From a bacterium (GTDB taxonomy: Bacteria > Bacteroidota > Ignavibacteria > Kapaibacteriales > Kapaibacteriaceae), in contig JAWXBR010000011.1 of the NCBI GenBank assembly GCA_034440235.1, positions 64,787 through 128,786 on the forward strand: a stretch of DNA of 64,000 nucleotides, in the 5' to 3' direction. The notes under the pieces are model-generated. The model worked only from the letters and a program-made list of their open reading frames with translations. It ran no database searches and was not told the DNA's origin. A program made the translations under genes and the position numbers. How positions within the stretch are numbered: the stretch's first letter is position 1; each line of letters opens with the position of its first letter. Shown piece by piece: positions 1 to 64,000 of this stretch.

Positions 1-1026
1 CTTGGTGTGGTTGGATGTATCTCGCCGTGGAATCTTCCACTGTATTTGTTTACATGGAAGATTGCACCCGCACTTGCTGCCGGTAATTGCGTTGTTGCAA
101 AGCCATCGGAACTAACACCGATGACAGCGTTTCTGTTTTCGCAGATCTGTCACGAAGTCGGACTTCCCGATGGTGTGTTGAATGTTGTACACGGACTCGG
201 CTCTGAAGTCGGCGCGGCAATTGTCGCACACCGCGATATCAAAGCAATCTCTTTTACAGGGGGCTCTGATACGGGGCGCACCATTGCAGCCACTGCTGCG
301 CCGATGCTAAAAAAACTCTCACTCGAATTAGGTGGCAAAAACCCGACAGTAGTTTTTGATGACGTCGACGTAGAACACGTCGCACGTCACGTCGCACGGG
401 CAGCCTTCACCAATCAGGGCGAAATCTGCCTGTGCGGCTCGCGTATCCTTGTGCAGCGTGGTTTGTACGACGCATTTCGTGACGCCCTTGTAGCGCAAAC
501 AAAAAAAATGACACTCGGCGACCCACTTGTCGAAACAACGCGCATTGGTGCACTCGTTAGTGAAGCCCACATGAACAAGGTGATGGGTTTTATTGAAGGG
601 GCTCGAAGCGAAGGGGGCAACGTACTGTGTGGTGGAGAACGTGTGGTTGTAGAAGGACGTTGTAAGAATGGGTATTTCGTGGCGCCGACTCTTATCGACG
701 GACTCGACCATTCATGCCGTATTAATCAGGAAGAAGTATTTGGTCCGGTCGCCACACTCATCCCCTTTACCGACGAGGCCGAGGCTCTCGCTCTGGCAAA
801 TGATGTGGTGTACGGCCTTGCAGCAAGCGTTTGGACGAATGATCTAGGTCGCGCGCATAGAGTCGCTGCCCGCATCGAAGCAGGCATTGTGTGGGTGAAT
901 TGCTGGCTGGTACGTGATTTGCGGACACCATTCGGCGGCATGAAGCAAAGCGGCGTCGGACGCGAAGGTGGTACCGAGGCGCTGCGCTTTTTTACCGAAG
1001 CAAAGAATGTTTGCTTTCAGACCTGA
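1..1026 (+). CDS. Aldehyde dehydrogenase family protein. The 5' end is truncated at the window edge.
   Basis: The ORF runs off the window start. The ALDH Rossmann region motif is present (ISPWNLPL...AGNCVVAKPSELTP, GGKNP, EICLCGSRI) and the catalytic Cys region is conserved. Confidence 0.8.
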   Translation, partial: LGVVGCISPWNLPLYLFTWKIAPALAAGNCVVAKPSELTPMTAFLFSQICHEVGLPDGVLNVVHGLGSEVGAAIVAHRDIKAISFTGGSDTGRTIAATAAPMLKKLSLELGGKNPTVVFDDVDVEHVARHVARAAFTNQGEICLCGSRILVQRGLYDAFRDALVAQTKKMTLGDPLVETTRIGALVSEAHMNKVMGFIEGARSEGGNVLCGGERVVVEGRCKNGYFVAPTLIDGLDHSCRINQEEVFGPVATLIPFTDEAEALALANDVVYGLAASVWTNDLGRAHRVAARIEAGIVWVNCWLVRDLRTPFGGMKQSGVGREGGTEALRFFTEAKNVCFQT

Positions 1027-1083
1027 TGCAGAGCGCAAAAGAATCTAATGCCTTGTAGAAAATGAATATGAGCACCAGAACAC

Positions 1084-1512
1084 ATGAGTGACGGATTACA
1101 TAACTCAACACGCGCACCCGAACCTGTTGGGGCATATCCGCATGCACGGCGTGTTGGAAACCTACTGTTCCTGAGTGGTGTTGGACCACGTCAGCGAGGC
1201 ACGAAACAGATTCCTGGGGTGACGTTAACTGATGATGATGAAATCGAATCGTATGACATCACGGCGCAGACACTAAGTGTGTTTGCAAACGTGAAGGCAA
1301 TTCTCGAGGATGCAGGATCGACGTGGGAGAGTATTGTAGATGTAACAGTGTTTCTAACTGATATGAAACGTGATTTTAACGTTTTCAACAATCTGTATGC
1401 AGCACATTTCGAGCACGTTCAAGCGTGCCGCACAACCATTGAAGTCGGTGCATTGCCAACGCCTATTGCTGTTGAGCTAAAAGTCATCGCTACGATCGGG
1501 ACCCAACCATGA
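1084..1512 (+). CDS. RidA/YjgF/L-PSP family protein (reactive enamine/imine deaminase)
   Basis: 142 aa with typical RidA signature and length. It sits immediately downstream of the ALDH gene. Its stop overlaps the next start (ATGA). Confidence 0.75.
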   Translation: MSDGLHNSTRAPEPVGAYPHARRVGNLLFLSGVGPRQRGTKQIPGVTLTDDDEIESYDITAQTLSVFANVKAILEDAGSTWESIVDVTVFLTDMKRDFNVFNNLYAAHFEHVQACRTTIEVGALPTPIAVELKVIATIGTQP

Positions 1513-4500
1513 ATAACAATTCGATGACTCGACCTTTCTTGCACACCTCTAAGAATAAAACTTTTTTAGTTGTTGTTTGTGTGGCACTTACGCTTGCTGC
1601 GACAGCAGTGCAAGCGCAGCCCCGTATCAGCTACATCATACCAGATATCGGTACAACGCGATTTGCGACGTATGTAGAGTTTATTGGTCCGTACAATACA
1701 ACCAGCAACTTCGGCACCGACGGATTCTACTCTAACAACCCGTCGGGTAGTGCCGTTCGTGTACGCCCCGCTCGAGTTGCTGACAGCGTATATGTCAAGA
1801 TCGGTCCGTGTGTTGTAAGCTGGAACGGCCGCATGGTCTCGACTCACATATTCGTTACACCTGCAGCTGCGCCGAACTCCGATGTATGGAGTTTATTGAA
1901 TGCGCAGTGGCGCATACCGCTTATCGTAGAAGTGAATGGCGTAGCATCTGCTGCAGACACCTTCTACATTGTACGTCCTTTTGCTTTTGGCGACCGACGT
2001 ACAGACACAAAGCGGATACTTGGTGATGGTCAGCTAGGACTTCGTTCTCGCCGTGGCGCAATGATTGTCGACAGCATGGTCCTTGCAGGCGGAGGATTGT
2101 ACACTGTTTCAACTGCTGACTGCGACCTGGGGACACCTGGTAACCAAGGTTACCTTCCTCTTGTGCTCATTACAGCGAAATCTGTTACAGGTGGTAGCGG
2201 TGCGAAGATTATACTAAGTGGTAATGGTGCTGACGCCGGGCCGGGCGGTGGTGGTGGTGGTGGTGGTTACGCTAACAAACCATTCTTCGGATCTGGCACC
2301 AAACGCGGTACGCCTGGTGGTGCAGGATTCACTGGTGGCGGTCCTGGTGGTTATAATGACAACTCTGGTGACGGTTCGAAACAGGCACCTGGTGCTGGCA
2401 CAGGTGACGTATTGCTGGCCAGCAGTACAAACGTCGACGGTAGCAAATCTCTGAATGGCACTCCAGGTGGCGAGTCTTTCTTCAGAATTTGGGAAAATGC
2501 TGGGGGTGGTACGGGGCATCCTTTTGGTAGATCAGGTATGGGTTGCGCGGGAACCTCATCGTGTGTTCCCATACCCGGACACGGAGGTGGCTCTGGCTAT
2601 CGCAATGGCGATCCGGGTGGTGGAGGTGGTTTCTTTGAAGACGGTGCTGGTGGACCGTTGCGTGGTGGCCTAGCACATGGCAATGATGTACTCGTGCCTC
2701 TTGCGGGGGGCAGCGGTGGCGCTAGTGGCAATCCAAACTCATATGATAACACTTCGGGCTTTGGTGGTGGTGGTGGTGGTGCACTATCATTTCATGCTGC
2801 ACGCATTGTCAATCTTGACATAGAAGCACATGGTGCCACCTCAAACCGAGAAGACACAAAGGGTGGAGGCGGGTCGGGAGGCGGCATTATTATTGGCACG
2901 CGTGTGAACGGTGGCTCGAGCGTGTTTCCACAAACGAATGGATTGGACGATCAGCCAAACTTTAATCGTGGTGGTGGTGGACGCAAACGTTACGATACGC
3001 CAATAAGCTTTACTCCTGCACCTCCGAGAGGTCCGTACTCTGATTCTTTAACAGCAGTTCTTCGCACTTTCTCGATTACAGGTGCAGGTGATGGACGTCC
3101 GATCGAGGTGTGGGTGCGTTCAGAATCGTCAACGTGGACGTTGAATACGACCATCACAGCGTTTTCGCCGAGCAATTCCTTCATCAATGCAACGATAACA
3201 CTGCCTGGTACGGACTCTATTTTCTATGTGATGTATGCGCAGCAAAGTGCTAACCCCTCAGGAGCACAGTATAGTGCAATTCCTTCGCATGTGTTATCAC
3301 AGTCGGCGTGGAATATTCTGCGAATCTTCGGACCGACAATAATTGATGCAGTACAAAATGTGGACCTAGGAGTTCGTAGGTGTCCGAATTCAGTGCTTAC
3401 AAAATCGATTACCATTTACAATAGAGGCGAATCGCCGCTAGAGGTTCGTACACCTACGTGGCTGAACAGTAACGGATTTCGCATCGTTTCGCCAACGGTG
3501 TTCCCCGACACAATTAAAGTGCGTGACTCTACGACCTACGTTATAGAGTATTCGCCTTTGCCTGGAGCTACTGGTGTAATAAATGACGTTCTGGTGCTGA
3601 GTAACAACGATCCTGTTTCTGCGCGCAGTCCGTATCGCATAAATGTGACGGCGACGGTCGAACGTATCGAACTGAACTATACCTATAAAGGTGAGGTGCG
3701 CGATACCATCGATCTTGGCGCGGTGTGTCTGGGAAGTGTAATTTCTGAAATAGTAACTATTACGAATATCGGTACGACGAGTACAACTGTGACCTCTGTG
3801 CGGTCGTTAAACCCAAGCGTAGTGAATGCCACGACGTCTGTTCCGGCATTGTTAGCAGTAGGTGGAACAACGACAATTCAGCTAGGCGGAAGTTTGCGTG
3901 CAGTGGGTGCGTCGATCGTACCAATTGTTGTGCTCGTTGCTGAATGTCCGCAACCAGACACGGTGTACGTGCGGTTTGTTGGTATTGAGCCTAACATGGT
4001 GCTCATTGGCACCACACAGTTTGCTGACGTGCGTGTTGGTCAGACACGTCAGGTTCTTGTCGAAATTAGAAATGACGGTTCGAGCGATTTGCGAATCGAT
4101 GCCCTGCCCCCTGTGGCAGCCCCCTTCAGAATTGTAAGTGCGGTACCTGCCCCACCAATGACACTCAAACCAGGCGCATCGACCATTGTGACATTTGAGT
4201 ATGCACCAACTGCCGTAGGCGATGATTCGGCGACGCTTGAGTTAGTCTCGACTGTTGTAGGTGGAAGTTGTGGTGATACGATTGTGATTGCGCTTGCCGG
4301 ACGAGGCATACAGGAAGCATTAGTGCTCGACAAAAACCAGATTGTCTTCGGAGATGTTCGTTCGTGCGAAACGGTTGTCGATAGTGTTCGCGTAACCAAT
4401 AATGGTACGGCGGACGTAGTTCTGTTGTATCCAGGGTTTTTGAACGGACCCGATGCGGCGTCGTTCAGCATAATTCTACAGCCCTTGGTCGACGACACTT

Positions 4501-6302
4501 TGAAGCCGGGTGAATCTGCGGTCTATGTTGTTCAGTTCAATGGTGGAGTTGCCAACGTTCGTGTGCATACTGCCATCCTGAGTGTTCGAACCTCGAGCAC
4601 TAGGCAGAGTCAGCTCGATGTACCCGTAAGCGCAAGTCGTATATCATTGGGCCTTACAGGTCCGGCTGCTACAGATCTAGGTACAGTCGCCGTCGGCGCA
4701 ACCACCTCGCAGATCGTAACGTTTACGAATACCACAACGACGACGCTTAACATTTCAAATGTCACTTCGGGCATTCCGGTGTTTTCAATCACACCAACCA
4801 CAGGTACGGTGGCTGCTGGTGGAACGATAGATTTTACGATCGTGTTTGCGCCGCAAGGAGAAGGTGCATTTGCCGCAACGATCTGGATTGTCACCGACGC
4901 GCCGTGTCGAGACTCGGTGATGCTCGTAACACGAGGTGTTGGAGCAGCAGGTTCTATTAGCGCACCAAATAGCGTGTATTTTGGCACGCTTACAGATTGT
5001 GAGCAGCGCCTTGACAGTGTTACGTATGTGAACACAAGCGTGGTGCCTGTAGATTTAATCGACGTGAACATTGTCGGTGTAGCCAATCAACTCTTCACAA
5101 TTGTAAATCCTGCAGCAGCCACCAATGTGACGCTACCACCGAGCGGTAGTGCGACGGTTTATATAAACTTCAACCCTCGTTCGTACGCCGATGGTGCACG
5201 CACGGCACAACTTGTTTTACGCGTTCGATTGAATAATCAACCTGTGCCTTTTGTAACAACACTTACCGGCACACGGCGCACATCATTGCCAAGTACGCCT
5301 GTAGAGGTTGCGTTTGGTAGCATCGATATTGGTGCATCGAGTATGCAGCTAGTATCAGTTGTGAATTCGACGGCAACACCGGTGCGCATTACAAATGTGT
5401 TTCTGCGCAACACATCGTTCGGTACGATATCGATTGTACCTGCACCCGTGCCCAAGACACTTGCACCTGGTGAGCGTTTTGATGTACAAGTGACGTATGC
5501 GCCTGTTGCCCAGCAGAACAATGTGGACAGTATTGTCATTGCTTTTGACCAACCATGTCAGGATGAGCGTGTGATTCCCGTTAGTGGCACCGGCCGCCTA
5601 AACGTAGAGATTTCTGTGATTTTGCCAAAACACACCATGGATCCGGCAAGTGATAGTGAGACTCTTCCCGTAAAGGCTAAGGTTGCTGTAGGTAGCATAA
5701 ACCTAACAGGTGGTACGCTTCACATGACGATGCGCTATACGTCTTCTGTGTTTGTTGTTCAGTCGATTTCGCGCGGTACAATTATTCGGAACGAAGTAAT
5801 TGGTGGTCAAACATTCGTAGAAATTGAGATAGCTAATCTCGACGCAACAACCACTGAGAGTGTGATTTTCGAATTGCGTGGACAGGCCACCATCGGTCCG
5901 ATCGATTCTACCGACTTTGTTATTACGGATGCTTTTCTGGATGCAGGTTTCGTGGCGCCGACGGTGCGCCGCGAAGATGGATACTTAAAGCTTGCAGTTT
6001 GTGAGGAAGGGGCTAATCCACGTCTCATCATGCGCGGAACGCCTATGTCAATCCGTGTTTCTCCGAACCCCGTTAGCGACAACCTGAACATCGCGGTTGA
6101 TCTGACGGAAAAGGGGATACATACAGTCGAAGTAATAACGTTGATGGGTGAAGTAGTGAACTCGATGACATTCAAAGCGGACGCCACAGGTGCCGCATTT
6201 GAGCACGATGTTGATACGCGGAACATTCCGGCCGGAGCATATCAGGTGGTTCTGCAGACGCCGACGCGTCGACGCGTAACGACGCTTTCAATCATTCATT
6301 GA
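1509..6302 (+). CDS. Giant secreted cell-surface protein (1597 aa). It has a signal peptide, a Gly-rich low-complexity region, about 8 Ig-like (choice-of-anchor-D/ASH-like) beta-sandwich repeats and a T9SS C-terminal sorting domain.
   Basis: The N-terminal signal peptide ends ...TLAATAVQAQ. A GGGGGGGG/PGG-rich stretch spans about aa 230-480. The repeated motif ...SV.V.N.G...L.I... occurs many times. The C-terminal roughly 80 aa (NIAVDL...GAYQVVLQTP...) match the T9SS CTD pattern. Confidence 0.75.
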   Translation: MNNNSMTRPFLHTSKNKTFLVVVCVALTLAATAVQAQPRISYIIPDIGTTRFATYVEFIGPYNTTSNFGTDGFYSNNPSGSAVRVRPARVADSVYVKIGPCVVSWNGRMVSTHIFVTPAAAPNSDVWSLLNAQWRIPLIVEVNGVASAADTFYIVRPFAFGDRRTDTKRILGDGQLGLRSRRGAMIVDSMVLAGGGLYTVSTADCDLGTPGNQGYLPLVLITAKSVTGGSGAKIILSGNGADAGPGGGGGGGGYANKPFFGSGTKRGTPGGAGFTGGGPGGYNDNSGDGSKQAPGAGTGDVLLASSTNVDGSKSLNGTPGGESFFRIWENAGGGTGHPFGRSGMGCAGTSSCVPIPGHGGGSGYRNGDPGGGGGFFEDGAGGPLRGGLAHGNDVLVPLAGGSGGASGNPNSYDNTSGFGGGGGGALSFHAARIVNLDIEAHGATSNREDTKGGGGSGGGIIIGTRVNGGSSVFPQTNGLDDQPNFNRGGGGRKRYDTPISFTPAPPRGPYSDSLTAVLRTFSITGAGDGRPIEVWVRSESSTWTLNTTITAFSPSNSFINATITLPGTDSIFYVMYAQQSANPSGAQYSAIPSHVLSQSAWNILRIFGPTIIDAVQNVDLGVRRCPNSVLTKSITIYNRGESPLEVRTPTWLNSNGFRIVSPTVFPDTIKVRDSTTYVIEYSPLPGATGVINDVLVLSNNDPVSARSPYRINVTATVERIELNYTYKGEVRDTIDLGAVCLGSVISEIVTITNIGTTSTTVTSVRSLNPSVVNATTSVPALLAVGGTTTIQLGGSLRAVGASIVPIVVLVAECPQPDTVYVRFVGIEPNMVLIGTTQFADVRVGQTRQVLVEIRNDGSSDLRIDALPPVAAPFRIVSAVPAPPMTLKPGASTIVTFEYAPTAVGDDSATLELVSTVVGGSCGDTIVIALAGRGIQEALVLDKNQIVFGDVRSCETVVDSVRVTNNGTADVVLLYPGFLNGPDAASFSIILQPLVDDTLKPGESAVYVVQFNGGVANVRVHTAILSVRTSSTRQSQLDVPVSASRISLGLTGPAATDLGTVAVGATTSQIVTFTNTTTTTLNISNVTSGIPVFSITPTTGTVAAGGTIDFTIVFAPQGEGAFAATIWIVTDAPCRDSVMLVTRGVGAAGSISAPNSVYFGTLTDCEQRLDSVTYVNTSVVPVDLIDVNIVGVANQLFTIVNPAAATNVTLPPSGSATVYINFNPRSYADGARTAQLVLRVRLNNQPVPFVTTLTGTRRTSLPSTPVEVAFGSIDIGASSMQLVSVVNSTATPVRITNVFLRNTSFGTISIVPAPVPKTLAPGERFDVQVTYAPVAQQNNVDSIVIAFDQPCQDERVIPVSGTGRLNVEISVILPKHTMDPASDSETLPVKAKVAVGSINLTGGTLHMTMRYTSSVFVVQSISRGTIIRNEVIGGQTFVEIEIANLDATTTESVIFELRGQATIGPIDSTDFVITDAFLDAGFVAPTVRREDGYLKLAVCEEGANPRLIMRGTPMSIRVSPNPVSDNLNIAVDLTEKGIHTVEVITLMGEVVNSMTFKADATGAAFEHDVDTRNIPAGAYQVVLQTPTRRRVTTLSIIH

Positions 6303-8533
6303 CATACATGCGGCTATACATGCAGAATCGTTGCGTTGCCTTTTCGATAACACGTGGTGTTGTCCTTTCGATAACTCGTTATGTTGTCTTGTTTATAACC
6401 ATAGTTATGATGGCGACCGTGTCATGGGCACAGTCTAGTCGTCTGAATGAGTCGACAGGGCAGCGAGAAGAACTTCGTTTTTTGGTCGGTGGGTACGGAG
6501 CGTTGAGCATTAACCTGCACTCAGCCCCCTTCGGCGCCTTACCGGGCATACCATCATGCTGTCCGGAGTTTAAAGACGCAAGCTCACTTAGCCCTTCGTT
6601 TGGTGCTCTTCTCGAAGTCCCATTAATGTCGAGTCTTCGCGGTCAGATTAGACTTGGATACACGTCAATCGGTGGCAACCTGACCATTGGAGAGGTGATT
6701 GGAAATGAGCCTGTGCTGGATGATGGGCCAGCTCCTACACAAGCACGAAGGGATGTAACCGTCGAGCACTTTCTCGGTGCACCACTTCCGATGATTGCGT
6801 TAGAGCCTACAGTTGGATGGCGTGCACTAGATGTAATCTGGCTGAATTTCGGAGTTCGCGCTGGATACCTGATAGGCAAGAACATGGAGCAGAAAGAAAC
6901 ACTGCTTCTGCCAGAGGGATACACGTTTATCGATGGGACTGCGGTTCGTAACGAGTATGCCGGACCCATACCAGAGGCGAATGCACTGCAGCTACACGCA
7001 GTATTTGCTTTAGGCTACGAGCTTACAACACGAAGCAATCTTTCAATCGTTCCTGAAGTCAGGTACTATCTTCCGCTGACAGCAGTTTCAAGTGTAGACT
7101 GGCGCGTTCAGTCGTTTCAGATTGGTGTTTCTGTGCGTTACGGTGTGTACACACCCATCGACCCTGTCATCATCCGCGACACGGTGTACAAACGCGATAC
7201 GGTTGTTGCGCAGACACCAGGTATTCAACAGGACCGAATTACGCTCAAATCGTCGTCGACAGACGAGAGTACCAGACGTGAAGGCGATGTTGAATATCAA
7301 ACAACGACAATTACCGAAGAGTATCTGCGCGAGACACCAAAACCATTTGTGGCAACAGTAAAAGTGGTTGCACTAGCGCGTGACAAGAACGGGATACTGC
7401 AGCCACTCGACTCAATTAGAATTGAAGAGCTCGACGTAATAGAGAGTTATCCGCTGTTACCACAAATTTTCTTTGCAGAAGGAAGTGCTGAGCTAACAGG
7501 CACAACGCAAGCTCGGTTGCAAGGCAACGAAGCGAACACGTTTAAAATCGCAGACTTAACGCGTGACCAGTTAGATGTGTATCGCAATCTTCTGAACACA
7601 GTTGGCGATCGCATGCGCAAGAATCCGGCCACAGAGCTCAATATTGTTGGCTGCACAAATAACAGTGGAATAGAACAAAGCAACAAAGAGTTGTCGAAGG
7701 CTCGTGCAGAAGCTGTTAAGCAGTATCTCGTGACGAATTTTGGCATCGCAGCATCACGCTTGAATGTCAGCACACGTCAACTTCCATCAAGTCCAGCCAA
7801 TCCTACAACTGCCGATGGCAAGCAGGAAAATCAACGTGTTGAACTTTCAAGTAATGACCTCGCGCTGTTTGAACCTGTTGAGTTTCGTGATCGCGATCTG
7901 AAGGTCACTCCAGCCGAAGTAATATTGCGTTCAACGGTTACAAATGGCGATGACGTTTCGGCGCACTCTGCCTCTGTCGCACAGCGGACAAATGAAATGC
8001 TGAGTGTCGATGGTTCAGGACTCCCAACAGATATTTCATGGCGCACAGATAACGACGCCTCTAGACCACGCCTCGACGCATCAGTAGTAGCAAAGGTTAG
8101 TGTCCGTAACGCACAAGGCCTCAGCTCCGAGGGCAGTGTAACAATGCCTGTCGACTACGCCACGCTAAAGCTCATCAAATCACGTCAGGAAGAAGGCAAA
8201 CTCATCGAGCGCTATTCTCTTATCGTATTCGAATACAACAGCGCCCAGCTCAATGCATCGAATCAGCGGCTGATGAATAAAATCAAGGAGCGTATTCAGC
8301 CCGATTCACGTGTTACGATCACAGGCTACGCAGACCGTCAGGGTATGTCAGACTATAATCGCGAATTGGCCCGTCGCCGATGCGTAGAGGCACAACGTGT
8401 TCTCGGCCTCAAAGACAGTCAGGTGACGCTCGAACCTATCGGAAGCGATCGTCTCATCTTCAATAACGACCTTCCCGAGGGACGCTCCTACTCACGTACT
8501 GTGCAGATTGAGATCCAGACGCCGATCCGCTAA
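6299..8533 (+). CDS. Outer-membrane beta-barrel protein with two C-terminal OmpA-like peptidoglycan-binding domains. The start codon is uncertain.
   Basis: The ORF track start is a TTG overlapping the upstream stop. A signal peptide (...VLFITIVMMATVSWAQS) lies about 30 codons in. The N-terminal half has alternating beta-strands. There are two OmpA-like modules (NIVGCTNNSG...AEAVKQYL and ITGYADRQGMSDYNRELARRRCVEAQRVL). Confidence 0.65.
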   Translation: MTYMRLYMQNRCVAFSITRGVVLSITRYVVLFITIVMMATVSWAQSSRLNESTGQREELRFLVGGYGALSINLHSAPFGALPGIPSCCPEFKDASSLSPSFGALLEVPLMSSLRGQIRLGYTSIGGNLTIGEVIGNEPVLDDGPAPTQARRDVTVEHFLGAPLPMIALEPTVGWRALDVIWLNFGVRAGYLIGKNMEQKETLLLPEGYTFIDGTAVRNEYAGPIPEANALQLHAVFALGYELTTRSNLSIVPEVRYYLPLTAVSSVDWRVQSFQIGVSVRYGVYTPIDPVIIRDTVYKRDTVVAQTPGIQQDRITLKSSSTDESTRREGDVEYQTTTITEEYLRETPKPFVATVKVVALARDKNGILQPLDSIRIEELDVIESYPLLPQIFFAEGSAELTGTTQARLQGNEANTFKIADLTRDQLDVYRNLLNTVGDRMRKNPATELNIVGCTNNSGIEQSNKELSKARAEAVKQYLVTNFGIAASRLNVSTRQLPSSPANPTTADGKQENQRVELSSNDLALFEPVEFRDRDLKVTPAEVILRSTVTNGDDVSAHSASVAQRTNEMLSVDGSGLPTDISWRTDNDASRPRLDASVVAKVSVRNAQGLSSEGSVTMPVDYATLKLIKSRQEEGKLIERYSLIVFEYNSAQLNASNQRLMNKIKERIQPDSRVTITGYADRQGMSDYNRELARRRCVEAQRVLGLKDSQVTLEPIGSDRLIFNNDLPEGRSYSRTVQIEIQTPIR

Positions 8534-9963
8534 AAACGCCTAATTCTGAGAGGCTTCTTTTTTGAGCGTGTAGATCGTATTGCTTGCTCAGACTCAGATG
8601 CAATTGGGAAGTGCTTGCGCAAGGTTTCTATTAGTAAGGGCAAGAGTCCCGTTCCATCACCAACATTGGTTTCACCGATGTTGCTTGCATTGGCTAGGCT
8701 CGCACCGATGTTGCTTGCATTGGCTAGGCTCGCACCGATGTTGCTTGCATTGGCTAGACTCGCACCGATGTGTGCGTTTGGGTTTTGCAGCACCTTCAGG
8801 AACTCGCGTTCTGCACCTGTGAACCGACGTCTGCGCTGTTCAGTTCGAAGAGCACTTCGCACTAGATGAGCGACAATCTTATGGTTACCAGATAAGACAT
8901 TCAGCATGACGGACAACAACGTTGCTTGCGACGTCCATGCTTCGTGCGCCTGACTCAGTTCACTGTCTCCCAAAACGTGACTTACCATTCGTGAAGCTGC
9001 ATCCATTTCACCGTGCGTAACAGCAGCAATAGCATTACGCATAAATGTTGCGACTCTATGACGCGGCAGATGTGTGTGGTGACGAGCAGGCGGCAGCGAT
9101 AGGCCAGCCAAGCGACTTGTGACACCAAGTAATGCTGCTTCGTCAGCAAGGTCAATCAATGCATTGTTGACGTCAGCTCTGTACGCTGCAAGCTTGTCGG
9201 AATGTTCGGCGAGGAGAACAGAAAGCGTGTGGGCTCTAGTAACAAACACATCGGCATCTCGTTCGCAAGCCGCACGCAACAACCCTGCATGAAGCCGACG
9301 TAGTGTTCCTAGCGACGAATGCTCTGAGTGCTCGTGATGTGTTGAACTCTCAGAGTGTTCGTGATGTGCTGCATTGGTAAGGGGCTCGAGAAGGGGCTCG
9401 AAGCGTTCGCACGATGACGCTCGCTGTGTCCATACATCGAGCTCACGTGCGGCGTCGTGATGATGACGCGCAAGCTCCAATGCAAAACGTTCGTCTTCGA
9501 TTAGAGTGTTGAGTAGTCTAGACGTGAGAGGCATTGTACGACGTTGTACTGCACAGAGATCGAGCAAAGCGGACGGCAACTCATTCGAAAGAGCAGATGA
9601 ACGAGCACGGCGTATGCGGCGCTCGGCTGTAGAGTAACATCCGCGCGCCGCAAGAAATTCTATAGCATCTGCCTCTCGCTGTAGCCTCACAACGACGTCG
9701 TCTTGAGGTTGCAGTCGGTCTACGCAGGCAACAAGTTCTTCGAGCAATGCATAACGAAGCTCAGTGAGATTATTCTCTGCGAGTGTTCCCTTGAATGCGC
9801 CTCGAACAACATTTGCGTCGTATACCTTGAGTCGATCGAGCGTCGTGAAAAGGCGCAGGTACTGGGGATTCTTTACATGACGTCGCGCATGCATCGTAAA
9901 CGCTCGCTTCTCAGAAGCGGTTAGTGAATGTACGAGGTGATGTAGTTCGTCAGCGATCTGCAT
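8530..9963 (-). CDS. Hypothetical all-helical cytoplasmic protein with a His-rich patch and a C-terminal 10-aa tandem repeat (NIGASLANAS x3.5)
   Basis: Long ORF with no signal peptide and no recognisable family. HEHSESSTHHEHSEHSS motif. A 30-bp DNA tandem repeat at 8673-8776 encodes the repeat. Confidence 0.45.
   Translation of the reverse strand: MQIADELHHLVHSLTASEKRAFTMHARRHVKNPQYLRLFTTLDRLKVYDANVVRGAFKGTLAENNLTELRYALLEELVACVDRLQPQDDVVVRLQREADAIEFLAARGCYSTAERRIRRARSSALSNELPSALLDLCAVQRRTMPLTSRLLNTLIEDERFALELARHHHDAARELDVWTQRASSCERFEPLLEPLTNAAHHEHSESSTHHEHSEHSSLGTLRRLHAGLLRAACERDADVFVTRAHTLSVLLAEHSDKLAAYRADVNNALIDLADEAALLGVTSRLAGLSLPPARHHTHLPRHRVATFMRNAIAAVTHGEMDAASRMVSHVLGDSELSQAHEAWTSQATLLSVMLNVLSGNHKIVAHLVRSALRTEQRRRRFTGAEREFLKVLQNPNAHIGASLANASNIGASLANASNIGASLANASNIGETNVGDGTGLLPLLIETLRKHFPIASESEQAIRSTRSKKKPLRIRRF
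8673..8776. repeat. 30-bp in-frame tandem repeat of about 3.5 copies (CACCGATGTTGCTTGCATTGGCTAGGCTCG)
   Basis: Perfect or near-perfect direct copies are visible in the sequence, inside CDS 8530-9963. Confidence 0.9.
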
Positions 9964-10012
9964 AGCTAAAACAACAACGCGAATACATTTTTGTTACCGA
10001 GGCTCGCTGCTC

Positions 10013-11794
10013 TTGGTATTTTGCGACATGAACCATCTACTACGAGTAACCGCACTCCTACTGCTTCTATGCGTTGGATGCAAGAAGGAAGGTCGTCCAG
10101 AAGGCAGCCTACGTCCGGCCCAAGGCGGAAAGTATTACGGAGGCATCTTTCGAGTAAACGAAACCGGTGAACTCAGCTCGCTTGATCCTGTCCGCATCAA
10201 TGATGTTACCAGTGCACATATCGCACAGAACATCTATGACAATCTGTTGCAGTTCGACGAGCATCTTAGACTGCAGCCCGATCTGGCGCATCGATGGGAA
10301 GTTTCGGCGGACGGACTCGAGTACACCTATCATCTTCGGAACGATGTGTGGTTCCACGACAATCCGTGTTTCCCCGATGGCAAGGGTCGCAAGTTCACAG
10401 CACATGATGTGAAGTACTCGTTCACGCGTAATTGCGATGCACGTGCGAAGACGAAATCGTACGACTATTTCCGTGGCAAAGTCCAAGGTGTAGATGATTT
10501 CTATGAGGCATCGCGCAAGGTTGATGAAGAAAATCCAATGAAGGTGAAAGAGGTAACCGGCTTTATTGTAGAAAACGATACGACATTCAAAGTCAGATTA
10601 ACAGCCCCCTTTGCCCCTTTTGAAAATTATGTTGGCTTAACGGCAATGGGCATTCATTGTCGCGAAGCGGTTGAGAAGTATGGCGAGGACTACGGACAGA
10701 ATCCGGTGGGGACGGGTCCGTTCTCTTTTGTGCGCTGGCAGCCCGATCGAGATCTCACGCTTACTCGTAATTCGCGTTACTGGAAGTTCGATGAGGTCGG
10801 TAACAGACTGCCATTACTTGATGGCATCCGGTTTTCATTTCTCAAAGATGACAAACTTCAGTTGCTTGAGTTTGCAGCGGGTAACCTCGAAGAATCGTAT
10901 CGCATTGCGAATGAGTTTTTTGGTGACATCGTAGACGAGAATAAGAATCCGAAGGGAGTTTGGGCTAAGTACACACTGTTACACGTGCCCGCCATATCGA
11001 CGCAGTTCTATGGATTTCTCACAACGAGTAAAGAGTTCAACGACAAGCGTGTACGCCAAGCGTTCAACTATGCAGTTGATCGCAAACGCATTATCAAGTA
11101 TGTGTTGCGTGGCCAAGCGTATGGTCCGGCCGAACACGGCCTAGTACCGCCGTCCATGCCCGAATACCCAACGTCAACAGTCAAGGGATACTCGTTCGAT
11201 CCGTTGCTGGCAAAACGCCTGTTGGCGGAAGCAGGGTTTCCGAATGGCAAAGGGTTTCCGACAGTGACGTTGCAATTGAATTCGGGTGGGGGACGCAATG
11301 TCTCTGTCGCCGAAGCAGTACAGAACATGCTTATGGAGCACCTGAACGTGAAGGTTGAACTGCTCCAGGTCGAGTTTGCACAACATCTCGAGGCAATCGA
11401 TCATGGGCGAACTCCATTCTATAGGCTCGGTTGGGTTGGCGACTACCCAGATCCAGAAACCTTTCTAAATCTATACAATGGCAAACTGGTGCCTAAGGAC
11501 GGCGGTATAAGTCCGATCAACGCTGTACGCTACGTCAACCCGCGTTACGACGCAATGCTTCAGCGTGCTCTTGCTGAAACCGATCACACAAAGAGAATGA
11601 ACCTCTATCGTGATGCCGAGCAGATAGCCATCTCTGATGCGCCAATGTTGTTGCTGTTCAATGACGAAGACTACCGGTTCGTACAGCCTTATGTCCGCGA
11701 CTACCGCAACAACTCCATGGACCAGCGTCCGTACCGCTATATCTGGTTCGACCCCGCGGCTATACCTGCATTAAAAAAGGGACAACAGCTTTAG
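10013..11794 (+). CDS. ABC transporter substrate-binding protein, family 5 (peptide/nickel/oligopeptide-binding, OppA/DppA-like). Lipoprotein.
   Basis: Lipoprotein signal (LLLLCVGCKKEG). Family-5 SBP motifs are present (SLDPV..ND, NLL.FD, GTGPF...W) at the expected length of about 590 aa. Confidence 0.75.
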   Translation: MVFCDMNHLLRVTALLLLLCVGCKKEGRPEGSLRPAQGGKYYGGIFRVNETGELSSLDPVRINDVTSAHIAQNIYDNLLQFDEHLRLQPDLAHRWEVSADGLEYTYHLRNDVWFHDNPCFPDGKGRKFTAHDVKYSFTRNCDARAKTKSYDYFRGKVQGVDDFYEASRKVDEENPMKVKEVTGFIVENDTTFKVRLTAPFAPFENYVGLTAMGIHCREAVEKYGEDYGQNPVGTGPFSFVRWQPDRDLTLTRNSRYWKFDEVGNRLPLLDGIRFSFLKDDKLQLLEFAAGNLEESYRIANEFFGDIVDENKNPKGVWAKYTLLHVPAISTQFYGFLTTSKEFNDKRVRQAFNYAVDRKRIIKYVLRGQAYGPAEHGLVPPSMPEYPTSTVKGYSFDPLLAKRLLAEAGFPNGKGFPTVTLQLNSGGGRNVSVAEAVQNMLMEHLNVKVELLQVEFAQHLEAIDHGRTPFYRLGWVGDYPDPETFLNLYNGKLVPKDGGISPINAVRYVNPRYDAMLQRALAETDHTKRMNLYRDAEQIAISDAPMLLLFNDEDYRFVQPYVRDYRNNSMDQRPYRYIWFDPAAIPALKKGQQL

Positions 11795-11810
11795 GCCGTT
11801 GTCCCTTTTG
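11774..11810. terminator. Bidirectional rho-independent terminator hairpin between convergent genes
   Basis: AAGGGACAAC-loop-GTTGTCCCTT stem is flanked by an A-run on one side and a T-run on the other. It overlaps the stop codon of CDS 10013-11794. Confidence 0.6.
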
Positions 11811-11825
11811 ATTGAGTCTCTTATG

Positions 11826-12584
11826 TTAGCGTACGACCTGTAGACGTGTAACCATTACACCTGAGGAATGCAGCATTCGCACCATGTACGTACCGTTTGC
11901 AAGTGCATCGAGTTGTGCCGGCACAATCATTTGTCCCTGAGGCATGCCAGTTGCGAGCGTCGCAACAACATTGCCGTTAAGATCAATGATATCTAGTGAC
12001 GACGATGGATCGTAGGAAGGAACGTCTATCAAGACTTCCGCAACATCCATCGCTGGATTTGGCGCAACAGCTACGTAAGCAGCAACGTTCGGTGAAGTTT
12101 CACCTGCGATTGCTGAACCTTCTGAAGGAATATTGTCTTTTACGCGCACAGAATTCGTTTCACCGCCACCAGAGCAGTTTACCCATACGCAATAATAGAT
12201 GCTACACTTCACAACCTTGCCCGTTGGCAATACGTCGTAAACGTCAATCGTAAAGCAAACTGGGTCCCACCACAAATCCCACCAATCCTTCGCGCCACTT
12301 ACGCTCTGCTTCGGATTTTTGAACGGGTAGGTGTGGGTAGTGCCTTGCTGACCAGATTCGTAAATGCGAATGAAGTTTGTGCCAGGTTTTACGTAGTCAA
12401 ACTTGAAATTCACACGGTACTTTTCACGGCCCTGAGCGTCTTGACCGAGGCACTCAACGTCGTACGTCCCGACGTTAATACACGTTGGCACGCCGCCAGG
12501 CGCTGCTTGCACCGAAGGTACTGTATAGGCAACGAATCCACAGACCAAGAGCAGAGTTATAAAATGTTTCATGACTGTCCTCAA
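11826..12584 (-). CDS. Small secreted Cys-rich protein with T9SS C-terminal sorting domain (paralog family member 1)
   Basis: Signal peptide. Conserved module C..C..KF..VK.GTNFIRIY..G.QG.T.TYPFK...CFTIDVYDVLP.GKVVKCS. The CTD ends ...NGTYMVRMLHSSGVMVTRLQVVR. Confidence 0.7.
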   Translation of the reverse strand: MRTVMKHFITLLLVCGFVAYTVPSVQAAPGGVPTCINVGTYDVECLGQDAQGREKYRVNFKFDYVKPGTNFIRIYESGQQGTTHTYPFKNPKQSVSGAKDWWDLWWDPVCFTIDVYDVLPTGKVVKCSIYYCVWVNCSGGGETNSVRVKDNIPSEGSAIAGETSPNVAAYVAVAPNPAMDVAEVLIDVPSYDPSSSLDIIDLNGNVVATLATGMPQGQMIVPAQLDALANGTYMVRMLHSSGVMVTRLQVVR

Positions 12585-12626
12585 AATTGAAAGAAATTAG
12601 ACGAATCGAGTTAGAGTTCGTAAGGA

Positions 12627-13304
12627 TTATCGAACGATTTGAAGTTGCTGAACGACCATGCCGTCTACGTGGAGCATGCGTACCATGTATACTCCGTTAG
12701 AAAGGTTCGGAAGATCTGCTGGAATAACGGTCGTGCCTGCAGCCATACCAGTAGCAAGTGTTGCAACCATATTGCCCGTCATGTCAACGAGTTCAATCGC
12801 TGAATTAGGGTCATACGATGGCACAGCAACCGAGATGTTCACAACGTCCATTGCCGGATTCGGGGCAAGGGTTAAGGAAGGGGTCGTTGGCATTTCACCT
12901 GCCACAACGTCTTTTGCAAACTCGAAACCACAGAACACAGGAACGCAGACTTCCGACGAACACTTCACAACCTTGCCGTTTGGCAGTACGTCGTAGACAT
13001 CAATGGTAAAGCACTGTGGACCAAAGCCGCCGCTAGAAGAAACAGTCTGCGAAGAAGTCTTAAACGGATAGGTAAATGTTGAACCCTGACTTCGACCCTG
13101 GTAGATTCGAATAAAGTTTGTGCCTGCCTTAACAGCACTGAATTTAAAGTTGACTGCAAATCCACCGTTATAGTAGCAGTCAACGGTGGTAGTCACCTCA
13201 TTAGCCGTTATACAATCGTTAGGTGCTTGACTCCAAGCCGAGGCCTGAACCGAACAGCATAGGCCAATAATTGCGACCGCCAAAAGATTAACGACAAATT
13301 TCAT
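12627..13304 (-). CDS. Small secreted Cys-rich protein with T9SS C-terminal sorting domain (paralog family member 2)
   Basis: It shares near-identical motifs with 11826-12584 (TNFIRIY, TYPFK, CFTIDVYDVLPNGKVVKCS). The CTD ends ...NGVYMVRMLHVDGMVVQQLQIVR. Confidence 0.7.
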   Translation of the reverse strand: MKFVVNLLAVAIIGLCCSVQASAWSQAPNDCITANEVTTTVDCYYNGGFAVNFKFSAVKAGTNFIRIYQGRSQGSTFTYPFKTSSQTVSSSGGFGPQCFTIDVYDVLPNGKVVKCSSEVCVPVFCGFEFAKDVVAGEMPTTPSLTLAPNPAMDVVNISVAVPSYDPNSAIELVDMTGNMVATLATGMAAGTTVIPADLPNLSNGVYMVRMLHVDGMVVQQLQIVR

Positions 13305-13360
13305 AAACGATGCCTTTCTGAGACGTGAGAGAGAGGTTTGAATGGTGCGAACATAAACAA

Positions 13361-13390
13361 AAAGGGTGACCGATTAAGTCACCCCTTTTA
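13361..13390 (-). terminator. Rho-independent terminator hairpin
   Basis: GGGTGAC-CGATTAA-GTCACCC stem-loop is flanked by A-run and T-run. It lies downstream of CDS 13453-14661 on the minus strand. Confidence 0.55.
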
Positions 13391-13452
13391 CGTAATCCAC
13401 AGGCTGTGTTTTTGAGCCTAGCACACGGTGTGTTAAGGCCACGTTTTTGAGC

Positions 13453-14661
13453 CTAGCGCACGATGCGTATCGGCTCGCTTATCAGGCCACCCGTATGGCG
13501 AAGGCGCAACATGTATGTGCCAGAGGCCATTCCGTGAAGGTTTGCGTTAACGGTCGTCTGACCGGCCTTGAGTCCTGAAGCAATTGTCGCAACAACCTGC
13601 CCGTTTAGATCGACGATGTCAACCGATGCATTGGCATCGTCGTATGGCATCGAGAGAATAACGTCAGTTTCGTCTGTTGCAGGATTCGGCACCGAAACAA
13701 CACTTGCAGCGGTTAGAATTACTGCTTCGTTGAGCGTGTTTGTATTGTCCGTACTGCCCGCGTTTCCTAGGTTGATACCTTGGTTCGGACCACCAGTACG
13801 GCACTTGCGGATGATGCGATAGCAGATGACGGTATCACAGCGCAGCTCTGGACAAATCAGTACTGTGTATTTCACGCAGAACTTGATTGTATCAGTACAT
13901 TCTATAACACGACTCGATGTGCTGACCGTCGGACATGCTGGAGGAAGATTGATAAGGATTTCGAATCCACGCTTTGGATTAAAACGAACACATGGATCGA
14001 ATTTCCAGAGAGCAATATTGCCTTCGATGTGAGGTCCGTCTACACCCTTAATAGCAGCACGAGAGATTTCTGTACGAATCGGTTGCCATGCAGACCTTTC
14101 GGTGTTTGAACAAACGCGACGATGACTTGCATCGACAACTTCCATTTGAACTGCACCAACACCGAACGGAGAAAATCCTAGTGCGCCCGAGAGTATGATG
14201 TCTTCACCATTTGAAGCGAGGTGCGGACGTGCTTCGATAGACTTGCGCACGTCACTGCATTTTGGAGCACAACGTGGCAATTCAATACATTTTTCAACGC
14301 GACAAAGTTTGCGTCTTCCGTCTTCTGTCATGTTATAAACTGTAAATGTAAAGCAAGCCTTGAGTGAGTTGCCTACATGTACATAACGAAACACTTGTTC
14401 TTCATTTTCGAGTGGAAGTTTGTAGGTGGTCGTTCCTACATGTCCAGTTTCCGACGATATATAGAGTACATCGCCTTCTTTGTTAATGTCTGTTGCATGA
14501 AACTTGATGACATACCGAGGTCTGCCATCAGCGTTAAAACCCGCACACTCCGCAGTAATCGAGCGGAGACTGATGCAAGGCTGGTCTTCTTGTGCTTTGA
14601 CTGCCGCCGACATCGCGACGGCAAGACTACACAGTAACAGGGTTTTCACAACACGATTCAT
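13453..14661 (-). CDS. Secreted Cys-rich protein with T9SS C-terminal sorting domain (larger relative of the two small paralogs)
   Basis: Signal peptide. The N-terminal module has the same Cys spacing (C..C...Y.IKF...CFTFTVYN....C....C). There is an extra Cys-pair-rich middle region. The CTD ends ...SGTYMLRLRHTGGLISEPIRIVR. Confidence 0.65.
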   Translation of the reverse strand: MNRVVKTLLLCSLAVAMSAAVKAQEDQPCISLRSITAECAGFNADGRPRYVIKFHATDINKEGDVLYISSETGHVGTTTYKLPLENEEQVFRYVHVGNSLKACFTFTVYNMTEDGRRKLCRVEKCIELPRCAPKCSDVRKSIEARPHLASNGEDIILSGALGFSPFGVGAVQMEVVDASHRRVCSNTERSAWQPIRTEISRAAIKGVDGPHIEGNIALWKFDPCVRFNPKRGFEILINLPPACPTVSTSSRVIECTDTIKFCVKYTVLICPELRCDTVICYRIIRKCRTGGPNQGINLGNAGSTDNTNTLNEAVILTAASVVSVPNPATDETDVILSMPYDDANASVDIVDLNGQVVATIASGLKAGQTTVNANLHGMASGTYMLRLRHTGGLISEPIRIVR

Positions 14662-14870
14662 GAGCGTCGTCCTTACGAAAAGAGGAAAAAAGGTCCGTTG
14701 TGCCCGGCCATGGAGTGTGTGTGCGTTGAGGTCGGCCGATTCAACGTGGCGAAGAATCCACGCTGTGCAGAAAGCGTTACAGCTTCTCTACGAATTCAAC
14801 ATTAAGATTCGTCAACATCAACACCGATCGTCTAAAATGAGACTTAGTGTCACCAGAAATTTGGTGTCGA

Positions 14871-16151
14871 TTACGAGTCGTCGTCTAAATTGAGGTCGGG
14901 AATATGATTGAACGCAATGCGCAACGGCGCACTGTTCAACGCGTCATGGGCCGACCCCACATACAATGTGTTCTTGCCGTATTTCTTGTTTATGGCGTCG
15001 AGGCCAGTATTTAACTGCTCTCTGGCGGGACCAGTATTCTTGAACATGGGAAGGGGCGTAGAACCAAGGGGCTCGACCTTGTTGAGCGCCATGCTGACTT
15101 TTATTGGCTTTGCATTTGTTGGTGGAACAGCATTCAGAAGGGCCACGAGAGCGCTCGTAAGTTGTACGGTGTCTTGTGTAACGGTAAGATTCATGTCAGC
15201 CTTCCAACGTGAACCGTCTACATAACGAATACTTATATAAAGATTTCCAGTAAGAAGCTCGTAGGAACGCAGACGCATGGCGGCTTTTTGCATAAGCCTA
15301 TGAAGCACACCACAAGCCCCTTCCCAACTTCTTAAAGTTGGTTCGAGTACATGCGAATGTCCGACCGTACTTTTATGCGTCACCATCGGCGCAAGTTCTT
15401 CGCCGCGCAACCGTTGCCACATGCGTTCGCCTTCTATTCCGCCCCACACCTCGCGTAGCTGTTGTTTCGAGGCCGAGCATAACATCTCAACAGTGTAGAT
15501 GCCGTGTTTGTACAAGCGCTTGTACATGTTGCGACCAATGCCACATAATTCCTGAAGCTCGAGAGGAAAGAGAACACCCGGCAAGTCCTCCTGATGGATT
15601 ACAACCAGTCCATCTGGCTTCTGCATATCCGTTGCCGTCTTAGCAAGAAAGTCGTTCGGAGCAATACCAATCGAACACTTCATTTCGGTGCCGACGTTCT
15701 CGTAGATGGCACGCTTTACATCGCGGGCAATCTCGCGAGCACGATCTTCATTGCGCATCGAGCCTATGAGCTCGCATGCCATTTCATCGATGGACATCAC
15801 CTTCTTGACGTGGATAACGCTTTCGACCACTTCCACCAGACGATGGTGATACTCGATGTAGCTGACGTGTCCGGCTTGGACGAGAATGAGACCCGGACAC
15901 ATCCGTTTTGCATCTGCGACGAGCGTCCCCGTCTTCACTCCAAATCGTTTAGCCTCGTACGATGCGGCAATTGCACTGGTCGTATCGGTCATCACGGGCA
16001 CAACAGCTATAGGCTTTCCGCGCAACTCTGGATGCACCTGTTGCTCGACAGATGCGAAGTAGCTATTGAAGTCTATGAAGAGGGAGCGGAGCACGTTCGA
16101 AATTATACAATGCGTAGAGAATACTACAGCGTTGCGAGAAAGAACGCTCAT
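14871..16151 (-). CDS. dinB: Y-family DNA polymerase IV (DinB-like). The true start may be an internal GTG near 16091.
   Basis: LFIDFNSYFASVEQ aligns to the DinB MDCFFAAVE catalytic motif, and a downstream Y-family fold is present. The ORF track start at 16163 probably over-extends the N-terminus. Confidence 0.7.
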   Translation of the reverse strand: MSVLSRNAVVFSTHCIISNVLRSLFIDFNSYFASVEQQVHPELRGKPIAVVPVMTDTTSAIAASYEAKRFGVKTGTLVADAKRMCPGLILVQAGHVSYIEYHHRLVEVVESVIHVKKVMSIDEMACELIGSMRNEDRAREIARDVKRAIYENVGTEMKCSIGIAPNDFLAKTATDMQKPDGLVVIHQEDLPGVLFPLELQELCGIGRNMYKRLYKHGIYTVEMLCSASKQQLREVWGGIEGERMWQRLRGEELAPMVTHKSTVGHSHVLEPTLRSWEGACGVLHRLMQKAAMRLRSYELLTGNLYISIRYVDGSRWKADMNLTVTQDTVQLTSALVALLNAVPPTNAKPIKVSMALNKVEPLGSTPLPMFKNTGPAREQLNTGLDAINKKYGKNTLYVGSAHDALNSAPLRIAFNHIPDLNLDDDS

Positions 16152-16245
16152 TCCTAAAAACAACGCTCATTCCGGGAGCGAAGCGAAAAGCGACGCGAGA
16201 TGCGGGGAATTCATCATCATAGCGGTTTGTGGAGCCGCTTTCTTA

Positions 16246-16263
16246 ATTTGGACTAAATCCAAA
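16246..16263. promoter_or_regulatory. 18-bp perfect palindrome ATTTGGA-CTAAA-TCCAAA abutting the feoA start codon. A second copy lies at 18534-18552.
   Basis: Seen directly in the sequence. It overlaps the translation initiation region of feoA. Confidence 0.55.
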
Positions 16264-16264
16264 C

Positions 16265-16582
16265 ATGAAAACTCCAGCTCCTATACCCATCCAACATGTA
16301 CCCGTCGGCAGTTCCGTTCAGATCGTCTCTGTTTCTGGAGGGGTCGGCGCGGCGCGCAGGGCGCTTGAGCTTGGTATTATCGCCGGTATGATTTGCCGAA
16401 TCGTCCGTAAAGCCCCTTTCGGCGGCCCCTTAGAAATTGAAGTTGGGAAAACACGCATCGGAATTCGTCCGGCCGTCGACCTTGTCGTGCTCGTTCGCCT
16501 GCTCGTCACCGATGCAGAATTAGTCGTGGCCAAGGGCAAGGCAGAATCGTCCATAAGTCAAACAGATGCAATTGCAGCATAG
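16265..16582 (+). CDS. feoA: Ferrous iron transport protein A (FeoA, SH3-like)
   Basis: FeoA core motifs ([10 protein letters not shown]...[47 protein letters not shown]). It overlaps the feoB start. Confidence 0.8.
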
Positions 16583-18464
16583 CCAACGGTCTATCGCTGT
16601 GGTCGGCGTTCCGAATGTCGGCAAGTCTACACTCTTTAATGCGCTGACTGGACTCCAACAACGCGTCGGAAATTTTCCAGGCGTGACAATCGAGCCCATG
16701 GTTGGCTCGATTAATGAACGCGGTGAAAGCGTAACACTCATCGACCTGCCTGGGATTTATTCGCTCGATGCATCGAGCGAAGACGAGGTGCTTAGCGTCG
16801 ATGTCTTGCGTGGCGTGCATCGCAGCATACCAAAACCAGATGCCGTGCTACTTGTGATGAATGCAAGCAATCCGGACAAATGCCTTGCGCTGCATGCAGC
16901 ACTTACGACACTAAACATTCCTATGATCATCGCGGTTACGATGATCGACGATGTGAAAGCCTCGGGCGGCGTATTCGACGACATCGCGCTTTTTCATGAA
17001 CTGGGCGTGCGTGTCATGCCGGTGGTTGGACGCAAAGGCCTTGGCGTTGCAGATCTGAAGAGTGCACTGGTCGATCCATCAGCAGCCTTGATACCTCGTG
17101 CAGTGGATCTCGCACAAACTACAGGAGCACAGCCCTCCACAGGGTCTACAGAAGCACGAGTTGCATGGGCTGCACAACTCGTAGGGCGTGTTGTTATTCA
17201 TGGTAAGCGGAGTCGCCTCACCGAAAAACTCGATAACATTCTACTACACCCAGTGTTCGGCACACTTGCATTTGTCGTAGTGATGGCGCTGTTTTTTCAA
17301 GCGATTTTTTCGTGGTCAGAACCACTTATGAATCTTATTGAGAGCGGCATCTACGTGTTACGCGCCAACGCAGATGCGAACATTACGCACGATGTCCTAC
17401 GAAGCTTTGTGAGTAAGGGTCTTCTGGCAGGGGTCGGCGCCGTTATTGTTTTCCTACCGCAGATCCTTATACTAAACATTCTTATAACTGTGCTCGAAGA
17501 GTGTGGATACATGGCGCGAGCTGCGTTTTTGGTTGATAGGTTTATGGGACTGTTCGGACTTCAGGGACGCTCCTTTATTCCGTTGCTCGGTTCGTTTGCG
17601 TGCGCTGTGCCGGGCATTATGTCCGCTCGTATCATCCCATCCTACAAAGACCGCATAGCAACGATCATGGCTGCACCGCTCATGACTTGTTCAGCGCGCC
17701 TTCCGGTGTACACGTTGCTCATTGGTGCACTCATTCCATCTGCGGCAGTGTTTGGCATCTTCTCGTTACAAAGTATTGTGATGGCATCGCTGTTTGTTGC
17801 AGGTGCGCTAAGCGGACTTCTTATCGCGCTCGTGTTGAAGCGCACAATGTTCAAAGGCGACGTCGTGCCGTTCCTCATCGAATTTCCGCCGTACCGAGCC
17901 CCTTCACTACACAGTCTTTACGTTACAGTAGTTAATCGCACCAAAGACTTTCTTACAACAGCAGGCACTGTCATTCTTGCATTTAGCATTGCACTGTGGA
18001 TTCTTACAGAATTACCACGAACGAATGTTGGCAGCACCAGCGGTAACACGGCTGCTCTGCGTCTAGAGACAGAACGCACACAACTCGACTCTTCGTATGC
18101 AGCTTCGATAGGTAGAGCGGTGCAGCCCGTCTTCGCACCATTGGGATTCGATTGGCGCATTACGCTTGGCGTACTTGGGTCGTATGCTGCGCGCGAGACA
18201 TTTGTTAGTGTGATGGGTCAGGTCTACGCAGCCGACGTCAGCGCGAGCGACGTGCCGCTTCGCGAGGTCATTCACCGTGAACTTCCGTTGCCGGTCGGAC
18301 TGTCCCTTCTTGCCTACTACGTCTACGCCCTACAGTGTGTGAGCACCATGGCCGTAATGAAACGCGAAACGGGCACCTGGAAATGGCCCGCTCTTTCCTT
18401 CGCCATCACATTTGTTTTAGCCTACGCTGCTGCCTGGCTGACATTCATAATTGCCTCTAGCTAA
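16566..18464 (+). CDS. feoB: Ferrous iron transporter B (FeoB), with an N-terminal G-protein domain and a polytopic permease
   Basis: GTPase motifs ([24 protein letters not shown]) are followed by FeoB transmembrane Gate motifs. Confidence 0.9.
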
Positions 18465-18533
18465 CTGTTCGAAACGTTAAGGGGCCTGATATGGGGCTTT
18501 TTAAGGGGCATTTTGCGGTGTTTTCCAATCTTT

Positions 18534-18552
18534 ATTTGGACTAAATCCAAAT
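18534..18552. promoter_or_regulatory. Second copy of the palindrome ATTTGGACTAAATCCAAAT, about 40 bp upstream of CDS 18593
   Basis: Identical to the feoA operator-like palindrome. Confidence 0.55.
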
Positions 18553-18592
18553 AGAGCTTAGATTCGTCGCATACTCATTCAGGATTCAAGAC

Positions 18593-19726
18593 ATGTGTAG
18601 TGAAAACCTCGTTGCTCGTCAGGCTCTTCAGATTGGCCTACTAGTTCTCGTTGTCGGCGTCTTGTCCTCGTGCTCGGAAAGCACGACCCCCAACGATACT
18701 TTTACAATTCCAGCATACTATGACACCACGTCATGGCGGGCAAATGCGCAAGACGAACTTCTATATCTCGATCAGATAGGTGATTTGCTTACGTATTTGA
18801 AGAGTGCAAGAACGCAAGGTGTGAAGCTTATTCCAGTCGAGGTTGGTTTAAAGACTCTTGCTCTGTATCGTCTTTTCACGCCCGATGGTATCAATTTAAT
18901 CGAACAGAGAACCCAGAAAACTGTCGCGGCGAGCGGAAGTACCATGGATCCTATGAAGGACCCTGCCTACAACGGTACAGGTGGCGTATTCGTAAAGTAC
19001 CTTTTCGATCAGCATGGTACAGACGTTACCGAACAGGTAGAAAAGATGCTCTTCTCCGTCGCATTGCATAGGGCTGCAATGTCGGCCTTAGATACAGCTA
19101 CACCTACCACACGCAACGTCGATCGCGCGCTTGCTCTTTTCGGAGCTACCCCCGCATTCGCAAACTCTGACAAAGCGATTAAAAATGCAGACCGCTATTG
19201 CGCCGCTTATGCTGCGCGTCGCGATAAGAATGACGGTACGGGCTTCTATACAAATATTCGTGAAGCGTTTAAGAAGGCGCGCGCTGCCGCTGTTGACGCG
19301 AAGTATGACAAAGAATATCGCGAGGCTGTGCTTGCAATTCGTACAAACTGGGAGCGTTCGCAGATGGCTACCGCCATTAACTACTGCTATGCAACTAGTA
19401 CTGCATTGAGTGCGACGAACGTCAGCGACGACGCACGAGCTTCAGGTATGCACTCGTTCGGTGAAGCACTAGGCTTTCTCCTCGGCGCGAAGGCCACCGA
19501 TGTAGCATATCGTTCAATTACTGATGTGCAGCTTGGTGAAATCCTGACGCTTGCGCGTACATACACATTCAAGTCTCCCACCTACTATGAATTCTGGCAG
19601 ATGCCTGCCACGACGCTTGGTGACCTCAACACTATCACAGAACAACTTCAAGCGATCTATGGCTTCACCGAATCAGAAATGCAAGACTTCAATCAAAACT
19701 GGGTAACAGTGCAAACCCGCCAATAG
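18593..19726 (+). CDS. Lipoprotein of unknown function. Possibly iron-regulon associated and possibly DUF4856/imelysin-neighbourhood-like.
   Basis: Lipoprotein signal (...VLSSCSE). No catalytic motifs recognised. It shares the upstream palindrome with feoA. Confidence 0.4.
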   Translation: MCSENLVARQALQIGLLVLVVGVLSSCSESTTPNDTFTIPAYYDTTSWRANAQDELLYLDQIGDLLTYLKSARTQGVKLIPVEVGLKTLALYRLFTPDGINLIEQRTQKTVAASGSTMDPMKDPAYNGTGGVFVKYLFDQHGTDVTEQVEKMLFSVALHRAAMSALDTATPTTRNVDRALALFGATPAFANSDKAIKNADRYCAAYAARRDKNDGTGFYTNIREAFKKARAAAVDAKYDKEYREAVLAIRTNWERSQMATAINYCYATSTALSATNVSDDARASGMHSFGEALGFLLGAKATDVAYRSITDVQLGEILTLARTYTFKSPTYYEFWQMPATTLGDLNTITEQLQAIYGFTESEMQDFNQNWVTVQTRQ

Positions 19727-19750
19727 GGCAATCAAGAGCAGTTTTCCTTC

Positions 19751-21130
19751 CTAAAGCAAGATGCCTTTTAACAGCAGCGTCGCAATCGAGAAGTAGATCA
19801 CAATGCCCGTAACGTCGGCAAATGTTGCTACGAACGGCGCTGACGATGCGGCGGGGTCGAAGCCGAGGCGCTTCATGATGAGCGGCAGCATCGAGCCGGC
19901 AATTGTACCCGAGACGACAATGCCGATGAGTGAGATACCCACAACAGTCGAGATAACAGGTGTGATGATGGGATCGTAATCGCCGCTGATAATATCGCCG
20001 AAAAACAGACGACAAAAACCTAAGACGCCGAGCAGCGTGCCGAGACATAAGCCAACGGTTATTTCACGTTGCATAATGCGCCACCAATCGGCGAGGCCAA
20101 CTTCGCCGAGGGCGAGGGCACGGACGATGAGCGTCGCCGCTTGTGAACCAGAGTTTCCGCCACTCGAAATGATGAGCGGGAGAAACAATGCCAGCACTAC
20201 GGCGCGGTCTATCGTGCTTTGGAAGTACGACATCGCATTGGCCGTTAGGAATCCTCCAACAAACAGCACAACAAGCCAGGTTGCTCGCTTGCGAACGAGC
20301 TCGAACAGGGGGACAGAGATGTATGGCTCGTCTAGCGCCTGAACGCCCCCGAACTTCTGCATTTCTTCTGTGGCTTGTTCATCGGCGATGTCAAGAACAT
20401 CGTCAACTGTTATAATACCAAGAAGTTTACGGTCTTTATCAACGACGGGTAATGCGTAGCGGTCGAGCTGACGGAACAGCTCGACCGCTTTTTCTTGCGG
20501 ATCGGTTACAAGGAGTGCTTCGGCCTTGTAATCCATGAGGTCTTCGATTTTCGATTCGGGAGATGCTAGCAGGATTTCACGTATGTGAATTTCATCGACG
20601 AGTGTACCATGCTCCGTAACGTATAACACATTGAGCGTTTCCGAATTCTTTCCGAATGCACGAATATGATCGAGTGCATGCTGTATTGTCCAATGCGCTT
20701 TCACAATCACGTAGTCGGGCGTCATAATCCGACCGACAGAGTCCTCGGGATAATTCAACAGCGACAACGCAATTGCACGCTCTTCGGCCGACAAGTGGTT
20801 GATAAGCTCTTGCACAACGTTGGCTGGCAGGTCTTCGAAGAGTTGCGTTCTATCGTCCGCGGACATTTCGTTCAGGATAGACGCCACCTGTTCACGCGCC
20901 ATGTCGTGCAACAAGTCTTCCTGCGTTTCGAGTTCACAATACGCAAACGTTTCAGCGGCGAGGTCTTTATGCAGCAGCCGAAAAATAATGACGCGACTTT
21001 CTGCAGATAAATCGGCAACCAGTAGCGCTAAATCAATTGGCGACCAGTCCTCAAACACCTCGCGGATTGTAGCGAAATCTCTCGCTGCAATCAGCTCTTC
21101 TATCTCAGGTGCTATGAGGGTTGCGTACAT
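19751..21130 (-). CDS. mgtE: Magnesium transporter MgtE
   Basis: MgtE N-domain, tandem CBS domains, and a C-terminal MgtE membrane domain with conserved acidic residues. 459 aa. Confidence 0.85.
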   Translation of the reverse strand: MYATLIAPEIEELIAARDFATIREVFEDWSPIDLALLVADLSAESRVIIFRLLHKDLAAETFAYCELETQEDLLHDMAREQVASILNEMSADDRTQLFEDLPANVVQELINHLSAEERAIALSLLNYPEDSVGRIMTPDYVIVKAHWTIQHALDHIRAFGKNSETLNVLYVTEHGTLVDEIHIREILLASPESKIEDLMDYKAEALLVTDPQEKAVELFRQLDRYALPVVDKDRKLLGIITVDDVLDIADEQATEEMQKFGGVQALDEPYISVPLFELVRKRATWLVVLFVGGFLTANAMSYFQSTIDRAVVLALFLPLIISSGGNSGSQAATLIVRALALGEVGLADWWRIMQREITVGLCLGTLLGVLGFCRLFFGDIISGDYDPIITPVISTVVGISLIGIVVSGTIAGSMLPLIMKRLGFDPAASSAPFVATFADVTGIVIYFSIATLLLKGILL

Positions 21131-21152
21131 CCTCGCAAAGGTACGCGTCCGA

Positions 21153-21250
21153 TGCTATTTGTCGGACTATGCTATTCGTACAGCTCGGCGATTCGTAGCA
21201 CTTGGCTATTCGTCGGCCACAGCTATTCGTCGGCCACAGCTATTCGTATC
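21153..21250. repeat. Direct-repeat cluster of GCTATTCGT-type units, including two perfect tandem copies of GCTATTCGTCGGCCACA
   Basis: Seen in the sequence. It lies intergenic between the permease stop (21240) and the mgtE start, overlapping the permease stop codon. Confidence 0.8.
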
Positions 21251-22487
21251 GGAGTGCTTCGATCGGGTCGAGCGAGGCGGCCTTGTATGCAGGGTAGATG
21301 CCTGAGACGAGGCCTATGACGGTGCATGAAAGCATGCTGAAGACAATGGCGAACCACGGTAGGTCGTAGGGGAGCGATTGAACGCCCGAAGATTTGATGA
21401 CGAACGTAATGATAAGGGTTGCAATGCAGCCAAGAATTACGCCAGCTATGGCGCCGAACTGACCTATTGCAATTCCTTCGATGAGGAATTGCTGTAGAAT
21501 CCATGAGCGGCGTGCACCTAACGCCTTACGGACACCAATCTCGCGCGTTCGCTCTTTTACGCTAACGAGCATCATGTTCATAATGCCAATGCCTGCAACA
21601 AGCAGAGCAATGAGTCCACTCAACCAAGCAAGCGCAGCGATGGCCATCGTAAGATTTCCGAATTGCGCAGAGAGCGCCTCGTTGGTGTCGAGCTCGAAGT
21701 TGTTCTCTTCCCACGGCTTTGCATTACGTAGCATTCGCATGATGCCTATTGCTTCGTCGACTGTGGCAGGTAGGGCATCGCGACTAAATGCTTTTACACT
21801 TACATCTACACTTACGTCCCACCACATGGTGTAGTATTTCACAAAGACGCTGATGGGAATAAGCACGCGGTTGTCCTGACTCTGTCCGAGTAGCCCACCC
21901 TTTTTTTCGAGCACACCAACAACGGTGAATTGCTGATTCTTAATGGTAAGGGTCTTGCCCAAGGGGTCTACGTTCGGAAATAGTTTTACAACGATGTCAT
22001 TTCCGATGATGGCACCGCTGCCGTTCAAAAGCACGTCCTGTTCAGTGAACGGACGTCCCGAGGAAATACCAACGGCGTTCACCGTGAAGTACAATTCGTC
22101 GACACCAATAAGCGACACGTCGGGGTCAGTCGATTGCTCGCCAGCTTTAATGATGAGTCCCGGTGAAGTATTACTAATCGAAATCAGATTCGTGAGTGTC
22201 ATCTTATCACGGAACTCAAGCGACTGTGGATAGGAGATTGGTTTGCGCTTGGCATACTTGCGCCAATTATGTCCGAAGTCTATCGATGGTGTTCGCTGAA
22301 TCAAGAACGAGTGTTCACCAAGGTCTGCTAATTGTGAGCCGAGCGCAGTGTTCAAGACACCAGTAATGCCACTCGATGCAACGATTGCAAACACACCAAT
22401 CGAAACACTTAGCAGTGTGAACACGCTGCGCAGTTTGTGAGCACGCACGGAGTCCCAGGCCATGGTTATCGACTCTGCAATGTTCAT
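21240..22487 (-). CDS. ABC transporter permease, FtsX-like/MacB-type (permease 2)
   Basis: An N-terminal TM helix, a large periplasmic MacB_PCD-like domain, and a C-terminal FtsX 3-TM bundle (...GIAIGQFGAIAG...). Confidence 0.8.
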   Translation of the reverse strand: MNIAESITMAWDSVRAHKLRSVFTLLSVSIGVFAIVASSGITGVLNTALGSQLADLGEHSFLIQRTPSIDFGHNWRKYAKRKPISYPQSLEFRDKMTLTNLISISNTSPGLIIKAGEQSTDPDVSLIGVDELYFTVNAVGISSGRPFTEQDVLLNGSGAIIGNDIVVKLFPNVDPLGKTLTIKNQQFTVVGVLEKKGGLLGQSQDNRVLIPISVFVKYYTMWWDVSVDVSVKAFSRDALPATVDEAIGIMRMLRNAKPWEENNFELDTNEALSAQFGNLTMAIAALAWLSGLIALLVAGIGIMNMMLVSVKERTREIGVRKALGARRSWILQQFLIEGIAIGQFGAIAGVILGCIATLIITFVIKSSGVQSLPYDLPWFAIVFSMLSCTVIGLVSGIYPAYKAASLDPIEALRYE

Positions 22488-23713
22488 TCGGCCCTCAGTG
22501 CTTCTACAGGATCGAGATTCGATGCGCGTATCGCTGGGATGAGTCCGGCCATGAGCCCAACAACCGTTGCAATGGCAATAGCTAGCATAAGAAGATCTAC
22601 CGGAATGAGAGCACTTACAACTGCCAGAACATCAGCGGGCAACATACTACCCGCAACGATATGAAGAATCCATGTCACGAATTGAGAGACAGGTAATGCG
22701 AGCACGGCGGCGGTAACACAAAGCAAGGTCGATTCCATCAGAAATTGCAGACGGATGGAGCCGCGTTTGGCGCCGATGGCCTTACGGACACCAATTTCTT
22801 TGGTACGTTCAGATACGCTAACAAACATGATGTTCGTAAGGTTAATAGAACCTACAATGAACGCAAGCACGGTAAGGCCGAGACCTGCGGCCCAGATCCA
22901 GAAGCGAATTTTTTTCACTTCGTCGTCAAACGCTTTCATCTCGTTTATCGAAAAATCGTTCTCTTTATGTGGAGGTACATTGCGAATGCCACGCATCACA
23001 CCAATTGCTTCTTCTCTCACAATATTCATCATGCGTTCGTTGCCCGCCTTGATGGCAACAGAGAAACTTCGATTGTTAAAACCATAGGCGCTACGAAAGG
23101 CGTAGAGCGGAATGTACACTTGGTTGTCAACAAAGTCCATGAACAACACGCCACGTTTTTCTACAACACCAATCACACGAAATGGTATTCCCTGAATCTT
23201 GAGATTCTTACCGACTGCCGTTTCGGTCGGAAACAACGCTTTCTTGATACCGTGACCAATTACAATAACGTTTGCGGCCTGCTGCTCTTCTATTGGCGTG
23301 AAAAACCTTCCATCCTCTGTTATACCAGCAGGCGTCATTCCGTACGTAGCAGCCGTTCCCATAACTGCAGTTCGCAAAACCTTGTTGCCATAACTAACCG
23401 AACCGCCCCACTTACGTGCAAGGGGAATGACGTATTCGGGAGATTCCATTCTGTAGCGCAGAGACTCGACCTGCTCTAACGAAAGGTCTTTGCGCGCCTC
23501 GGTCTTTCGCCAGTTGCCGCCGCCTGCCCAGTCCCATTTATCGACATACATCATGTCCTTGCCGATAATCGAAATGGTCTGTTCCCAGATGGCATCGAGC
23601 CCCTTAATGGCCCAACCCATTGTAACGACTGCAACAACACCAACAATCATGCTGCCCGTAGTAAGTATAGAACGCAGCATGTTCGATCGCACAGATTCGA
23701 AGGCGAAGCGCAA
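22484..23713 (-). CDS. ABC transporter permease, FtsX-like/MacB-type (permease 1)
   Basis: Same architecture as 21240-22487. Stop and start codons overlap. Confidence 0.8.
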   Translation of the reverse strand: MRFAFESVRSNMLRSILTTGSMIVGVVAVVTMGWAIKGLDAIWEQTISIIGKDMMYVDKWDWAGGGNWRKTEARKDLSLEQVESLRYRMESPEYVIPLARKWGGSVSYGNKVLRTAVMGTAATYGMTPAGITEDGRFFTPIEEQQAANVIVIGHGIKKALFPTETAVGKNLKIQGIPFRVIGVVEKRGVLFMDFVDNQVYIPLYAFRSAYGFNNRSFSVAIKAGNERMMNIVREEAIGVMRGIRNVPPHKENDFSINEMKAFDDEVKKIRFWIWAAGLGLTVLAFIVGSINLTNIMFVSVSERTKEIGVRKAIGAKRGSIRLQFLMESTLLCVTAAVLALPVSQFVTWILHIVAGSMLPADVLAVVSALIPVDLLMLAIAIATVVGLMAGLIPAIRASNLDPVEALRAE

Positions 23714-23736
23714 CGACTCTATGATAGACGTGCGGT

Positions 23737-24486
23737 TCAGGGTACAAGACCGGATTGGTCGCTTGGTGCTAAGCGCAAGAGGTCGGTTGGTACGAGACCC
23801 GCGTGTTCGTTTGGTGTATCGCTTTCGATGAGTCCGTCACGCAATCGGATAATGCGATGGGTGTGTCGGGCGACGTCTTCTTCGTGTGTAACGATGATGA
23901 CGGTATTGCCGCTCTGCCACAACTCGCGAAAGAGTTGCATGATCTCTTGTCCCGTCTTCGAGTCGAGATTTCCCGTTGGCTCATCTGCAAGAATAATCGA
24001 TGGCTTCGTTACCAATGCGCGGGCGATGGCAACGCGCTGACGTTGTCCGCCAGAAAGTTCGTTCGGCTTATGTGTAACTCTATCTGCAAGCCCAACACTG
24101 CGCAACGCCTCTTGTGCACGCTCCTTGCGTACAGAGCTGCTTACGCCTGCGTACACGAGCGGAAGCTCGACATTTTTTAGCGCCGTTGCTCGCGGTAGAA
24201 GATTAAACGTCTGAAATACAAAACCGATTTCCTTGTTACGGATTTCAGCCAGGTCGTCGTCCTTCATCTCGCTTACATTGTTGCCACTAAAAAAATACTC
24301 GCCGCTTGTGGGTGTATCGAGGCAGCCGATCATGTTCATGAGGGTTGATTTTCCGGAACCGGACGGACCCATCAAGGCGACGTATTCATTTTGACCGATG
24401 GTGAGAGAAACGTTGCGCAATGCATGCACGGTTTCCTCGCCCATTACATAGGTCTTCGCAAGATTGCGGATGTCAATAATCGTCAC
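23737..24486 (-). CDS. ABC transporter ATP-binding protein (MacB/LolD-type ATPase)
   Basis: Walker A ([12 protein letters not shown]), the ABC signature ([15 protein letters not shown]) and Walker B ([12 protein letters not shown]) are all present. Confidence 0.9.
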
Positions 24487-25793
24487 GGTGTTGCCCGCAT
24501 CTTGTTAAATCGGTCGCGACGATTCTTTTGGTCTTCGATACGTATGACAGAACCGTTCTGAAGGCTCTTGCTTACAGCATTAAACGGAGCCGTAACAATA
24601 GACTCGCCCCCTTTTAGCCCCTTAACAATTTCTATGTAGCCTTGGTCGCTTATGCCTGTTTCTACGGTGCGCGACTGAACCTTCGTGCCGTTTACAATCC
24701 ACACAATCGACGGTGGCCGTTTGCTCTCTTCATCCTTGCGTTGCTCGGCCTTGCGACGGTCTTTTGGTTCCGATTCCGATGGGTTGAGGGTCTCGGTTTG
24801 CATAACATCCTGACGTACCGTTACTGCTTGAATAGGAACAGAAAGCACATCTGATTTTGTTTCGGTTTCGATGTCTACGTCGCAGGACATACCCGGACGC
24901 ATGCGAAAGTCTTTGTCGATCATGCGAATGCGAACCTGAAAGTTCACGACTTCTTCTTGCGAGCCTTGTCCACTTATCCGGGGCGAATGACTCACTTCGT
25001 AAACTATTCCACGAAATGATTTATCGCGCAATGCATCGATATGAATGCGTGCTGTATCGCCAACCTGTATAACAGCGACATCGTTTTCGTCGACGTCAAC
25101 CCATGCATTCATGGTATTCAGATCGGAGATGCGCAAGAGTTCGGTGCCTTGCATCTGTGCTGTTCCAACAACTTTCTCACCGCTTTCGACAGCGAGGTAT
25201 GTAACAACGCCACTAATCGGAGAAAAAATTGTCGAGCGACTTGCCTGTTGTTGCGACTGCTGCAGACCACCAATCGATCGTTGATAGTCGGCCTGTGCTT
25301 GAGCCTGACGTGATACTGCTGTTAAGTAGGCTGCGTTTGCTCGATCGTACTCTTCGCGTGTGGCAAAGTCTTTCTTCACGAGTTCATTCACGCGCGATAA
25401 GTCGGCCTTTGTCCTATCAACTTCAGCTCTGTACATAGTAATGGCCTGACGTGCCGATTCTGCGGCGCTGCGAGACTGTCCGACCTGCGATTCGAGCAGG
25501 TCTGGCTGTATACGCACCAGTAGCTGTCCCTTGCGCACTGTATCGCCGTCACGCACACCTAAATGAATGATTTCGCCCGAGGCTTCAGAGGAAACTTTCA
25601 CCATGAATTCTGGCTGAAGCTTGCCTATGGCGCTTACGGTCTGCGTAATCGTGCGGCGTTCGACGTTGTCTACGCTCACGAGTAACGGACCTTCCTTGCT
25701 GAGCATGACAAACCATGCAACTGCCGACACAACAAGTGCGGCAACAACAAGCAATACGATAATGAGTACGCGTCTAGATTTTTTCTTTGCCAT
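24483..25793 (-). CDS. Periplasmic adaptor subunit of the ABC efflux system (HlyD/MacA family)
   Basis: An N-terminal TM anchor, a coiled-coil hairpin and a beta-barrel/MP domain typical of the membrane fusion protein family. Confidence 0.8.
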
Positions 25794-25797
25794 GATT

Positions 25798-27150
25798 TCA
25801 GAGCTCCGTTAACGTTCCGAGAGTTGCGTCTACAACAGTGCGGGCTTCGAGGTACGTATAGATTGCAGTTACGCGATTAATGCGCGCCGTTACGAGTTGG
25901 TTGTTAGCTGCTTGAACGTCGAGTAGTGTTGCACTGCCCACATTAAATCGTTCTTGCGTGGCTTCAGCGTTTATCTGTGCAGTCTTTAGCGCATACTGCG
26001 CGATTTCGGTTCCACGTTCAGCGTACTCGAGCTGCACGTATGCGGTGCGCATGTCACGACGCAGTTGCTGCTTCAGTCGCTCTACGTCGACGAGTGCTTG
26101 CGTGCGATTAAGGATTTGATTTTCGATTGCAAGGTTTGTGCGAAACTGATCGAACAAGGGAATGTTGAGGTTCAGGCCAGCATAAATGCGGCCTCGTGTA
26201 TCGAAATCGCGTACCTCGACATTATTCCATGCGTATGCGACCGTGCCAGACAGTCTTGGATAGTAGGCACTACGTGCAGCACGTATAGACGCTTCTGTAG
26301 ATTTCACGCGCAAATCGGCTGAGCGTAGGTCAGGCCTTACGTCGAATGCGCGCACGAGTGCTTGTTCTTCTGTGCCGATGCGTTGACGATAAAGGTCGAT
26401 TTCTGCTGTCGTCACCGATGATGCAACAGAACTCTCTGCAAACTCAGCATCGATGCTTGCATCTTCGCCGATGGTTGATAGCAGTTGCGACTTCGTGCGA
26501 ACAACATCCATTTGCGCCTGCAGAATGCTCACCTCCATGTTCGCAAGCTCTGTCTCTTGCGAATACTTCGCTGTAATTGGTGAACGTCCTGCATCGTACT
26601 GTGCGACAACGCGTGCGAGTGTTGCCTTCGATAGATCCGCAGCTTCACGTCGTGTTTTCACAATCTGTTGCGCCTGGAGCACGGCGAAGTATTGCCTCGA
26701 TACAGTCGAGACCACGTTCAAGCGTGCTGTGCGTAGATCGCGATCGGAGACGTCGACACCAAGACGCGCTTCGTCGTAATTGGCTTCTCGGCGAAAACCA
26801 TCGAACAGAAGCCAATTAATTCCGGCGGACAACTGATACGAGTTTGGCTGGGGCTCACCTTCGATGAGCGTTCCGTTCACAAACACAAACTGCGACTGAA
26901 GATTTGTGAGCTGGCGTTGATACCCAGCGTTAATCTCCGCCGAAGGCAGGTAGCTGCCAAAGGCTGCTGTGAGGCCTGCAGCCGAGGCCCGAGCTCGCGC
27001 ATTGGCAAGGCGAACATCGAGATTTTTCTCTAGTGCAATTCTAATGCACTCTTCTAACGTGTACAGCGTAACGGGTCCGCGTTTTTGCGCAACCATAGGC
27101 ATACACAGCACAACAAGTAAAACGAGGGGTAGGTAACGTCGCATGATCAT
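25798..27150 (-). CDS. TolC-family outer membrane efflux protein
   Basis: Signal peptide plus the duplicated OEP helix/strand repeat architecture. 450 aa. Confidence 0.8.
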   Translation of the reverse strand: MIMRRYLPLVLLVVLCMPMVAQKRGPVTLYTLEECIRIALEKNLDVRLANARARASAAGLTAAFGSYLPSAEINAGYQRQLTNLQSQFVFVNGTLIEGEPQPNSYQLSAGINWLLFDGFRREANYDEARLGVDVSDRDLRTARLNVVSTVSRQYFAVLQAQQIVKTRREAADLSKATLARVVAQYDAGRSPITAKYSQETELANMEVSILQAQMDVVRTKSQLLSTIGEDASIDAEFAESSVASSVTTAEIDLYRQRIGTEEQALVRAFDVRPDLRSADLRVKSTEASIRAARSAYYPRLSGTVAYAWNNVEVRDFDTRGRIYAGLNLNIPLFDQFRTNLAIENQILNRTQALVDVERLKQQLRRDMRTAYVQLEYAERGTEIAQYALKTAQINAEATQERFNVGSATLLDVQAANNQLVTARINRVTAIYTYLEARTVVDATLGTLTEL

Positions 27151-27158
27151 CCGAAAAA

Positions 27159-28076
27159 CTAGTTGTGTCGGCGAGCTAACAGGAAACGACGTGCTGGATT
27201 CGCCGATCGCAATTCAAGCAATTGCGCATCAACTGCTGTCTTTTGGGTCGCATCACGTTTGATCCCATTCTTAGTTTCAATTTCCAACTTGTTTTCTGTT
27301 GTTGCAAAAACATGGTACGGCACGCTCACCAGATCGTCGAACGAAAGCTTACCGTAGGCGTTGATTGTTGCATACGTCACCATGGACATCCCATCCGTAG
27401 CCACCTTGTGGCTGCCCCTTGCCGTCATCGAATACTGTAACTGACGAAATGCACGTCCGACGGTGTCCACCTTATCGAGTACTCTCCAGAGAGTGAGGTG
27501 ACCAATGACGGCTGGCGGTATGCCGTTTTCTGTCAGTTCAACCGTGTCTTCGGCTATCCAGCTCTGATTCTGTCGCCCGCAAGACTCTCCTAAAGGGGGC
27601 AGAAGAAAGGGGCTGAACGGACCTCCTGGGTGTATGGCAATGACATCTGGGAGTGTTACAGCTGCGTATGAGCGCTTGCCCACAGTGTCCATTACAAACG
27701 TCACCACACGGTCGACCCAAGGATGTGTTGGCCGCTCGACCGTTGTATCAACGGTGCCCTGACGTTCAACCGACGACGTCATAATCTGACGAAGCCAGAA
27801 TGTCGAAGTCGTTGCACTATCGCATATCACAAGTACTCTCGACTTACGAAGTTTGAGAATACGTCCCTGACCCTGCACCCATAAACTGTCGCGCGCATCG
27901 ATATCATAAACAAGTGTATCACCTGTTTCGAACTTATAGGCAAAACACAAGGTGTCCTTCCCGAGTGGGGCAGGTTGATAACCTTCTTGAAGTTGAATCT
28001 GTGCACTAACAGGTACACAGAGGAGCAGAGCCATCCAGAGTACTGCGGTGCGTGCAATAGCCTGAGGCTGAGTCAT
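27159..28076 (-). CDS. Secreted protein of unknown function (305 aa) inside the efflux operon
   Basis: Signal peptide (...LLLCVPVSAQ). No recognisable family. It overlaps the upstream ORF by 1 nt. Confidence 0.5.
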   Translation of the reverse strand: MTQPQAIARTAVLWMALLLCVPVSAQIQLQEGYQPAPLGKDTLCFAYKFETGDTLVYDIDARDSLWVQGQGRILKLRKSRVLVICDSATTSTFWLRQIMTSSVERQGTVDTTVERPTHPWVDRVVTFVMDTVGKRSYAAVTLPDVIAIHPGGPFSPFLLPPLGESCGRQNQSWIAEDTVELTENGIPPAVIGHLTLWRVLDKVDTVGRAFRQLQYSMTARGSHKVATDGMSMVTYATINAYGKLSFDDLVSVPYHVFATTENKLEIETKNGIKRDATQKTAVDAQLLELRSANPARRFLLARRHN

Positions 28077-30793
28077 CAGGGGATACGATTGTATGTTGTA
28101 CGTACTTCGGTGCGAGACGGAATGACGTTCTGCTCAGGACCCTGCAGCGTAATGCGCATGTTCATAATTGTCTTGATATCTGCAGACAATGGCATACCAG
28201 TCTGCGCATCAACAAGGTATGTGCCTTCGAGTGTACCAGAACCCGAGAGGTCGATAGGGCTGCCGTGTTTGCGCATCTCGCCATTCAGCGACACGTCTGG
28301 TGATGCTACGGTAAGTCGCACAAGTTTACGGTTGTTTGAGTCGAGCGATTCTGCATACGTACAGTTCATGGTCAACGTTGTAATAAGAATGCCTTTTTTC
28401 AAATCGAGGTCTTGCGTATCGCGAATCTCCGATGTCCAAGTATCACCCTTCGATGTTTTACCTACGTCGTATGGCGGAAATAAGAGCCTCAAGCCATTGA
28501 TAACGCCACCACTCATGCTCGTGGTTAGCGAGCCTGAGTTGGTACTTGCATCGTCGTAAAGACGTTCTGTTCCCAGTATGGCGCCCGTCGACGTCATTGT
28601 AAGCCTGTCCTTTGTTGAGATGAGGTCGGTCGTAGGAATGGCATTGGTTTCGATCATAGCCTCGTCAACACCATTCGAAGACATGTGCATATAAGCAGTG
28701 TCGTACGAAACGTCAAGCGTATACTGCTTAAGCACAGCTTCTTTTACCTTGACATGTGTGATAGTTCTGAAGTTGGATGTTGTCGCAATCTCTTTGTTCA
28801 TCGCCGTTATCTTCTGCATCACACGAGTGTTTGTTGCATAGTCATACGTCGTGGCGGGCTTCAGTCGGTACTGAAGTTGTCCGTGGGCTGACATCGACAC
28901 AACGGCCATTAAAAAAGGCACAAGCAGAGCAATGATTGTACGAACGGGTGACGCATCTGCGGCTTCACGTTTTTTGGCGCGCTGACGCATTGTCGAGTCG
29001 AGAATTTTTTTGCGTAAACGAATATTGAGCGGTGTGACTTCGAGCAGTTCATCGTCTTCGAGGAACTCTATGCTTTGTTCGAGCGACAACTGACGTGGTG
29101 TATCGAGTTTTACAATACCGTCAGACCCCGAAGCACGCATGTTTGTGAGCGCCTTCATCCTGCAAGCATTTACGCTCAGATCGTCCTCGCGCGCATTTTC
29201 ACCGATAATCATGCCTTCATAGATAGCAATGCCGGGTCCGACAAACAACGAGCCCCGCTCCTGCACCATTTCAAGTGCGTACGGTGTCGACGTGCCGGTT
29301 TCCATAGACACAAGAGCGCCCTTGGCGCGACCACCGATTGGACCCTTGTATTTTTCCCATGCGTGGAATGTGTGGTGCAGGACACCCGTACCGCGCGTTG
29401 ATGTAAGGAACTCTGTACGGAAACCAATGAGACCACGAGCAGGGACAAGGAATTCGCAACGGATGACGTCGAGCGATGGGTTCATCGCAGTCATTTCGCC
29501 CTTGCGCTTCCCAAGGTTCTCAATAACGGTACCAACATTGGCCTCGGGCACGTCGATGGTAACGTGTTCGATAGGCTCGAGCAGTTTGCCATCAGCATCG
29601 CGACGGAAGAGAACTTCCGGACGTGATACAGCGAACTCAAAACCTTCACGACGCATGGTTTCAATAAGAATAGCAAGCTGCAACTCGCCACGTCCAGAGA
29701 CCTTGAACACGTCTGCAGAATCGGTGTCCTCTACGCGCAGCGATACGTTCATGCGTAGCTCGCGATAGAGGCGCTCACGAAGCTTTGGTGTCGTAACAAA
29801 CTTGCCTTCACGTCCAGCCAGCGGCGAAGTATTCACAAGGAAGTACATCGCAATCGTAGGCTCTTCGATATCTACGTACATCAACGGTTCGGTGATGGAC
29901 GTGTCGCAGATCGTTTCGCCGATGTACACGTTTTCAAATCCAGAAAGGGCAATGATGTCGCCCGCCCCTGCCTGTGGTGTCTCGATGCGTGCAATGCCTT
30001 CGTACACATACATCTTTGTAACGCGAGCCGTTTCGCGCTTCCCGTCCGGCTTAATCAGAGCAACGTTGTCGCCAACCTTGAGCTGTCCGGTCTGAATGCG
30101 GCCAACAGCAATACGACCAACGTAATCGCTCCACTCCAACGCGCTAATCACCATCGCAAACGGAGCATCATCGTCCACCGTCGGTGGAGGTATAAATTTC
30201 ATTACTGCATCGAGCAAGGGCTCGAGTGTTTCGGAAGGGTCGTCAAGGGTCTTCTTTGCAATGCCGAGTTTTCCGATTGCATAGATAATCGGAAAGTCGA
30301 GCTGCTCGTACGTTGCACCGAGACCGATAAACAATTCCATGATTTCGTCGAGCACTTCTGCCGGACGTGCATCGCTACGATCGATCTTGTTAATCACCAC
30401 AATTGGTGCAAGCCCCATCTCCAGCGCCTTACGCAACACAAAGCGTGTTTGAGGCAACGGACCTTCGGCGGCGTCGACCAACAGCAATACCCCGTCGACC
30501 ATCGAGAGCACCCGCTCTACCTCGCCACCAAAGTCAGAGTGACCAGGTGTGTCGAGGATGTTGATCTTAGTGTCGCGCCAATGAACGGAAGCGTTCTTGG
30601 CCATGATCGTAATGCCTTTTTCTCTTTCGAGATCGTTCGAATCCATCACACGTTCGGCAACAACTTGGTTGTCGCGGAACGTTCCACTTTGGCGCAGCAT
30701 GTGATCTACAAGCGTTGTTTTGCCGTGATCCACATGCGCAATGATTGCAATGTTTCGGATGTCAGTTCTTGTTCTGGATGCCATAGCCGACAA
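28076..30793 (-). CDS. typA: Translational GTPase TypA/BipA (aa 1-610) continuing in-frame without a stop into a 295-aa domain. That domain starts with a Met-less signal-peptide-like segment and has unknown function.
   Basis: The TypA portion has G1-G5 motifs ([19 protein letters not shown]) and ends ...[27 protein letters not shown] at about 28964. Downstream, the same frame encodes ...[23 protein letters not shown] plus a roughly 270-aa hydrophilic domain. There is no in-frame ATG before the hydrophobic segment. Confidence 0.7.
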
Positions 30794-30891
30794 AGATACG
30801 GAAGCGGCGCCGGAGGGGGTGCTGGAGGACTCGAATTGTTAGTATATTCATGCTCTAGCATTCATTGTTACCATACTATTACGGAGGTCGC

Positions 30892-31440
30892 ATGAGACTC
30901 TGGTCTAAATACTCCTTGATTGCCCTTTTAACGGTAATCAGCTCTAGCGCAGGTATTGCAGGCGAGTGGCACGCAAGTGTCACAGGTAAATCTCAGGGGA
31001 AGTTTCCTGGTGCTGCAAAAGGATCGCCCCACGCAGGAAAAATTCCTGTACTCACTTTCGATTATGAACTCAAGGCGCCCCGTGATATTGCTACTGGTCA
31101 AACTACAGGCAAGCGTCAGCATAAGCCAATCCGTATCATCAAGGAATGGGATGCTACAACGCCAATGTTTCTAACTGGTATTGTGAACGGTGAGACCTTG
31201 ACCGAGGTTGTTCTGGAGTACTGGGAAGAGGATGATTCTGGTGAAAAGGTTATGACGTTCAAAATCACATTAACCGACTGTCTAGTAACGACCGCTGCAC
31301 AAGGAGATCCTGTTCATGGTGTCGATGTAAAACTCGGCGCCAAGATGCAGGAGATCATTGAAATGACATACAGCACATTAGATTTCGAGCACTTGCAATC
31401 AAAGAAGACAATTCGTGACGCATGGCCTACGGGAAGGTGA
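30892..31440 (+). CDS. Hcp1-family (T6SS tube protein-like) fold protein with an N-terminal Sec signal peptide
   Basis: Signal peptide (MRLWSKYSLIALLTVISSSAGIAGE). After it, the sequence aligns motif-by-motif with Hcp: HAGKIPVLTFDY, GKRQHKPIRIIKEWDATTPMFLTGIVNGE, VMTFKITLTDCLVTT. Confidence 0.6.
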   Translation: MRLWSKYSLIALLTVISSSAGIAGEWHASVTGKSQGKFPGAAKGSPHAGKIPVLTFDYELKAPRDIATGQTTGKRQHKPIRIIKEWDATTPMFLTGIVNGETLTEVVLEYWEEDDSGEKVMTFKITLTDCLVTTAAQGDPVHGVDVKLGAKMQEIIEMTYSTLDFEHLQSKKTIRDAWPTGR

Positions 31441-31444
31441 TATC

Positions 31445-32215
31445 ATGAAAACACTTCTGACAAAACTCGTTGCAGTCGCTTTCGTCTTAATTGTTTCGAT
31501 TCCTGCTGCGGCCCAAGACTCGCTTGATGTGATTGTTCTGCAAGGTGTCTTAATGACTGCCAATGGTACGCCACGTCCCGATGGCAATTACTCAATCTCA
31601 GTCAGCCTGTTTGACGTACCAAACGGCGGATCGCCGATTAGTACGGTCACGAACGTTTCCGTCAAACAAGAGTTCGGCGCCTTTGCGGCCGAACTAAGCA
31701 GAGCTATTGTGTGGCCGCATATGCATCAACTAGGCAAGAGAACAATCGATCCGAAAATGTCTCTATGGTGGAGTGTCTCAATTGACGGCGCAGAACTGAA
31801 GCCGCGATTGCGCATTGCAGCTGTACCGTTGGCATCAACGGCCCGCTACGCCGAAAAAAGTGCTGGTGAGATTCCAGTTGGTAGCATCATACCTTTCGCG
31901 GGTGATACATCAGCTATGCCGAGCGGATGGCTAGTGTGCGATGGAAATCTTGTGAGCGCTGTTGAGTATCCGAGTCTCGCCATGGTCATCGGAACTCGCT
32001 ATAATGACGATGGTGGCGAAGCCGCAGAGATGTTTCGGCTGCCCGATTTACGTGGAATGGTTGTAGTCGGAATGGGCACAAATAGACTAGGTGATCCGGT
32101 TGTTCTCGATGCGCCTAGTTTACCCGCTCAAGGTAATGCGAGCAGAGCAAGCCAGCGCAACGTAAATGCTGGGCTTCCTCAGATCGAATTGCTCTACATC
32201 ATTCGTGCGTGGTAA
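31445..32215 (+). CDS. Phage tail-collar fibre domain protein (MdpB / microcystin-dependent-protein-like) with a signal peptide
   Basis: Signal peptide, then the canonical tail-collar motif GSIIPFAGDTSAMPSGWLVCDGNLVSAVEYPSLAMVIGTRYNDDGG...FRLPDLRGMVVVGMG. The start lies 4 nt after the stop of the Hcp-like gene. Confidence 0.7.
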   Translation: MKTLLTKLVAVAFVLIVSIPAAAQDSLDVIVLQGVLMTANGTPRPDGNYSISVSLFDVPNGGSPISTVTNVSVKQEFGAFAAELSRAIVWPHMHQLGKRTIDPKMSLWWSVSIDGAELKPRLRIAAVPLASTARYAEKSAGEIPVGSIIPFAGDTSAMPSGWLVCDGNLVSAVEYPSLAMVIGTRYNDDGGEAAEMFRLPDLRGMVVVGMGTNRLGDPVVLDAPSLPAQGNASRASQRNVNAGLPQIELLYIIRAW

Positions 32216-32217
32216 AC

Positions 32218-32703
32218 ATGCGTTACCTACTGCTCCTACTCCTGGTTACAAGCACATCCGTTTCCGTTTGCGCTCAATCTGCGGCGAGGCTCGGTCACGC
32301 ATCTACAGATTCGCTCATGGCAGCGGGCGAAATGCGTGCGCGCATCGTAGTCAGTGGCTCCGTGACTGGGCTGCGAACAAGTGAGTCGACAGCCTGGTTT
32401 GGCTTTCTTCCTCTCGGTGGCTTTACGCCTGCTTCGGTATTCGAAGAAGCGTTGTCGTTGCAACTCCATGCAACTCCTACTCCAGCCACCGATGTGTTGC
32501 GAATTACGCTGCCCACAGTGTTGCAAAGTCAGTCTACCAGATGGCGGCTTCTCGATGTAAAAGGACTCGAAGTGCTACGGTCAGATGCGCTGATTACAAA
32601 CGATTTTACGATCGATGTTACTGCGTTGGCAACTGGAACGTACAGTTTGGTCGTTGAATGTCGTGGATTGCGAGCATTCGCACGAGTGGTCGTGCTTCAC
32701 TAG
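32218..32703 (+). CDS. Small secreted protein with T9SS C-terminal sorting domain (about 160 aa)
   Basis: Signal peptide (MRYLLLLLLVTSTSVSVCAQS). The C-terminal roughly 75 aa fit the T9SS CTD pattern (...RLLDVKGLEVLR...LATGTYSLVVE...ARVVVLH). The start overlaps the upstream stop. Confidence 0.55.
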   Translation: MRYLLLLLLVTSTSVSVCAQSAARLGHASTDSLMAAGEMRARIVVSGSVTGLRTSESTAWFGFLPLGGFTPASVFEEALSLQLHATPTPATDVLRITLPTVLQSQSTRWRLLDVKGLEVLRSDALITNDFTIDVTALATGTYSLVVECRGLRAFARVVVLH

Positions 32704-32732
32704 CGGTTCTCGTCATTCGTTAACAGAATTTA

Positions 32733-34682
32733 CTATCGGTATAGCGCGTCCTCTCGAACGCTTATCCCGATCTGACTCAGCAGCACAGGGTTGCAACGGC
32801 GTACCCAGTCGCCGTGCAGCTCTGTGGCTATGGTGTCCTTGCTGCTCAAACTAATCTGAAGCAGTGCAAAGTGACTTCGTATGTCGCACGGATCGATCGC
32901 AATGGCCCTCGAGTAATTCGCAATCGCGGTGTCGATGTTCTTTCGAGCCATTGCGATGTCGGCAATAAACTGGTAGGGCTGAGCAATATTCGTTGGACCG
33001 TCAGCAGCCATGGTTCTGAACATTTCTTCGGCTTTGCCCTGCGTCGCAGATGCATCAACCAACGTCAATGCCTTTGGATACGTTAGAAGCGCCTGTATCT
33101 GCAACGCCGTTAGACTGGTGCGCTGCTGAGGCGAACGCTTTAACACCGCATCGGGTTTACGCCTGAACATCGATTGCAGATTGTTCGTGCCTGACAGGTT
33201 GTAGTAAAACACGTAGTAATCGACATACATCTGCCGTGCCCACAATGCACGCTCGGCAAAAGCACTTGGTTTTATTCCGGTCGAAAACACGATAAAGTCA
33301 GGTTTGCGCGAGAGCACATAGTCTGCATTGTATTTGCGCTCTTTCCACGTCACACTTGAATCGTTACTTACTTCTGGAATGGAAAGGGGCTGCGTTGCTA
33401 TTGTTCTGTCCGTTAGCCCAAGCATGTCAACTACCGTCTGCTTCGAAAAATACTTCAGTGCCCCAATGGTTGTTGCGGCGATGGTATACGTTCGTTCATT
33501 GAGCGCTGCACTTCGCTTCAGCCATTCGCCAGTGCGTTTCATTTTAGAAACGAGCTCCTGCTCGAATTTCGAAGTCGTTGCAATTGCATCTCGCTCTGTA
33601 GTGAACGCAAATGCGCAAGTCACGATAGTAAACAAAGCAACAAAGAGCATGCGCTGTCTGAGAACAAGGTAACTGCCCACGGGCAGCAACACTGACAGAA
33701 TAAGCTGCACTGGAATCAAGAAGCGTTGATGACGCAATACGTCGCCACCTAACACTACAACAGCACACGTCCATAACGCAGCAAGCAACACCACCAGCAG
33801 CACCTCGCGATTGCGCACATACCATGCAGCGGCAACAATCGGCACAAATGCAACGCCCCAGAGCCACACGTTTGTGATGTGTGAGGCGAGGTATTCGAGT
33901 CCGGACCCAATCTGATCGTAAACAAATCCGGTTTTCGCAGCGAAGGTGTTTGGGAGCAGGGCGTCGTACGAAAACCATCGCCAAGCAGTTAGAGCGAGCA
34001 ACGTGCCCCCTAACAACGCCCCTTGCAGGAGAAGCTGTCGGGTAAGGGTCGTACGAGAAAGGGGCTGTTCGTCTACTGAATCTTTGTTGCGGAGTGTGAC
34101 GAGCAGACGGGCTGCGAATAAGATGCCAACGACGAGCATGGCTTCTGGACGTGTGAGAAGCAAGAGCATGCCAAGTGCAACCCACCTGTACGATTGTGGT
34201 GCAACAAGGAAGGCTTCGAGTGTGAGTGCTACGAGGAGCCAGAAGAACGGCGCTTCCATGGCAGAGGCAGACCAGTACTGCACTGCCGCAGTCGAAGCGA
34301 AGAAGAGTGGGGCGAGGAGAGCGAGCCAGGGGACAACGGTTTCGGCGGTGCCTGCGTGACGCAGCATGCGTTGCGCGATGCGAAAGAGTGGTACCAGCGT
34401 GAGCATGGTGCACGCTATTCCGACTATCTGAAGCGCTGTTGCGACGTCGCGAATGCCAATCGAAATTAGTAGTGCTGAGAGCAGCGTCCATGTCAGCGAT
34501 GTAAAACCTTCGACATGTTCACCGATGTTGAACACCAGACCGTGTCCGTCGACCAGGTTGCGTGCATACGTAAGCGTGATGTACGCATCGTCCTGCACAA
34601 AACGCATCGACCATGCACACGCAGCGAACGCAATGCATATACAAGCAAGCACAGCATACGGAAGAGTCCGAATAAGTGTCAT
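32733..34682 (-). CDS. Polytopic membrane protein, putative GT-C fold glycosyltransferase (ArnT/PMT-like) with C-terminal TPR repeats
   Basis: At least 10 N-terminal TM helices with a DDAYI motif in the first loop. A C-terminal soluble domain carries TPR-like repeats (AIANYSRAIAIDP...). Confidence 0.45.
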   Translation of the reverse strand: MTLIRTLPYAVLACICIAFAACAWSMRFVQDDAYITLTYARNLVDGHGLVFNIGEHVEGFTSLTWTLLSALLISIGIRDVATALQIVGIACTMLTLVPLFRIAQRMLRHAGTAETVVPWLALLAPLFFASTAAVQYWSASAMEAPFFWLLVALTLEAFLVAPQSYRWVALGMLLLLTRPEAMLVVGILFAARLLVTLRNKDSVDEQPLSRTTLTRQLLLQGALLGGTLLALTAWRWFSYDALLPNTFAAKTGFVYDQIGSGLEYLASHITNVWLWGVAFVPIVAAAWYVRNREVLLVVLLAALWTCAVVVLGGDVLRHQRFLIPVQLILSVLLPVGSYLVLRQRMLFVALFTIVTCAFAFTTERDAIATTSKFEQELVSKMKRTGEWLKRSAALNERTYTIAATTIGALKYFSKQTVVDMLGLTDRTIATQPLSIPEVSNDSSVTWKERKYNADYVLSRKPDFIVFSTGIKPSAFAERALWARQMYVDYYVFYYNLSGTNNLQSMFRRKPDAVLKRSPQQRTSLTALQIQALLTYPKALTLVDASATQGKAEEMFRTMAADGPTNIAQPYQFIADIAMARKNIDTAIANYSRAIAIDPCDIRSHFALLQISLSSKDTIATELHGDWVRRCNPVLLSQIGISVREDALYR

Positions 34683-34730
34683 CTAGAGAAGCGTCCGGTA
34701 TCGTGCGTGATTGGCAAATCGACTCGTCTG

Positions 34731-35246
34731 TTAGAAGAAGTTCGACTCGTCGCGCCAGCGGACGATTTTCCAGACGTCTGTAGAGGTGGGACGTTCGATA
34801 CGGAGGCTGACGCGGCCTTGTGCGCGAATAACATCAGAGGCAGAGAAAGTAATCGTGAGATTGAAGCCGCGCGAAATGTTTTGAACTAACGAGTCGCCAT
34901 CGGCAACAACAACATCGTTCCAGAGAAGTTCGAGGTTTTGCGAGGCGTTAAAGAGTCCTTGCGTAGCGTACATGTCCTCGTCGCGCCCCCACGTCACATC
35001 GAGCGGCGGTGACTTGTCGTAGTTGCGATACACAAAGGTGAACGTTCTATCAAGAAGTTTACCATACGTGAGTGTGTCCCTGAATACATACGCAAATCGA
35101 AAATTCTGAAACACACCATCGATTGTCCGCTGGTCTCCCAGAATTGGTACCGATGCATCGCGTTCGGCTTTTGCCGGTGCAAACGGATTTGTGCAGGACT
35201 GCAGTATGCAAACGAGACACGCTATCGTTAGAAGTTTGCTGAACAT
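34731..35246 (-). CDS. Lipoprotein of unknown function
   Basis: Lipobox (LVCILQSCTN). No known motifs. Confidence 0.45.
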   Translation of the reverse strand: MFSKLLTIACLVCILQSCTNPFAPAKAERDASVPILGDQRTIDGVFQNFRFAYVFRDTLTYGKLLDRTFTFVYRNYDKSPPLDVTWGRDEDMYATQGLFNASQNLELLWNDVVVADGDSLVQNISRGFNLTITFSASDVIRAQGRVSLRIERPTSTDVWKIVRWRDESNFF

Positions 35247-35277
35247 TACTCATCGCAGTATCATTATTGCAGCAATC

Positions 35278-35580
35278 TCATCGTAGGAACATCTGCAGAA
35301 TTCCAAGAAAGGTCAGGAAGCCAGCGATGAATACAGTGATGCCCGAATAGGCTAGAATCGCTGCGTTATTGGGTCCGTGAACACTCGTGCCCATCGCTCC
35401 CATCGTAGCACCAACGGCACCACAAATACAAGAACATGCGGCCCAGTGCCAGCCCAAGACATAGTGCAGCGATAAGATTGCCGCTGCAATGCCAATTCCG
35501 ATGCAGATGCCTAAAAAGCGCGTAATGAGCGTGTCATTAACGCGGCCATGGTCTTCGGTTGAGTGTGCGTGTGTTTCCAT
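35278..35580 (-). CDS. Small membrane protein (2-3 TM helices) of unknown function
   Basis: A hydrophobic Gly/Ala-rich 100-aa ORF in a gene-dense context. Confidence 0.35.
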   Translation of the reverse strand: METHAHSTEDHGRVNDTLITRFLGICIGIGIAAAILSLHYVLGWHWAACSCICGAVGATMGAMGTSVHGPNNAAILAYSGITVFIAGFLTFLGILQMFLR

Positions 35581-35643
35581 GACGCCAAAATACTGAGGAT
35601 TTTGAACGTAGCGGTGTTATTACGGTCGTAGTGCAATCCCGAC

Positions 35644-36060
35644 TTACGGCATTCCCTTGGAAATGGTATGCACAACGTAAATGCAAGCGTTGTCTACATA
35701 CACGACGCCAGCGGCGTCGCACTTTTCACGTCCGTGGTTGCTCGTAATACCCGACTGCAGCCACACACACGCTATATCGCCCTGTTTCTGCTTTCGCGCA
35801 AGTGCTTCGTCGATGATGGCGTCGGTTTTTTCGGACGGACGGAATACGTCCAGGATGTCGATATGCTCCTCAACATCCGCAAGCGTTGCATAGCAGCGCA
35901 TACCGTCGACGTCATCCGTAAACGGATTCACACCAACAACGGTATATCCAGCATCGCGCAAATAATGCGGAATGTCATGCGCCGGCTTTCCACTCTTACG
36001 AGAAAGCCCGTGCACGCAAATCACTTTTGCGCTGCGCAGCATTTCGACATCCTTTGTCAT
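35644..36060 (-). CDS. CoA-binding domain protein (YccU/YneT-like)
   Basis: KVICVHGLSRKSGKPAHDIPHYLRDAGYTVVGVNP matches the CoA-binding Rossmann-like fold. 138 aa. Confidence 0.7.
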   Translation of the reverse strand: MTKDVEMLRSAKVICVHGLSRKSGKPAHDIPHYLRDAGYTVVGVNPFTDDVDGMRCYATLADVEEHIDILDVFRPSEKTDAIIDEALARKQKQGDIACVWLQSGITSNHGREKCDAAGVVYVDNACIYVVHTISKGMP

Positions 36061-36094
36061 CGAACATCCTTTGTCATCGAAGATCCTTTGTCAT
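36044..36094 (-). repeat. Triplicated 17-nt translation-start region creating two 6-codon upstream ORFs (MTKDLR*, MTKDVR*) in ATGA overlap with the next start
   Basis: On the mRNA strand: ATGACAAAGGATCTTCG ATGACAAAGGATGTTCG ATGACAAAGGATGTCGAAATG... Each copy carries ATG ACA AAG GAT. The first two copies terminate at a TGA that overlaps the next ATG. Confidence 0.85.
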
Positions 36095-36123
36095 CACATT
36101 TAACTCACATAATCATTGCGAAA

Positions 36124-36597
36124 TCACTGACCCTTAAACTTTGCATATACCACACCAGTGTTTGCCGTCGAGACAAATCGCACCGAGTCTACTGTTGATG
36201 CAAGTGTTGTTGTACGATTCCATGTCGCTGTGTCGGTGGTGACGGTGTATTCAGCAAGCACTCCCGCACCTTTTAGCAGCGTCACAAGAACAGTGCCCTT
36301 GCTTATCGAGTCAGCCTGGAGTGTAAAGTCAGTTGTTGTTACCGTCGATGGGTCGCTATATGTCGACAACGCATACCGCGTCGTTGCATTCGTATTCCGA
36401 ACCCAACACGTGGCGTTGTTAAATCCGCCGCCAACCGAAGTCGATTTACCAAATGTGGTACCGTCGGTGACAGGTGGAACGATGATATCGTCTTTATCTG
36501 TATCACACGACATGAGAGTAATACTTAAAACAAGAGCAAGGGTGACTAATAGGCGCATGGGGTGAGTATTCTTGGGGTGGTGAGGGCAATTTCTCAA
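36124..36597 (-). CDS. Lipoprotein of unknown function
   Basis: Lipobox (LSITLMSCDTD). 157 aa. Confidence 0.45.
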   Translation of the reverse strand: MRNCPHHPKNTHPMRLLVTLALVLSITLMSCDTDKDDIIVPPVTDGTTFGKSTSVGGGFNNATCWVRNTNATTRYALSTYSDPSTVTTTDFTLQADSISKGTVLVTLLKGAGVLAEYTVTTDTATWNRTTTLASTVDSVRFVSTANTGVVYAKFKGQ

Positions 36598-36680
36598 GTA
36601 AGGAATTCAAGATACGACTAATAGAAGCCGTAGTGGATTGAATCGCGAAGAGCGTAGTGGTTCGATGCGCTATATGCGCA

Positions 36681-37319
36681 TCAATTCGACAATTGTGCTT
36701 TAAGTACCGACCACGTTGCTTCCGATGTGTCGGCAGCGCCTTTTGCATCGCTCCATCGCGAGATGCTCCAAAGTCCGCTAGGTTCTGGTGTAATTGTCAG
36801 GACCATGGTGCCGGTGAGGGTTGTGGAGACGCCAGTTAGCTCTATTGGTGCAGTTAAGGTGTAGTCAGAAACAAACACAATCGAGTCGGGCGATGTAAAC
36901 GCAACGTTGCTGTTCAGGTACTCGAGCAACGGATTTTCTTCAGTCGACAAGCGTGAGACGAAGGAGAGAAATGCTTGACGCTCTTTTTGGACGGACCATG
37001 TATTAAAGAGCGCAGAAAATCGCGAGCCTATTTCCGCCGATGGCTGAAACACATACGCGAAATTGCTACGCGTCGGAAAGTCAGCCAGACACAGCATAAA
37101 ATTCTCTGTGTTCTTCTCAATCACCGCATTCCGAAAATTATCAATCACAACCGATGCACTCGTCGGAGGTGTGAACAAGCCTCTTGCTGCTGTTGGGTTC
37201 TCGGGTGTGCGCGTCTGACATCCATTTAATATTAACCCTGCAATGACACCAGCAGCAAGTATCGCAGTAATCAGTATCAGCAGCCAGAGGCGTCGTGGTC
37301 TTGGTGTATGTGTAATCAT
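36681..37319 (-). CDS. Membrane-anchored or secreted protein of unknown function. A 16-bp tandem repeat lies at its 5' end.
   Basis: An N-terminal signal/anchor (LWLLILITAILAAGVIAGLIL). The start is probably the ATG at 37319, because the ORF track extension to 37349 runs through a tandem repeat (TGATTGCACATACCAA x2). Confidence 0.45.
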   Translation of the reverse strand: MITHTPRPRRLWLLILITAILAAGVIAGLILNGCQTRTPENPTAARGLFTPPTSASVVIDNFRNAVIEKNTENFMLCLADFPTRSNFAYVFQPSAEIGSRFSALFNTWSVQKERQAFLSFVSRLSTEENPLLEYLNSNVAFTSPDSIVFVSDYTLTAPIELTGVSTTLTGTMVLTITPEPSGLWSISRWSDAKGAADTSEATWSVLKAQLSN

Positions 37320-37349
37320 TTGGTATGTGCAATCACTTGGTATGTGCAA

Positions 37350-38138
37350 TCATGTGCGACGTGCAATCAGAATTGTACGCGGACTCTGCTCTGCATCGAA
37401 TGTTGCACCGTTGTAGTCGCCCAGAGTCTGCTCCACGACAAGTCGGGCCTCGGCAAACATCTTTACCAGCTCTGCGTGCTCGTACAACCACACACGTTCG
37501 TGAAATACAGTTTCATAGCTGCATGGGTCGCTAACAGTAATGGTTTTAGCAACAAACGGTTCGACAATGGCACGTTCCTGAATTAACGTCACATCGTCAA
37601 TCATCGACACAGTTTCGGCAACGAGCTCGCGGCGCACAACACGCGAGTTAAAGAAATCCATAATAAACACACCGCCATCAACAAGCGCATCATGCACGGC
37701 ATGTAACACCTTCATGTTCTCATCGTGCGAATCGAAATATCCAAAGCTTGTAAAAAAGTTGATAATCGCATCGTAAGGGGCTCCCGAAAAGGGTCCGCGC
37801 ATGTCCGCTACTTCGTAGCGCACATTCGCATGCGGATACACTTCACGAGCACGGTCTATTAAAAACCGCGATTGATCAATTCCCACAACGTTGTACCCGA
37901 TCTGCGCAAGTGCCAGTGCATGACGTCCGTACCCACAACACAAATCCAGCACGTGCGCCCCATTCGGAATGCGTGCATGTTTCGTAACAATCTCTGTTGC
38001 TTCTACAGCCTCGACGTCCGTGCGATGTCGGTAGAGGCGCATGTACCAGGGCGACTCGAACCACGTGGCGTACCACTCGGGCGTACTTGACCCTTGAGGC
38101 TTCAGTGGTGCGGCATTATCGTTTTGATGGGACTTCAT
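37350..38138 (-). CDS. Class I SAM-dependent methyltransferase
   Basis: SAM-binding motif I (VLDLCCGYGRHALALAQIGYNVVGIDQS) and the post-I acidic residue. Confidence 0.75.
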   Translation of the reverse strand: MKSHQNDNAAPLKPQGSSTPEWYATWFESPWYMRLYRHRTDVEAVEATEIVTKHARIPNGAHVLDLCCGYGRHALALAQIGYNVVGIDQSRFLIDRAREVYPHANVRYEVADMRGPFSGAPYDAIINFFTSFGYFDSHDENMKVLHAVHDALVDGGVFIMDFFNSRVVRRELVAETVSMIDDVTLIQERAIVEPFVAKTITVSDPCSYETVFHERVWLYEHAELVKMFAEARLVVEQTLGDYNGATFDAEQSPRTILIARRT

Positions 38139-38767
38139 ACGTCCGTCCGTCCTTCAAAAGCCCGTGCAAGTGTTGCATCGTCCGCAAACTCTAGGTCTGC
38201 ACCTACAGGTACTCCGCGTGCAATGCGCGTAATACGCACGCCGAGGGGCGAGGCCATCTTGGCAATGTATTGTGTGGTTACCTCGCCTTCGACGTTGGGG
38301 TTGAGGGCAAGAATTACTTCATGAACGTCGGCTCCGAGGCGGGCAATGAGTTCGCGTAGGCGAATGTCGGTCGGACCCACTCCGTCCAACGGATTGAGAG
38401 CCCCATGTAGCACATGATACAGCCCCCTATACTCATTCGTGCGTTCGACTGCGAACACATCACTTGGTTCTTCGACCACGCAGATAACAGTGCGGTCGCG
38501 CTTCTGAGAAGCACAGATGCCGCACATTTCGGCATCGGTGAACGTGTGACACGTGTTGCACTCGCGCACGTGGGTTCGCATGTGTACGAGGGCGTTGGCG
38601 AAGGCCTGCACGGTTTCTTCGGGTTGACGTAATAGATGAAATGCCAGACGGCGTGCGGTTTTTTTGCCAATGGTGGGCAGAGCTGCGAAGTACTCTACCA
38701 CCTGCTCGATGCTGTTTGAAGGAACCATACCGCAAATTACCCCTTTCGTCAGGCAACTAAGTTTCAC
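38135..38767 (-). CDS. recR: Recombination protein RecR
   Basis: HhH motif, C4 zinc finger (CNTCHTFTDAEMCGIC) and a Toprim domain (VICVVEEPSDVFAVE). 210 aa. Confidence 0.9.
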   Translation of the reverse strand: MKLSCLTKGVICGMVPSNSIEQVVEYFAALPTIGKKTARRLAFHLLRQPEETVQAFANALVHMRTHVRECNTCHTFTDAEMCGICASQKRDRTVICVVEEPSDVFAVERTNEYRGLYHVLHGALNPLDGVGPTDIRLRELIARLGADVHEVILALNPNVEGEVTTQYIAKMASPLGVRITRIARGVPVGADLEFADDATLARAFEGRTDV

Positions 38768-38809
38768 TAGCTTCGTCCCACGCCGCCCTCACTAATCAGG
38801 ACCTCTAGT

Positions 38810-39493
38810 ATGTCGCTATTCAGTCGCATTTCAGACATCTTTAAGTCGAACGTCAACGACGCCTTGGACAAAGCCGAAGACCCCGAGAAAATGCTCAAGC
38901 AGATGGTCATCGAGATGGAAGAATCCGTCAACAAGACCACCATGGCCGTTGCCAATTCGATAGCGAACGAAAAGTCGCTCGAACGTCGCATCGCCAAAGA
39001 AACACAGATGAGCAACGACTGGCAGGCAAAGGCGGTTGCTGCTCTTAAGTCGCAACGCGAGGACCTTGCACGTGCGGCGCTCGAAAAGAAAGCCGTAAAC
39101 GATCGCAACGTTGCCGATTTGGGTCCGGTGTTCACACAAGCCAAATCCACCAGCGTCAAAATGCGCGAGCAACTCGACGCATTAAAGAACAAGCTCGAAG
39201 AAGCACGTTCGCGTCAGAGCACACTCATTGCACGTTCGCAAGCAGCCAAGGCTCAGAAGCAAGTCGCACAATCGTTCTCAGGCGTTGGCAGCGATGCCTT
39301 CAGCAAATTCGACAAATACGAAGGCAAGATCGAGAAGCTCGAAGCCGAAGCAGAGGCGTACGAACAACTCGGCGGTGGTGACACAAACCTCGACCAGGAA
39401 TTCAAGCAACTTGCCGTAGAGGGCGAAGTCGACCAGCAGCTCCTCGAACTCAAACGACAGATGCGTCTGCTTCCAGAAGGAGGCAAGTCATGA
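38810..39493 (+). CDS. pspA: PspA/IM30 (phage shock protein A / Vipp1) family protein
   Basis: N-terminus MSLFSRISDIFKSNVNDALDKAEDPEKMLKQMVIEMEE is canonical PspA, followed by coiled coil. 227 aa. Confidence 0.85.
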   Translation: MSLFSRISDIFKSNVNDALDKAEDPEKMLKQMVIEMEESVNKTTMAVANSIANEKSLERRIAKETQMSNDWQAKAVAALKSQREDLARAALEKKAVNDRNVADLGPVFTQAKSTSVKMREQLDALKNKLEEARSRQSTLIARSQAAKAQKQVAQSFSGVGSDAFSKFDKYEGKIEKLEAEAEAYEQLGGGDTNLDQEFKQLAVEGEVDQQLLELKRQMRLLPEGGKS

Positions 39494-39933
39494 GCGCTAC
39501 CGACACCCCTCAAAACCTAATCGACGAAGCACGCGCAAAAATCAAGGCCGTGCTCGAAGTCAAATACCCATCCTCTGTCGACTTCGGCGACGGCTCTTTT
39601 GCTGTCCCATATGGCTCTTCGAGCGTAGCCATTGTTGTCCGCGAATACACCAAGACCGACACCATGGTCGAACTCATGGCGCAAGTCGTCTCGGGCGGCA
39701 CCATCGACGCAGAAGTAACCAAGTGGCTGCTTCGCAAAAACGCAGAACTTCACTTCGGCGCCTTCGGACTCCTCTTCGACGACACCATCATCTTCACGTA
39801 CTCGCTACCCGGCACCTGCCTCGAATCGCAAGAGCTCGAGTCCGCCATCAACAGCGTGTCCATCATCGCCGACTACTACGACGACGAACTCATCAAGATG
39901 GTAGGGGGCAAAAGGGTCGCAGATCTGGCGTAG
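39490..39933 (+). CDS. Hypothetical protein, possibly YbjN-like (putative sensory transduction regulator fold). It is co-transcribed with pspA.
   Basis: 147 aa with start overlapping the pspA stop. Assignment rests on pattern resemblance only. Confidence 0.35.
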   Translation: MSATDTPQNLIDEARAKIKAVLEVKYPSSVDFGDGSFAVPYGSSSVAIVVREYTKTDTMVELMAQVVSGGTIDAEVTKWLLRKNAELHFGAFGLLFDDTIIFTYSLPGTCLESQELESAINSVSIIADYYDDELIKMVGGKRVADLA

Positions 39934-40273
39934 TACTCTCACCAAATAGAAATGAACATACGTGCAAGAGCGCCTGTAGCTCCCTCCGGAGCGGCTTCAT
40001 GTTACTATTCCGTCGCAGACCGTTACTTTTTTGGTGTTGTGTGGTTAAGTAATCTCAAGGCTGATTGCTCACATGCAGTAATGTATTTCTCACGTTGGCT
40101 TACCGAGAATCGTCCAAAAGAGACCTTTCATAGTTACTCTGATGTTTTGTGTTTTCATCGTCACCCAGGCATCTGAAGTCAGTGCTCAGTGTATCGCCAC
40201 GTTTAGCACGATAACACCCTAGCTCCGACTTAAGGACGCCAACAATGCTTGCATTGCATGTAATGCACCTGCG

Positions 40274-41260
40274 GTGCAGTTGCATTTACTCAACAGCGGT
40301 CAACCGACCATAATGCTTACAAACAATTTTGGCACGGGGTCATGTATCACTGATGTAAACGGCACATTAAGCCTTTACGAGGGTACTGCTCGGTATTCAG
40401 CCCAAGAGGTACCTTACGACTTCTCGTTAGTTGCACATGCAACGGCCGGTAATCTATTACTAAGTACACGTAATTACGATAAGGCCATCCAGTTCGCTAC
40501 AACGCCAACAATCGGAGCAGACGACATCGTACGCTTGATCATAAAACCGTCGGGCTATGTTGGCATCAATCAATCTGACCCAAAGGAGCTACTTCAGATC
40601 GGCCATCTAATGACGTTTAATGAATATGGGTTCATGGGATTCAATGCCTATTGGGATGGGTCAAACATGAAGAACATGTACGCAAATAGGGCATCAGTAA
40701 CGATGGGTCTCGGAGATGCTCGCGTTGGTATACCAGAGCTGTTTGTAATAAATGTCGATGAACAGTCTACAAGTAATGCAACAATATTCGGCACGTTTAA
40801 AGGTATGTGTATCAGTACAGTGGGTGACATGGGTGTTGGCACACTAGCGCCAAAAAGTAAACTTCACGTATTTGGGGATGTTACTATTGGAGTAGATCGG
40901 TGTACAGCTTCTGTTTCTTCGGGTATTAACTATCGCTTGAGCGTTGATGGTGCAATCTTTGCAAAAGAAATTTGGGTTAAAGTATCCGATTGGGCCGACT
41001 ACGTCTTTGATCCTAACTACAACCTGATGCCATTGGCCGATCTGCAGGATTTCGTTAATGAGAATCGACATCTTCCTGGCGTGCCAAACGCAGAAGAAGT
41101 AGCGAAAGATGGGATTTCTGTGAGTGAGGTGCAGAAGAATCTGTTGTTGAAGGTCGAGGAGTTGACACTGTATATACTTCAGTTGTCAAAACAAAATGAA
41201 ACTCTTCAACAGGAGTTTGCGGCGATCAAAAAGCAGTTATCTGCGCAATCGTCCAAGTAG
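40274..41260 (+). CDS. Tail-fibre-like domain protein, of the Bacteroidota cell-surface tail fiber domain-containing type. It may be N-terminally truncated.
   Basis: Repeats GYVGINQSDPKELLQI / GVGTLAPKSKLHVFGDVTI. Conserved C-terminal module ...AKEIWVKVSDWADYVFDPNYNLMPLADLQDFVNENRHLPGVPNAEEV...KVEELTLYILQL plus a coiled coil. No signal peptide at the annotated start. Confidence 0.5.
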   Translation: MQLHLLNSGQPTIMLTNNFGTGSCITDVNGTLSLYEGTARYSAQEVPYDFSLVAHATAGNLLLSTRNYDKAIQFATTPTIGADDIVRLIIKPSGYVGINQSDPKELLQIGHLMTFNEYGFMGFNAYWDGSNMKNMYANRASVTMGLGDARVGIPELFVINVDEQSTSNATIFGTFKGMCISTVGDMGVGTLAPKSKLHVFGDVTIGVDRCTASVSSGINYRLSVDGAIFAKEIWVKVSDWADYVFDPNYNLMPLADLQDFVNENRHLPGVPNAEEVAKDGISVSEVQKNLLLKVEELTLYILQLSKQNETLQQEFAAIKKQLSAQSSK

Positions 41261-41323
41261 TTGCACTGCCGCAGTAAGACTTCACCTCAGCGATTATTGT
41301 GTTCCAACCGACGGAGTCGAATT

Positions 41324-41800
41324 ATGCTAAACAAGTGTCTTACTGCTCTGATTGTGTTCGGAGTAATCATCTTCTGCCTCGAAGCATGCAGCCCTCCATT
41401 TGCACCAGAAATCGATGGGGTAGTCTCTATCCAGTATGTCTCAGCATCACCGCAGTTCGGATCCCAGACATTAACGGTGGACAGCAGTAGTATTCGATAC
41501 ATCAAATACGTTCCGAATTACCCTCCATTTTCGAGGGACACAGTTGTTCAGGACTCAGTGTTTCTGGTGGCAACTTTGACGAAAGTTAATATGGTATTAA
41601 TACTGCTTCAAAACGATGCGGTCGACCCAGGCGTATTGCGACTCGACGGTGGATATAGCATCATGACGATAATTTATCGGCGAAAATCGGATTTACAGGA
41701 GACGACAAAGATTGTTAAATACACAGATCCTCCGCCATCCAGTCTACTCATACTTGATCATGCGATGGTCGAGAAATTGATTCAAATTCATGACAATTAA
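41324..41800 (+). CDS. Lipoprotein of unknown function
   Basis: Signal peptide plus lipobox (VIIFCLEACSPP). The ORF track start at 41261 probably over-extends. Confidence 0.4.
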   Translation: MLNKCLTALIVFGVIIFCLEACSPPFAPEIDGVVSIQYVSASPQFGSQTLTVDSSSIRYIKYVPNYPPFSRDTVVQDSVFLVATLTKVNMVLILLQNDAVDPGVLRLDGGYSIMTIIYRRKSDLQETTKIVKYTDPPPSSLLILDHAMVEKLIQIHDN

Positions 41801-41804
41801 CTAG

Positions 41805-42195
41805 GTGGAGATCAACATGTGTAAATCGAGTGGTCGTTCCGCGCGTAGACTGTACATTATTATCGCATGCTTATTGATTGCGAGTTGGTCAGGACGTGCA
41901 TTGGCAATTTCTGCAAGTCCACTTGACACACTCTTCATAAGCACATCAGTTACTTCGCGATCGGTTGACACAGTTCTTTCGGCAGGGATCTACGCCCAGC
42001 TTGACACCGCGAAACACATCTCTCACCATCTACGACCAACTTGGCCGCATTGTAGAAACGCTGTTTGATGAAGAGTTGGAGGCAGGTAGGTATGAGTTCA
42101 ACTATGCAGTTAGTAGCCTGTCTGCAGGCTTATGCTTCTGTGTTTTAGAAGCTAGTGGCTCGATGGTATCGAAACAATTGATCGTAGTCCACTAA
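41805..42195 (+). pseudogene. Frameshifted mini-gene consisting of a signal peptide followed directly by a T9SS C-terminal sorting domain and nothing else
   Basis: Frame A (41805-42068) gives the signal peptide plus the CTD start (ISASPLDTLFISTSVTSRSVDTVLS...). Frame B (41965-42195) gives the rest of the CTD (SLTIYDQLGRIVETLFDEELEAGRYEFNYAVSSLSAGLCFCVLEASGSMVSKQLIVVH). A single indel near 41985-42000 would restore one roughly 125-aa ORF. Confidence 0.5.
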
Positions 42196-42360
42196 AAACA
42201 CGGTAAGGCATTAGCGATGCCATATTTCCGTACAAAATGGCATTGCCATTGCCATATCTCCTTTCATAATGGCATTAGAGTTACCAAATTTACTTGCAAA
42301 ATGGCATTTGAGTTGCCAAATTTACTTGCAAAATGGCATTAGCGTTGCCATATTTGCGGT
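42196..42360 (+). promoter_or_regulatory. Array of five tandem sigma54-like -24/-12 motifs (TGGCAT-N5-TTGCC, which are also TGGCA-N7-TGCCA palindromes), spaced about 35-40 bp, ending 10 bp before the ATG of the AAA+ ATPase gene
   Basis: GGCATTAGCGATGCC; TGGCATTGCCATTGCCA; TGGCATTAGAGTTACCA; TGGCATTTGAGTTGCCA; TGGCATTAGCGTTGCCA. Each is followed by (A/T)ATTT...CAAAA. Confidence 0.5.
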
Positions 42361-43497
42361 ATGGATCACTCTAGACATAGACTGTTAACTCCGCCTAAGG
42401 GCCATTTTTTCCTGTTGGGACCTAGGGGAACGGGCAAAACGTTATGGACACAGCAGGTTTTTCTGGATGCTCTGCGGATAGATTTACTCGATCCGGAGAC
42501 ATTTCGTGTGTTCGCTGCGGGTACTGAGAGATTGAGGGACGTAATAGCTGCACATCCTGAAGTAAAAACGGTTGTCATCGACGAGATTCAGAAGCTTCCG
42601 ACGCTTCTGGAAGGTGTTCATCTATTGATTTCAGAACAGGTGAAGTACCAGTTTGTGCTTACTGGTTCTAGTGCCAGAAAACTTCGACATGGAAATGTTA
42701 ACCTACTGGGCGGACGTGCGGTGATGCGGACAATGCATCCGTATGTAGCCAAAGAACTTGGTGCCGATTTCGACCTCGATGAACATTTAAAAACGGGACT
42801 TGTGCCTGTTGTAGTGGAGTCGCAAAACCGACACGACACGTTACGTGCATACAACGCGCTGTACATACGCGAAGAAGTCTTTGCGGAAGGACTTGTTCGC
42901 AACATGGAACAGTTCGCACGATTCCTCGAGGCGATAAGCTTCTCACAAGGGTCGATGCTAAACGTCACGAACGTTGCGAGCGATTCTTATGTCAAACGGA
43001 AAACAGTTGAGAACTACATTGAAATTCTCGAAGACTTGATGCTTGCGTTTCGTCTGACTCCGTTTACGAAGCATGCAAAACGTCAACTGGTGTCGCACCC
43101 TAAGTTCTATTTCTTCGATGTCGGTGTATACCGCGCTAACCGTCCATCGGGAAGACTCGATGACGCAGGATCTGTCGAAGGCATCGCTCTTGAAACGATC
43201 GTTGCGCAGCACCTAAAAGCTCGATCCGACATAGCTCGTGACAATAGTAAACTCTATTACTGGCGAACAAGATCGGGTGTTGAAGTCGATTTTGTTGTGT
43301 ACGGTAATGACATCTTCGAGGCCATTGAGGTGAAGAATAGTAGTAGGGTACGTCCAGAAGATTTGAGGGGGCTTCGAACGTTTATCGAAGACTACCCGCA
43401 GGCTAAAGCCACTTTGTTGTATCGAGGAAAAGAGAGCCTGATGCAGCACGGTATACTCATCATGCCCATCGATGAATGGTTGCCGACGTGTTACTAA
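42361..43497 (+). CDS. AAA+ ATPase with C-terminal DUF4143-type domain (ATP-binding protein)
   Basis: Walker A (LLGPRGTGKT) and Walker B (VVIDEIQK). The C-terminal region is typical of DUF4143 (...YYWRTRSGVEVDFVV...IEVK). Confidence 0.75.
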   Translation: MDHSRHRLLTPPKGHFFLLGPRGTGKTLWTQQVFLDALRIDLLDPETFRVFAAGTERLRDVIAAHPEVKTVVIDEIQKLPTLLEGVHLLISEQVKYQFVLTGSSARKLRHGNVNLLGGRAVMRTMHPYVAKELGADFDLDEHLKTGLVPVVVESQNRHDTLRAYNALYIREEVFAEGLVRNMEQFARFLEAISFSQGSMLNVTNVASDSYVKRKTVENYIEILEDLMLAFRLTPFTKHAKRQLVSHPKFYFFDVGVYRANRPSGRLDDAGSVEGIALETIVAQHLKARSDIARDNSKLYYWRTRSGVEVDFVVYGNDIFEAIEVKNSSRVRPEDLRGLRTFIEDYPQAKATLLYRGKESLMQHGILIMPIDEWLPTCY

Positions 43498-43531
43498 AGA
43501 CCTACGAACGCATGTTTTGTAAGTCCAATTA

Positions 43532-45655
43532 CTAGGGCGTCCGCGCCGTTATCCGAATGCTTCTGTTCAAGAAGCGACCTTGTGGCGTTAGGTCGGCGAA
43601 GCGCGAGCCTGTGGTCGAGGTCTCGATAGTAAACGTGTTTCCTACCAGCGAACGGATGAAGGCTTCGGTGACGCGTGCGCGTTGCTCGGAGAGTTCTTTG
43701 TTGCGTGTGTCGGTGCCGAGGATGTCGGTGCTGCCGAAGACGGTCAGGGCGGAGCCGGAGGGGAGGCGCTCGGTGAGCTGACGTAGCAGAGAACGGACGT
43801 CTTCGTTGAGCTCTGAGGAGTTGTAGTCGAAGCGCAGAATGGCTTCGAAGTCTGTCGTCTTGAGGTCGATGCGACGTCGTGGAAGCTTCGAGGCGTCGAC
43901 ATCTGCGAAACGTTCTGCAAATGCGCTGCCGGCTTCGGCTGTTACACGCACACGTGCCGATGTTGCATCGGCGGGAAGTGCAGCGCGGAAGGGAACGTTG
44001 ACGTTGCTGGACTTGATTGCAACGGTTGTGTCGGTGTTGCCAACGTGCACACGCATGGTGCTGCCCACGACGTTAATGCCTGCGGCCTTGACGTTCATGG
44101 TGCCACGCACTTCTGAGAATTGCTGCACGGTGACCCATTCTTGAAGTGGAGCGTTGGTAACAACGAGGTCGACGCGACGGTTTTCTTCGCGTCCTGCTGG
44201 AAATTCCTGGTTCGAAGAAATGCGCGGTGCAAGTAACGCACGCGTTTGTATGCGCGATGCTTCTACGCCTAGGTCGACAAGCACTTGTTTTACACTTTGT
44301 GCGCGACGCTCTGAGAGTGCTGTGCCTTGTGCTTCGTCCGCGCCGCTCGTAGCCCCTTCGAGCACGACCCTTCCCTGAGGATTACGCTTCAGGATGTCTG
44401 CAATACGCACGAGTACCCACGAGTGCGCTTGTATTGGGTCGGAAGACGGAATGCTGCCATCGTTCGAACGGCGATAGGTTGTGGGAATAGTCGACGCAGT
44501 ACTGTCGAAGAACACCGCATTGATGATCGGTGCCGTTGCAAGAAGTTCGTCGCCCGTTACAACTTCGGCCGATACGAGCGTGGGTTGGTCGAGTGCGATG
44601 GTGGGCGGACGTGTGTCGATTGCAATTGGCGGTGGCGGTGGAATTGGGTCGGGCTTCTTTGGGGTAGGGGGCTCCTCGGCTTTCGATTTAAAGCCGAAGC
44701 GTATGCCCACCTCTGCGCGAATGCCGAGGAGTTTCCAGTCGGCATCGGTGAGCATAGAGTTGAAGAAGTAGTCGAACGATAGTTGTGGGACGATTGCAAT
44801 TGTATTGGAAACAGTTATAAAAGATTCCAATGATGCACTTGCGCCAAACATTGCACTTGCACGCGTAGAAAACACACCCGATGCAATCGGCCGCTGCAGT
44901 GAGCTTTGTCCGTTCACCAAGAACGTTGCGTTGCCCTGGTCGGAAATTGATTCGATTTGCTCGAAGCGGCTGGAGAGGGGAAGAGCGATACGCGGACCAA
45001 TCACGAGTCCGAGCGATCGCGATTCATAAGAACCAAGAAGTGCGATGCGCACATCGGGTTGAATTTCTAGAAACGAGAGACTTGGTTGTAGCTCGACGGT
45101 TGTTGTGAGTTCTAAATCGGTGTTTGTTGCTGTGTCGCGAACCGGATAAACGTTTGTGCGCTTGAATTGTCCGGAGCGTCCCGAAAAGCCAAGTCCGATG
45201 CCAAAACCCCAAGTGTCGGCGGCACGCAATTCGAGAATTGCGTTAAAAGACGGACCCGCCCCGTTACCGAATTCGAACTGACCACAATCGATTACATCGA
45301 GTGAACTGCTGAACGATGCGCTATACGTTGTGAGAGCAATGCCCCCTTGCACACGCATGGCAAACGATTCACGCTGTGCGGATGCCGTCGTTAGGGCAAG
45401 CAACACACATACGGAGCTTAAAAAGCCCCTTACCAGAAAGGCACTAAAAGAGCCCCTTACCGAAAAGGCGTTAAAAGAGCCCCTTACCGAAAAGGCGTTA
45501 AAAGAGCCCCTTACCGAAAAGGCGTTAAAAGAGCCCATTACAAGCATTGTTCGAACGTTGGGTCGTGTCATGGCCGACAAAGATAGCTGGCGTAATGTCA
45601 CGGGAATGTTACGACGCCAAGACGAGTGGCGAACGGCATCACGGCAGGGCGACAT
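43532..45655 (-). CDS. Outer-membrane beta-barrel protein with a Pro-rich linker and two OmpA-like domains, a paralog of 6299-8533. The N-terminal region carries a 10-aa tandem repeat (GSFNAFSVRG x4).
   Basis: Signal peptide (...LSSVCVLLALTTASAQ) is preceded by the repeat. A beta-barrel region is homologous to 6299-8533. Linker PPTPKKPDPIPPPPPIAIDTRPP. OmpA modules (VVLEGATSGADEAQG...RRAQSV; LTVFGSTDILGTDTRNKELSEQRARV). The start codon is uncertain. Confidence 0.65.
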   Translation of the reverse strand: MSPCRDAVRHSSWRRNIPVTLRQLSLSAMTRPNVRTMLVMGSFNAFSVRGSFNAFSVRGSFNAFSVRGSFSAFLVRGFLSSVCVLLALTTASAQRESFAMRVQGGIALTTYSASFSSSLDVIDCGQFEFGNGAGPSFNAILELRAADTWGFGIGLGFSGRSGQFKRTNVYPVRDTATNTDLELTTTVELQPSLSFLEIQPDVRIALLGSYESRSLGLVIGPRIALPLSSRFEQIESISDQGNATFLVNGQSSLQRPIASGVFSTRASAMFGASASLESFITVSNTIAIVPQLSFDYFFNSMLTDADWKLLGIRAEVGIRFGFKSKAEEPPTPKKPDPIPPPPPIAIDTRPPTIALDQPTLVSAEVVTGDELLATAPIINAVFFDSTASTIPTTYRRSNDGSIPSSDPIQAHSWVLVRIADILKRNPQGRVVLEGATSGADEAQGTALSERRAQSVKQVLVDLGVEASRIQTRALLAPRISSNQEFPAGREENRRVDLVVTNAPLQEWVTVQQFSEVRGTMNVKAAGINVVGSTMRVHVGNTDTTVAIKSSNVNVPFRAALPADATSARVRVTAEAGSAFAERFADVDASKLPRRRIDLKTTDFEAILRFDYNSSELNEDVRSLLRQLTERLPSGSALTVFGSTDILGTDTRNKELSEQRARVTEAFIRSLVGNTFTIETSTTGSRFADLTPQGRFLNRSIRITARTP
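45418..45545. repeat. 30-bp tandem repeat of about 4 copies (AAAAGAGCCCCTTACCGAAAAGGCGTTA) in the 5' coding region of the OmpA-like gene
   Basis: Seen in the sequence. In-frame, encoding GSFNAFSVRG repeats located before the signal-peptide hydrophobic core. Confidence 0.9.
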
Positions 45656-46127
45656 TTAGCTTGAGTGCTAGGAGCTGGGTGCGGGTCGGACCCAGCCCGA
45701 GCGAGACGTCTTCGTCGACGTCGAAGTCGTAGAGGTGCGCACCAACGTAGGAGTCGACTGCTGCCAGGGCGTAGGTGACGATGAAGATTAGTCCAGCAAG
45801 GTCGCGATTGTCACGATACACTTCACGCGTCGTAAGCAGGCGTCCCTCCGAAAAATCACCACTTGCCTTTGCCGCTTCGTATTGCGCATCGGCTTCGTTG
45901 AACTTCGCATTGTTCGAAAAAAACAGCCATACCGACACTGCGGCAGTGCCAGTAAAGATTGGAATTTTCCAATACGCTTCGTTGTTGAATTGTCCGAGGC
46001 CCGGGCATGCGAGTGACATCAGCACCGACGTGGTCGGACTCTTCGTTAACGTAAGTGTGTCTTCGGCGCGAGCGCATGCAAAAGTGAGAATGATCAGTGC
46101 AAAAGTTGCAAGCACTATGCGAATCAT
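45639..46127 (-). CDS. Secreted or membrane protein, DUF5683-like
   Basis: Signal peptide. The motif SLACPGLGQFNNEAYWKIPIF resembles the conserved PGLGQ.YN..YWK.PI core of Bacteroidota DUF5683 proteins. Confidence 0.45.
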   Translation of the reverse strand: MIRIVLATFALIILTFACARAEDTLTLTKSPTTSVLMSLACPGLGQFNNEAYWKIPIFTGTAAVSVWLFFSNNAKFNEADAQYEAAKASGDFSEGRLLTTREVYRDNRDLAGLIFIVTYALAAVDSYVGAHLYDFDVDEDVSLGLGPTRTQLLALKLNVALP

Positions 46128-46179
46128 GCAACACCTTTACATGCATCATCATGAGATACAAGAATTTCGATGGCGATAT

Positions 46180-46572
46180 TTAGTCGATGCACGCGATAAC
46201 CTCTATTTCAACAAGTGCATCTTTCGGAAGGCGCGATACTTCGACAGCAGAACGTGCGGGCTTGTGATGTCCGAATGCATCGGAGTAACAGGCATTCATC
46301 TCTGCAAAAGAATTCATGTCTGCAAGGAACACTGTTGCTTTCACAACATTGTCGAGCGTTGCGCCCTGTGTCTTGAGAATGGTGCGAATGTTGTGAAACA
46401 CTTGCGTTGATTGTTCTGCGACTGTTGTGCCAATCATTGCACCTTCACTCGAGAGCGCAATTTGTCCGCTTAGGAACACCATACGTCCGGTGCACACAAC
46501 GCCATGCGAATACGGACCAATTGCGGGGGCTGCATGTTCTGCGATGAATGGAGATATTGTTTTGGGTTGCAT
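46180..46572 (-). CDS. RidA/YjgF/L-PSP family protein (second copy in this window)
   Basis: 130 aa with the canonical RidA fold motifs (...GPYSHGV...VFLSGQIAL...VKATVFLADMNSFAEMNACY...PARSAVEVSRLPKDALVEIEVIA). Confidence 0.8.
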   Translation of the reverse strand: MQPKTISPFIAEHAAPAIGPYSHGVVCTGRMVFLSGQIALSSEGAMIGTTVAEQSTQVFHNIRTILKTQGATLDNVVKATVFLADMNSFAEMNACYSDAFGHHKPARSAVEVSRLPKDALVEIEVIACID

Positions 46573-46597
46573 GGGGCTCTAGGAATAAGGGGCTAAT

Positions 46598-47578
46598 CTA
46601 CGGAGTACGGTTTTCGTTCTCGCTAATCGCGCGACGTGCTAGAAAAGCTGCACCGATGATGCCAGCTTGGTTGCCAAAGGTGGCCTTGCGAACGTCGAGG
46701 TGGTCTGCAATCGAGGGCAATGCGCGTTCGAGCAAGCGTGTGCGAATGAGAGGGAGTAGCGGGGGATAGGCTTCGACGATTCCGCCGCCTACGATGAGCG
46801 TAGACATACCTAGAACAGCGAGTGCTGATGCGAAGCCCGCGGCGAGATACGACGCCAACATTTCGAATGTGGCCGCTGCATGTCTGTCGCCTGCTGTGAG
46901 TCTCCGGACAAGTTCCGAGATCGATGCAGTTTCTTCTGTTAGATTACGATAGTAACTAATTCTACCATCGCGTCCGGCGAACTCTTCGACCGTACCAGCA
47001 CGCCAAGCGTAACCTGTAGAGGACGATTTGCTGTTGATGTCGACAATGATGTGACCAATCTCGCCGGCGCCCCCTGTCGGACCCCTATAGATTTTACGAT
47101 TGATGATCACACATCCACCTACACCAGTGCCAAGCGTTGCATACAGAAAGTCGCTCACGTCACGTCCGGCGCCACCATCTGCCTCTGCAATGGCCGCCGC
47201 ATTGGCGTCGTTTTCAACGACGATGTGTTTGTGCAGACGTTCTTCGAGTAGCGCTTTCACATGAACCGAAGTCCACGACTTCAGATTGGGTGGATGATGC
47301 ACAACACCGTCGGCATCAACGACTCCCGGAAAGCCAATGCCTATGGCATCTATGTCGCCCGTTGTTGCAAACAAGTTTACAGTAGTAACAATGGTCTCAA
47401 GGATAGCATCGGGTCCGCCCTCGGCGGGCGTCTCGACCGTCGTTGCATCATGCACAACGCCGCTCTCATCAACGCGGCCTGCCTTGATGTTTGTGCCACC
47501 GACGTCGATGCCGAGAACCGTCATTCCGGGAGATAATGATTCCCGGGATGACCGTTGTAAGTCGTTGATTGTCAACAA
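46598..47578 (-). CDS. ROK family sugar kinase (glucokinase-like)
   Basis: N-terminal ATPase motif LGIDVGGTNIKAG and the ROK signature region. Confidence 0.75.
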   Translation of the reverse strand: MLTINDLQRSSRESLSPGMTVLGIDVGGTNIKAGRVDESGVVHDATTVETPAEGGPDAILETIVTTVNLFATTGDIDAIGIGFPGVVDADGVVHHPPNLKSWTSVHVKALLEERLHKHIVVENDANAAAIAEADGGAGRDVSDFLYATLGTGVGGCVIINRKIYRGPTGGAGEIGHIIVDINSKSSSTGYAWRAGTVEEFAGRDGRISYYRNLTEETASISELVRRLTAGDRHAAATFEMLASYLAAGFASALAVLGMSTLIVGGGIVEAYPPLLPLIRTRLLERALPSIADHLDVRKATFGNQAGIIGAAFLARRAISENENRTP

Positions 47579-47582
47579 AACC

Positions 47583-47906
47583 TCATTCCGCTGTATCCCG
47601 CCTTATGATATACACCTCTTCGCCCGGACGTATGTATCCGTAGCGCTCACGCGCAAGACGCTCAATTTCCAGCGTGTCGTTCTGCAAGCGCTTTACGACT
47701 GCGCGTGTAGAGTCTGCAATGTGTCTTGCCTCTGCAACCTGATGTTGCAGTGCCGTGTGTTCAGACTCCAGCCTCAGTCGAGTAAGAATGCCATACGGCG
47801 AGAGCAACACAAACACAACAACCACACCCGATAGCAGTGCTATCACGAGCAATCGCTTGCGCGTCATGAGCTTCTTCTGTACTGCTACGCCGGGTTTCTT
47901 TGCCAT
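47583..47906 (-). CDS. ftsB: Septum formation initiator family protein (FtsB/DivIC-like)
   Basis: A single TM helix plus a coiled coil and a conserved C-terminal ...RYGYIRPGEEVY motif. 107 aa. Confidence 0.7.
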   Translation of the reverse strand: MAKKPGVAVQKKLMTRKRLLVIALLSGVVVVFVLLSPYGILTRLRLESEHTALQHQVAEARHIADSTRAVVKRLQNDTLEIERLARERYGYIRPGEEVYIIRRDTAE

Positions 47907-47945
47907 TGCGCGTATGCTTTCGTGTCCGTCTGAACGGACACCTAC

Positions 47946-48413
47946 CTAATCGTTAACGAAGGGCTCTACTGGAATTCCAAGTAATGTGCGGCACTCAGCT
48001 TCTGGAGTTGTAGACGGGTCGTCGATGTAAAGCTCAATGAATGGAGCCTCGACAATTGTTTTGTCGTGATGACTGACCATTGCTCGGAGCTTGTTAAACG
48101 ATTCTTTAATGCCTTCGTACGAACCGACGTGTGTTAGCTGTGCATACTCGAGCTCGGGGAACTCACGCACCTGCACGCGATCATCACCCTCTGTGCCGTA
48201 GGGCACTTGCACCGCAACATCGTAGCGCAATGCATCGGAAGAAACAGTTGCGGGATTGTCATACGAGAATCCCATCATGACTTCGGGGGCAAGCTCGCGC
48301 TCGGTAGCCCAGGCCCAGAGTTCGCCGAAGATTGGACCGGCGTTTGTGTACGGACCCACATGGCGGATGCATGCGACGTTGTACGGACCCAATGGGTCGA
48401 CTTGAATATCCAT
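47946..48413 (-). CDS. GyrI-like small-molecule-binding domain protein
   Basis: About 155 aa with a duplicated beta-alpha-beta-beta fold pattern typical of GyrI-like/AraC effector-binding domains. Start and stop codons overlap with gcvP. Confidence 0.5.
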   Translation of the reverse strand: MDIQVDPLGPYNVACIRHVGPYTNAGPIFGELWAWATERELAPEVMMGFSYDNPATVSSDALRYDVAVQVPYGTEGDDRVQVREFPELEYAQLTHVGSYEGIKESFNKLRAMVSHHDKTIVEAPFIELYIDDPSTTPEAECRTLLGIPVEPFVND

Positions 48414-51346
48414 TATGCGTACTCCTCGATACTAGGGCATGTACAAATAAGCACACGGTCGCCGTATGCATTGTCTACACGGCCAATGCTTGGCCAGAAT
48501 TTTCTATCGCGTACCCATGAGAGCGGATACACAGCCTGCTTGCGCGTGTACGGATGTGTCCATTCGTCCGCCGTTGCCACATACTGCGTATGCGGAGCGT
48601 TTTTAAGCACGTTGTCTTTAGCATCGACAACACTTAGGCACACATCTTCAATTTCTTTACGAATGGAAAGTAACGCGTCGCAGAACCTGTCGATCTCGGC
48701 CTTGCTTTCGCTTTCCGTTGGCTCAATCATAATTGTTCCGGGAACAGGGAAGCTTAGCGTCGGAGCGTGAAAACCATAATCCATAAGGCGTTTTGCGATG
48801 TCCTCTGCTTCGAGTCCACCACGTTGCTTGAATTCGCGTAGGTCGACAATCATCTCGTGCGCAACGCGACCCTTCGCACCCTTGAACAAAATGCTGTAGT
48901 GGCCTTCGAGGCGCTTCGCAATGTAATTGGCATTAAGAATCGCAACGCGCGTTGCATCGGTGAGCCCCTTACTGCCCATCATGGCGATGTATGCGTAGCT
49001 GATAAGCAGAATAGATGCTGAGCCCCAAGGTGCGGCAGAGACGGCGCCTGCTGCAGGAACGCCATTGCCGACAACATGTACGCCATTGCCGACAACAGGA
49101 ACGCCATGGCCGACAACATGTGCGCCGGTTTGTGACCTAGTGGGGGAAATAACGGGGTGACCAGGGAGGTAGGGGGCTAGCTCGGTGGTAACGCAGATCG
49201 GACCCATACCGGGACCGCCACCGCCGTGCGGAATGCAGAATGTTTTGTGAAGATTAAGGTGACATACGTCGGCACCTATGGTGCGCGGACTTGTTAAGCC
49301 CACTTGCGCATTCATGTTTGCGCCGTCCATGTACACACGTCCGCCGTGCTCGTGAATAATCGAGCAGACTTCCTTAATCGATTCTTCGAACACACCGTGT
49401 GTTGAAGGGTACGTTACCATTAATGCAGCAAGATCTTTTGCATGTGCATCGGCCTTCGCACGCAAGTCGTCCATATCGACGTGTCCGTCGGCGTCTGCCT
49501 TCACAACCACAACCTTCATGCCTGCCATGACAGCCGACGCAGGGTTTGTGCCGTGTGCGCTGCTCGGTATGAGCACAATATTTCTATGCGACTGTTTGTT
49601 TGCGATGTGCAGAGAGCGAATTGCAAGGAGTCCGGCATACTCGCCCTGCGCACCTGCATTCGGCTGAAGCGAACACGCATCGAAGCCAGTGATTTCGCAC
49701 AACCAGTGCTCGAGCTCGTGAAAGATTTGTGTGTAGCCAGCAGTTTGTTCGCGTGGCACAAACGGATGAATTGCGTTGAACTCGGGCCACGTGAGCGGAA
49801 TCATCTCGGCCGTTGCATTCAACTTCATTGTGCACGAACCAAGCGAGATCATGCTATGTGTAAGCGAGAGGTCTTTGTTTTCGAGGCGTTTCAAATACCG
49901 CAACATTTCGTGTTCGGTGCGGTGCTCATGAAATGTCGAATGAGTTAGATAGTTCGATGTACGATGAAGAGATGTGGGGAGTCCGGCATTCTTCGTTAGA
50001 CGTGCACCACTCGTTGGCGACACATCATACTTCGAAGATGCAACTACATCAAAACACGCTAATACATCGGCAAGGTCTGCTGCTGTTGTTGTTTCGTCGA
50101 ACGATATGCCAACAGTTTGTTTTGCGTCGTTATATGCAAAGTTTATTGCTTTAGAAGTTGCAATTGCTCGCACTGCGTTTGTATCGGCAGCAACAGTAAC
50201 AGTGTCGAACCAAGCGCCGTTCACGATGGTGTGTCCTGCGGCAATCAGAGCTTCGACTAGTGCATTCGAAAGCGCGTGTACCTGGTGCGCAATGTTGCGA
50301 AGTCCGTCGGGACCATGATACACCGCATACATCGCAGCAACATTCGCAAGCAATGCTTGTGCTGTGCAGATGTTCGATGTTGCTTTGTCGCGACGAATAT
50401 GTTGCTCGCGTGTCTGCAATGCCATCCGATAAGCGAGATCGCCTTGTGCGTCTATGCTCACCCCAATGATACGTCCGGGCATAAGGCGCTTGTACTGCTC
50501 ACGCGTGGCCATGAAGGCCGCATGAGGTCCGCCATAACCGAGTGGCACACCAAACCGCTGCGTCGACCCAACAGCAACGTCGGCACCAAACTCGCCCGGA
50601 GGCACAAGCAATGTTAATGCAAGCAGGTCGGTACCAACCGTTACAAGTGCTCCGCCTTCGTGTGCGGCATCGCAGAATGTTTTGTAGTCGTGGATGTCAC
50701 CATCAAGTGTCGGGTACTGCACGTACGCACCGAACACAGTGCCATCGAATGTTGCACTGCGCCAATCACCAACTTGAATGTTAATGCCTAGTGGCTCGGC
50801 ACGAGTTTTCAACACGTCGAGTGTTTGTGGAAACACATTTGTGTCGACAAACAATGTCAGTGCATCTTTCGCATTCGCACCACGCGCAGCATACATCAAA
50901 TGCATTGCTTCTGCCGCAGCAGTTGCTTCATCGAGAAGTGACGCATTTGTGATCTCGAGTTTTGTGAGATCGATAATCATCGTCTGAAAATTCAACAACG
51001 ATTCGAGACGACCCTGCGAAATCTCGGCCTGGTATGGCGTGTACTGTGTGTACCATCCCGGATTCTCTACAACGTTGCGCAGAATTACAGCAGGAGTAAT
51101 CGTGTCGTAGTAACCCATGCCGATGTACGTGCGCCAATTTTTGTTGCGCGCACCAACAGCACGCAAATGTTTTAGCAATTGCGTTTCCGTTAGGGCAGGG
51201 GGCAGGTCGAGGGACTTCTTCAGCCGTATGTCGGCAGGAATTGTCTCGTCGATCAGCGCATCGAGTGTGGATGCACCCACAACACCGAGCATGGAAGAAA
51301 GATCGTCTTGTGAACGTCCGAGGTGACGTGAAGCAAAGTCAGTCAT
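48413..51346 (-). CDS. gcvP: Glycine dehydrogenase (decarboxylating), glycine cleavage system P protein. It contains an in-frame tandem-repeat insertion.
   Basis: Full-length single-chain GcvP (977 aa) with the PLP-lysine region. An extra roughly 25-aa loop, [26 protein letters not shown], is encoded by a 21-bp x3 DNA repeat. Confidence 0.9.
49059..49121. repeat. 21-bp in-frame tandem repeat x3 (ACGCCATTGCCGACAACATGT) inside gcvP
   Basis: Seen in the sequence. It encodes HVVGNGV-like heptads. Confidence 0.9.
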
Positions 51347-51396
51347 GTGGCAGTATGTCGCAGTATGTCAATGATCAATGGTTAATTTTCTTGTAC

Positions 51397-52728
51397 ATGA
51401 TAAAAACCCTTGCTCTTCCTTTGTGTCTCGTCGTCGTGACACTTGCCTGTTCGTATGACAAAGTCTCGGCGCAGGATTTTCTGCAACGAAAATACGCCAC
51501 ACGTGTCGAGCGCGACATCGTCTACGGAACCGCCACCGGCTTTGCGGGCAAGTTGGATACCCTGAGATTGAATTATTGGAAGCCCCACGCCGACGGTAAT
51601 CCGAGGCGGCCCCTTATCATTTTTGTGCATGGAGGGGGCTTTACAGGGGGCTCTAGGACTGACTTCGACGTGTTATGCGAGGGATACGCACAGCGCGGAT
51701 ATGCGGCCGCAACCATAAGTTATCGGTTAGGCTTTCATCCGCCTCCTCTCATGGCGAACCCTTACGCCTACGACACTGCCGAGGTCGTACGTGCGGCCTA
51801 CAGAGCGTCGCAGGACCTGTTCGGAGCTGCAAGATTTCTTGTCAAACGTGCATCGTTAGACTCGGTGAGCGTGTCGTCAATGATTATCGGCGGCGCCAGC
51901 GCCGGAGGCATTACTGTATTGCAGGCCGCATACATTTCAGAGAATGAACGCTACGGTTGTACACGAGCGTTTGCAGATGTGCCGGGCATTGGGGTTGCCG
52001 GAAAACGTCCGGACCTAGGCCCAACCACAGGCACCCTTCACGCCGATGCGGCAACTCCACGCATCCTTGCCGTCGTAAATCTGTTCGGCGCAATTCCGGA
52101 CACGTCGTTTATTGAACGCGCGGACGATCCTGCGATGTATCAGTATCACCAGACAGGCGACCCCGTCGTGTCATGCGTGTACGCAAAGGGCTTATGGAGT
52201 TATCCGTTCGGCATTCCGGACAACTATTACTTTGTGCACGGCTCCTGCAACATAAAAAAGCGTCTCGATAACCTCGGCTACACATCTGCACGGCATCGCT
52301 CTTGGATTTTTAATGGTAGTGTGCATGGCTTTCACGGCGCAGCAGCAGTCGAAATAGATATCGCAGATTTTTTAGCACCACTTACGCGTGACGCGCTCAC
52401 ATCGGTCGACGATGATGCCTTCGAAAGCGAGCGCAACGATTCATCGAAGGATCGCACTAATAACGACCTAACTAGTAAAGACCTAACGAATAAAGACCGA
52501 ACTAATAAAGACCGAACTAATAAAGACCGAACTAATACTGTGATGTCCGATGGAGCGACAGTAGTTGTTATGGACCTAGCTGGACGTCTAGTCTTTCAGG
52601 GCACCGATGCTCATCCCTCAGGTGCTCATTTCCCTAGTGCTCATCTCACAAGAATGCTGAACCTGCCCATTGGGGCTTACATCATGAAAATTGGTGTTGA
52701 AACACGGTTATTTCTAGTTCTTCGTTAA
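51397..52728 (+). CDS. Secreted alpha/beta-hydrolase (esterase/lipase family) with a tandem-repeat linker and T9SS C-terminal sorting domain
   Basis: Signal peptide (MIKTLALPLCLVVVTLACS). HGGGF oxyanion motif and the GGASAGG nucleophile elbow. Linker (NDLTSKDLTNKDRTNKDRTNKDRTN). CTD (...VVVMDLAGRLVFQG...GAYIMKIGVETRLFLVLR). Confidence 0.7.
   Translation: MIKTLALPLCLVVVTLACSYDKVSAQDFLQRKYATRVERDIVYGTATGFAGKLDTLRLNYWKPHADGNPRRPLIIFVHGGGFTGGSRTDFDVLCEGYAQRGYAAATISYRLGFHPPPLMANPYAYDTAEVVRAAYRASQDLFGAARFLVKRASLDSVSVSSMIIGGASAGGITVLQAAYISENERYGCTRAFADVPGIGVAGKRPDLGPTTGTLHADAATPRILAVVNLFGAIPDTSFIERADDPAMYQYHQTGDPVVSCVYAKGLWSYPFGIPDNYYFVHGSCNIKKRLDNLGYTSARHRSWIFNGSVHGFHGAAAVEIDIADFLAPLTRDALTSVDDDAFESERNDSSKDRTNNDLTSKDLTNKDRTNKDRTNKDRTNTVMSDGATVVVMDLAGRLVFQGTDAHPSGAHFPSAHLTRMLNLPIGAYIMKIGVETRLFLVLR
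52450..52537. repeat. 15-bp in-frame tandem repeat (AATAAAGACCGAACT x3 plus degenerate copies) in the esterase linker
   Basis: Seen in the sequence. Confidence 0.85.
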
Positions 52729-52737
52729 CCCCGCACT

Positions 52738-53856
52738 ATGACACGAAAACGCATTGTTCGCTGGACGATAATTATTGCTGTGCTCATTGCTGCCATCGTA
52801 GTGCTGAGGCTGGTTACGAGCAACAAGGACGGTGCCCAAGGTGGCGCGGGCGGCGCTTCAAAAGGACCTCCTGGGGGAGGCCCTTCTGGAGGAGGACCTT
52901 CAGGCGCACCACTGAAAGTTTCTGCAGTGGTTATCACCCCAAGCCCTTTTTCCGAGACCCTTTCCCTAACAGGATCGATAATGGCGAATGAGCGCATCGA
53001 GGTACGGAGCGAAGTGGGCGGACGTATTACGCGCATCGGATTTCAGGAAGGGGCGCGAGTACGCAAGGGGCAAGTGCTTATACAGATGGACGATGCGGAA
53101 TTGCGCGCGCGGTTCTCAAAACTCGGACGTCAGCTTGTGCTCGATACAGACAAACAGAAACGTTATGAGGCGTTAAAAAAAATCGACGGGGTGAGTCAGG
53201 AAGAACTCGATGTAATTGACGCGCAGGTCGACATCCGCCGCGCAGAAATCGAAGAGCTGCAGGCGCAAATGGCGAAGACATTAATACGTGCTGCGTTTTC
53301 GGGTCGCGCCGGACTTCGTGAAGTGAGTGTAGGCGCAGTGATAACACAATCGACGCTCATTACGACACTTGCCGACGACAACACATTAAAACTCGAGTAC
53401 ACAATTCCTGAGCGGTATGCAGCAGGCATTCGTGTTGGTGATAGGGTTACGTTTACTGTACGCGGACGTGGTGTAGACGAGCAACAAGTGGCAACGATCT
53501 ACGCTCTCGAACCCGGTGTCGACGCTGCATCACGCGCAGTACGCGTGCGTGCGCGCATTGCACACGGAAAGTCGGATGCTGCAATGATTCCGGGAATGTT
53601 TGCCGACGTAAAACTTACACTGTCGAATGTCAACGATGCACTCATGGTGCCTGCAGAAGCAGTGGTGCAGGACATGGAAGGAGCATCGGTACTTATTGTG
53701 CGCAACGGAAAGGTGCAGCCAACCAAGATTGAATTGGGCGGACGCACTCCGTCGCATGTGCGCGTTACAAGTGGCGTACATGCTGGCGACACCGTGCTTA
53801 CAAGCGGCTTGTTGATGGTCAAGAAAAACATGCCGGTGAATGCGGAGGTCCGTTGA
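52738..53856 (+). CDS. Efflux RND transporter periplasmic adaptor subunit (AcrA/MexA family)
   Basis: A TM anchor, a Gly/Pro-rich spacer, and the lipoyl, beta-barrel and MP domains of RND membrane fusion proteins. Confidence 0.8.
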   Translation: MTRKRIVRWTIIIAVLIAAIVVLRLVTSNKDGAQGGAGGASKGPPGGGPSGGGPSGAPLKVSAVVITPSPFSETLSLTGSIMANERIEVRSEVGGRITRIGFQEGARVRKGQVLIQMDDAELRARFSKLGRQLVLDTDKQKRYEALKKIDGVSQEELDVIDAQVDIRRAEIEELQAQMAKTLIRAAFSGRAGLREVSVGAVITQSTLITTLADDNTLKLEYTIPERYAAGIRVGDRVTFTVRGRGVDEQQVATIYALEPGVDAASRAVRVRARIAHGKSDAAMIPGMFADVKLTLSNVNDALMVPAEAVVQDMEGASVLIVRNGKVQPTKIELGGRTPSHVRVTSGVHAGDTVLTSGLLMVKKNMPVNAEVR

Positions 53857-56800
53857 ACCTCAGCACCCTCACCATCCACCGTCCCGTACTCAGCATCGTG
53901 CTGAGTACGCTTATCGTTCTGCTCGGTGTTGTTGGCTATCTGTTTCTCGGCGTTCGACAATTCCCGAACGTCGACCCGCCGAATATTTCCGTTACTACTA
54001 CCTACCCGGGTGCAAACGCAGACGTTATAGAGTCGCAGATAACACTTGTGCTCGAAGAATCGATTAACGGCATCGATGGTATTCGTTCGCTCACGTCGCA
54101 GTCATCGGACGGACGTTCTACTATAACAGTTGAATTTCAACTAGGTGAAGATCTAGAAGCCGCAGCGAACGATGTACGCGACCGCGTAGAACGTTCGAAA
54201 CGTAATCTGCCTCCTGATGTAGACCCGCCTGTAGTTGCGAAGGCCGATGCAAACAGCTTTATCATCGTAATGACTGTGCAGAGCGATGTGCGTCCGTTAA
54301 ACGCTCTCAGCGACTTCGCTGCAAACGTCCTGAAGGACCGCATGCAGACCATTGAAGGTGTAGGCAACATCATGATCTGGGGTGAACGCAAGTATGCCAT
54401 GCGCCTCGTGCTCGACCCGTCGAAGCTTGCGTCGTACCGCCTCACCACGACCGATGTGCGTCAGTCTTTACAACGCGAGAACGTCGATCTGCCAGCGGGA
54501 CGCCTCGAGGGCACGTCCACAGAGCTTTCCGTCCGAACGATCGGACGCATGTCGTCCGTCGAGGAATTCTCGAACCTCATCCTCCGCTCTGGCGCTGGCT
54601 CGACCGTGCGTGTACGCGACGTCGCACGTGTGTATCTCGGCGCAGAAAACGAACGCACCATTCTTAAACGCGATGGTGTTGCAATGGCCGGACTTGCCGT
54701 CACACCGCAACCCGGCGCAAATCAGGTTGACATTGCAGATGAATTCTATCGTCGGTACGAAGCGTTAAAGCAAACAGCACCCAAGGACATCACACTCGAC
54801 ATAGCGTTCGATAACACAAAGTTTATTCGTCGCGCAATTCTCGAAGTCGAAGAGACTCTTGCCATTGCGTTTGGACTTGTTGTCCTCATCATCTTCCTCT
54901 TTCTTCGATCGTGGCGCGCAACCATCATTCCCGTTGTTGCAATTCCTGTCTCGTTAATCTCCACGTTCTTCTTCATGTGGGTGTGTGGCTTCTCGATTAA
55001 CATTCTTACGCTGCTGGGCATTGTGCTAGCTACCGGACTTGTTGTAGACGATGCCATTGTTGTAATGGAAAACATTTTCCGTCGCATCGAAGAAGGCGAG
55101 TCACCCATGGAAGCGGGCGAGAAGGGGGCTTCGGAGATTTACTTCGCCGTTATCTCTACAACCATTACGCTTGCAGTTGTGTTTATTCCGGTGATTTTTC
55201 TGCCAGGTCTGACTGGACGTCTCTTCAGAGAATTTGGCGTTGTTGTAGCAACATCGGTTCTTGTATCTGCATTCGTTTCGTTAACACTCACTCCCATGAT
55301 GAGTGTTAAGCTACTGCGTCACACAGAAAAACAATCGTGGCTCATGCGAGTTACAGAACCCTTTTTCGTGTGGATGAACAGCACATACGCACGCACGCTT
55401 TCGTCGCTCATAAAGCGCCCCATCATTGCAGTACTTGCAATGGTCGCTTCGATTGTGCTTACGATTGTTATTGGCTCGCAACTAAAAAGCGAACTCGCTC
55501 CACTCGAAGACCGCAGCCTTTTGACAATTAATCTTACGGCACCAGAGGGCACGGGCTTCAATCGCATGGATGTCATCATTGACACGATGCAGGCACGCGT
55601 CTCGCGTGCTGTACCCGAGAAGGCATTGCTTCTGACCGTTACGTCACCTTCGTTCCAATCGAATGCGAGCAACACTGGCTTCGGACGCCTCGCACTTGTA
55701 GACCCAGACCAGCGCACACGCACACAAACGCAGATTGCACAAGCCATTGGCAAGGTAATGTCCACCAACACCGATGTACGTACGGCAATCATTCCCGAGC
55801 AAACGGTATCGACGGGCGGACGTGCGGGACAGCCCGTGCAGTTTGTGATTATGGCGAGTCAGCTTTCAGAGTTACGCGAAGTGTTGCCTGCCTTTATGGA
55901 TCGTGCCATGAAGCACTCGTCACTTGCAATGGCAGACGTCAATCTGAAATTCACAAAACCAGAACTCACTGTTAGTATCGATCGTGCACGTGCGCGCGAA
56001 CTCGGAGTTTCGGTGCTTGACATTGCAGATGCCATGCAGGCTGGACTTGCCGGACAGCGTTATGGATTTTTTGTCCGTGCAGGAAAACAATACCAGGTCA
56101 TCGGCGAATTCCAACGTGACTTGCGAAACACCCCAGACCGGTTGCGCGACCTACAAGTGCGCTCACAAGACGGCAGTATGATTTCGCTTGGTAGTCTTGT
56201 TACGCTCAAAGAACAAAGCACACCTCCGCAGTTATTCCGATTTAATCGCTCGGTTGCGGCTACGGTGTCCGCCGGACTTCCTCCGGGCAAAACCATTGGT
56301 GATGGTGTAAAGGCTATGCAAGAAATCGCAGCAGAGACATTGCCTTCGCACTACACTACTGCACTTACGGGCCCAGCCCGCGACTTCTCCGAAAGCTCCT
56401 CAAGCCTCGTCTACGCCTTCCTCATTGCACTTGCATTTGTGTACCTCATCCTTGCCGCACAATTCGAAAGTTTTGTAGATCCGTTTACAATCATGTTCAC
56501 CGTGCCCCTTGCGCTAGCCGGTGGAGTGCTCTCGTTATGGATCGGCGGCGAGACCCTTAACATCTTCTCGGAGATTGGTGCAATTGTGTTAATCGGACTC
56601 GTCACGAAAAACGGAATTCTTATTGTCGAGTTTGCGAACCAGAGGCGCGAAGCCGGACTCTCTGTCGTCGACGCTGCGCTCGACTCCGCATCAACCCGAT
56701 TTCGTCCGATCCTCATGACCTCCCTCGCCATGATCCTCGGCGCCTTACCCATCGCACTCTCCCTCGGCGCAGCATCTGGCAGTCGTGTCGGGTTAGGGGT

Positions 56801-58271
56801 CGTAATTGTAGGGGGCTTGCTTCTGGCTACATTCCTAACGCTGTACGTCATCCCCACGGTGTATGTGCTCATGTCGAAGCTCAAGCGCAAGAAAACACAC
56901 ACCCACGAATCAGCGGCAACAACACCAGATCCTGGTACACCAGGTGTTTCAGATTCTGCAATCAGTCGTGCAATAATAATTTTAGTTACAATAGGTGCTT
57001 TGCTGTTCGCGCCTACTTCGAGTGCGCAAGAAATTCTCAGTATGGATGATGCCGTTGGCATATCGATACAGCGCAACTACAGCATCCGCACGGCACGGCT
57101 AGACTCTTCGTCCGCCGCTCTCATGCAGGGTTCGCAGTACGCTCCATTTCTGCCAACGCTCAACCTAAATGCAACGGGTGCCCGTGGAAGCAACGACCTC
57201 TCGCAAAAGACTGTGTCGGGTGTTAATACAGAGCGCACAGGCGTTGGCTTTACGAACTTTAATGCAAATGCAACGCTGTCATGGACCGTTTTCGATGGCC
57301 TGAGCATGTTCGCCGAGAGAGACAGAGTAAACAGTCAGTCGCGTGCCGAATACGAACGTGTCCGTAGCAGAATGTCCTTCACCGTCGCCGACGTCATCAG
57401 TTCCTACGGCGCAATCGTCGCTACTCGCAGATCTATCGAACGCGCAACCACCACGCTCGACATCGCAGAACGTCGGTTCCAAATTCTTTCGCGCAGTCGC
57501 GATGCGGGTGCTGTTGCCGGCACCGACGTGTCGCAAGCAGAGATCGACCGCAACACCATACAAGCAATGCTCGTGCGCTCGCGTACCGACCTTGCAACAA
57601 CGTCGACATCCCTTAACGCAATGCTCGGAAGACAGTCCAGGCAGCCCCTTGCCATAGACACTGCGTTCGTTGTTCCCTCATTGCCATTGCTCGATTCACT
57701 CGAACGTGCTGCAGATGCACGCAACCCCGAAGTGCTCGCTGCAGAGCGTGACATCGAAGTTGCATCGGCATCGGTCCGTATGGCAGATGCTGCCTACATG
57801 CCCCGCGTAGCACTTAATGGTCAGTACCAATACACCAACAACAACACCGACGCCGGCTTCATTCTCGAGAACCGCACAAACGGTTGGAATGTAGGCTTCA
57901 CCGGAACGTGGAATTTGTTTAACGGCTTTTCAGACAAGTATCGTTCAGACGTTGCACGCGTCGACCTCGAAAGCAAACGCCTAACACTCGACGACATGCG
58001 TCTGCAAACACGCGCACGGTTAAGTCAGGCATACGCACGTTACGAGCAAGGCATAACACTGCAAACCCTCGAACGTGCCTCATTTATAGCCGCACAACGC
58101 AACGCAGAGGTCGCGCTCGAGAAACTTCGTCTTGGCACCATCCGCGACATCGAAGTACGTCAGACCCAGCTCACATTATTCGAAATAGGGGAGCGCCTCG
58201 CGCGCATCGAATACGAAACCCTCGTCGCAGCCACAGAAGCCATGCGATTGAGCGGGGCATTAGTTAGGTAA
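53853..58271 (+). CDS. RND efflux permease (AcrB/HAE1-like, about aa 1-1030) continuing in-frame, without a stop, into a TolC-like outer-membrane factor domain of about 430 aa preceded by a Met-less signal-peptide-like segment
   Basis: AcrB N-terminus (MNLSTLTIHRPVLSIVLS...) with 12 TM helices and two porter domains. After ...LMSKLKRKKTHTHESAATTPDPGTPGVSDSAIS comes RAIIILVTIGALLFAPTSSAQE, then OMF-type helix/strand repeats to the end. Confidence 0.7.
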   Translation: MNLSTLTIHRPVLSIVLSTLIVLLGVVGYLFLGVRQFPNVDPPNISVTTTYPGANADVIESQITLVLEESINGIDGIRSLTSQSSDGRSTITVEFQLGEDLEAAANDVRDRVERSKRNLPPDVDPPVVAKADANSFIIVMTVQSDVRPLNALSDFAANVLKDRMQTIEGVGNIMIWGERKYAMRLVLDPSKLASYRLTTTDVRQSLQRENVDLPAGRLEGTSTELSVRTIGRMSSVEEFSNLILRSGAGSTVRVRDVARVYLGAENERTILKRDGVAMAGLAVTPQPGANQVDIADEFYRRYEALKQTAPKDITLDIAFDNTKFIRRAILEVEETLAIAFGLVVLIIFLFLRSWRATIIPVVAIPVSLISTFFFMWVCGFSINILTLLGIVLATGLVVDDAIVVMENIFRRIEEGESPMEAGEKGASEIYFAVISTTITLAVVFIPVIFLPGLTGRLFREFGVVVATSVLVSAFVSLTLTPMMSVKLLRHTEKQSWLMRVTEPFFVWMNSTYARTLSSLIKRPIIAVLAMVASIVLTIVIGSQLKSELAPLEDRSLLTINLTAPEGTGFNRMDVIIDTMQARVSRAVPEKALLLTVTSPSFQSNASNTGFGRLALVDPDQRTRTQTQIAQAIGKVMSTNTDVRTAIIPEQTVSTGGRAGQPVQFVIMASQLSELREVLPAFMDRAMKHSSLAMADVNLKFTKPELTVSIDRARARELGVSVLDIADAMQAGLAGQRYGFFVRAGKQYQVIGEFQRDLRNTPDRLRDLQVRSQDGSMISLGSLVTLKEQSTPPQLFRFNRSVAATVSAGLPPGKTIGDGVKAMQEIAAETLPSHYTTALTGPARDFSESSSSLVYAFLIALAFVYLILAAQFESFVDPFTIMFTVPLALAGGVLSLWIGGETLNIFSEIGAIVLIGLVTKNGILIVEFANQRREAGLSVVDAALDSASTRFRPILMTSLAMILGALPIALSLGAASGSRVGLGVVIVGGLLLATFLTLYVIPTVYVLMSKLKRKKTHTHESAATTPDPGTPGVSDSAISRAIIILVTIGALLFAPTSSAQEILSMDDAVGISIQRNYSIRTARLDSSSAALMQGSQYAPFLPTLNLNATGARGSNDLSQKTVSGVNTERTGVGFTNFNANATLSWTVFDGLSMFAERDRVNSQSRAEYERVRSRMSFTVADVISSYGAIVATRRSIERATTTLDIAERRFQILSRSRDAGAVAGTDVSQAEIDRNTIQAMLVRSRTDLATTSTSLNAMLGRQSRQPLAIDTAFVVPSLPLLDSLERAADARNPEVLAAERDIEVASASVRMADAAYMPRVALNGQYQYTNNNTDAGFILENRTNGWNVGFTGTWNLFNGFSDKYRSDVARVDLESKRLTLDDMRLQTRARLSQAYARYEQGITLQTLERASFIAAQRNAEVALEKLRLGTIRDIEVRQTQLTLFEIGERLARIEYETLVAATEAMRLSGALVR

Positions 58272-58395
58272 TGTCACTCGACCGCTGAGTTATGACAGCA
58301 AGATTAATCCTGGTCACAACGGCCACGTTCTGTCTCTATGAAACATGATGCAGCGCTTCGGAGTTGTCGGTCTTTCCTAAAAACGATTGACCGAT

Positions 58396-59247
58396 ATGAA
58401 ATGGTTAGGCAGGCGCGGCAGTTCAAACGTTGACGACCGCAGAGGTCTGTCGGGTGGCGGCCTAGCGGCTGGTGGAGGTGTCGTAGGTGTGATTGTGTAC
58501 CTGCTGTTCAGTCTACTTGGCGGAGGAGATATTGATCCTTCGCAGCTTCCCAACCTTACACAGCAAAGTCAGGTTCAACTTTCGCCCGCGGAAAAAGCGG
58601 AAGATGACAAACGGGCGGAATTTGTGAAGGTGGTGCTGGCGGAGACAGAAGATGTTTGGAAAGCAATCTTCTCACAGAATGGGCAGCGTTATGAAGAGCC
58701 CGTACTTGTGTTGTATCGCGAGAGCGTTCGGTCGGGGTGTGGTGGTGCGAGTTCGGCAACGGGACCCTTCTATTGCCCCTTAGATCATAAACTTTACATA
58801 GATCTGTCGTTTTATCAGGAACTACAAGATAAGTACAGGGCACCGGGAGATTTTGCGATGGCGTATGTCGTTGCACACGAGGTCGGACACCATGTGCAGC
58901 AACTTCTGGGCACTGCGGAAAAGGTCCAGCGGATGCGCCAACAAGTCTCAGAAAAAGAGTATAATCGTTACTCAGTAATGCTCGAACTTCAGGCGGACTT
59001 CTTCGCCGGCCTGTGGGCGCATCACACGCAGAAGCGCACACAAATTCTCGAGCCGGGCGATGTCGAAGAAGCGCTGAACGCAGCCAGTGCCATCGGTGAT
59101 GACAGGTTGCAGCGTCAGTCAACAGGCAGAGTAACGCCCGATGCCTTTACACACGGCACTTCAGCACAACGCATGTACTGGTTCAAACGCGGATGGGAAA
59201 CCGGAGACGTGAAGCAGGGAGATACGTTCAAGTCTGCCAATCTTTGA
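58396..59247 (+). CDS. Neutral zinc metallopeptidase family protein (YpfJ-like)
   Basis: The N-terminus MKWLGRRGSSNVDDRRG is the canonical YpfJ start. HEVGHHVQ zinc-binding motif. A single TM helix. Confidence 0.75.
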   Translation: MKWLGRRGSSNVDDRRGLSGGGLAAGGGVVGVIVYLLFSLLGGGDIDPSQLPNLTQQSQVQLSPAEKAEDDKRAEFVKVVLAETEDVWKAIFSQNGQRYEEPVLVLYRESVRSGCGGASSATGPFYCPLDHKLYIDLSFYQELQDKYRAPGDFAMAYVVAHEVGHHVQQLLGTAEKVQRMRQQVSEKEYNRYSVMLELQADFFAGLWAHHTQKRTQILEPGDVEEALNAASAIGDDRLQRQSTGRVTPDAFTHGTSAQRMYWFKRGWETGDVKQGDTFKSANL

Positions 59248-59312
59248 AGCTCGAAGTGTCTCGAATGCACGAAGCTTCCTGTATGCTTAAAGCGTTCCGT
59301 ACGCTCAACGCA

Positions 59313-59720
59313 CTATTCAAAAAACTGCTCCAGCTCTGGATCGTTCATCAACTCTGTAAACGTTTTTATACCAGTCGGCTTTTCGATGTATCGTGCGACC
59401 ATGGGATAGGTGTGCGATTTTTTTACATCAGCAGCATCGATCGATGACGAAATAATAACGACACGCACATTGCTAAACATTTGGATGCACTTAAGGCAAT
59501 CGAGAAATTCCCATCCGTTCATGATGGGCATATTCAAATCGAGTAGTACTAGGATGTTGCGCGTAGGATTATCGCGAAGGAGATGACGAAGCGCATCACG
59601 CCCGTTAACAACCTTCGTTATGAGTGCATGTGAGCCCGTAATCTGCAGAAAGCGTTCACACACCATCAAACAAATCTCATCGTCGTCGACAAGCAAGATT
59701 TCGTAATCTGTTGTACCCAT
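59313..59720 (-). CDS. Single-domain response regulator (CheY-like receiver)
   Basis: ILLVDDDE ... conserved Asp (LLDLNMP) and Lys motifs. 135 aa. Confidence 0.8.
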   Translation of the reverse strand: MGTTDYEILLVDDDEICLMVCERFLQITGSHALITKVVNGRDALRHLLRDNPTRNILVLLDLNMPIMNGWEFLDCLKCIQMFSNVRVVIISSSIDAADVKKSHTYPMVARYIEKPTGIKTFTELMNDPELEQFFE

Positions 59721-59724
59721 AATC

Positions 59725-60777
59725 CTAACCTAAGGATTTGTCCACACAGTTCTTATGTCCGTCGGTAATCTCGTTTGTGCGCTCTACAATAGTACGAATG
59801 ACGGCATCGAGTTCAATTCCCGATGCTGTCAGTTCCTGCATATAGACCATGTCAGGATACTGCGTGGGATATTCTGCGCCAATGAGTTCAACAAGGGTCA
59901 TCATGCGCGCAAGAGGAGCGCGGACAACGTGCGACTGCATCCATGTGATGTCGCGCAGCGCCTGGTTCTGTCTCTCTACTGTGTCGATGTACTTCGTACG
60001 CTCGGTGATGTCAGTTGCAGCAATGAGCGCACAGGGCTCTTTATTAAAGACAATCTGTCTCGCTCGAGCCTCCACAACCATGATCGTACCGTCTTTTCGA
60101 GTGTGACGATAGATACCATCGAGTGGTACGTCTCCGAGTGCCTTCATTTTTGCAATGGCATTCTCAAGGACAGATAATTCTTCCGGACGTCTAATGTCCC
60201 TAGCCGTCAGTGCAAGAAATTCTTCACGACTATAGCCATAGGTGTCAAGAGCAGCTTGGTTCACGTCGACCATGCGCAGGCTGTCTAGTTCACTTACCCA
60301 CATCGGAATCGGGCTAAAGTCGAACATATCCTGGTATTGCTTTCGCGACTTCTCAAGTCGATCAAGAGATTTCACGCTGTCTGTGATGTCGTGTACCACG
60401 CCATACACTCCGACCGGTTTGCCAGTGCTATCAAACTCAAAGTTCGTGAGACAATGAACATGCCGAATCGTGCCGTCTTTTCGCAAAACTCTGTGCCGAA
60501 AATCAGCGTCAGCCATCGTTGCATTTGCAGCAGCAACCTCTTCAAGAACACAGTCTAGATCGTCTGGATGTATAAATGACTTCCAGAATTCGAACGTATG
60601 CTGGTCATCTTCGATGTTTAGGCCGTAAATGCGGCACGTTTCATCCGACCAGTGAGCTAACCCCGTAGCAAAATTTAGTTCCCAGTTTCCAAAGTGGGCA
60701 AGGGCTTGCGCCTGATTATGCCTATGGGCAAAATTCTCAAGTGAACGTACTTCGTACGCTGGCGTACTGTGAAGCAT
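59725..60777 (-). CDS. PAS-domain sensor protein with a histidine-kinase DHp-like segment but no obvious HATPase_c domain
   Basis: Two PAS-like modules plus a C-terminal ...SHVVRAPLARM... resembling an H-box. About 350 aa, too short for a catalytic domain. Confidence 0.55.
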   Translation of the reverse strand: MLHSTPAYEVRSLENFAHRHNQAQALAHFGNWELNFATGLAHWSDETCRIYGLNIEDDQHTFEFWKSFIHPDDLDCVLEEVAAANATMADADFRHRVLRKDGTIRHVHCLTNFEFDSTGKPVGVYGVVHDITDSVKSLDRLEKSRKQYQDMFDFSPIPMWVSELDSLRMVDVNQAALDTYGYSREEFLALTARDIRRPEELSVLENAIAKMKALGDVPLDGIYRHTRKDGTIMVVEARARQIVFNKEPCALIAATDITERTKYIDTVERQNQALRDITWMQSHVVRAPLARMMTLVELIGAEYPTQYPDMVYMQELTASGIELDAVIRTIVERTNEITDGHKNCVDKSLG

Positions 60778-60935
60778 GGTGTTCCTTCTGCGTAGAATCT
60801 ACCTCAGAATTGCGTTTGGGTACTGACGTACCATTGTCAGCGTCCAATATACATCCTGGTGTGTCAGGTGGTACGCAAGCCGTCAACTGGGAACAAACTC
60901 CGATGTTCCTGATAGGTTCCTTATGCAAAGGGGCG

Positions 60936-60954
60936 CCGCGCTAATGGCGCGGCA
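60936..60954 (-). terminator. GC-rich hairpin (GCCGCGC-TAATG-GCGCGGC) downstream of CDS 60979-62880. Putative terminator.
   Basis: A perfect 7-bp inverted repeat. Only a weak U-tract follows. Confidence 0.35.
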
Positions 60955-60978
60955 AGGGGGATATGATGGCAGTCTAGG

Positions 60979-62880
60979 CTACCACACCACACTGGTTGAA
61001 TCACCCAACTTCAAAACGTATAAACCCTCAGCAATAAACGGCAGCGGTATGGTGAGTGTTAATGACCCCGACACGTCCGCCGCATACACCCGGCGTCCGA
61101 GCATATCAAACAACTCAACGGTCTGTGTTTGTTTGATCATCGACTTGTCGATCGCAATGTTGAGTGTCTGCTTATCACGATCGATGTACGCTGAGATGGT
61201 GGATGAATGATTATTGTTTGCAGTTGCATCTCCCGAATTCGCGTCGTCGGCGTTTGCATCTCCCGAATTCGCGTCGTCGGCGACATCTGTCGGACCTGCC
61301 AGGAGGTCTTGCACGGCGTGCATTTTGTAGTTGCGGTAGGGTTTGGTGTAATCGTCGGTTAGGCCCCAGCAGCCGTAGCGATTATAGCCGGAGACGAGGG
61401 TGAAGTACATGGCGAGGCCACCGTCGAGGGCTTGCCAGCCTTCGCGGTAGTTGTATGTGACGACGTCGCGCATGCGCTCTGTGCGGTGCGATGAAATCTG
61501 GGCCGAGAGGTTGGCGTTGAGTCCGAACGGGACGTGTGCGCCCCCTTCGTACGAAGTACAGCCCCCTACGAGATTCCACTGTTTTGCTTTGTTGGTGTGG
61601 TTGCGCCGATAGGTCGATAGCGATGTATTTGTTAGCTGCGCAGTAATGTCTTCAATCATGCCTTCGTTAATCTGTAACGGGTCTGGGTTGTCGGCCCGCG
61701 TAGAGCCGTGGTAGAGGGCCGTGCTTGTTGCGTAGATGAAGTTGCGGGGCAAACCAAATACGCGGTCTATGTAACGAAGGTGATTATCACTTCTTCCATG
61801 ATATGCATGTTGTCCGGCCAGAACAACACGAATACGTTTATTAACTGCGTTTGCACCAAACACCATTCCGAACCACTGCGACAGTTGCACCGTGCGATGT
61901 GCGTATTGTTCGTCGAACGTTATGCCGCGGGCGGCAGAGGCGGCGGCGTTGTAGGGTCCGTGTGTTAGCTGCGTCGGACTCCATACTTCGTTGCTGTTTT
62001 CGACATAAATGTTAATTGACGGGTCTAGCGAATCCTGCAGCATTCTCGCGAGACTCGTTACATAACCCGAGTCGCACGACATGTGAATGTTAATCCAGAT
62101 GTCCTTCTTCAGAATGTTTGCAAGCTCTACAATGATGTCCCAGCTCCACCCTTCGCCTCGACCTTGAAGGCTGGCCAGTGGCACTTGCGAAGCGGACGCT
62201 CTGGTCTTGCGCATCGACCACTGCATCACTGTCGGGTACGTTGGCTCGCCGCTCCAGATGTTCTGCACATTGTAATATCTGTAACACGTAAAGTCAGCGG
62301 CCTTGCATAGAGCGAGGTAAGCGTCGGTAAACGTCTGCGTGGCAAATCGGTCGTAACCCGGACGATGTACAACCAAATTGGTAATACCCGAGTTTGCAGC
62401 ACCAGCGGGAAGTGCCTTCGTATTCGAGAATTGCAAAAACACGAGGCCGTGATTTGCACTGTTCGCAGCACCAACAACAAGGTCGAACGTAGAAATATTC
62501 GAGACTGCGTTGTACTGCATGTTTTCGACCGAAACAGCAGTGCCCGTTGCGACCACATCTGCACTACCGGTGAAGTGCGCCAGATATCGTCCGCTGTAAT
62601 CGACCCGGTACACTTCTGGGTCGTCGATCGTCTGCGTCCATTCCGTCGCGGGACGTCCGTCGAACAGCACAAGCGAAAAGTCGCTCTGCGGCCAGCCATT
62701 GGCATCAAACGACGTCGCACCCGAATACCTGTTTGTGTGCTTTACCACATCCACAAACGCACCCTGTGCGTCTAGATTCACTCCGAGATTGACAGGGGGC
62801 TGCGCAAGCGCAGAAGGGGCAACTGACAGCACGAAGAGGACGATGGCTACTATGCGAACTGACTTCATACATAACTCCAA
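60979..62880 (-). CDS. Secreted protein with T9SS C-terminal sorting domain and a tandem-repeat linker. Possibly a TIM-barrel glycoside-hydrolase-like enzyme.
   Basis: Signal peptide (...VAPSALAQ). Linker DDANSGDANADDANSGDATANNN. CTD ...VELFDMLGRRVYAADVSGSLTLTIPLPFIAEGLYVLKLGDSTSVVW. An ENSNEVW motif is reminiscent of a GH catalytic NE(P) motif. This last point is speculative. Confidence 0.55.
   Translation of the reverse strand: MELCMKSVRIVAIVLFVLSVAPSALAQPPVNLGVNLDAQGAFVDVVKHTNRYSGATSFDANGWPQSDFSLVLFDGRPATEWTQTIDDPEVYRVDYSGRYLAHFTGSADVVATGTAVSVENMQYNAVSNISTFDLVVGAANSANHGLVFLQFSNTKALPAGAANSGITNLVVHRPGYDRFATQTFTDAYLALCKAADFTCYRYYNVQNIWSGEPTYPTVMQWSMRKTRASASQVPLASLQGRGEGWSWDIIVELANILKKDIWINIHMSCDSGYVTSLARMLQDSLDPSINIYVENSNEVWSPTQLTHGPYNAAASAARGITFDEQYAHRTVQLSQWFGMVFGANAVNKRIRVVLAGQHAYHGRSDNHLRYIDRVFGLPRNFIYATSTALYHGSTRADNPDPLQINEGMIEDITAQLTNTSLSTYRRNHTNKAKQWNLVGGCTSYEGGAHVPFGLNANLSAQISSHRTERMRDVVTYNYREGWQALDGGLAMYFTLVSGYNRYGCWGLTDDYTKPYRNYKMHAVQDLLAGPTDVADDANSGDANADDANSGDATANNNHSSTISAYIDRDKQTLNIAIDKSMIKQTQTVELFDMLGRRVYAADVSGSLTLTIPLPFIAEGLYVLKLGDSTSVVW
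61216..61275. repeat. 30-bp in-frame tandem repeat x2 (GCATCTCCCGAATTCGCGTCGTCGGCG..)
   Basis: Seen in the sequence, inside the linker of CDS 60979-62880. Confidence 0.85.
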
Positions 62881-63020
62881 TCTTCGGTTAATGCGTCAAA
62901 TTATGAACCCATGGCACACCAAAACAGAACGCACAAATCGAATCTTCTCGCGGCACCATCGCGAGTAGGATTGTTATACTTTCGCATTGCGTTCGTACCC
63001 ACCTCCACGCGTATCTGATT

Positions 63021-63365
63021 ATGGCTTACAACGAAGACCTTGCACAGCGCATTCGCAAGCGGCTGCTCGACCTACCCAACATCGAAGAGAAACGTATGAT
63101 GGGTGGACTCACTTTTATGTACAACGACAAAATGTGTGTTGGTGTGCTCAAGGATGAGTTGATGTGTCGCATCGACCCAGAGAAGCACGACGAATCAATC
63201 GCACGCACCGGTTGCCGCACTATGGACTTCACAAAACGTCCGATGCCCGGTTATGTGCTCATCGAAGACACAGGCATGAAGAGCGACAAAGATTTCAACT
63301 ATTGGATTGAACTCGCAATCAGCTTCAACGCTAGGGCGAAGTCGTCGAAGAAGAAGAAAGCGTAG
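63021..63365 (+). CDS. TfoX/Sxy N-terminal domain protein
   Basis: RMMGGLTFMYNDKMCVGVLKDELMCRID matches the TfoX_N core (MFGG..F..NGKMF..V.DDEL..R.D). 114 aa. Confidence 0.6.
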   Translation: MAYNEDLAQRIRKRLLDLPNIEEKRMMGGLTFMYNDKMCVGVLKDELMCRIDPEKHDESIARTGCRTMDFTKRPMPGYVLIEDTGMKSDKDFNYWIELAISFNARAKSSKKKKA

Positions 63366-63378
63366 GGAACCAATAAGA

Positions 63379-63918
63379 GTGTACGCCTTTGACTTCACAA
63401 TCGTAGAGCACTTAAGTGCCGAGCATGTGTTGAGAATCGCTCAGCTCAACCACACTTCATTCGTCAAAGCACACGCCCATGTGTTATCTGACGAAGCTCT
63501 TTCAAAGTGTACTGTAGCGGCATTCGAGGAAGGATGGAGCAAATACCCAAATCCAAAAGCCAAATACGGATTTGCTTACAATGATCAAGATGAGCTGTTG
63601 GGCTTTGCTGTCGTATCGCAATGCAGACACGCTGGACTCGAATCGTATGGGGAGCTTCGATCGCTCTACGTACACCCGTCACACCAGCGCAAGGGGATAG
63701 GTAATGCGCTGCTGAAGTGGTCGATGGATGCAATGCGAGCTACGGCAAATGGACGCATGTACGTTGTCGTCGTCGCTGCTAATGCTTCGCGTGAATTCTA
63801 CATAAGGACGGGCGCCGTCCCGGTTACAGCACTCAAGCGAGATGTCTTTGGCGACATGCTGGATATGGACGTTCTATGCTATGAGTCTAGGGAATTGTTA
63901 GTCATTGCTGAACCTTGA
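63379..63918 (+). CDS. GNAT family N-acetyltransferase. A GTG start is proposed.
   Basis: Acetyl-CoA binding motif A (VHPSHQRKGIGNALLKW). The ORF track ATG at 63307 overlaps the TfoX gene by 59 nt, so the GTG at 63379 gives a typical GNAT length. Confidence 0.65.
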   Translation: MYAFDFTIVEHLSAEHVLRIAQLNHTSFVKAHAHVLSDEALSKCTVAAFEEGWSKYPNPKAKYGFAYNDQDELLGFAVVSQCRHAGLESYGELRSLYVHPSHQRKGIGNALLKWSMDAMRATANGRMYVVVVAANASREFYIRTGAVPVTALKRDVFGDMLDMDVLCYESRELLVIAEP

Positions 63919-64000
63919 TCATTGGCCAGGACCGGACTGCTTGTCCTTGATCGAACACAAGTAGGTATATACCGGCGGGTTCCGTTGACAACGATGTGTG

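Follow-up and report, generated by a model that had tools for sequence, protein, structure and literature searches.

A cysteine-rich, predicted Ig-like module that precedes the sorting domain in a tandem trio of T9SS cargo proteins

Three adjacent minus-strand genes (A, B and C) encode T9SS cargo proteins that share a cysteine-rich module of ~110 aa, which on sequence grounds appears to be an undescribed, clade-restricted domain family. Our best explanation of the locus as a whole, to which we assign a probability of roughly 0.55, is that it encodes T9SS-exported, disulfide-stapled proteins built on an Ig-like cassette, with a role in a surface coat or in binding. The basis of this reading was observed and comprises gene reality, domain architecture, homology, the predicted fold, restricted distribution, synteny and cassette behaviour; the disulfide map, cleavage site, surface location and binding function are what we infer. 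The window referred to below is the whole 64-kb stretch of DNA that was analysed.

The preliminary description of this DNA reported three adjacent minus-strand paralogs, each with a signal peptide and a T9SS C-terminal sorting domain (CTD). ORFs with these parts were found at the following positions, together with two terminator-like structures:

11826..12572, minus strand: gene A, 248 aa (NCBI MDZ4744871.1, exact match), with signal peptide, predicted Ig-like Cys module, linker and CTD
12159..12503, minus strand: module of A, aa 24-138 (AF2 model with pLDDT 90.1 and pTM 0.81; family HMM E=3e-54)
11829..12077, minus strand: CTD of A, aa 166-248 (TIGR04183 24.3 bits; PF18962 23.3 bits)
12627..13304, minus strand: gene B, 225 aa (MDZ4744872.1), with the architecture of gene A
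12909..13235, minus strand: module of B, aa 24-132 (family HMM E=3e-41)
12630..12875, minus strand: CTD of B, aa 144-225 (PF18962 38.7 bits; TIGR04183 29.9 bits)
13453..14661, minus strand: gene C, 402 aa (MDZ4744873.1, P0003 in our set), in which an extra 10-Cys domain lies between module and linker, with the signal peptide and CTD placed as in A and B
14269..14592, minus strand: module of C, aa 24-131, a diverged C-type version (family HMM E=5e-39)
13792..14268, minus strand: C-specific middle domain, aa 132-290, with 10 Cys
13456..13695, minus strand: CTD of C, aa 323-402 (PF18962 34.1 bits; TIGR04183 33.5 bits)
13357..13391, minus strand: terminator-like hairpin after gene C, with a 14-15 bp stem and a U-run
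about 11769..11809, minus strand: terminator-like hairpin after gene A, with a 15 bp stem and U6

The longer ORF of gene A spans 11826..12584 with a TTG start; NCBI begins the protein at the ATG at position 12572. On inspection of the translations, each signal peptide opens with basic residues, continues with a hydrophobic core and has a small-x-small motif, which would put the Sec-type cleavage sites at VQA/A (A), ASA/W (B) and VKA/Q (C). The type A CTD match reaches the final residue of each protein. At the curated cut-offs (23 bits for TIGR04183 and 27 bits for PF18962), TIGR04183 scored above threshold in 3/3 proteins and PF18962 in B and C, with A falling just below. NCBI already annotates all three as "T9SS type A sorting domain-containing protein". 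When signal peptides and CTDs were excluded, the module of A matched that of B at 60% identity (E=2e-30) and that of C at 29% identity (E=2e-10), and similarity is thus not limited to the CTD. The Cys-spaced motif originally quoted for all three proteins (KF..VK.GTNFIRIY..QG.T.TYPFK...CFTIDVYDVLP.GKVVKCS..C) is present in A and B, but C carries a diverged version. No further copy of the module was found in the window by a six-frame HMM search. That the trio consists of chance ORFs, or of proteins alike in their CTDs alone, is hardly credible in view of the module-only E-values, purifying selection, the NCBI annotation and the confidently predicted fold, and no support for such an artefact was found.

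The module could not be placed in a known family when first described, and this was borne out. Pfam and NCBIfam searches at E<=1 gave no match to it and detected the CTD alone, and a module profile run against PDB sequences at E<=10 returned only noise. No specific match to a lectin, CBM, protease inhibitor or toxin was obtained from Pfam, NCBIfam, the PDB profile or Foldseek searches of PDB and BFVD, so the module did not prove to be a known lectin or protease-inhibitor domain in these collections. We call the family rare because an exhaustive HMM search of 1.84 billion representative proteins gave 13 matches; those with a named taxon all come from one Candidatus Kapaibacteriota MAG. The related MAG is classed in Bacteroidota. 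A word-indexed protein search returned two fragments for the module and none for the insert of C described below, and it missed the window's own proteins even though they are in the indexed collection; negatives from this type of search are therefore weak. A scan of metagenome contigs yielded a single locus (L012), which was rejected as a family member, the similarity being a chance 15-aa match within a 67-codon stop-to-stop frame.

In the AF2 model, which was built from a 12-sequence alignment, the module has 7 strands (9-21, 27-38, 44-49, 55-58, 66-72, 82-91 and 97-106) arranged in two sheets, with one short helix, in an Ig/FN3-like topology. The "new module" of the preliminary description is accordingly new as a sequence family but not as a fold, the Ig/FN3-like sandwich being predicted with high confidence. 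Foldseek gave only generic Ig/FN3 matches, the best in the PDB being nanobody, FN3 and tencon domains. With TM of 0.37-0.42, a best E of 3.8e-3 for the module and nothing at E<=1e-3, these matches are weak, and the fold assignment therefore rests on the AF2 topology. The full-length model resembled tandem FN3/Ig proteins in structure searches, and its linker region has pLDDT <50. The most conserved parts are strands C, F and G together with the FG turn; the helix, strand E and the E-F loop are the least conserved. The module has six Cys in each of the three proteins, and in A its E-F loop is rich in Trp (DWWDLWW); neither B nor C nor the large proteins considered below have this A-type loop. 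The C-F-G face bears two conserved polar residues, R46 and D87, which could form a structural salt bridge instead of a binding site.

The cysteines (C1 to C6) vary in a correlated manner. C1 and C4 are invariant across the family, and C2 and C6 are lost jointly in one member (P0012). X-type members have jointly lost C3 and C5, whose place is taken by a Cys in the E-F loop and an extra Cys beside C6. Residues 83 and 105 pair across strands in the F-G hairpin of the AF2 model. The correlated gain and loss supports putative disulfides C1-C4, C2-C6 and C3-C5; three large proteins retain C5 without C3, which fits poorly with simple C3-C5 pairing.

The module is not private to the trio. It is also the last passenger domain of an SBBP protein (P0005) and of a LamG+PKD protein (P0006), in both of which it directly precedes the CTD, and it lies at the C-terminus of an RCC1 protein (P0016/P0009) that stops right after the module at a true stop codon, without a CTD. 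The module is therefore not strictly tied to the T9SS. Where a CTD follows the module, it shares 42-80% identity with the CTD of A; for the CTD of a giant, neighbouring ASH-Ig cargo of the same genome, the value is only 22-24%. Since the module, its linker and its own CTD subtype also end large surface proteins in the same genomes, they constitute a portable, CTD-proximal, Ig-like cassette. A (V/I)-A-G-E motif is conserved in the flexible linker, which in B is short and contains DVVAGE. T9SS machinery genes (SprA/Sov, PorV, PorU, GldKLMN) were not found within the 64-kb window; since several CTD cargos are present, we assume that the host has a working T9SS.

Gene C carries ~160 extra residues with 10 additional Cys. 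This insert has no Pfam match, and its origin as a duplicated module was rejected (hhalign probability 0.6%). All ten of its Cys (10/10) are kept in P0011 at 37% overall identity, and the middle domain is 75-77% identical among C orthologs. The C-type branches most deeply, is better conserved than the other types and is the sole type in the syntenic genome that is most distant; it looks ancestral. The proposal that the third member had expanded is thus probably backwards, and its insert is a separate, conserved 10-Cys domain instead of added Cys pairs.

The tandem array occupies one fixed chromosomal site, flanked by dinB/feoAB on one side and SBP/OmpA on the other, with orthologs at the same locus in at least six assemblies and a copy number that varies from 1 to 4 per relative. 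For module, C insert and CTD alike, orthologs gave dN/dS values (NG86) of 0.06-0.3, which indicates purifying selection. The linker of A gave 0.88 over 32 codons, and all other whole-gene and per-domain values were also <1. Paralog dS is saturated by the same method, and the duplications are therefore old. These values do not bear out the suggestion of a family that is "diversifying" by duplication. Positive selection was rejected on NG86 dN/dS values that are all <1, from sequences too few for site models.

Strong hairpins with U-runs follow genes C and A, the latter with dG -23.7 kcal/mol and z -5.57, but no terminator structure was detected in the 42-54 nt that separate B from A. The notion of a terminator for each gene therefore applies to C and A and not to B, and B and A are probably on one shared transcript. 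The SBP gene is convergent, and its 3′ end overlaps with the hairpin after gene A. In a sigma-70 scan, candidate sites were no commoner than in shuffled sequence, and none lay upstream of the minus-strand genes. A mobile-element, defence or operon context was considered and rejected, the neighbours being housekeeping genes; they give no hint of a ligand or partner.

Under the favoured explanation, a Sec signal peptide would bring each protein into the periplasm, where the ~110-aa module would fold as a 7-stranded Ig/FN3-like beta-sandwich with three disulfides. C1-C4 and C2-C6 would staple the first strand to the last, and C3-C5 would bridge the F-G hairpin. Export across the outer membrane would be directed by the type A CTD, which is probably removed inside the flexible linker bearing (V/I)-A-G-E, and the mature protein, of one domain (A and B) or two (C), would be displayed on the surface or released. 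The conserved C-F-G sheet may provide a common interaction face, with the variable E-F loop, Trp-rich in the A-type, conferring paralog-specific properties. As to function, our best guess is that the domain serves in a surface coat or in binding of an adhesion type. A more specific version, which we regard as rather improbable, is that the C-F-G face docks module to module or to an outer-membrane partner, with the cargo-less A, B and C forming a basal coat into which the large SBBP, LamG and RCC1 proteins plug; in this version the Trp-rich E-F loop might contact LPS or the membrane. If true, it would describe a scaffold specific to Kapaibacteriota that depends on the T9SS and resembles cohesin/dockerin or S-layer systems in its logic.

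The position of the module, nearly always right before the CTD and co-evolving with a dedicated CTD subtype, is also what would be expected of a mere spacer or secretion-competence domain. The small proteins would then be cargo-less cassettes of little function, either by-products of duplication or a reservoir for domain shuffling onto large proteins. Large proteins do bear the same cassette behind unrelated passenger domains, and the IgSF domain of RgpB has been proposed as a spacer or insulator (PMC4804311). We nevertheless consider this unlikely: the small genes have been kept at one locus in at least six genomes with the low dN/dS values given above, and the C-type owns a strongly conserved second domain. 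The same genomes also encode CTD cargo that has no such module, which is therefore not needed for export.

The aromatic and charged residues that are conserved on one of the two sheets, the Trp-rich loop of A-type members and the fusions to LamG and SBBP proteins, a type often seen among glycan-active surface proteins, could point to a lectin/CBM-like or toxin-like effector module through which the trio acts on polysaccharides or other cells, as the preliminary description suggested. The sequence and structure searches gave no lectin, CBM, toxin or inhibitor match, however, the Trp-rich loop is confined to A-type members, and immunity-like or glycan-utilisation genes are not adjacent, all of which makes an effector improbable. 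Small T9SS cargo with a CTD can also be regulatory, as there is precedent for one whose CTD activates PorXY-SigP signalling (PMC12152298; PMC7712824), and A and B consist of little beyond one small domain and a distinctive CTD subtype. A PorA-like cargo that reports T9SS status to a two-component system through its CTD or module nonetheless seems very unlikely, given the three to four paralogs per genome, the same cassette on large structural proteins and the lack of an adjacent gene for a sensor kinase, a response regulator or an ECF sigma factor.

The T9SS cargo catalogue thereby gains an apparently undescribed, clade-restricted family whose module is covered by no Pfam or NCBIfam model. The cassette is a clean natural case of an Ig-like domain, linker and CTD that travel as a unit between small and very large proteins, and it bears on the part played by CTD-proximal domains in T9SS processing, which has been discussed as a question for RgpB. 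Because Cys pairs are gained and lost in a correlated manner, they offer a testable disulfide map, and the array, with 1-4 copies at a fixed locus, can serve as a small model for the birth and death of genes. In practical terms the impact is modest. The host is uncultured, the secretion biology does not depart from what is known, and the biology of the family looks ordinary.

The closest architecture is found in the gingipains (RgpB, Kgp) and PPAD of Porphyromonas gingivalis, in which an Ig-like 7-stranded sandwich is followed by a short flexible linker and a CTD, as is predicted here. In RgpB, the length of the linker in this IgSF-linker-CTD tandem affects A-LPS attachment (PMC4804311). The CTD of gingipains and PPAD is removed within the linker, the region that in our model has low pLDDT. 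No homology to the gingipain/PPAD IgSF was detected by the PDB sequence profile or among the top 50 Foldseek matches, and unlike those proteins the present ones would have three disulfides, have the module as sole passenger in A and B, and possess their own CTD subtype. With T9SS type A cargo in general (TIGR04183/PF18962) they have in common a signal peptide and a C-terminal sorting domain of ~80 aa; those models define the tag only, whereas the passenger module here is unannotated and confined to one clade. Generic FN3/Ig sandwiches (tencon, fibronectin type III) are the best structural neighbours, though by weak matches, and share the 7-strand two-sheet topology predicted here, but have no sequence similarity to the module and lack its Cys stapling and CTD. 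PorA of P. gingivalis is likewise a small T9SS-exported protein, mostly CTD with a short N-terminal part; unlike PorA, the proteins described here have no regulatory gene context, are encoded in a multi-copy array and share their module with large surface proteins. RbmA of Vibrio cholerae, a biofilm scaffold of two FnIII domains, offers a further parallel as a small, secreted protein with two sandwich domains.

The three neighboring minus-strand open reading frames (genes A, B and C) were re-read in the window, and the positions assigned to them in the preliminary description were correct. NCBI gives all three the same product name, "T9SS type A sorting domain-containing protein". The genes and the hairpins downstream of two of them are as follows.

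11826–12584, minus strand: gene A, read as an open frame from a TTG start
11826–12572, minus strand: gene A, NCBI version from an ATG start (MDZ4744871.1, 248 aa)
12627–13304, minus strand: gene B (MDZ4744872.1, 225 aa)
13453–14661, minus strand: gene C (MDZ4744873.1, identical to family protein P0003, 402 aa)
13357–13391: hairpin 3′ of C, 14–15 bp stem plus U-run
~11769–11809: hairpin 3′ of A, 15 bp stem plus U6 (dG −23.7 kcal/mol, z −5.6)

Inspection showed a signal peptide at each N-terminus, and the C-termini of A, B and C matched TIGR04183 at 24.3, 29.9 and 33.5 bits, respectively, all over the NCBIfam cut-off of 23; with PF18962, B and C were over the cut-off and A slightly under. When signal peptide and C-terminal sorting domain (CTD) were excluded, A was 60% identical to B (E=2e-30) and 29% identical to C (E=2e-10), so that the proposed paralogy extends beyond the CTD.

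The shared N-terminal module of ~110 aa had no match in Pfam (24,736 models) or NCBIfam, even at E≤1, nor did a 14-member module profile match PDB sequences, which bears out the earlier failure to place it in a known domain family. Of the two outcomes named as refuting in the preliminary description, a match to a well-characterised domain and similarity restricted to the CTD, neither was observed. AlphaFold2, given a 12-sequence alignment, returned a model with pLDDT 90.1 and pTM 0.81 (5/5 models ≥82.6), with seven predicted strands (9–21, 27–38, 44–49, 55–58, 66–72, 82–91 and 97–106) and one short helix (74–79). Because sequence matches are absent and the model has seven strands, the module is a new sequence family with a predicted Ig/FN3-like fold, the fold itself presumably not being new. 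Conservation was highest in strands C, F and G and the FG turn (NFIRIY; F.IDVYDVLPNGKVVKC) and lowest in the E strand, helix and E–F loop. This loop is strikingly rich in Trp in the L006_B module and in the majority of A-type members, reading DWWDLWW in gene A of the window, MFWWWG at locus L001, GWMWW at L002 and YWWEIFF in P0008.

Presence or absence of the six cysteines (C1–C6) was compared across 18 modules. C1 and C4 were invariant in all 18, while C2 and C6 were missing only from P0012, both together. C3 and C5 were jointly missing from the X-type modules P0007, L003_X, P0010, L007_B and P0012 and from A-type P0008, the one exception among A-, B- and C-type members, which otherwise have both; the first four of these X-type modules instead gained Cys in the E–F loop and an additional one beside C6. 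In the predicted F–G hairpin, residues 83 and 105 pair cross-strand (83+105 = 91+97), and the C1/C4 and C2/C6 spacings share a constant offset of 92, as expected if the first and last strands pair in parallel. Joint gain and loss, the 83/105 pairing and the constant offset together support putative disulfides C1–C4, C2–C6 and C3–C5. Three large proteins that have C5 without C3 do not fit the C3–C5 pairing.

When 1.84 billion representative proteins were searched exhaustively with the module HMM, 13 matched at E≤1e-3; one of them, P0013, a repeat protein aligned over 24 profile positions, looks spurious. A scan of GTDB-species genomes yielded a single locus, which belongs to a MAG of Candidatus Kapaibacteriota (JBKJNB010000031.1). 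NCBI taxonomy places that group under Bacteroidota; the sole match in a scan of metagenome contigs was a chance similarity. A word-indexed protein search returned two fragments only and missed the window's own proteins along with most of the family, although exact look-up found them in the collection; its negatives are weak for this locus and were not relied on.

In two large proteins the module is the last passenger domain, immediately N-terminal to the CTD. P0005 (1212 aa) consists of DUF7948, seven SBBP propeller repeats, Ig-like domains, module and CTD, and comes from the same Kapaibacteriota MAG as locus L003; P0006 (MDZ4746425.1, 1025 aa) consists of LamG, four PKD-like domains, module and CTD, and probably shares its MAG with the window. 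Module-linked CTDs are 42–80% identical to that of A (32% in P0011), versus only 22–24% for CTDs of giant ASH-Ig cargo in the same genomes, and a linker motif, (V/I)-A-G-E, recurs in most A-, B- and X-type members and in P0006. Module, linker and CTD thus behave as a single portable unit. The only family member without a T9SS tag is P0009/P0016 (MDZ4746104.1; L004 276–2177), an RCC1 propeller protein with the module as its C-terminal domain; a true stop follows the module directly, and no CTD remnant was found in the 229 nt downstream.

The array occupies one chromosomal position in every readable assembly. One flank holds feoAB and dinB (IMS family); the other carries genes for an SBP_bac_5 protein, an OmpA-family protein and a giant Ig protein of the ASH/HYDIN type that has a CTD of its own. 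The giant Ig-repeat protein (1597 aa in the window), with the OmpA-family protein coming after it, lies at 1509–8533, and the pair is kept beside the array in all related assemblies (L003, L007, L008). Copy number at this position ranges from 1 to 4.

Array copies by assembly
Window: 3 copies (C, B, A)
L006: 4 copies (C, B, X, A)
L007: 3 copies (C, B, X)
L003: at least 3 copies (B, X, A), the array being cut by the contig end
L001: at least 2 copies (B, A)
L008/L009, the most distant assembly: 1 copy (C-type P0011 only)

The 64-kb window contained no further module copies, and neither mobile elements nor T9SS machinery genes surround the array, whose neighbors are housekeeping genes. In the A ortholog of L001 (Logan assembly SRR15101028), codon 22, within the signal peptide, is an in-frame TAG (445–447) versus CAA (Gln) in the window. 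The gene is otherwise undamaged, and the stop is either a mistake in sequencing or a mark of recent pseudogenization. Elsewhere, 53853–58271 (plus strand) is one 1472-aa open frame in which an RND pump of the AcrB type (aa 4–1007, Pfam ACR_tran) is followed by a TolC-like outer-membrane factor (aa 1280–1468, OEP), whose signal-peptide-like segment is kept in frame at the junction (...KLKRKKTHTHESAATTPDPGTPGVSDSAISRAIIILVTIGALLFAPTSSAQ/E). A genuine fusion, loss of a stop codon and misassembly are all possible.

The B–A spacer (42–54 nt) folded no better than shuffled sequence. Since hairpins follow C and A and none lies in this spacer, C is likely transcribed by itself and B with A as one unit; the earlier assignment of a terminator or promoter region to each gene is thus, as to terminators, borne out for C and A and not for B. 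The hairpin 3′ of A falls within the final codons of SBP_bac_5, a convergent gene ending at 11794, and may be a bidirectional terminator common to both. Sigma-70 consensus sites were no more frequent than in shuffled sequence. In the B–A spacer of L001 (~300–360), a ~13-nt unit (attcattcgccta[a/g]) is repeated in tandem about four times, against roughly one diverged copy in the spacer of the window (12585–12626).

In a neighbor-joining tree of modules, C-type proteins form one deep clade, and A, B, X and the modules of large proteins the other. The deep clade, with the C-only locus L008, points to an old C-type architecture, the short forms then being the derived or more dynamic ones, the reverse of the proposed expansion of the third member. 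The 159-aa insert of C (residues 132–290; 13792–14268) is a distinct domain: it is the best-conserved part among C orthologs (75–77% identity), and P0011 keeps 10/10 of its Cys at 37% overall identity. Its origin as a module duplicate was rejected (hhalign probability 0.6%). The Bacteroidota O-glycosylation sequon is D-(S/T)-(A/I/L/V/M/T). Two D-T-x triplets in the insert (aa 257–259 and 276–278; CTDTIKFC, RCDTVIC), kept in P0011 as D-T-A and D-T-T, match it; A and B contain no such sequon.

Whole-gene dN/dS among orthologs was 0.06–0.21, and 0.09–0.29 for module, insert and CTD where dS was estimable; the sole high value was 0.88, in the 32-codon A linker. Paralog dS was saturated. A, B and C are thus real, constrained genes that arose by old duplications, and the comparisons gave no sign of diversifying selection.

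On the best-supported account, A, B and C would be exported through Sec, form their disulfides in the periplasm and then pass through the T9SS by way of the type A CTD, which would be removed inside the linker. A and B would then be left with a single Ig-like domain and C with two domains, displayed on the surface or released. We favor a putative surface coat or binding role for the exposed domain, because the small genes are conserved on their own and because the module combines a conserved sheet with a variable loop. Below this we rank the module as a pure spacer, which would make the small proteins a cargo-less cassette and which we consider unlikely; the lectin or toxin effector raised in the preliminary description seems slightly less probable again, and a role as PorA-like regulators very improbable.

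The original observation is correct and its significance modest. The closest known case is the IgSF–linker–CTD tandem of RgpB, where the Ig-like domain before the CTD has been proposed as a spacer (PMC4804311). Neither the PDB profile search nor the top 50 structural matches placed the module in the RgpB IgSF family, and the likeness is one of architecture alone: the A/B/C family is a clade-specific newcomer among a well-known kind of protein.

Follow-up and report, generated by a model that had tools for sequence, protein, structure and literature searches.

A TypA/BipA reading frame that continues into a Met-less signal-peptide-like segment and a DUF6263-like domain

TypA/BipA is a soluble ribosome-binding GTPase. 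It is, to our knowledge, universally conserved. In the 64,000-nucleotide stretch of bacterial DNA analysed here (the window), the typA frame does not stop at the usual place but runs on into what resembles an exported protein. This raises the questions of whether such a reading frame is genuine, how it arose, and how a cytoplasmic enzyme and an exported domain could be made from a single ORF.

One reading frame with two complete halves

The frame in question is a single ORF of 905 aa on the minus strand (28076..30793), running from a TTG at 30793 to a TGA stop at 28078-28076, which confirms the observation that TypA and a putatively exported domain lie in one frame. ATG at 30784 is a likelier start than TTG at 30793 and yields a 902-aa form; residues are numbered here by the 905-aa form, in which residues 12-609 correspond to residues 9-606 of the shorter one. 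A complete TypA/BipA moiety up to Ala612 (28958..30784, minus strand; recognised by Pfam, TIGR01394 and the 5a9v alignment) is followed by a four-residue linker, D-A-S-P (28946..28957, minus strand; E-G-S-P in the fused relative L081, described below), a 22-residue signal-peptide-like segment lacking an initiator Met, V617-G638 (28880..28945, minus strand; recognised by alignment with homologues' N-terminal signal peptides), and, over the last 267 aa (Q639-P905; 28079..28879, minus strand), an all-beta domain of DUF6263-like type, recognised by profile and homologues. Past the TypA tail, the frame runs through 40 residues without a stop.

The TypA moiety scores 908.8 bits against the NCBIfam model TIGR01394 TypA_BipA (cut-off 757.3) over residues 9-602 of the 902-aa form, and the Pfam domains GTP_EFTU (PF00009), D2 (PF03144), EFG_C (PF00679) and BipA_C (PF21018) are found at residues 11-599. 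Residues 5-603 of E. coli BipA (5a9v, 607 aa) align to residues 12-609 of the 905-aa ORF. The sequence-only reading, which had described the TypA portion as complete and ending at the normal position, is thus borne out by both the profile score and the end-to-end alignment. The full five-domain architecture is that of TypA/BipA in general, and all G-motifs of this putative ribosome-dependent GTPase, NKID and a further 13 residues among them, are intact. What differs is the end: TypA usually stops a few residues past its basic tail, at about 600-615 aa, whereas here the stop is missing and about 293-295 further residues make up the linker, the signal-peptide-like segment and the beta domain. 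No report or database example was found of a TypA to which an export signal and a periplasmic domain are attached, nor was there anything usable in the literature on TypA with transmembrane (TM) segments or extensions, or on DUF6263. The suggestion that this architecture is unprecedented is consistent with the lack of fused relatives in the databases searched.

The downstream domain scores 22.2-23.4 bits against DUF6263 (PF19777), under the gathering threshold of 26.7, and 37 of its 60 aligned homologues match this family at E<=0.01 (best, 1.5e-13). This suggests that the domain is a divergent DUF6263 relative. Because a word-indexed protein search was uninformative (0 matches with the domain and 1 with the family profile), an exhaustive HMMER search was used; all 108 domain homologues that it yielded are standalone proteins of 177-344 aa, and none is joined to TypA. 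The protein collection has no exact record of the 905-aa or 902-aa product, and the genome of the window lies outside it. Among the 39 homologues listed, every N-terminus opens with Met and a signal peptide. The AF2 model of the domain has a pLDDT of 89, and its best fold overlaps are with lipovitellin, the ApoB barrel and LmcA (TM 0.38-0.47). A 67%-identical fragment (P0089) is located on a 629-bp contig that ends short of the junction.

Reality and origin of the join

As the sequence-only reading had noted, homopolymer runs lie near the junction (28970..29011, minus strand): an A7 run at 29011-29005 and an A6 run at 28975-28970. Shifting the frame by -1 at the A6 run leads to a TGA in the window (...AKKT-TGA), as would be needed if the typA stop were hidden by a fault in assembly or sequencing, or restored by slippage, whether programmed or transcriptional. 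Decisive for this point is L081, an independent SPAdes contig from an Illumina microbial-mat metagenome, which encodes the same 905-aa fused ORF. Its junction is about 75-80% identical to that of the window at the nucleotide level and has no gaps, A-runs or stop; both A-run sites read AAG AAG, and no slippery site or heptamer is nearby. The runs are found only in the window, and homopolymer slippage or miscalling as the cause of the fusion does not survive the comparison, because L081 has the same fused frame without A-runs. A restored typA stop would in addition leave the downstream frame without a start, and no terminator, promoter or Rfam element was found at the junction. Error and slippage are highly improbable, and the join is genuine.

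The lone out-of-frame ATG at the junction (28954..28956, minus strand; g ATG CGT CAC CC...) opens just a 15-codon ORF, is absent in L081 and was judged coincidental. It was also tried as a start in combination with a 1-nt indel and rejected, as this would add about 40 aa to TypA in another frame. Its appeal is that MRHP+VRTII resembles MRGRSII of the relative L001.

Comparison of the window with L081 also bears on whether the locus is functional. Synonymous sites are saturated from residue 500 onward, and dN/dS is 0.023 for TypA, 0.19 for the linker and signal peptide (residues 613-638) and 0.11 for the domain; neither half has frameshifts or stops in either sequence. These values show purifying selection on both halves and on the signal segment, so that the join has been maintained by selection in two diverged lineages. 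It has to be considered that the fusion inactivated typA, the downstream gene or both, with another copy doing the work, but such decay hardly fits the low dN/dS of the two halves (0.023 and 0.11) at synonymous sites that are saturated, uninterrupted frames, and intact G-motifs and domains, and it is even less probable than an artefact. The fusion is carried by these two sequences only; because the DNA immediately 5' of typA is 99-100% identical between them, they appear to represent close populations and are not fully independent.

The comparison with orthologous typA loci proposed in the sequence-only reading shows four related genomes of Ignavibacteria type (L001, L002, L082 and L084, with proteins P0002 and P0001 from the last two) in which the domain is encoded by a separate gene with an ATG start. 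TypA in these relatives is 81-82% identical to that of the window and stops 2-5 codons past KKREAA/KKRAES; a spacer of 5-56 nt follows, and then an ATG-initiated signal peptide. The standalone DUF6263-like proteins 3' of typA are positional orthologues of the fused domain (27-31% identity) and share with it the predicted mature N-terminus Q-x-LQY-L-P and the downstream operon. They keep their own ATG and spacer, whereas the window has lost both the initiator Met and the spacer; the four-codon linker takes the place of the relatives' final TypA codons and stop, their spacer and their ATG. Although separate ATG-initiated genes in relatives had been named in the sequence-only reading as evidence that would refute the fusion, they do not refute it, because the closest relative, L081, keeps the fusion under purifying selection. 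Rather, as all homologues are standalone and the four relatives are unfused, the fusion is a derived, lineage-specific state, most readily explained by deletion of the stop, the spacer and the start. In this scenario, an ancestral deletion would have taken out a few codons at the 3' end of typA together with its stop codon, the short stretch between the genes and the ATG of the second gene, thereby joining the two genes in frame, and the join would then have been fixed in the lineage.

The signal-peptide-like segment and the fate of the product

V617-G638 is the only strongly hydrophobic stretch of the ORF, and its hydrophobicity is within the range of homologues' signal peptides (KD-12 of 2.96 versus a family median of 2.69). 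In an alignment with 59 homologues, it matches their N-terminal signal peptides column for column except for the initiator Met, which upholds the description of the downstream moiety as opening with a Met-less signal peptide. It consists of a 16-residue h-region (T619-M634) and the c-region A-H-G, with a predicted signal peptidase I cut before Q639; the AHG↓Q site (AQG↓N in L081) matches those of homologues (ASA↓Q, AHA↓Q and SQG↓Q). A basic n-region (...KKRE..R), an h-region within the 10-16 residue range and small residues at -3/-1 are thus all present, as in Sec substrates of signal peptidase I. The position is not that of an ordinary signal peptide, since 616 residues of TypA and linker precede the segment in place of an initiator Met. 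The net charge directly before the core is +3, which fits an N-in orientation. Between the window and L081, residues 617-639 have seven differences, all conservative (six in the segment, plus Q639N at +1).

A stable TM anchor would have a stretch of about 19 or more residues with a favourable insertion free energy, which the segment lacks. On the Hessa scale, a simple sum that ignores position comes at best to +2.5 kcal/mol over 19 residues, compared with -1.4 to -2.5 for the TM helices of an RND pump in the same window. The hydrophobicity is signal-peptide-like and not TM-anchor-like.

These features are most readily accommodated by a deletion-born fusion that is exported by an internal Sec signal and cut by signal peptidase I into two proteins, a reading to which we assign a probability of about 0.5. 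Because typA has no stop, each ribosome translating it would go on to translate what was once a separate signal peptide with its DUF6263-like domain. The basic residues at the end of TypA (RQRAKKRE...R) would provide the positive n-region, the 16-residue hydrophobic core would act as an internal Sec signal for export of the C-terminal domain, and signal peptidase I would cut at the conserved A-x-G↓Q/N. One product would be a mature periplasmic protein, the same as that made from a separate gene in the relatives; the other would be TypA with a C-terminal linker/signal-peptide stub of about 26 residues. As the stub is only marginally hydrophobic, it might serve as a transient tether, or be removed or extracted, e.g., by signal-peptide peptidases. 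Conservation of the signal-peptidase site argues for separation of the two parts after export. Some points weigh against this cleavage model: a membrane-proximal stub about 18 residues past the BipA C-terminal domain might disturb ribosome binding, despite the very strong constraint on TypA, and the conserved Met602 could serve as a separate start.

Met602 (ATG at 28988..28990, minus strand, inside the TypA tail) is the basis of the main rival, in which internal initiation would produce most of the exported protein, opening with 23 residues and leading to ...AHG↓Q, and the read-through fusion would be a tolerated or degraded by-product. Ahead of the hydrophobic core, it is the sole canonical start in this frame, there being no in-frame ATG, GTG or TTG at codons 603-624, between Met602 (28990) and GTG625 (28921). 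It would give a basic, plausible if long, n-region of 17 residues, and is present in both fused sequences. However, Met602 is also found in the TypA of the unfused relatives L001, L002 and L084 (Ala in L082) and is thus ancestral, so that its presence carries no signal. Synonymous sites 5' of Met602 differ between L081 and the window without visible constraint, neither a conserved SD-like sequence nor an open RNA structure was found at Met602 or the junction, and RNA accessibility has no consistent peak at this codon. The missing SD is not decisive, given that SD use looks weak in the genome of the window. Moreover, internal initiation would still leave a read-through fusion to be handled, since typA lacks a stop. 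Overall, initiation at Met602 is rather unlikely as the main source of the exported protein. The candidate starts ATC620, ATT621, CTG623, GTG625 and ATG629 were rejected, as their positions are unconserved or they would leave too short an h-region without an n-region.

A stable, uncleaved bitopic protein would anchor TypA in the inner membrane with the beta domain in the periplasm, coupling a ribosome GTPase to the MacB-type envelope system encoded downstream. Continuity and conservation of the ORF, a charge distribution fitting N-in/C-out, and the association of typA with that operon in six lineages are consistent with this arrangement, but the segment is short, contains Pro and is unlike the real TM helices of the window in its Hessa value. 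In addition, small -3/-1 residues are conserved as in the cleaved signal peptides of the family, and each of the 108 homologues has the domain working as a protein of its own. A permanent anchor is therefore improbable, more so than initiation at Met602. It is similarly doubtful that the fusion as such is functional, with TypA delivered to the inner membrane and held there at least transiently by the internal signal peptide, and with one copy of a lipid-binding-like periplasmic protein, part of a MacB/TolC-type envelope system, made for every TypA (strictly 1:1).

The predicted cleavage is reminiscent of Bradyrhizobium FbcH (cytochrome b-c1), a precursor polyprotein that signal peptidase divides at a signal sequence within the chain. 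Like FbcH, the fused ORF would have a signal peptide inside it and yield a pair of mature proteins that lie across the membrane from each other or in it; the upstream part of FbcH is an integral membrane protein, whereas here it is a soluble ribosome-binding GTPase and the cleavage is predicted. In bitopic regulators such as FecR and RseA, a single TM segment links an N-domain in the cytoplasm to a C-domain in the periplasm; these proteins are processed by site-1 proteases and RseP, which also clears remnant signal peptides (PMC8144685). They share the N-in/C-out topology predicted here and illustrate a plausible release route for the cytoplasmic part, but are not homologous to the fusion, which bears no sign of regulated proteolysis.

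Should the less likely functional reading hold, with TypA kept at the membrane, part of this ribosome-assembly/stress GTPase would be localised to the membrane, and the locus would be a bacterial case in which signal peptidase cuts one precursor into a periplasmic protein and an enzyme that is soluble and cytoplasmic. The locus amounts to a natural experiment in which a signal peptide has been placed behind a 600-residue cytoplasmic enzyme and selected, along with the proteins on either side of it, over deep synonymous divergence. As such, it can reveal whether Sec and signal peptidase process internal signals in vivo, and bears on the tolerance of a translational GTPase to membrane tethering and on the fixation of stop-loss fusions between adjacent, tightly spaced genes.

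Neighbouring genes and a second fused frame

The next gene (27159..28076, minus strand) encodes a 305-aa secreted protein and starts with an ATG that shares bases with the fused ORF's stop codon (TGATG); this stop/start coupling of the domain gene with the next gene is seen in all relatives. The faint resemblance between the two proteins pointed out earlier is real at the profile level (HHalign 96.9%, E 2e-10, 230 columns), which makes the 305-aa protein a distant paralogue of the domain. Further genes on the minus strand, assigned by Pfam, encode an OMF/TolC-like protein (25798-27150), an HlyD-type adaptor (24483-25793), an ABC ATPase (23737-24486) and two MacB/FtsX-type permeases (22484-23713 and 21240-22487). 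The order of this string (21240..27150) is identical in L001, L002, L082 and L084.

A second ORF of like design is present at 53853..58271, in which an RND pump runs into a Met-less signal peptide and then an OMF, and the likeness of the typA fusion to this ORF, drawn in the sequence-only reading, extends to the Met-less signal peptide at the join. Two fusions of one design within 64 kb suggest an under-recognised phenomenon in this clade; such ORFs are readily dismissed as frameshift errors or silently split in annotation. In the RND-OMF ORF and in P0109, a partial JGI protein of the same RND-OMF architecture, the upstream protein likewise has a cytoplasmic C-terminus that leads without a break in the frame to a signal peptide followed by an exported partner, and this recurrence counts in favour of the cleavage model, but the gene families differ from those of the typA fusion and the upstream RND part is already a membrane protein. 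P0109, unlike the RND-OMF ORF of the window, retains an internal Met before its signal peptide.

TypA/BipA and a secreted domain in one reading frame

A single open reading frame of 905 codons at 28076..30793 (-) runs without a stop through TypA/BipA and a downstream domain, as the sequence-only reading had described. The ATG at 30784, giving a 902-aa protein, is the likelier biological start; residue numbers below refer to the 905-aa form. The TypA/BipA domain set is complete at residues 11-599 (GTP_EFTU, domain 2, EFG_C and BipA_C), the protein scores 908.8 bits with the NCBIfam TypA equivalog model, above the cut-off of 757.3, and residues 5-603 (of 607) of E. coli BipA 5a9v align end to end with residues 9-606 of the 902-aa form (12-609 of the 905-aa form). 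Apart from its end point, the GTPase part is in all respects a genuine TypA/BipA. The basic TypA tail ends at Ala612 (28960-28958), where the frame meets no stop and goes on through D-A-S-P, a 22-residue segment and QLQYRLKP... to P905; no in-frame ATG, GTG or TTG lies between Met602 (ATG at 28990) and GTG625 (28921). As typA lacks a stop, its sequence implies that every translation of it must run on through the hydrophobic segment into the domain. The domain matches Pfam DUF6263 just below threshold, 37 of 60 aligned homologues are matched by the same family, and the domain is a divergent secreted member of it.

Origin and conservation of the join

In four relatives whose TypA is 81-82% identical (Ignavibacteria MAG L001, Melioribacter MAG L002, Logan contig L082 and ENA contig L084), typA stops 2-5 codons past KKREAA (KKRAES in L082), with spacers of 5, 16, 56 or 35 nt to the next gene. 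All four carry a separate domain gene of 280-299 aa with an ATG start and a classical signal peptide (MHRTIILIATLGVTTLSASA|QVFLQYQLRP in L082; in L002 the ORF as listed begins two codons earlier, at a GTG). The downstream order is the same everywhere: domain gene, ~305-aa gene, OMF, HlyD-type adaptor and MacB-type ABC system. Among 1.84 billion representative proteins searched exhaustively with HMMER there were 108 domain homologues, every one of 177-344 aa and matching from near its own N-terminus; the N-termini printed for 39 of them all consist of Met and a signal peptide aligning with window V617-G638. In the alignment, L082 has M-H-R-T-I-I opposite window P616-V617-R-T-I-I. The most economical history is one in-frame deletion, perhaps with later substitutions, by which the typA end, stop, spacer and ATG were lost. 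The combination of TypA with a DUF6263-like domain was not found in any database searched, nor was literature on it.

The sequence-only reading considered homopolymer slippage or a sequencing error plausible, and the A7 and A6 runs and a TGA reachable by a -1 shift do lie at the junction as it stated. When public metagenome contigs were scanned with the C-terminal domain, a single relative turned up: L081 (ENA ORBV01017378), assembled with SPAdes from a microbial-mat metagenome. Its ORF has exactly 905 codons and the same architecture. L081 carries AAG AAG at the positions of the A-runs and lacks the out-of-frame ATG of the window junction, and the alignment has no gaps over residues 500-750. 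An identical in-frame, stop-less, start-less join in two sequences so different at the junction makes error or slippage not credible, and this explanation is effectively excluded.

Nucleotide identity between the window and L081 is 99-100% upstream of typA (33048 to ~30720), about 93% in the first two-thirds of typA, about 80% at its 3' end and about 70% in the domain and next gene. The near-identity upstream shows that both stem from closely related populations that exchanged DNA; they represent two lineages within a single clade rather than independent origins of the fusion. The mosaic over 27014-33048 suggests that typA contains recombination breakpoints or that the low-coverage (4.3x) assembly is chimeric.

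In Nei-Gojobori estimates for this pair, dN/dS is 0.023 (dS 0.31) for TypA residues 1-500, 0.19 for the linker and signal segment (613-638) and 0.11 (dS about 1.8) for the mature domain (639-905); residues 501-612 give pN 0.035 and pS 0.75 (saturated). All seven differences in T619-Q639 are conservative (T/A, I/L, V/A, M/L, S/T, H/Q and Q/N). The low dN/dS and conservative differences argue that both halves and the hydrophobic connector are expressed and constrained; decay into a pseudogene, the least probable explanation, is likewise effectively excluded. The join is, judged against synonymous saturation, old. The TypA-DUF6263 fusion, carried by two environmental sequences, is real, conserved and derived; it is directly testable and bears on where and how TypA/BipA acts.

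A 629-bp contig, L086 (ENA ERZ28573534), encodes an 89-aa protein, P0089: its final 36 residues share 67% identity with the end of the fused domain, and its first ~53 are unrelated. The contig does not reach the typA junction, and P0089 may be a third clade member or have a mis-called start.

The signal segment and a precursor model

The signal segment is the sole hydrophobic stretch in the fused ORF. Its KD-12 of 2.96 is typical of the family (signal-peptide median 2.69), the net charge just before it is +3, and the residues after it, A-H-G|Q (A-Q-G|N in L081), fit the -3/-1 rule and match in position the ASA|Q, AHA|Q and SQG|Q sites of homologues. These features of hydrophobicity, charge and predicted cleavage site favor a precursor model, with a probability of about 0.5, in which the segment would act as an internal Sec signal, the domain would be exported, and signal peptidase I would free it with a normal N-terminus. 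Some bacterial precursor polyproteins, e.g., Bradyrhizobium FbcH, are split at an internal signal sequence. In mechanism the fused ORF, with its proposed cleavage, is most like these, and it also resembles bitopic N-in/C-out proteins; neither kind has a soluble ribosome factor such as TypA as its upstream part. In the precursor model TypA would be left with a short C-terminal stub, a weak and perhaps short-lived membrane tether. RseP/SppA-type proteases, which normally clear remnant signal peptides (PMC8144685), could then free TypA from the stub.

That TypA stays in the membrane as a stable bitopic protein, anchored by the uncleaved segment, is unlikely: the segment is weakly hydrophobic, with a Hessa sum (simple and position-independent) of +2.5 kcal/mol versus -1.4 to -2.5 for RND helices in the window, and is far from a stable TM helix, and the cleavage motif is conserved. 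Internal initiation at Met602 is somewhat less improbable, yet nothing specific favors it: Met602 is ancestral to TypA, variation at the synonymous sites upstream is unconstrained, and the RNA there is not consistently open.

Context for a general mechanism of such fusions, in support of the precursor model, is offered by a 1472-aa ORF at 53853-58271 (+), in which an AcrB-type RND pump (residues 4-1007) is joined at about 56895-57030 to an OMF/TolC-like protein (OEP domains to residue 1468) by way of a linker rich in Pro and Thr and a signal peptide that lacks a Met, SAISRAIIILVTIGALLFAPTSSAQ|E. The same continuity, at 41% identity, is seen in P0109 (ACR_tran and OEP), a partial JGI protein which, unlike the window ORF, keeps an internal Met ahead of the signal peptide; the next closest OMFs (P0110-P0113) are standalone proteins. 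Nothing unusual is apparent in the window's other large ORFs.

The domain, its paralogue and neighboring genes

The AlphaFold2 model of the domain, built from a 60-sequence alignment, is confident (pLDDT 89); in it an N-terminal helix, corresponding to the signal segment, precedes long antiparallel strands. In Foldseek searches of the PDB, meaningful overlap with this model is limited to large, open beta structures that bind lipid: lipovitellin (TM 0.47), the ApoB-100 barrel (0.43) and mycobacterial LmcA (0.38-0.41). Porin matches (TM about 0.2, rmsd about 20 A) have no meaningful overlap. The next gene (27159-28076 (-)) is coupled to the fused domain (28079-28879 (-)) by a TGATG stop/start overlap and is its very distant tandem paralogue: HHalign (96.9%, E 2e-10, 230 columns) bears out the faint similarity seen by the sequence-only reading. 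The pair lies between typA and the MacB/HlyD/OMF system in all six lineages examined. That the domain is a periplasmic lipid- or lipoprotein-handling accessory of a MacB/TolC-type system is a reasonable guess, and only a guess.

Across the 64-kb window no Rfam family scores as high as its gathering threshold, and only a minority of the long ORFs have a visible Shine-Dalgarno-like motif upstream. Divergent from typA, 30865-32703 (+) encodes three small secreted-looking proteins: one is Hcp-like (T6SS_HCP) and has a hydrophobic leader at its N-terminus, one has a phage tail-collar domain, and the third carries a T9SS C-terminal sorting domain. It is unusual for an Hcp fold to come with a signal peptide. 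A 1597-aa protein at 1509-6302 (+) combines HYDIN/ASH-type Ig-like domains with a T9SS C-terminal sorting domain; this protein and the other Por_Secre_tail protein indicate that the organism belongs to the FCB group and has a T9SS.

Follow-up and report, generated by a model that had tools for sequence, protein, structure and literature searches.

A conserved three-gene operon encoding an Hcp-family protein with a predicted signal peptide, a gp12-like collar protein and a small T9SS cargo, located outside T6SS and prophage gene contexts

The tube protein Hcp (TssD) is regarded as a hallmark of type VI secretion systems (T6SS), and the cytoplasmic T6SS Hcp binds small effectors in its lumen, thereby chaperoning them. 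Cargo of T9SS type A is sometimes released rather than anchored. Here we describe an operon in which folds of the T6SS and of phage tails are encoded next to a T9SS cargo. It lies in a 64 kb stretch of DNA, hereafter the window, and is small, comprising three genes within 1.8 kb. The operon recurs in about nine distant lineages without T6SS or phage genes nearby, so the trio probably represents a hitherto undescribed module of the cell envelope or surface, made from borrowed phage-tail parts. No paper describing an Hcp-collar-T9SS-CTD module (CTD, C-terminal sorting domain) was found in a full-text literature search, whose incomplete coverage makes this absence of evidence only.

Three linked genes on the plus strand were recovered by reading the window sequence, in the places where the initial annotation had put them (Table 1). 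ORF1 and ORF2 are separated by 4 nt, as annotated. The overlap described for the second junction requires ORF3 to start at the GTG at 32209, upstream of its ATG; counted from the ATG, there is a gap of 2 nt. A GGAGG motif lies 4–8 nt 5′ of the ORF1 ATG, and between the three genes neither promoter-like sites above shuffle expectation nor terminator-like sites were found.

Table 1. Features of the three-gene operon (window coordinates)
Feature	Position	Strand	Evidence
ORF1, Hcp/TssD-family protein, 182 aa, predicted Sec-type signal peptide	30892..31440	+	PF05638, TIGR03344
ORF1 signal-peptide-like N-terminus, MRLWSKYSLIALLTVISSSAGIAG	30892..30963	+	Hydrophobicity; offset versus classical Hcps
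ORF1 Hcp domain, residues 38-167; conserved loop APRDIATGQTTGKRQHKP, loop QGDPVHGVDVKLGA	31003..31392	+	Pfam
ORF2, 256 aa, predicted secreted collar-domain protein	31445..32215	+	PF07484; gp12 relatives
ORF2 predicted signal peptide, MKTLLTKLVAVAFVLIVSIPAAA, followed by QD	31445..31513	+	Hydrophobic maximum 3.53; A-x-A end; conserved
ORF2 N-terminal domain, residues ~28-125, motif QG.L....G.P..DG.Y..V.L.D	31526..31819	+	Conservation
ORF2 phage tail collar domain, residues 146-206	31880..32062	+	Pfam Collar
ORF3, 161 aa from ATG: signal peptide, short hairpin region, T9SS type-A CTD	32218..32703	+	PF18962
ORF3 mature N-part, residues ~20-70, predicted beta-hairpin	32275..32427	+	Conservation; AF2 low confidence
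ORF3 T9SS C-terminal sorting domain, residues 87-161	32476..32700	+	Pfam, family profile, Foldseek

The Hcp fold annotated for the first product was confirmed, since the cut-offs of two families were exceeded and solved Hcps were matched. Pfam T6SS_HCP (PF05638) scored 4.6e-20 (72.6 bits, cut-off 23.5), with profile positions 7-129 of 129 covered, and TIGR03344 TssD scored 85.9 bits (cut-off 58.9); the best solved relative was Hcp3 (3he1, 3.8e-13). The protein is named ‘MAG: type VI secretion system tube protein TssD [bacterium]’ by NCBI (MDZ4744885.1). The alignment of classical Hcps begins at ORF1 residue ~23, and the extra ~22–24 N-terminal residues are hydrophobic: a basic start is followed by a core whose Kyte-Doolittle maximum over 10 residues is 2.41. 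Around residue 23 the sequence offers no in-frame start codon, and every complete ORF1 homologue of the conserved trios has the same type of N-terminus, in support of the signal peptide that had been noted. Here and below, signal peptides were judged heuristically, by a basic start, a 10-residue Kyte-Doolittle core and, for ORF2 and ORF3, A-x-A-type ends. Going by the profile matches, ORF1 is an Hcp-family protein, and it is encoded outside a T6SS gene context.

ORF2 is organized as a signal peptide, a conserved N-terminal domain, a gp12-like collar, a short variable insert and a C-terminal LYIIRAW strand. Its annotated tail-collar domain was readily recovered (Pfam Collar, PF07484, 9.2e-18, 64.4 bits, cut-off 24), and so was the predicted signal peptide, which has a strongly hydrophobic core and an A-x-A-type end (AAA-QD) that is kept in homologues. 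The best solved relatives are the T4 gp12 short tail fibres (1pdi, 1ocy, 5iv5), so the label ‘T4 gp36-like’ names the wrong protein. The likeness is partial: the ORF2 family profile (A6) matched short tail fibres at 8.7e-20 over profile positions 134-284 only, PHROG tail-fibre families cover only residues ~135-215, and the phmmer alignment to gp12 ends at residue 213. Nor did the proposed receptor-binding motif hold, because the ORF2 collar is the trimerisation ‘collar’, and between its end (206) and the C-terminal strand (246-256), where gp12 has its receptor-binding head domain, only an insert of ~40 residues is found. Among ORF2 relatives this segment ranges from ~35 to ~120 residues, and the N-terminal domain is conserved, in 14 collar proteins from several phyla. 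That domain had no match in Pfam or by sequence in the PDB, and AF2 modelled it as beta strands (pLDDT 56-79). The whole-protein AF2 model was poor (pLDDT 52), and a fold search with it returned weak tail-fibre matches and generic beta-sandwiches. ORF2 is, by homology, a gp12-like collar protein.

The small T9SS-CTD protein annotated as the third product was largely upheld. ORF3 passed the cut-off of Por_Secre_tail (PF18962; 28.6 bits versus 27, residues 87-149) and stayed under that of TIGR04183 (17 versus 23), while its family profile matched solved T9SS CTDs (mirolase 8qb1, 4.9e-7; NucA 8glk). In Foldseek the CTD of the ORF3 model (pLDDT ~60-84) superposed on solved CTDs, namely 8glk_D (TM 0.80, target-normalised), 8gl6_D and 8qb1, and the fold matches include CTDs bound in the SprA translocon. 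A signal peptide, MRYLLLLLLVTSTSVSVCA followed by QS, is predicted by the same heuristic family-wide (VCA-QS end, hydrophobic maximum 2.48). The mature passenger has only ~65 residues, of which the N-part of ~50 residues carries a motif, ..VV.G...G.......W.GFLP, conserved in 12 ORF3-like proteins; AF2 placed strands there at 42-53 and 58-65, with pLDDT below 50. NCBI lists the product as ‘hypothetical protein SGJ05_02670’ (MDZ4744887.1). As far as its sequence and model tell, ORF3 is a minimal T9SS cargo, consisting of a predicted hairpin of low confidence and a type-A CTD. A hairpin common to ORF3 and the N-termini of giant Bacteroidales CTD proteins was also considered; an HMM of the 12 hairpin sequences matched only ORF3-like proteins, so a shared docking element is unsupported.

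Word-indexed protein searches yielded 6, 7 and 8 homologues, and the family was revealed by an exhaustive representative search, which gave 2514 hits for Hcp, together with locus scans. The Hcp-then-collar pair was found in about nine divergent lineages, in six of which the third gene follows; the remaining three are cut off by the end of the contig. Loci with the third gene are the window, its 87%-identical relative (L001), L011, L012/L013, L014, L016, L021 and L031, the last having two Hcp genes. L176 and L202 show the Hcp and then the collar gene before the contig end, and L017 starts, at its contig edge, with the collar gene and continues with an ORF3-like gene. Across lineages, identities to the window proteins were 21-39% for ORF1, 26-53% for ORF2 and 19-33% for ORF3, intergenic gaps ranged from -4 to 18 nt, and the flanking genes differed in every lineage. 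With ORF2 identities this low and flanks unrelated, the locus behaves as a self-contained conserved module, as had been supposed, and the three genes, as predicted from sequence, form an operon that is conserved as a unit and in the same order. Six ORF1 loci (L002-L007) turned out to be one locus at 99-100% identity and so give no evidence of mobility; the upstream same-strand gene in the short contigs L004-L006 was a spurious ORF.

Collar genes were also found with T9SS cargo elsewhere. In seven Bacteroidales loci the collar gene is directly followed by a gene for a giant CTD protein of 1300-1780 aa, and in L059, L063 and L073 by one for a small ORF3-like protein, so collar protein and T9SS cargo form a recurrent pairing. 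An Hcp neighbour occurs at 4 of 78 genome loci with collar proteins of the ORF2 type. In 80 viral contigs, collar proteins match the collar only and lack the ORF2 N-terminal domain, and no Hcp or ORF3 neighbours lie beside these collar genes. Among GenBank phages, tblastn with ORF1 found two matches, both weak and partial.

Signal-peptide Hcps are not unique to the window locus. Among the short Hcps most closely related to ORF1, about half have signal-peptide-like N-termini, no T6SS genes were seen in the neighbourhoods of five other signal-peptide Hcps, and some signal-peptide Hcps stand alone, with neither a collar nor a CTD partner. A single clade of signal-peptide Hcps was also considered: on a crude NJ tree, built from 127 sequences, the presence of a signal peptide required 33 changes versus 41 (minimum 32) for shuffled labels, which says little for or against one clade. 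Such orphan Hcps, together with the few collar loci that have an Hcp neighbour, suggest that the Hcp may be an accessory rather than the core of the collar module.

The window itself agrees with the view that the locus belongs neither to a T6SS nor to a prophage. Over the whole of it, ~30 kb on either side of the operon, the searches found no family of the T6SS and none of capsids, terminases or integrases; no sheath, baseplate, spike, capsid or terminase genes adjoin the trio in the window or in the flanks of the other trio loci, and the flanks of related trios contained no T6SS or phage genes. Besides ORF3, the window encodes at least four Por_Secre_tail proteins, and no T9SS core genes were seen within it. 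A further tail-fibre-like protein had been proposed at 40274-41260, but it found little backing: its PHROG tail-fibre match is marginal (E ~1e-3 over 35 aa), Pfam gave no match, and no evidence of linkage to the operon was seen.

Because signal peptides are predicted on ORF1, ORF2 and ORF3, the destination of the products appears to be the cell envelope, not the cytoplasm. Re-routing of all three to the cell surface through Sec and T9SS, as initially annotated, has its T9SS signal in ORF3 only; ORF1 and ORF2 are candidates for Sec export, and we therefore infer their surface location. We propose a surface module in which an exported and anchored ORF3 tethers an ORF2 collar trimer and an ORF1 Hcp ring, a reading that we regard as plausible while giving it somewhat less than an even chance. 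Sec would take the three proteins across the inner membrane, and the T9SS translocon would recognise the ORF3 CTD, export and cleave the protein, and link it to the surface as it does other type-A cargo. The ORF3 hairpin would serve as the anchor or adaptor for the ORF2 trimer, which would dock by its N-terminal domain; its outward-facing collar and short variable C-terminal insert would form a tip that binds ligands. The conserved N-terminal domain and the variable post-collar segment fit a docking end and a variable tip. ORF1, as an Hcp-type ring, would join the parts as their scaffold or chaperone. Neither ORF1 nor ORF2 has a CTD, so both would need to bind ORF3 and leave the periplasm in that bound state. 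The role is likely cell-surface adhesion or recognition, not injection.

That ORF1 and ORF2 have predicted signal peptides and no CTD would also suit a purely periplasmic chaperone, in which the Hcp ring holds or protects ORF2 and/or ORF3 before T9SS export, much as the cytoplasmic T6SS Hcp does with small effectors, and in which ORF3 alone, or nothing further, arrives at the surface. A general periplasmic job is suggested by the orphan signal-peptide Hcps, which occur in many contexts, and PorE-like PD40+OmpA genes adjoin signal-peptide Hcps in L008, L009/L010 and L016. However, the periplasm would be an odd place for a gp12-like collar trimer whose tip is variable, and the Hcp-collar-CTD order kept over about nine lineages suggests a stoichiometric complex; on balance we consider the chaperone account rather unlikely, though still worth reckoning with.

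The descent of the parts from phage tails and the possible release of type-A cargo bring up a small soluble complex, tailocin- or bacteriocin-like or lectin-like, that would bind other cells, and the related loci L059 and L063 adjoin RHS/YD-repeat-like genes. Yet toxin, immunity, lysis, sheath and baseplate genes occur in no trio locus, PADLOC defence models gave no match to the three proteins at E <= 0.01, and a mature ORF3 of such small size also speaks against it, making a released particle improbable. A T6SS or prophage remnant, or chance neighbours whose ‘signal peptides’ are mis-called starts, could be thought of because T6SS and phages are the normal home of Hcp and collar domains and NCBI names ORF1 TssD. 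This account meets intact ORFs, an order kept in about nine lineages at 20-50% identity amid unrelated flanks, conserved hydrophobic N-termini that offer no alternative start codon, a base composition typical of the window and 64 kb free of T6SS or phage genes, and it appears very improbable indeed.

Returning to the tethered surface module, a broader version of it may be put forward, though only tentatively and with doubt: Hcp rings and gp12-like collar trimers would have been domesticated as a T6SS-independent extracytoplasmic appendage, Sec-exported and with a minimal T9SS cargo as its carrier or anchor, and signal-peptide Hcps more broadly would be an unrecognised periplasmic or surface class with a biology of its own. 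An appendage carried by ORF3 implies hitch-hiking of CTD-less partners through T9SS, to our knowledge not an established mechanism. If such partners do exit with ORF3, they would define a route for T9SS export of protein complexes and explain how the many secreted ‘tail fiber protein’ products of Bacteroidota and related phyla arrive at the surface. Likewise, if many Sec-exported Hcps sit in T6SS-free contexts, counting Hcps would overstate how often a T6SS is present, and the tube fold would serve a second purpose, outside the cytoplasm. The trio offers a concrete and testable case, being small, with clear export signals and a partner that links it to T9SS.

Compared with the known systems, ORF1 shares with T6SS Hcp/TssD (e.g. 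P. aeruginosa Hcp3, 3he1) the family over the whole domain and the PRD..TG..TGKRQHKP loop. T6SS Hcps, however, are made and loaded in the cytoplasm, have VgrG and TssBC as partners and occur in loci or genomes with T6SS core genes (TssB/C, VgrG, TssM and others), whereas ORF1 has a predicted Sec-type signal peptide, is partnered by a collar protein and a T9SS cargo, and has no T6SS core genes within its 64 kb. The collar and the C-terminal return strand of ORF2 align, in the family profile, with residues 339-526 of T4 gp12; unlike gp12, ORF2 carries a predicted signal peptide and a non-phage N-terminal domain, is far shorter where the gp12 receptor-binding head would be, with only those ~40 residues, and is encoded outside any tail gene cluster. 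Its bacterial counterparts are presumably the ‘MdpB-like / tail fiber protein’ homologues, to which we liken it via COG4675. Like T9SS type-A cargo, ORF3 combines an N-terminal signal peptide with a beta-sandwich CTD at the extreme C-terminus; in contrast to the usual cargo, its short passenger contains no enzymatic or adhesin domain and its gene is co-operonic with those of two CTD-less, predicted secreted proteins, and ORF3 resembles an adaptor more than a conventional effector. With tailocins and extracellular contractile injection systems the trio has in common a tube-protein fold and a tail-fibre-type protein outside phage. Those systems possess sheath, baseplate, spike, tape-measure and lysis genes, which the trio locus lacks, and they are put together in the cytoplasm and set free by lysis, whereas the components of the trio would be exported individually through Sec and T9SS.

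The three genes of the trio are tightly packed; the 4-nt gap between ORF1 and ORF2 was as the initial annotation had it, whereas the overlap claimed for the second junction exists only with an upstream GTG at 32209 as the ORF3 start. No terminator-like sites were found within or between ORF1-ORF3, promoter-like matches at these genes were not above shuffle expectation, and their GC content (0.50-0.52) was like that of the remainder of the window. The trio is flanked upstream by a divergent BipA/TypA gene and downstream by a convergent gene encoding a 649-aa membrane/TPR-like protein. Past its BipA_C domain, the BipA/TypA ORF continues without a stop into a hydrophobic signal-peptide-like segment of 22 residues and a region of ~280 aa that weakly matches DUF6263; the same ORF (902 aa) is present in L001, a relative of the trio locus, and could be a real fusion or contain an internal translation start.

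Features of the window and of other genomic or metagenomic loci (L handles); coordinates are those of the window unless a locus is named
Feature	Position	Strand	Description
ORF1	30892-31440	+	182 aa; ATG start with GGAGG just 5′ of it
ORF2	31445-32215	+	256 aa; ATG start, 4 nt past ORF1 stop
ORF3	32218-32703	+	161 aa; ATG start, 2 nt past ORF2 stop
BipA/TypA GTPase ORF	28076-30793	-	905 aa
Most conserved Hcp loop, SPRDxASGxxTGKRxHKP	31051-31137		ORF1 residues 54-82
Loop QGDPVHGVDVKLGA	~31297-31341		ORF1 residues ~136-150
Ig-like-repeat protein, then overlapping OmpA-family protein	1509-8533		1597 aa with T9SS CTD; 744 aa
Three consecutive small Por_Secre_tail genes	11826-14661		
Putative tail-fibre-like protein	40274-41260		328 aa
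Low-GC stretch	40274-41800	+	0.449 vs about 0.51
Region downstream of ORF3	32722-34027; L001 5752-7051		L001: ~165-bp deletion, rearranged downstream gene, 316-aa call vs 649-aa
PD40/OmpA proteins near signal-peptide Hcps	L008 8214-9605; L009/L010 6094-7614; L016 7429-9447		
L011			collar homologue, 51% identity; gene order as in window
L012/L013			collar homologue, 35% identity; gene order as in window
L014, L016, L021, L031			genome scan with collar alignment; full trios, two Hcp genes in L031
L176			metagenome scan; Hcp, then collar, then contig end
L202			found by looking up P0026, a signal-peptide Hcp with 36% identity to ORF1; Hcp, then signal-peptide collar gene, 4-nt overlap
L017			genome scan; contig start, then collar, then ORF3-like gene
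L022, L023, L028, L030, L035, L042, L051			Bacteroidales MAGs; collar + giant CTD gene; signal-peptide collar proteins about 310 aa

The Hcp identity of ORF1 was borne out, as it scored above the curated thresholds of both Pfam T6SS_HCP and NCBIfam TIGR03344 (TssD) and aligned with Hcps of solved structure, the best being Hcp3 (3he1, 3.8e-13). Residues 146-206 of ORF2 match Pfam Collar, so its tail-collar assignment stands, while the proposed T4 gp36 likeness does not, its solved relatives being T4 gp12 short tail fibres. PHROG tail families matched ORF2 at residues about 135-215 only, a profile of 14 ORF2-like proteins matched short tail fibres (8.7e-20) over its C-terminal half only, the N-terminal ~130 residues had no match in Pfam or PDB, and about 40 residues stand in place of the gp12 head domain. 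In viral contigs, the collar segment was the only part shared with ORF2, and neither an Hcp nor an ORF3 neighbour was found beside their collar proteins. ORF3 narrowly passed Pfam Por_Secre_tail (28.6 versus a cut-off of 27) and fell under the NCBIfam cut-off for the T9SS CTD; nevertheless, a profile of seven ORF3 homologues matched solved T9SS CTDs (mirolase 8qb1, 4.9e-7; NucA CTD 8glk), and the modelled CTD (pLDDT about 60-84) superposed on CTDs captured in the SprA translocon, upholding its reading as a small T9SS cargo. Its mature N-part comprises about 65 residues only, with a beta-hairpin predicted at low confidence. Elsewhere in the window, CTD genes lie at both 1509-8533 and 11826-14661; the host evidently invests heavily in T9SS cargo.

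The signal peptides annotated on ORF1 and ORF2 were likewise recovered, and one was called on ORF3, all by heuristics and conservation: each N-terminus starts with basic residues and has a hydrophobic core, with A-x-A-type ends in ORF2 (AAA|QD) and ORF3 (VCA|QS), and the same N-terminus type occurs in every complete homologue of the three proteins at related loci. Signal-less Hcps align to ORF1 from residue about 23, near which there is no in-frame start codon.

By exact-protein look-up, the trio locus was found 99-100% identical in several microbial-mat metagenome assemblies (L002-L007) and 87% identical in L001. The ORF1 protein of L001 is identical to that of the window, yet the region downstream of ORF3 differs, which may reflect strain variation or an assembly chimera. 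Distant copies share 21-39% (ORF1), 26-53% (ORF2) and 19-33% (ORF3) identity with the window proteins, have intergenic distances of -4 to 18 nt, and are flanked by genes unrelated between lineages, with no T6SS or phage genes in these flanks; the three genes are co-conserved in the same order, as the initial annotation required of its proposed module. The L202 collar protein has the same N-terminal domain as ORF2. MAG records of L016, L017, L021 and L031 are labelled 'uncultured Hyphomicrobiales' or 'Bradyrhizobiaceae', which suggests unreliable labels, because T9SS-type CTD proteins are encoded there alongside Bacteroidota-like outer-membrane proteins (OMP_b-brl_3 with CarboxypepD_reg).

Collar proteins of the ORF2 type, which have the signal peptide and the conserved N-domain, occur commonly in Bacteroidota and Verrucomicrobiota and in further groups, and Hcp adjoins their genes in only 4 of 78 genome loci. 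At seven Bacteroidales loci from rumen or gut MAGs, the collar gene is directly followed by a giant (1300-1780 aa) T9SS-CTD gene, and three further collar loci have small ORF3-like genes. Therefore, the recurrent theme is a secreted collar protein plus T9SS cargo, which Hcp joins in one sub-lineage. At the Limisphaerales locus L026, seven collar paralogues stand in tandem, and there is no CTD gene.

An exhaustive Hcp-family search yielded 2514 representatives at E <= 1e-3; among the 131 listed matches of <=260 aa, signal-peptide-like N-termini were present in 63, absent in 55 and ambiguous in 13, and did not cluster cleanly in a crude Hcp tree. Five non-trio signal-peptide Hcps (P0005, P0006, P0026, P0029, P0036) had no T6SS genes in their neighbourhoods, and one of them adjoins a collar partner; L009 holds three such paralogues in tandem. 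The SPRDxASGxxTGKRxHKP loop also stands alone, tandemly repeated, in giant signal-peptide proteins (proteins tied to it: P0007-P0015, P0018, P0025, P0124, P0139), with 30 matched stretches in P0007 (3375 aa); GDVDGDG-type motifs lie among these repeats, and several of the giants share a C-terminus ending ...HDTVKNSIGNIR. The QGDPVHGVDVKLGA loop has one or two copies in other signal-peptide Hcps and about nine in the secreted P0024 (460 aa; carriers: P0002, P0004-P0006, P0024). At three unrelated loci, signal-peptide Hcp genes adjoin PD40 + (CarboxypepD_reg) + OmpA proteins, whose architecture recalls the T9SS component PorE; because proteins of this kind are widespread in the phyla concerned, chance may account for the adjacency.

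Pfam scans, both precomputed and newly run, spanned nearly all of the 64 kb window and detected no family of T6SS, sheath, baseplate, capsid, terminase or integrase type, confirming the annotated lack of T6SS or prophage genes nearby. The families found were transporters, FeoAB, an RND efflux system, glycine dehydrogenase, RecR and PspA, besides several other T9SS-CTD proteins and OmpA-family proteins. The further tail-fibre-like protein annotated at 40274-41260 has scant support, with no Pfam match, a marginal PHROG tail-fibre match of 35 residues and nothing found to link it to the operon. It is encoded in the low-GC stretch, and its C-terminal part reads ...WADYVFDPNYNLMPLADLQDFVNENRHLPGVP, then a coiled coil; a small lipoprotein-like ORF lies 3′ of it, and an AAA_14/DUF4143 gene adjoins.

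The trio joins three domain families with export-signal-like termini in tight linkage, and the module is conserved without T6SS or phage genes. From this anatomy and conservation, which are solid, we infer its function. All three proteins would enter the periplasm via Sec, and the T9SS would then export ORF3, which, like other type-A cargo, would undergo cleavage and attachment. The short hairpin of ORF3 may serve as adaptor for an ORF2 trimer, with the conserved N-domain of ORF2 as putative docking end and its collar and length-variable insert as the exposed tip, and ORF1 might form an Hcp-type ring acting as scaffold or chaperone of assembly. Such a surface module is a possible reading, which we hold tentatively. 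The main rival, in which the Hcp ring stays in the periplasm as a chaperone, seems rather unlikely; less probable again is that the trio forms a lectin-like or tailocin-like particle for release, and the trio loci bear no toxin, lysis or defence-system signature. Decay or coincidence of the three genes is very improbable.

The literature searched holds no description of signal-peptide Hcps or collar-T9SS modules, and one may exist elsewhere; we class the trio as known folds with an export route and a partnership that are both new. ORF1 belongs to the same sequence family as T6SS Hcp but seems to fall outside its functional definition, that of a cytoplasmic protein encoded in T6SS context. ORF3 looks like a bona fide, though minimal, T9SS cargo. 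ORF2 shares the collar with the gp12 short tail fibre, from which it differs by its non-phage N-domain and by the lack of a head domain and of phage context.

Follow-up and report, generated by a model that had tools for sequence, protein, structure and literature searches.

Immediately upstream of the gene for a 378-aa AAA+ ATPase, the analysed stretch of 64,000 nucleotides (hereafter, the window) contains five tandem 32-bp units, each carrying a palindrome of the form TGGCA-N7-TGCCA. Comparing this region with homologous loci, we consider it probable that the encoded ATPase represses its own gene at a tandemly duplicated promoter-operator; binding, repression and the position of the transcription start are all predictions from sequence. 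The device as such is of a familiar kind, namely, a repressor acting on palindromic operators that cover its own promoter. This instance of it, along with the way in which residues 212 and 214 of the protein are linked to the operator, appears not to have been described before.

The units start at 42205, 42237, 42269, 42301 and 42333, and the last one, cut to 28 bp, adjoins the ATG at 42361. Tandem Repeats Finder (TRF) reports a period of 32 over 42207-42355 (4.7 copies, 80% matches, score 172), and a separate repeat search gave copy spacings of 32, 32 and 32; the unit is thus shorter than the 35-40 bp proposed in the initial annotation of this DNA. That annotation described the 165-bp intergenic region as made up almost entirely of repeats; in agreement with this, 156 of the 165 bp that separate the stop of a 76-aa ORF (41965-42195) from the ATG are occupied by the array. 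In public gene calls, 41801-42360 is without a gene. Each unit reads ATGGCA-N7-TGCCAT followed by an A/T-rich tail, and the palindrome TGGCA-N7-TGCCA is found in five of five units with 0-1 mismatch, as had also been noticed. The motif TGGCAT-N5-TTGCC, which was ascribed to all units, occurs in all five only if one mismatch is allowed, and exactly in three (42238, 42302 and 42334). Unit 3 reads TTACC in place of TTGCC; unit 1 reads AGGCAT..ATGCC on the plus strand, and its one-mismatch match to the motif lies only on the minus strand. Across the window, the motif with at most one mismatch was found 9 times versus 1.33 expected, a count reached by none of 100 shuffles, and five of the nine matches are inside the array. 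A motif scan of the 64 kb detected no other good copy of the operator, and the element is tied to one gene across phyla, which argues against a small dispersed repeat family, one of the alternatives offered earlier. The window gave 30 TRF rows, including several other tandem repeats with 3-5 copies. The five units are common to all four independent metagenome contigs that encode an identical protein, with a handful of SNPs between them; therefore, the array is real and stable, not an assembly artefact. The features are listed in Table 1.

Table 1. Features of the array and of the downstream gene (positions in the window; a dot marks features without strand).
Feature	Position	Strand	Basis or remark
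Array, five 32-bp units	42205..42360	+	TRF, spacing, copy number on four contigs
Palindrome A1, AGGCA-N7-TGCCA	42206..42222	.	One arm mismatch
Palindrome A2, TGGCA-N7-TGCCA	42238..42254	.	
Extra sigma-70-like site, TTGCCA-16-CATAAT	42243..42270	+	10/12 matches; not conserved in homologs
Palindrome A3, TGGCA-N7-TACCA	42270..42286	.	One mismatch; TTGCC in contig L089
Second TTGCAA copy	42294-42299	+	
Palindrome A4, TGGCA-N7-TGCCA	42302..42318	.	
-35-like TTGCAA, proximal promoter	42326..42331	+	Promoter scan; family-wide TTGACA/TTGCAA at equivalent position
Palindrome A5, TGGCA-N7-TGCCA, proximal candidate operator	42334..42350	.	Counterpart of the family-wide palindrome A
Palindrome B5, CCATA-N7-TATGG	42348..42364	.	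Overlaps A5 right arm, -10 and start codon
-10-like CATATT, 17 bp after TTGCAA	42349..42354	+	Promoter scan
Gene, 378-aa AAA+ ATPase - predicted winged helix - PD-(D/E)xK-like	42361..43497	+	Pfam, PADLOC, AF2
Codons 200-236, predicted helix-turn-helix and wing	42958..43068	+	AF2: H202-209, H213-225, short hairpin
Codon 212 (K)	42994-42996	+	
Codon 214 (K)	43000-43002	+	

The comparison used 80 loci from reference genomes and 80 loci from metagenomes, which yielded 154 non-redundant loci with upstream sequence. These span Kapaibacteriota, Verrucomicrobiota, Proteobacteria, Planctomycetota, Chlamydiota, Cyanobacteria, Nitrospirota, Gemmatimonadota and other groups. A 5-N7-5 palindrome with at most one mismatch lies at -37 to -24 in 99 of the 154 loci and at exactly -31 in 61 of them, compared to a background of 2% per position in the same loci; in 55 loci, no palindrome was found at the expected place under the criteria used. 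Upstream conservation starts at about -39, and the consensus unit can be represented as (TTGcAA)aa-TGG[C/A]R-N7-Y[G/T]CCA-wwTTGnGnCnCAAww-ATGG. Besides the upstream palindrome (palindrome A), the consensus contains a second one (palindrome B), which is centred at -7, includes the start codon and has CCAT/ATGG in common with A. The B5 palindrome of the window is a shortened form of the family-wide CCAwwTTGnGnCnCAAwwATGG, and the internal units keep palindrome A without the conserved core of B. The half-site varies among loci (TGGC, TGGA, TGAC, TAGC and TTAC) while the symmetry is maintained: for 30 canonical loci, a set chosen for palindromy, the pair at palindrome position 4 is C-G in 18 and A-T in 10. 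Judged from these alignments, the dyad symmetry is evolutionarily maintained, with both arms changing together. An array of this kind, with a 32-bp period and the last unit adjoining the ATG, is also found in the closest homologs on long contigs, where the palindrome reads ATGGCG-N7-CGCCAT.

The genes around the element vary. All-against-all BLAST of the flanking ORFs at 82 loci revealed no recurrent flanking gene family beyond close relatives; the largest clusters were one of short ORFs next to the gene start (7 loci) and one in which a second ORF of ~380 aa, taken to be a paralog, is present (5 loci). The upstream genes of the closest homologs had no match in the window by tblastn. The lack of a recurrent flanking family at the 82 loci indicates that the gene and its upstream element constitute an autonomous module, and that a specific binder of the element would come from the module itself or be universal. 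Por_Secre_tail and DUF5683 are among the Pfam domains encoded by neighbours of the gene in the window and, together with relatives of the protein in Kapaibacteriota and Ignavibacteria, suggest a host from the FCB group.

Promoters were placed by a flexible scan for TTGACA-(16-18)-TAnnnT, for which shuffles gave at most 0.8% at any one position. For loci of the TGGC class, the -10 of the best promoter is located at -16 in 14 of 17 cases, with a start approximately 3 nt before the ATG; for loci of the TGGA class, it is located between -39 and -36 in 18 of 23 cases. Consequently, the palindrome falls in the -35/-10 spacer at TGGC loci and over the predicted transcription start at TGGA loci. Shine-Dalgarno-like 4-mers were detected at 9 of 21 loci with the upstream promoter versus 2 of 24 spacer-type loci (p = 0.013), a split that fits leadered mRNAs in the former group and leaderless mRNAs in the latter. 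In the window, the seventh base after CATATT is the A of the ATG, with the start predicted at ~42361, and the mRNA of the gene is most likely leaderless, as read from the sigma-70-type promoter TTGCAA-17-CATATT around A5. Weaker copies of this promoter are seen in units 3 and 4, and the -35, the palindrome and the -10 are all intact in units 4 and 5. The housekeeping sigma factor of an FCB-group host such as this one may read TTG...TAnnTTTG and not -35/-10 hexamers. The proximal unit approximates this Bacteroidota-type element as well, and the same start is predicted. By either promoter placement, at the level of prediction, the candidate operator overlaps the core promoter or the start.

The product of the gene contains AAA_14 (8e-17) and DUF4143 (1.3e-34) domains according to Pfam, so that the array does lie directly upstream of a DUF4143 AAA+ ATPase gene, as the initial annotation had it. 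Seven PADLOC models for PDC-S01 match the product (best 1.5e-51), which marks it as the candidate phage-defence protein PDC-S01. In the AF2 model, with a pLDDT of 74.7 overall and 51-80 in the blocks relevant to the winged helix, an AAA+ core is followed by a helical region and a C-terminal alpha-beta-beta-beta-alpha-beta domain; E308, D310 and E323-V-K325 are conserved in the latter. The window protein has the architecture of PDC-S01, an ATPase fused to a PD-(D/E)xK domain (PMC12988326). Among the candidate defences of prokaryotes, most of which still await validation, PDC-S01 is reported to rank fourth in frequency, ~39,000 instances having been detected (PMC12988326). In PMC3424549, DUF4143 figures among the PD-(D/E)XK families whose function is unknown. 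The papers found on DUF4143, PDC-S01 and COG1373 describe neither a cis-element nor a DNA specificity. There are thousands of relatives over many phyla, the best being 69% identical.

A putative DNA-binding segment lies within the helical part of the protein, where residues ~182-236 are modelled by AF2, with moderate confidence, as three helices and a hairpin in a helix-turn-helix arrangement. The fold search with the whole model recovered only AAA+ cores (RFC, DnaA, RuvB, ORC) at low TM, and a sequence search of solved structures gave generic AAA+ matches only. The isolated segment, the model of which is of low to moderate confidence, matched almost exclusively winged-helix regulators. The nearest folds were MarR/MepR/MosR, IclR-type, Rio2 and DeoR winged helices, none of them significant (best E = 0.37), and Pfam on the isolated segment returned DUF4143 only, with no helix-turn-helix call.

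For each of the 378 protein columns, we calculated the mutual information with operator class, a class being assigned only to loci with agreement between the two arms; the columns outside the helix-turn-helix served as the control for shared ancestry. Residue 212, located just before the predicted recognition helix, at its N-cap, ranked 1 of 378 in the first set of loci and again in the doubled set (0.80 bit versus 0.58 bit for the runner-up). Glutamate is found at this position in 22 of 27 TGGA loci versus 0 of 29 TGGC loci (Fisher 4e-11; this and the other covariation statistics carry no formal phylogenetic correction). At least 8 switches of operator class are seen on a UPGMA tree from which the helix-turn-helix columns were left out, and residue 212 changes along with them. 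Of the 60 loci that have GG in both arms, 59 keep lysine 214, versus 27 of 39 other loci (p = 4e-5), and the half-sites of loci without this lysine are TGAC, TTAC or CGTAA. With K212 and K214, the protein encoded in the window conforms to what a TGGC operator would predict. Provided that the protein binds the palindrome, this covariation points to residues 212 and 214 as the apparent determinants of half-site specificity. The second codon of the gene also tracks the operator class, being GAA in 25 of 27 TGGA loci and GCN in 15 of 29 TGGC loci; the explanation would be either that the site extends into the gene start as one more arm, or that recombination homogenises the gene start with the units.

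Units were counted by requiring the same half-site core in each of them, so that the following numbers undercount degenerate or out-of-register units: 104 loci have one unit, 13 have two, 3 have three, 1 has four and 1, the window, has five. Thus, at least two units are present in 18 of the 154 loci, and five is the largest count seen; two loci (L004 and L005) that count as three units have a degenerate fourth. The spacing is exactly 32 bp in 24 of 26 cases, across lineages with different half-sites. Single-unit relatives carry direct AAAATGGC arms exactly 32 bp apart, the second of which is the start codon region; likewise, AAAATGG occurs twice as a direct repeat in single-unit loci, at a distance of 32 bp, with the downstream copy at the start codon. 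Such direct arms provide a simple slippage route to arrays. Given that 32 bp corresponds to about three helical turns, all operators of an array would be exposed on one face of the DNA.

The mechanism that we propose can be outlined as follows. Each 32-bp unit would be a copy of the own promoter-operator cassette of the ATPase gene, in which the -35-like TTGCAA and the -10-like CATATT or CAAATT enclose a 17-bp spacer filled by TGGCA-N7-TGCCA. From the proximal copy, transcription would begin with the A of the ATG or right beside it, yielding a leaderless mRNA. An ATPase dimer is envisaged to bind the palindrome via the N-terminal end of the recognition helix (residues 212-215) and, once bound, to occlude RNA polymerase, so that the gene would limit its own expression. 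The four upstream copies, probably generated when 32 bp were duplicated in tandem between the direct AAAATGGC arms, would add binding sites, either for cooperative occupancy or as a platform for oligomerisation of the ATPase. More generally, the distal copies might tighten repression, add promoters, serve in assembly or be neutral, any such role being conjectural.

Several other interpretations of the array have to be weighed against autoregulation. The initial annotation took the units for five tandem sigma-54 (RpoN) promoters, with TGGCAT-N5-TTGCC as the -24/-12 elements and the last one firing at the ATG. Indeed, four of the five units show the GG-N10-GC spacing, the exception being unit 3 with AC, and a start near 42361 would follow from the last unit. 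The closest relatives (L001-L007) also keep GG...GC, and this is the case because their palindrome is TGGCG/CGCCA. However, the canonical TGGCAC-N5-TTGCW is matched by none of the five units within one mismatch. Only 15 of the 30 canonical loci have GG together with GC, TTGC occupies the -12-equivalent position in 2, and TC replaces GC in 11. Furthermore, the CCA beyond the -12 GC mirrors the left arm, a symmetry that sigma-54 does not require, and sigma-70-like hexamers are found at fixed positions around the palindrome. A six-frame translation of the 64-kb window contains no GAFTGA, GESGTGK or RpoN-box, a weak argument, as it concerns the window only. We rejected the sigma-54 reading on comparative grounds, the dinucleotides not being conserved in orthologous promoters, and consider it very unlikely. 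The leaderless mRNA that was deduced from it survives as a prediction, with the start at the ATG now attributed to a sigma-70-type promoter. The comparative data favour another suggestion of the same annotation, a reiterated operator array for a dimeric transcription factor. It is also conceivable that the palindromes act as hairpins in RNA or single-stranded DNA, with A and B stems that mask or expose the start codon, or as tandem terminators of the upstream gene. Under this scheme, the concerted change of both arms is expected, and A and B would be mutually exclusive through the common CCAT/ATGG, with the AUG included in B. In addition, the plus strand folds better than shuffles (z = -3.56), and two units were flagged as terminator-like. 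Nevertheless, single-strand folding of both strands (z = -3.6 and -2.3) gives the inter-unit pairing of any repeated palindrome and does not tell the models apart, and in the predicted MFE structure, pairing occurs between separate units and not within local stems. At TGGC loci, the -10 of the best promoter is downstream of palindrome A, which would leave A outside the transcript. On the sense strand, A.C mismatches outnumber G.T (7 versus 2) at the innermost pair of palindrome A. Palindrome B is complementary up to its centre (-8/-6: G-C in 21, C-G in 4), which leaves a 1-nt loop, so that no hairpin can form. Hairpins also give no reason for the covariation of the half-site with a protein residue. 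A search of Rfam found no match at the gathering score in the whole window, nor any with E up to 1 in 41900-42600. All in all, we regard hairpins as improbable.

The remaining interpretations concern the binder or the role of the copies. The sites could be operators for a host regulator encoded outside the module, with no binding by the ATPase. Any dimeric repressor would suit the dyad symmetry and the placement over the promoter, and support for a winged helix in the ATPase is only moderate. Against this, the element accompanies the gene in unrelated contexts in many phyla with no conserved neighbour, and the half-site class tracks ATPase residues 212 and 214 through repeated switches; we find such a regulator unlikely. 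Alternatively, the array could be mainly a platform for assembly or loading of AAA+ oligomers, in the style of iterons or DnaA-box clusters, or else an origin or recombination mark. The resemblance of the ATPase core to initiator and clamp-loader AAA+ proteins (RFC, DnaA, RuvB, ORC) is in line with this, as are the strict 32-bp phasing in independent lineages (24 of 26 spacings) and the covariation of codon 2 with the half-site, which gives the gene start the look of an additional arm. Still, 104 of 154 loci have a single unit, and the site always overlaps promoter-like hexamers beside the start codon. No replication or integrase genes recur near the homologs, no relative was found in phage records, and the one relative on a plasmid is distant (36% identity). 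A platform as the main function seems rather doubtful to us, and this reading is compatible with autoregulation, not exclusive of it. Finally, only the proximal unit might work, with the four distal ones being neutral products of replication slippage in a repeat-prone genome. The window has many other tandem repeats, and the direct arms 32 bp apart are an obvious substrate for slippage. The arm mismatches in units 1 and 3, together with the lack of the B core in the internal units, suggest that the extra copies may be decaying. Conversely, all five copies are kept on the four independent contigs, the -35, palindrome and -10 are intact in units 4 and 5, and multi-unit arrays are present in at least 18 loci. 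Neutrality of the distal units is therefore a tangible possibility, to which we assign a minor share of the probability.

If the product binds its own palindrome, then this subfamily of ATPases gains a predicted DNA-binding specificity, which residues 212 and 214 appear to set. Autoregulation would also explain how a potentially toxic ATPase-nuclease can move between phyla, namely, as a single gene that is self-contained and self-limiting. A bolder extension, which we put forward as a long shot, is that PDC-S01/DUF4143 proteins are ATP-driven machines for sequence-specific DNA recognition, with the palindrome at their own promoter revealing the target and residues 212 and 214 providing the code. 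The array would then be a nucleation platform on which the AAA+-nuclease is kept as an inactive oligomer bound to DNA, to be released or activated when it is titrated away by foreign DNA with the same site or by some other trigger, so that self-repression would double as target sensing. Apart from this, the array is a caution for motif scanning, as TGGCA-N7-TGCCA mimics the -24/-12 spacing of sigma-54 promoters through symmetry alone.

Among known systems, the OR/PRM-cI region of phage lambda has tandem 17-bp palindromic operators over a promoter, a dimeric repressor that acts on its own gene, and a leaderless mRNA. The window resembles it in the tandem 17-bp palindromes over a promoter, the predicted leaderless mRNA and the presumed dimeric self-binder. 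Unlike in lambda, the place of the small repressor is presumably taken by a 378-aa AAA+ ATPase with a nuclease-like domain, the units follow each other at strict 32-bp intervals, each with its own -35 and -10, and there is no divergent promoter or switch partner. Operators of the MarR type are similar in that the palindrome lies in or over the -35/-10 region, and the nearest, not significant, fold matches of the segment are MarR/MepR/MosR. The differences are that sequence membership is lacking (Pfam finds DUF4143 only), that the module is embedded in an ATPase-nuclease, and that a ligand-binding dimerisation domain of the MarR kind is absent.

DnaA with the DnaA boxes in the dnaA promoter, and Orc1/Cdc6 with origin recognition boxes, are AAA+ proteins with a DNA-binding domain that regulate themselves through reiterated sites beside their own genes. 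The window shares with them an AAA+ protein of the initiator/clamp-loader neighbourhood and reiterated sites beside its own gene, DNA recognition being predicted in our case. In contrast to DnaA boxes, the sites are dyad-symmetric 5-N7-5 elements and not asymmetric 9-mers, there is no sign of an origin, and most members of the family have one site only. The Rep proteins of iteron plasmids are winged-helix proteins that bind an inverted repeat over their own promoter, with phased reiterated sites nearby. A predicted winged-helix product, an inverted repeat over its own promoter and phased repeats are found in the window too, whereas the context is chromosomal, with no replication module, and the repeats are whole promoter-operator units and not separate iterons. 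The likeness to sigma-54 promoters consists in the GG-N10-GC spacing, which coincides with the palindrome in the window and in TGGC-class relatives; the symmetry, however, extends beyond the sigma-54 elements, and GG/GC is not conserved (15 of 30). The encoded protein itself is like PADLOC PDC-S01, both by its profile match of 1.5e-51 and by the fusion of an ATPase to PD-(D/E)xK (PMC12988326).

Codon 2 of the ATPase gene (AAA_14 and DUF4143 domains) covaries with operator class, as defined by the half-site of the palindrome repeated in the array, in the window and in its homologs: GAA accompanies the TGGA class, GCN the TGGC class, and ACG the TGAC class. Residue 2 of the encoded ATPase therefore seems to be shaped by a DNA-level constraint or by concerted evolution. 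At two homologous loci (L056 and L080, one of them labelled Parachlamydiales), palindrome B, the second family-wide palindrome, which overlaps the start codon region, reads ATGCCAAAATGAGACTCAAAATGGCAAC and leads into an ATGG other than the assigned start. The assigned start lies 15-18 nt downstream of that ATGG, and the site is located at about -40 relative to this start. Either the true start differs, or the proteins carry a short N-terminal shift.

Population variants were observed inside the array when the window (42120-42375) was compared with the four contigs that encode an identical ATPase and carry the same five units (L086-L089). The N7 spacer of unit 2 contains GCCA or GCCG in this comparison. 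The number of units is the same in all cases. In contig L089, TTGCC replaces TTACC in unit 3, i.e., the arm is repaired, and there are further changes in units 4-5.

The DNA upstream of the array (40274-42195) looks like a decayed gene, consisting of two in-frame ORFs and a 76-aa ORF in a different frame (see the table). This segment shows no similarity to the upstream neighbours of the ATPase gene in its closest homologs. The window contains many further tandem repeats, in which units of 15-30 bp occur 2-5.5 times, and this wealth of repeats suggests that tandem duplication is frequent in the genome. Some are coding, including a 27-bp unit repeated 4.6 times close to the 5' end of an OmpA-family gene and, in an esterase-like gene, a 15-bp unit repeated 5.5 times close to the 3' end.

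Further features of the window
Position	Feature	Details
8673-8771	Tandem repeat	
36047-36095	Tandem repeat	Intergenic, 17-bp units
37306-37369	Tandem repeat	Intergenic, 17-bp units
40274-41260	ORF	Same frame as the next ORF, TAG alone between them
41261-41800	ORF	TAA at 41798
41801-42360	No called gene	Public gene calls
41965-42195	76-aa ORF	Por_Secre_tail match, 7e-5, sub-threshold (below Pfam cut-off)
42364-42366	Codon 2	
45418-45541	Tandem repeat	
49059-49126	Tandem repeat	
52456-52537	Tandem repeat	
61224-61282	Tandem repeat	

Five homologous loci (L018, L029, L043, L060 and L069) contain a second ORF of ~380 aa at a distance of up to ~3 kb from the ATPase gene. These ORFs are taken as putative paralogs of the ATPase; if so, the family is at times present as neighbouring copies. 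A search of a phage collection yielded no relative, and the sole plasmid-borne relative found (36% identity) is encoded on a conjugative plasmid of Simkania negevensis Z (NC_015710.1, 17673-18821).

A different layout was observed in the 100 nt upstream of the gene in deltaproteobacterial-type relatives (L037, L042, L046, L054, L065, L069, L139 and L151), where the order is TTGCAT, TTTTAAC-N-GTTAAAA, AAATTGAGACGCAATTT and another TTAAC-like arm, with the ATG a further ~25-50 nt downstream. Residue 215, located within the predicted recognition helix, is I, M or A in the deltaproteobacterial-type loci examined (L037, L042, L046, L054 and L069), and T throughout the TGGC class.
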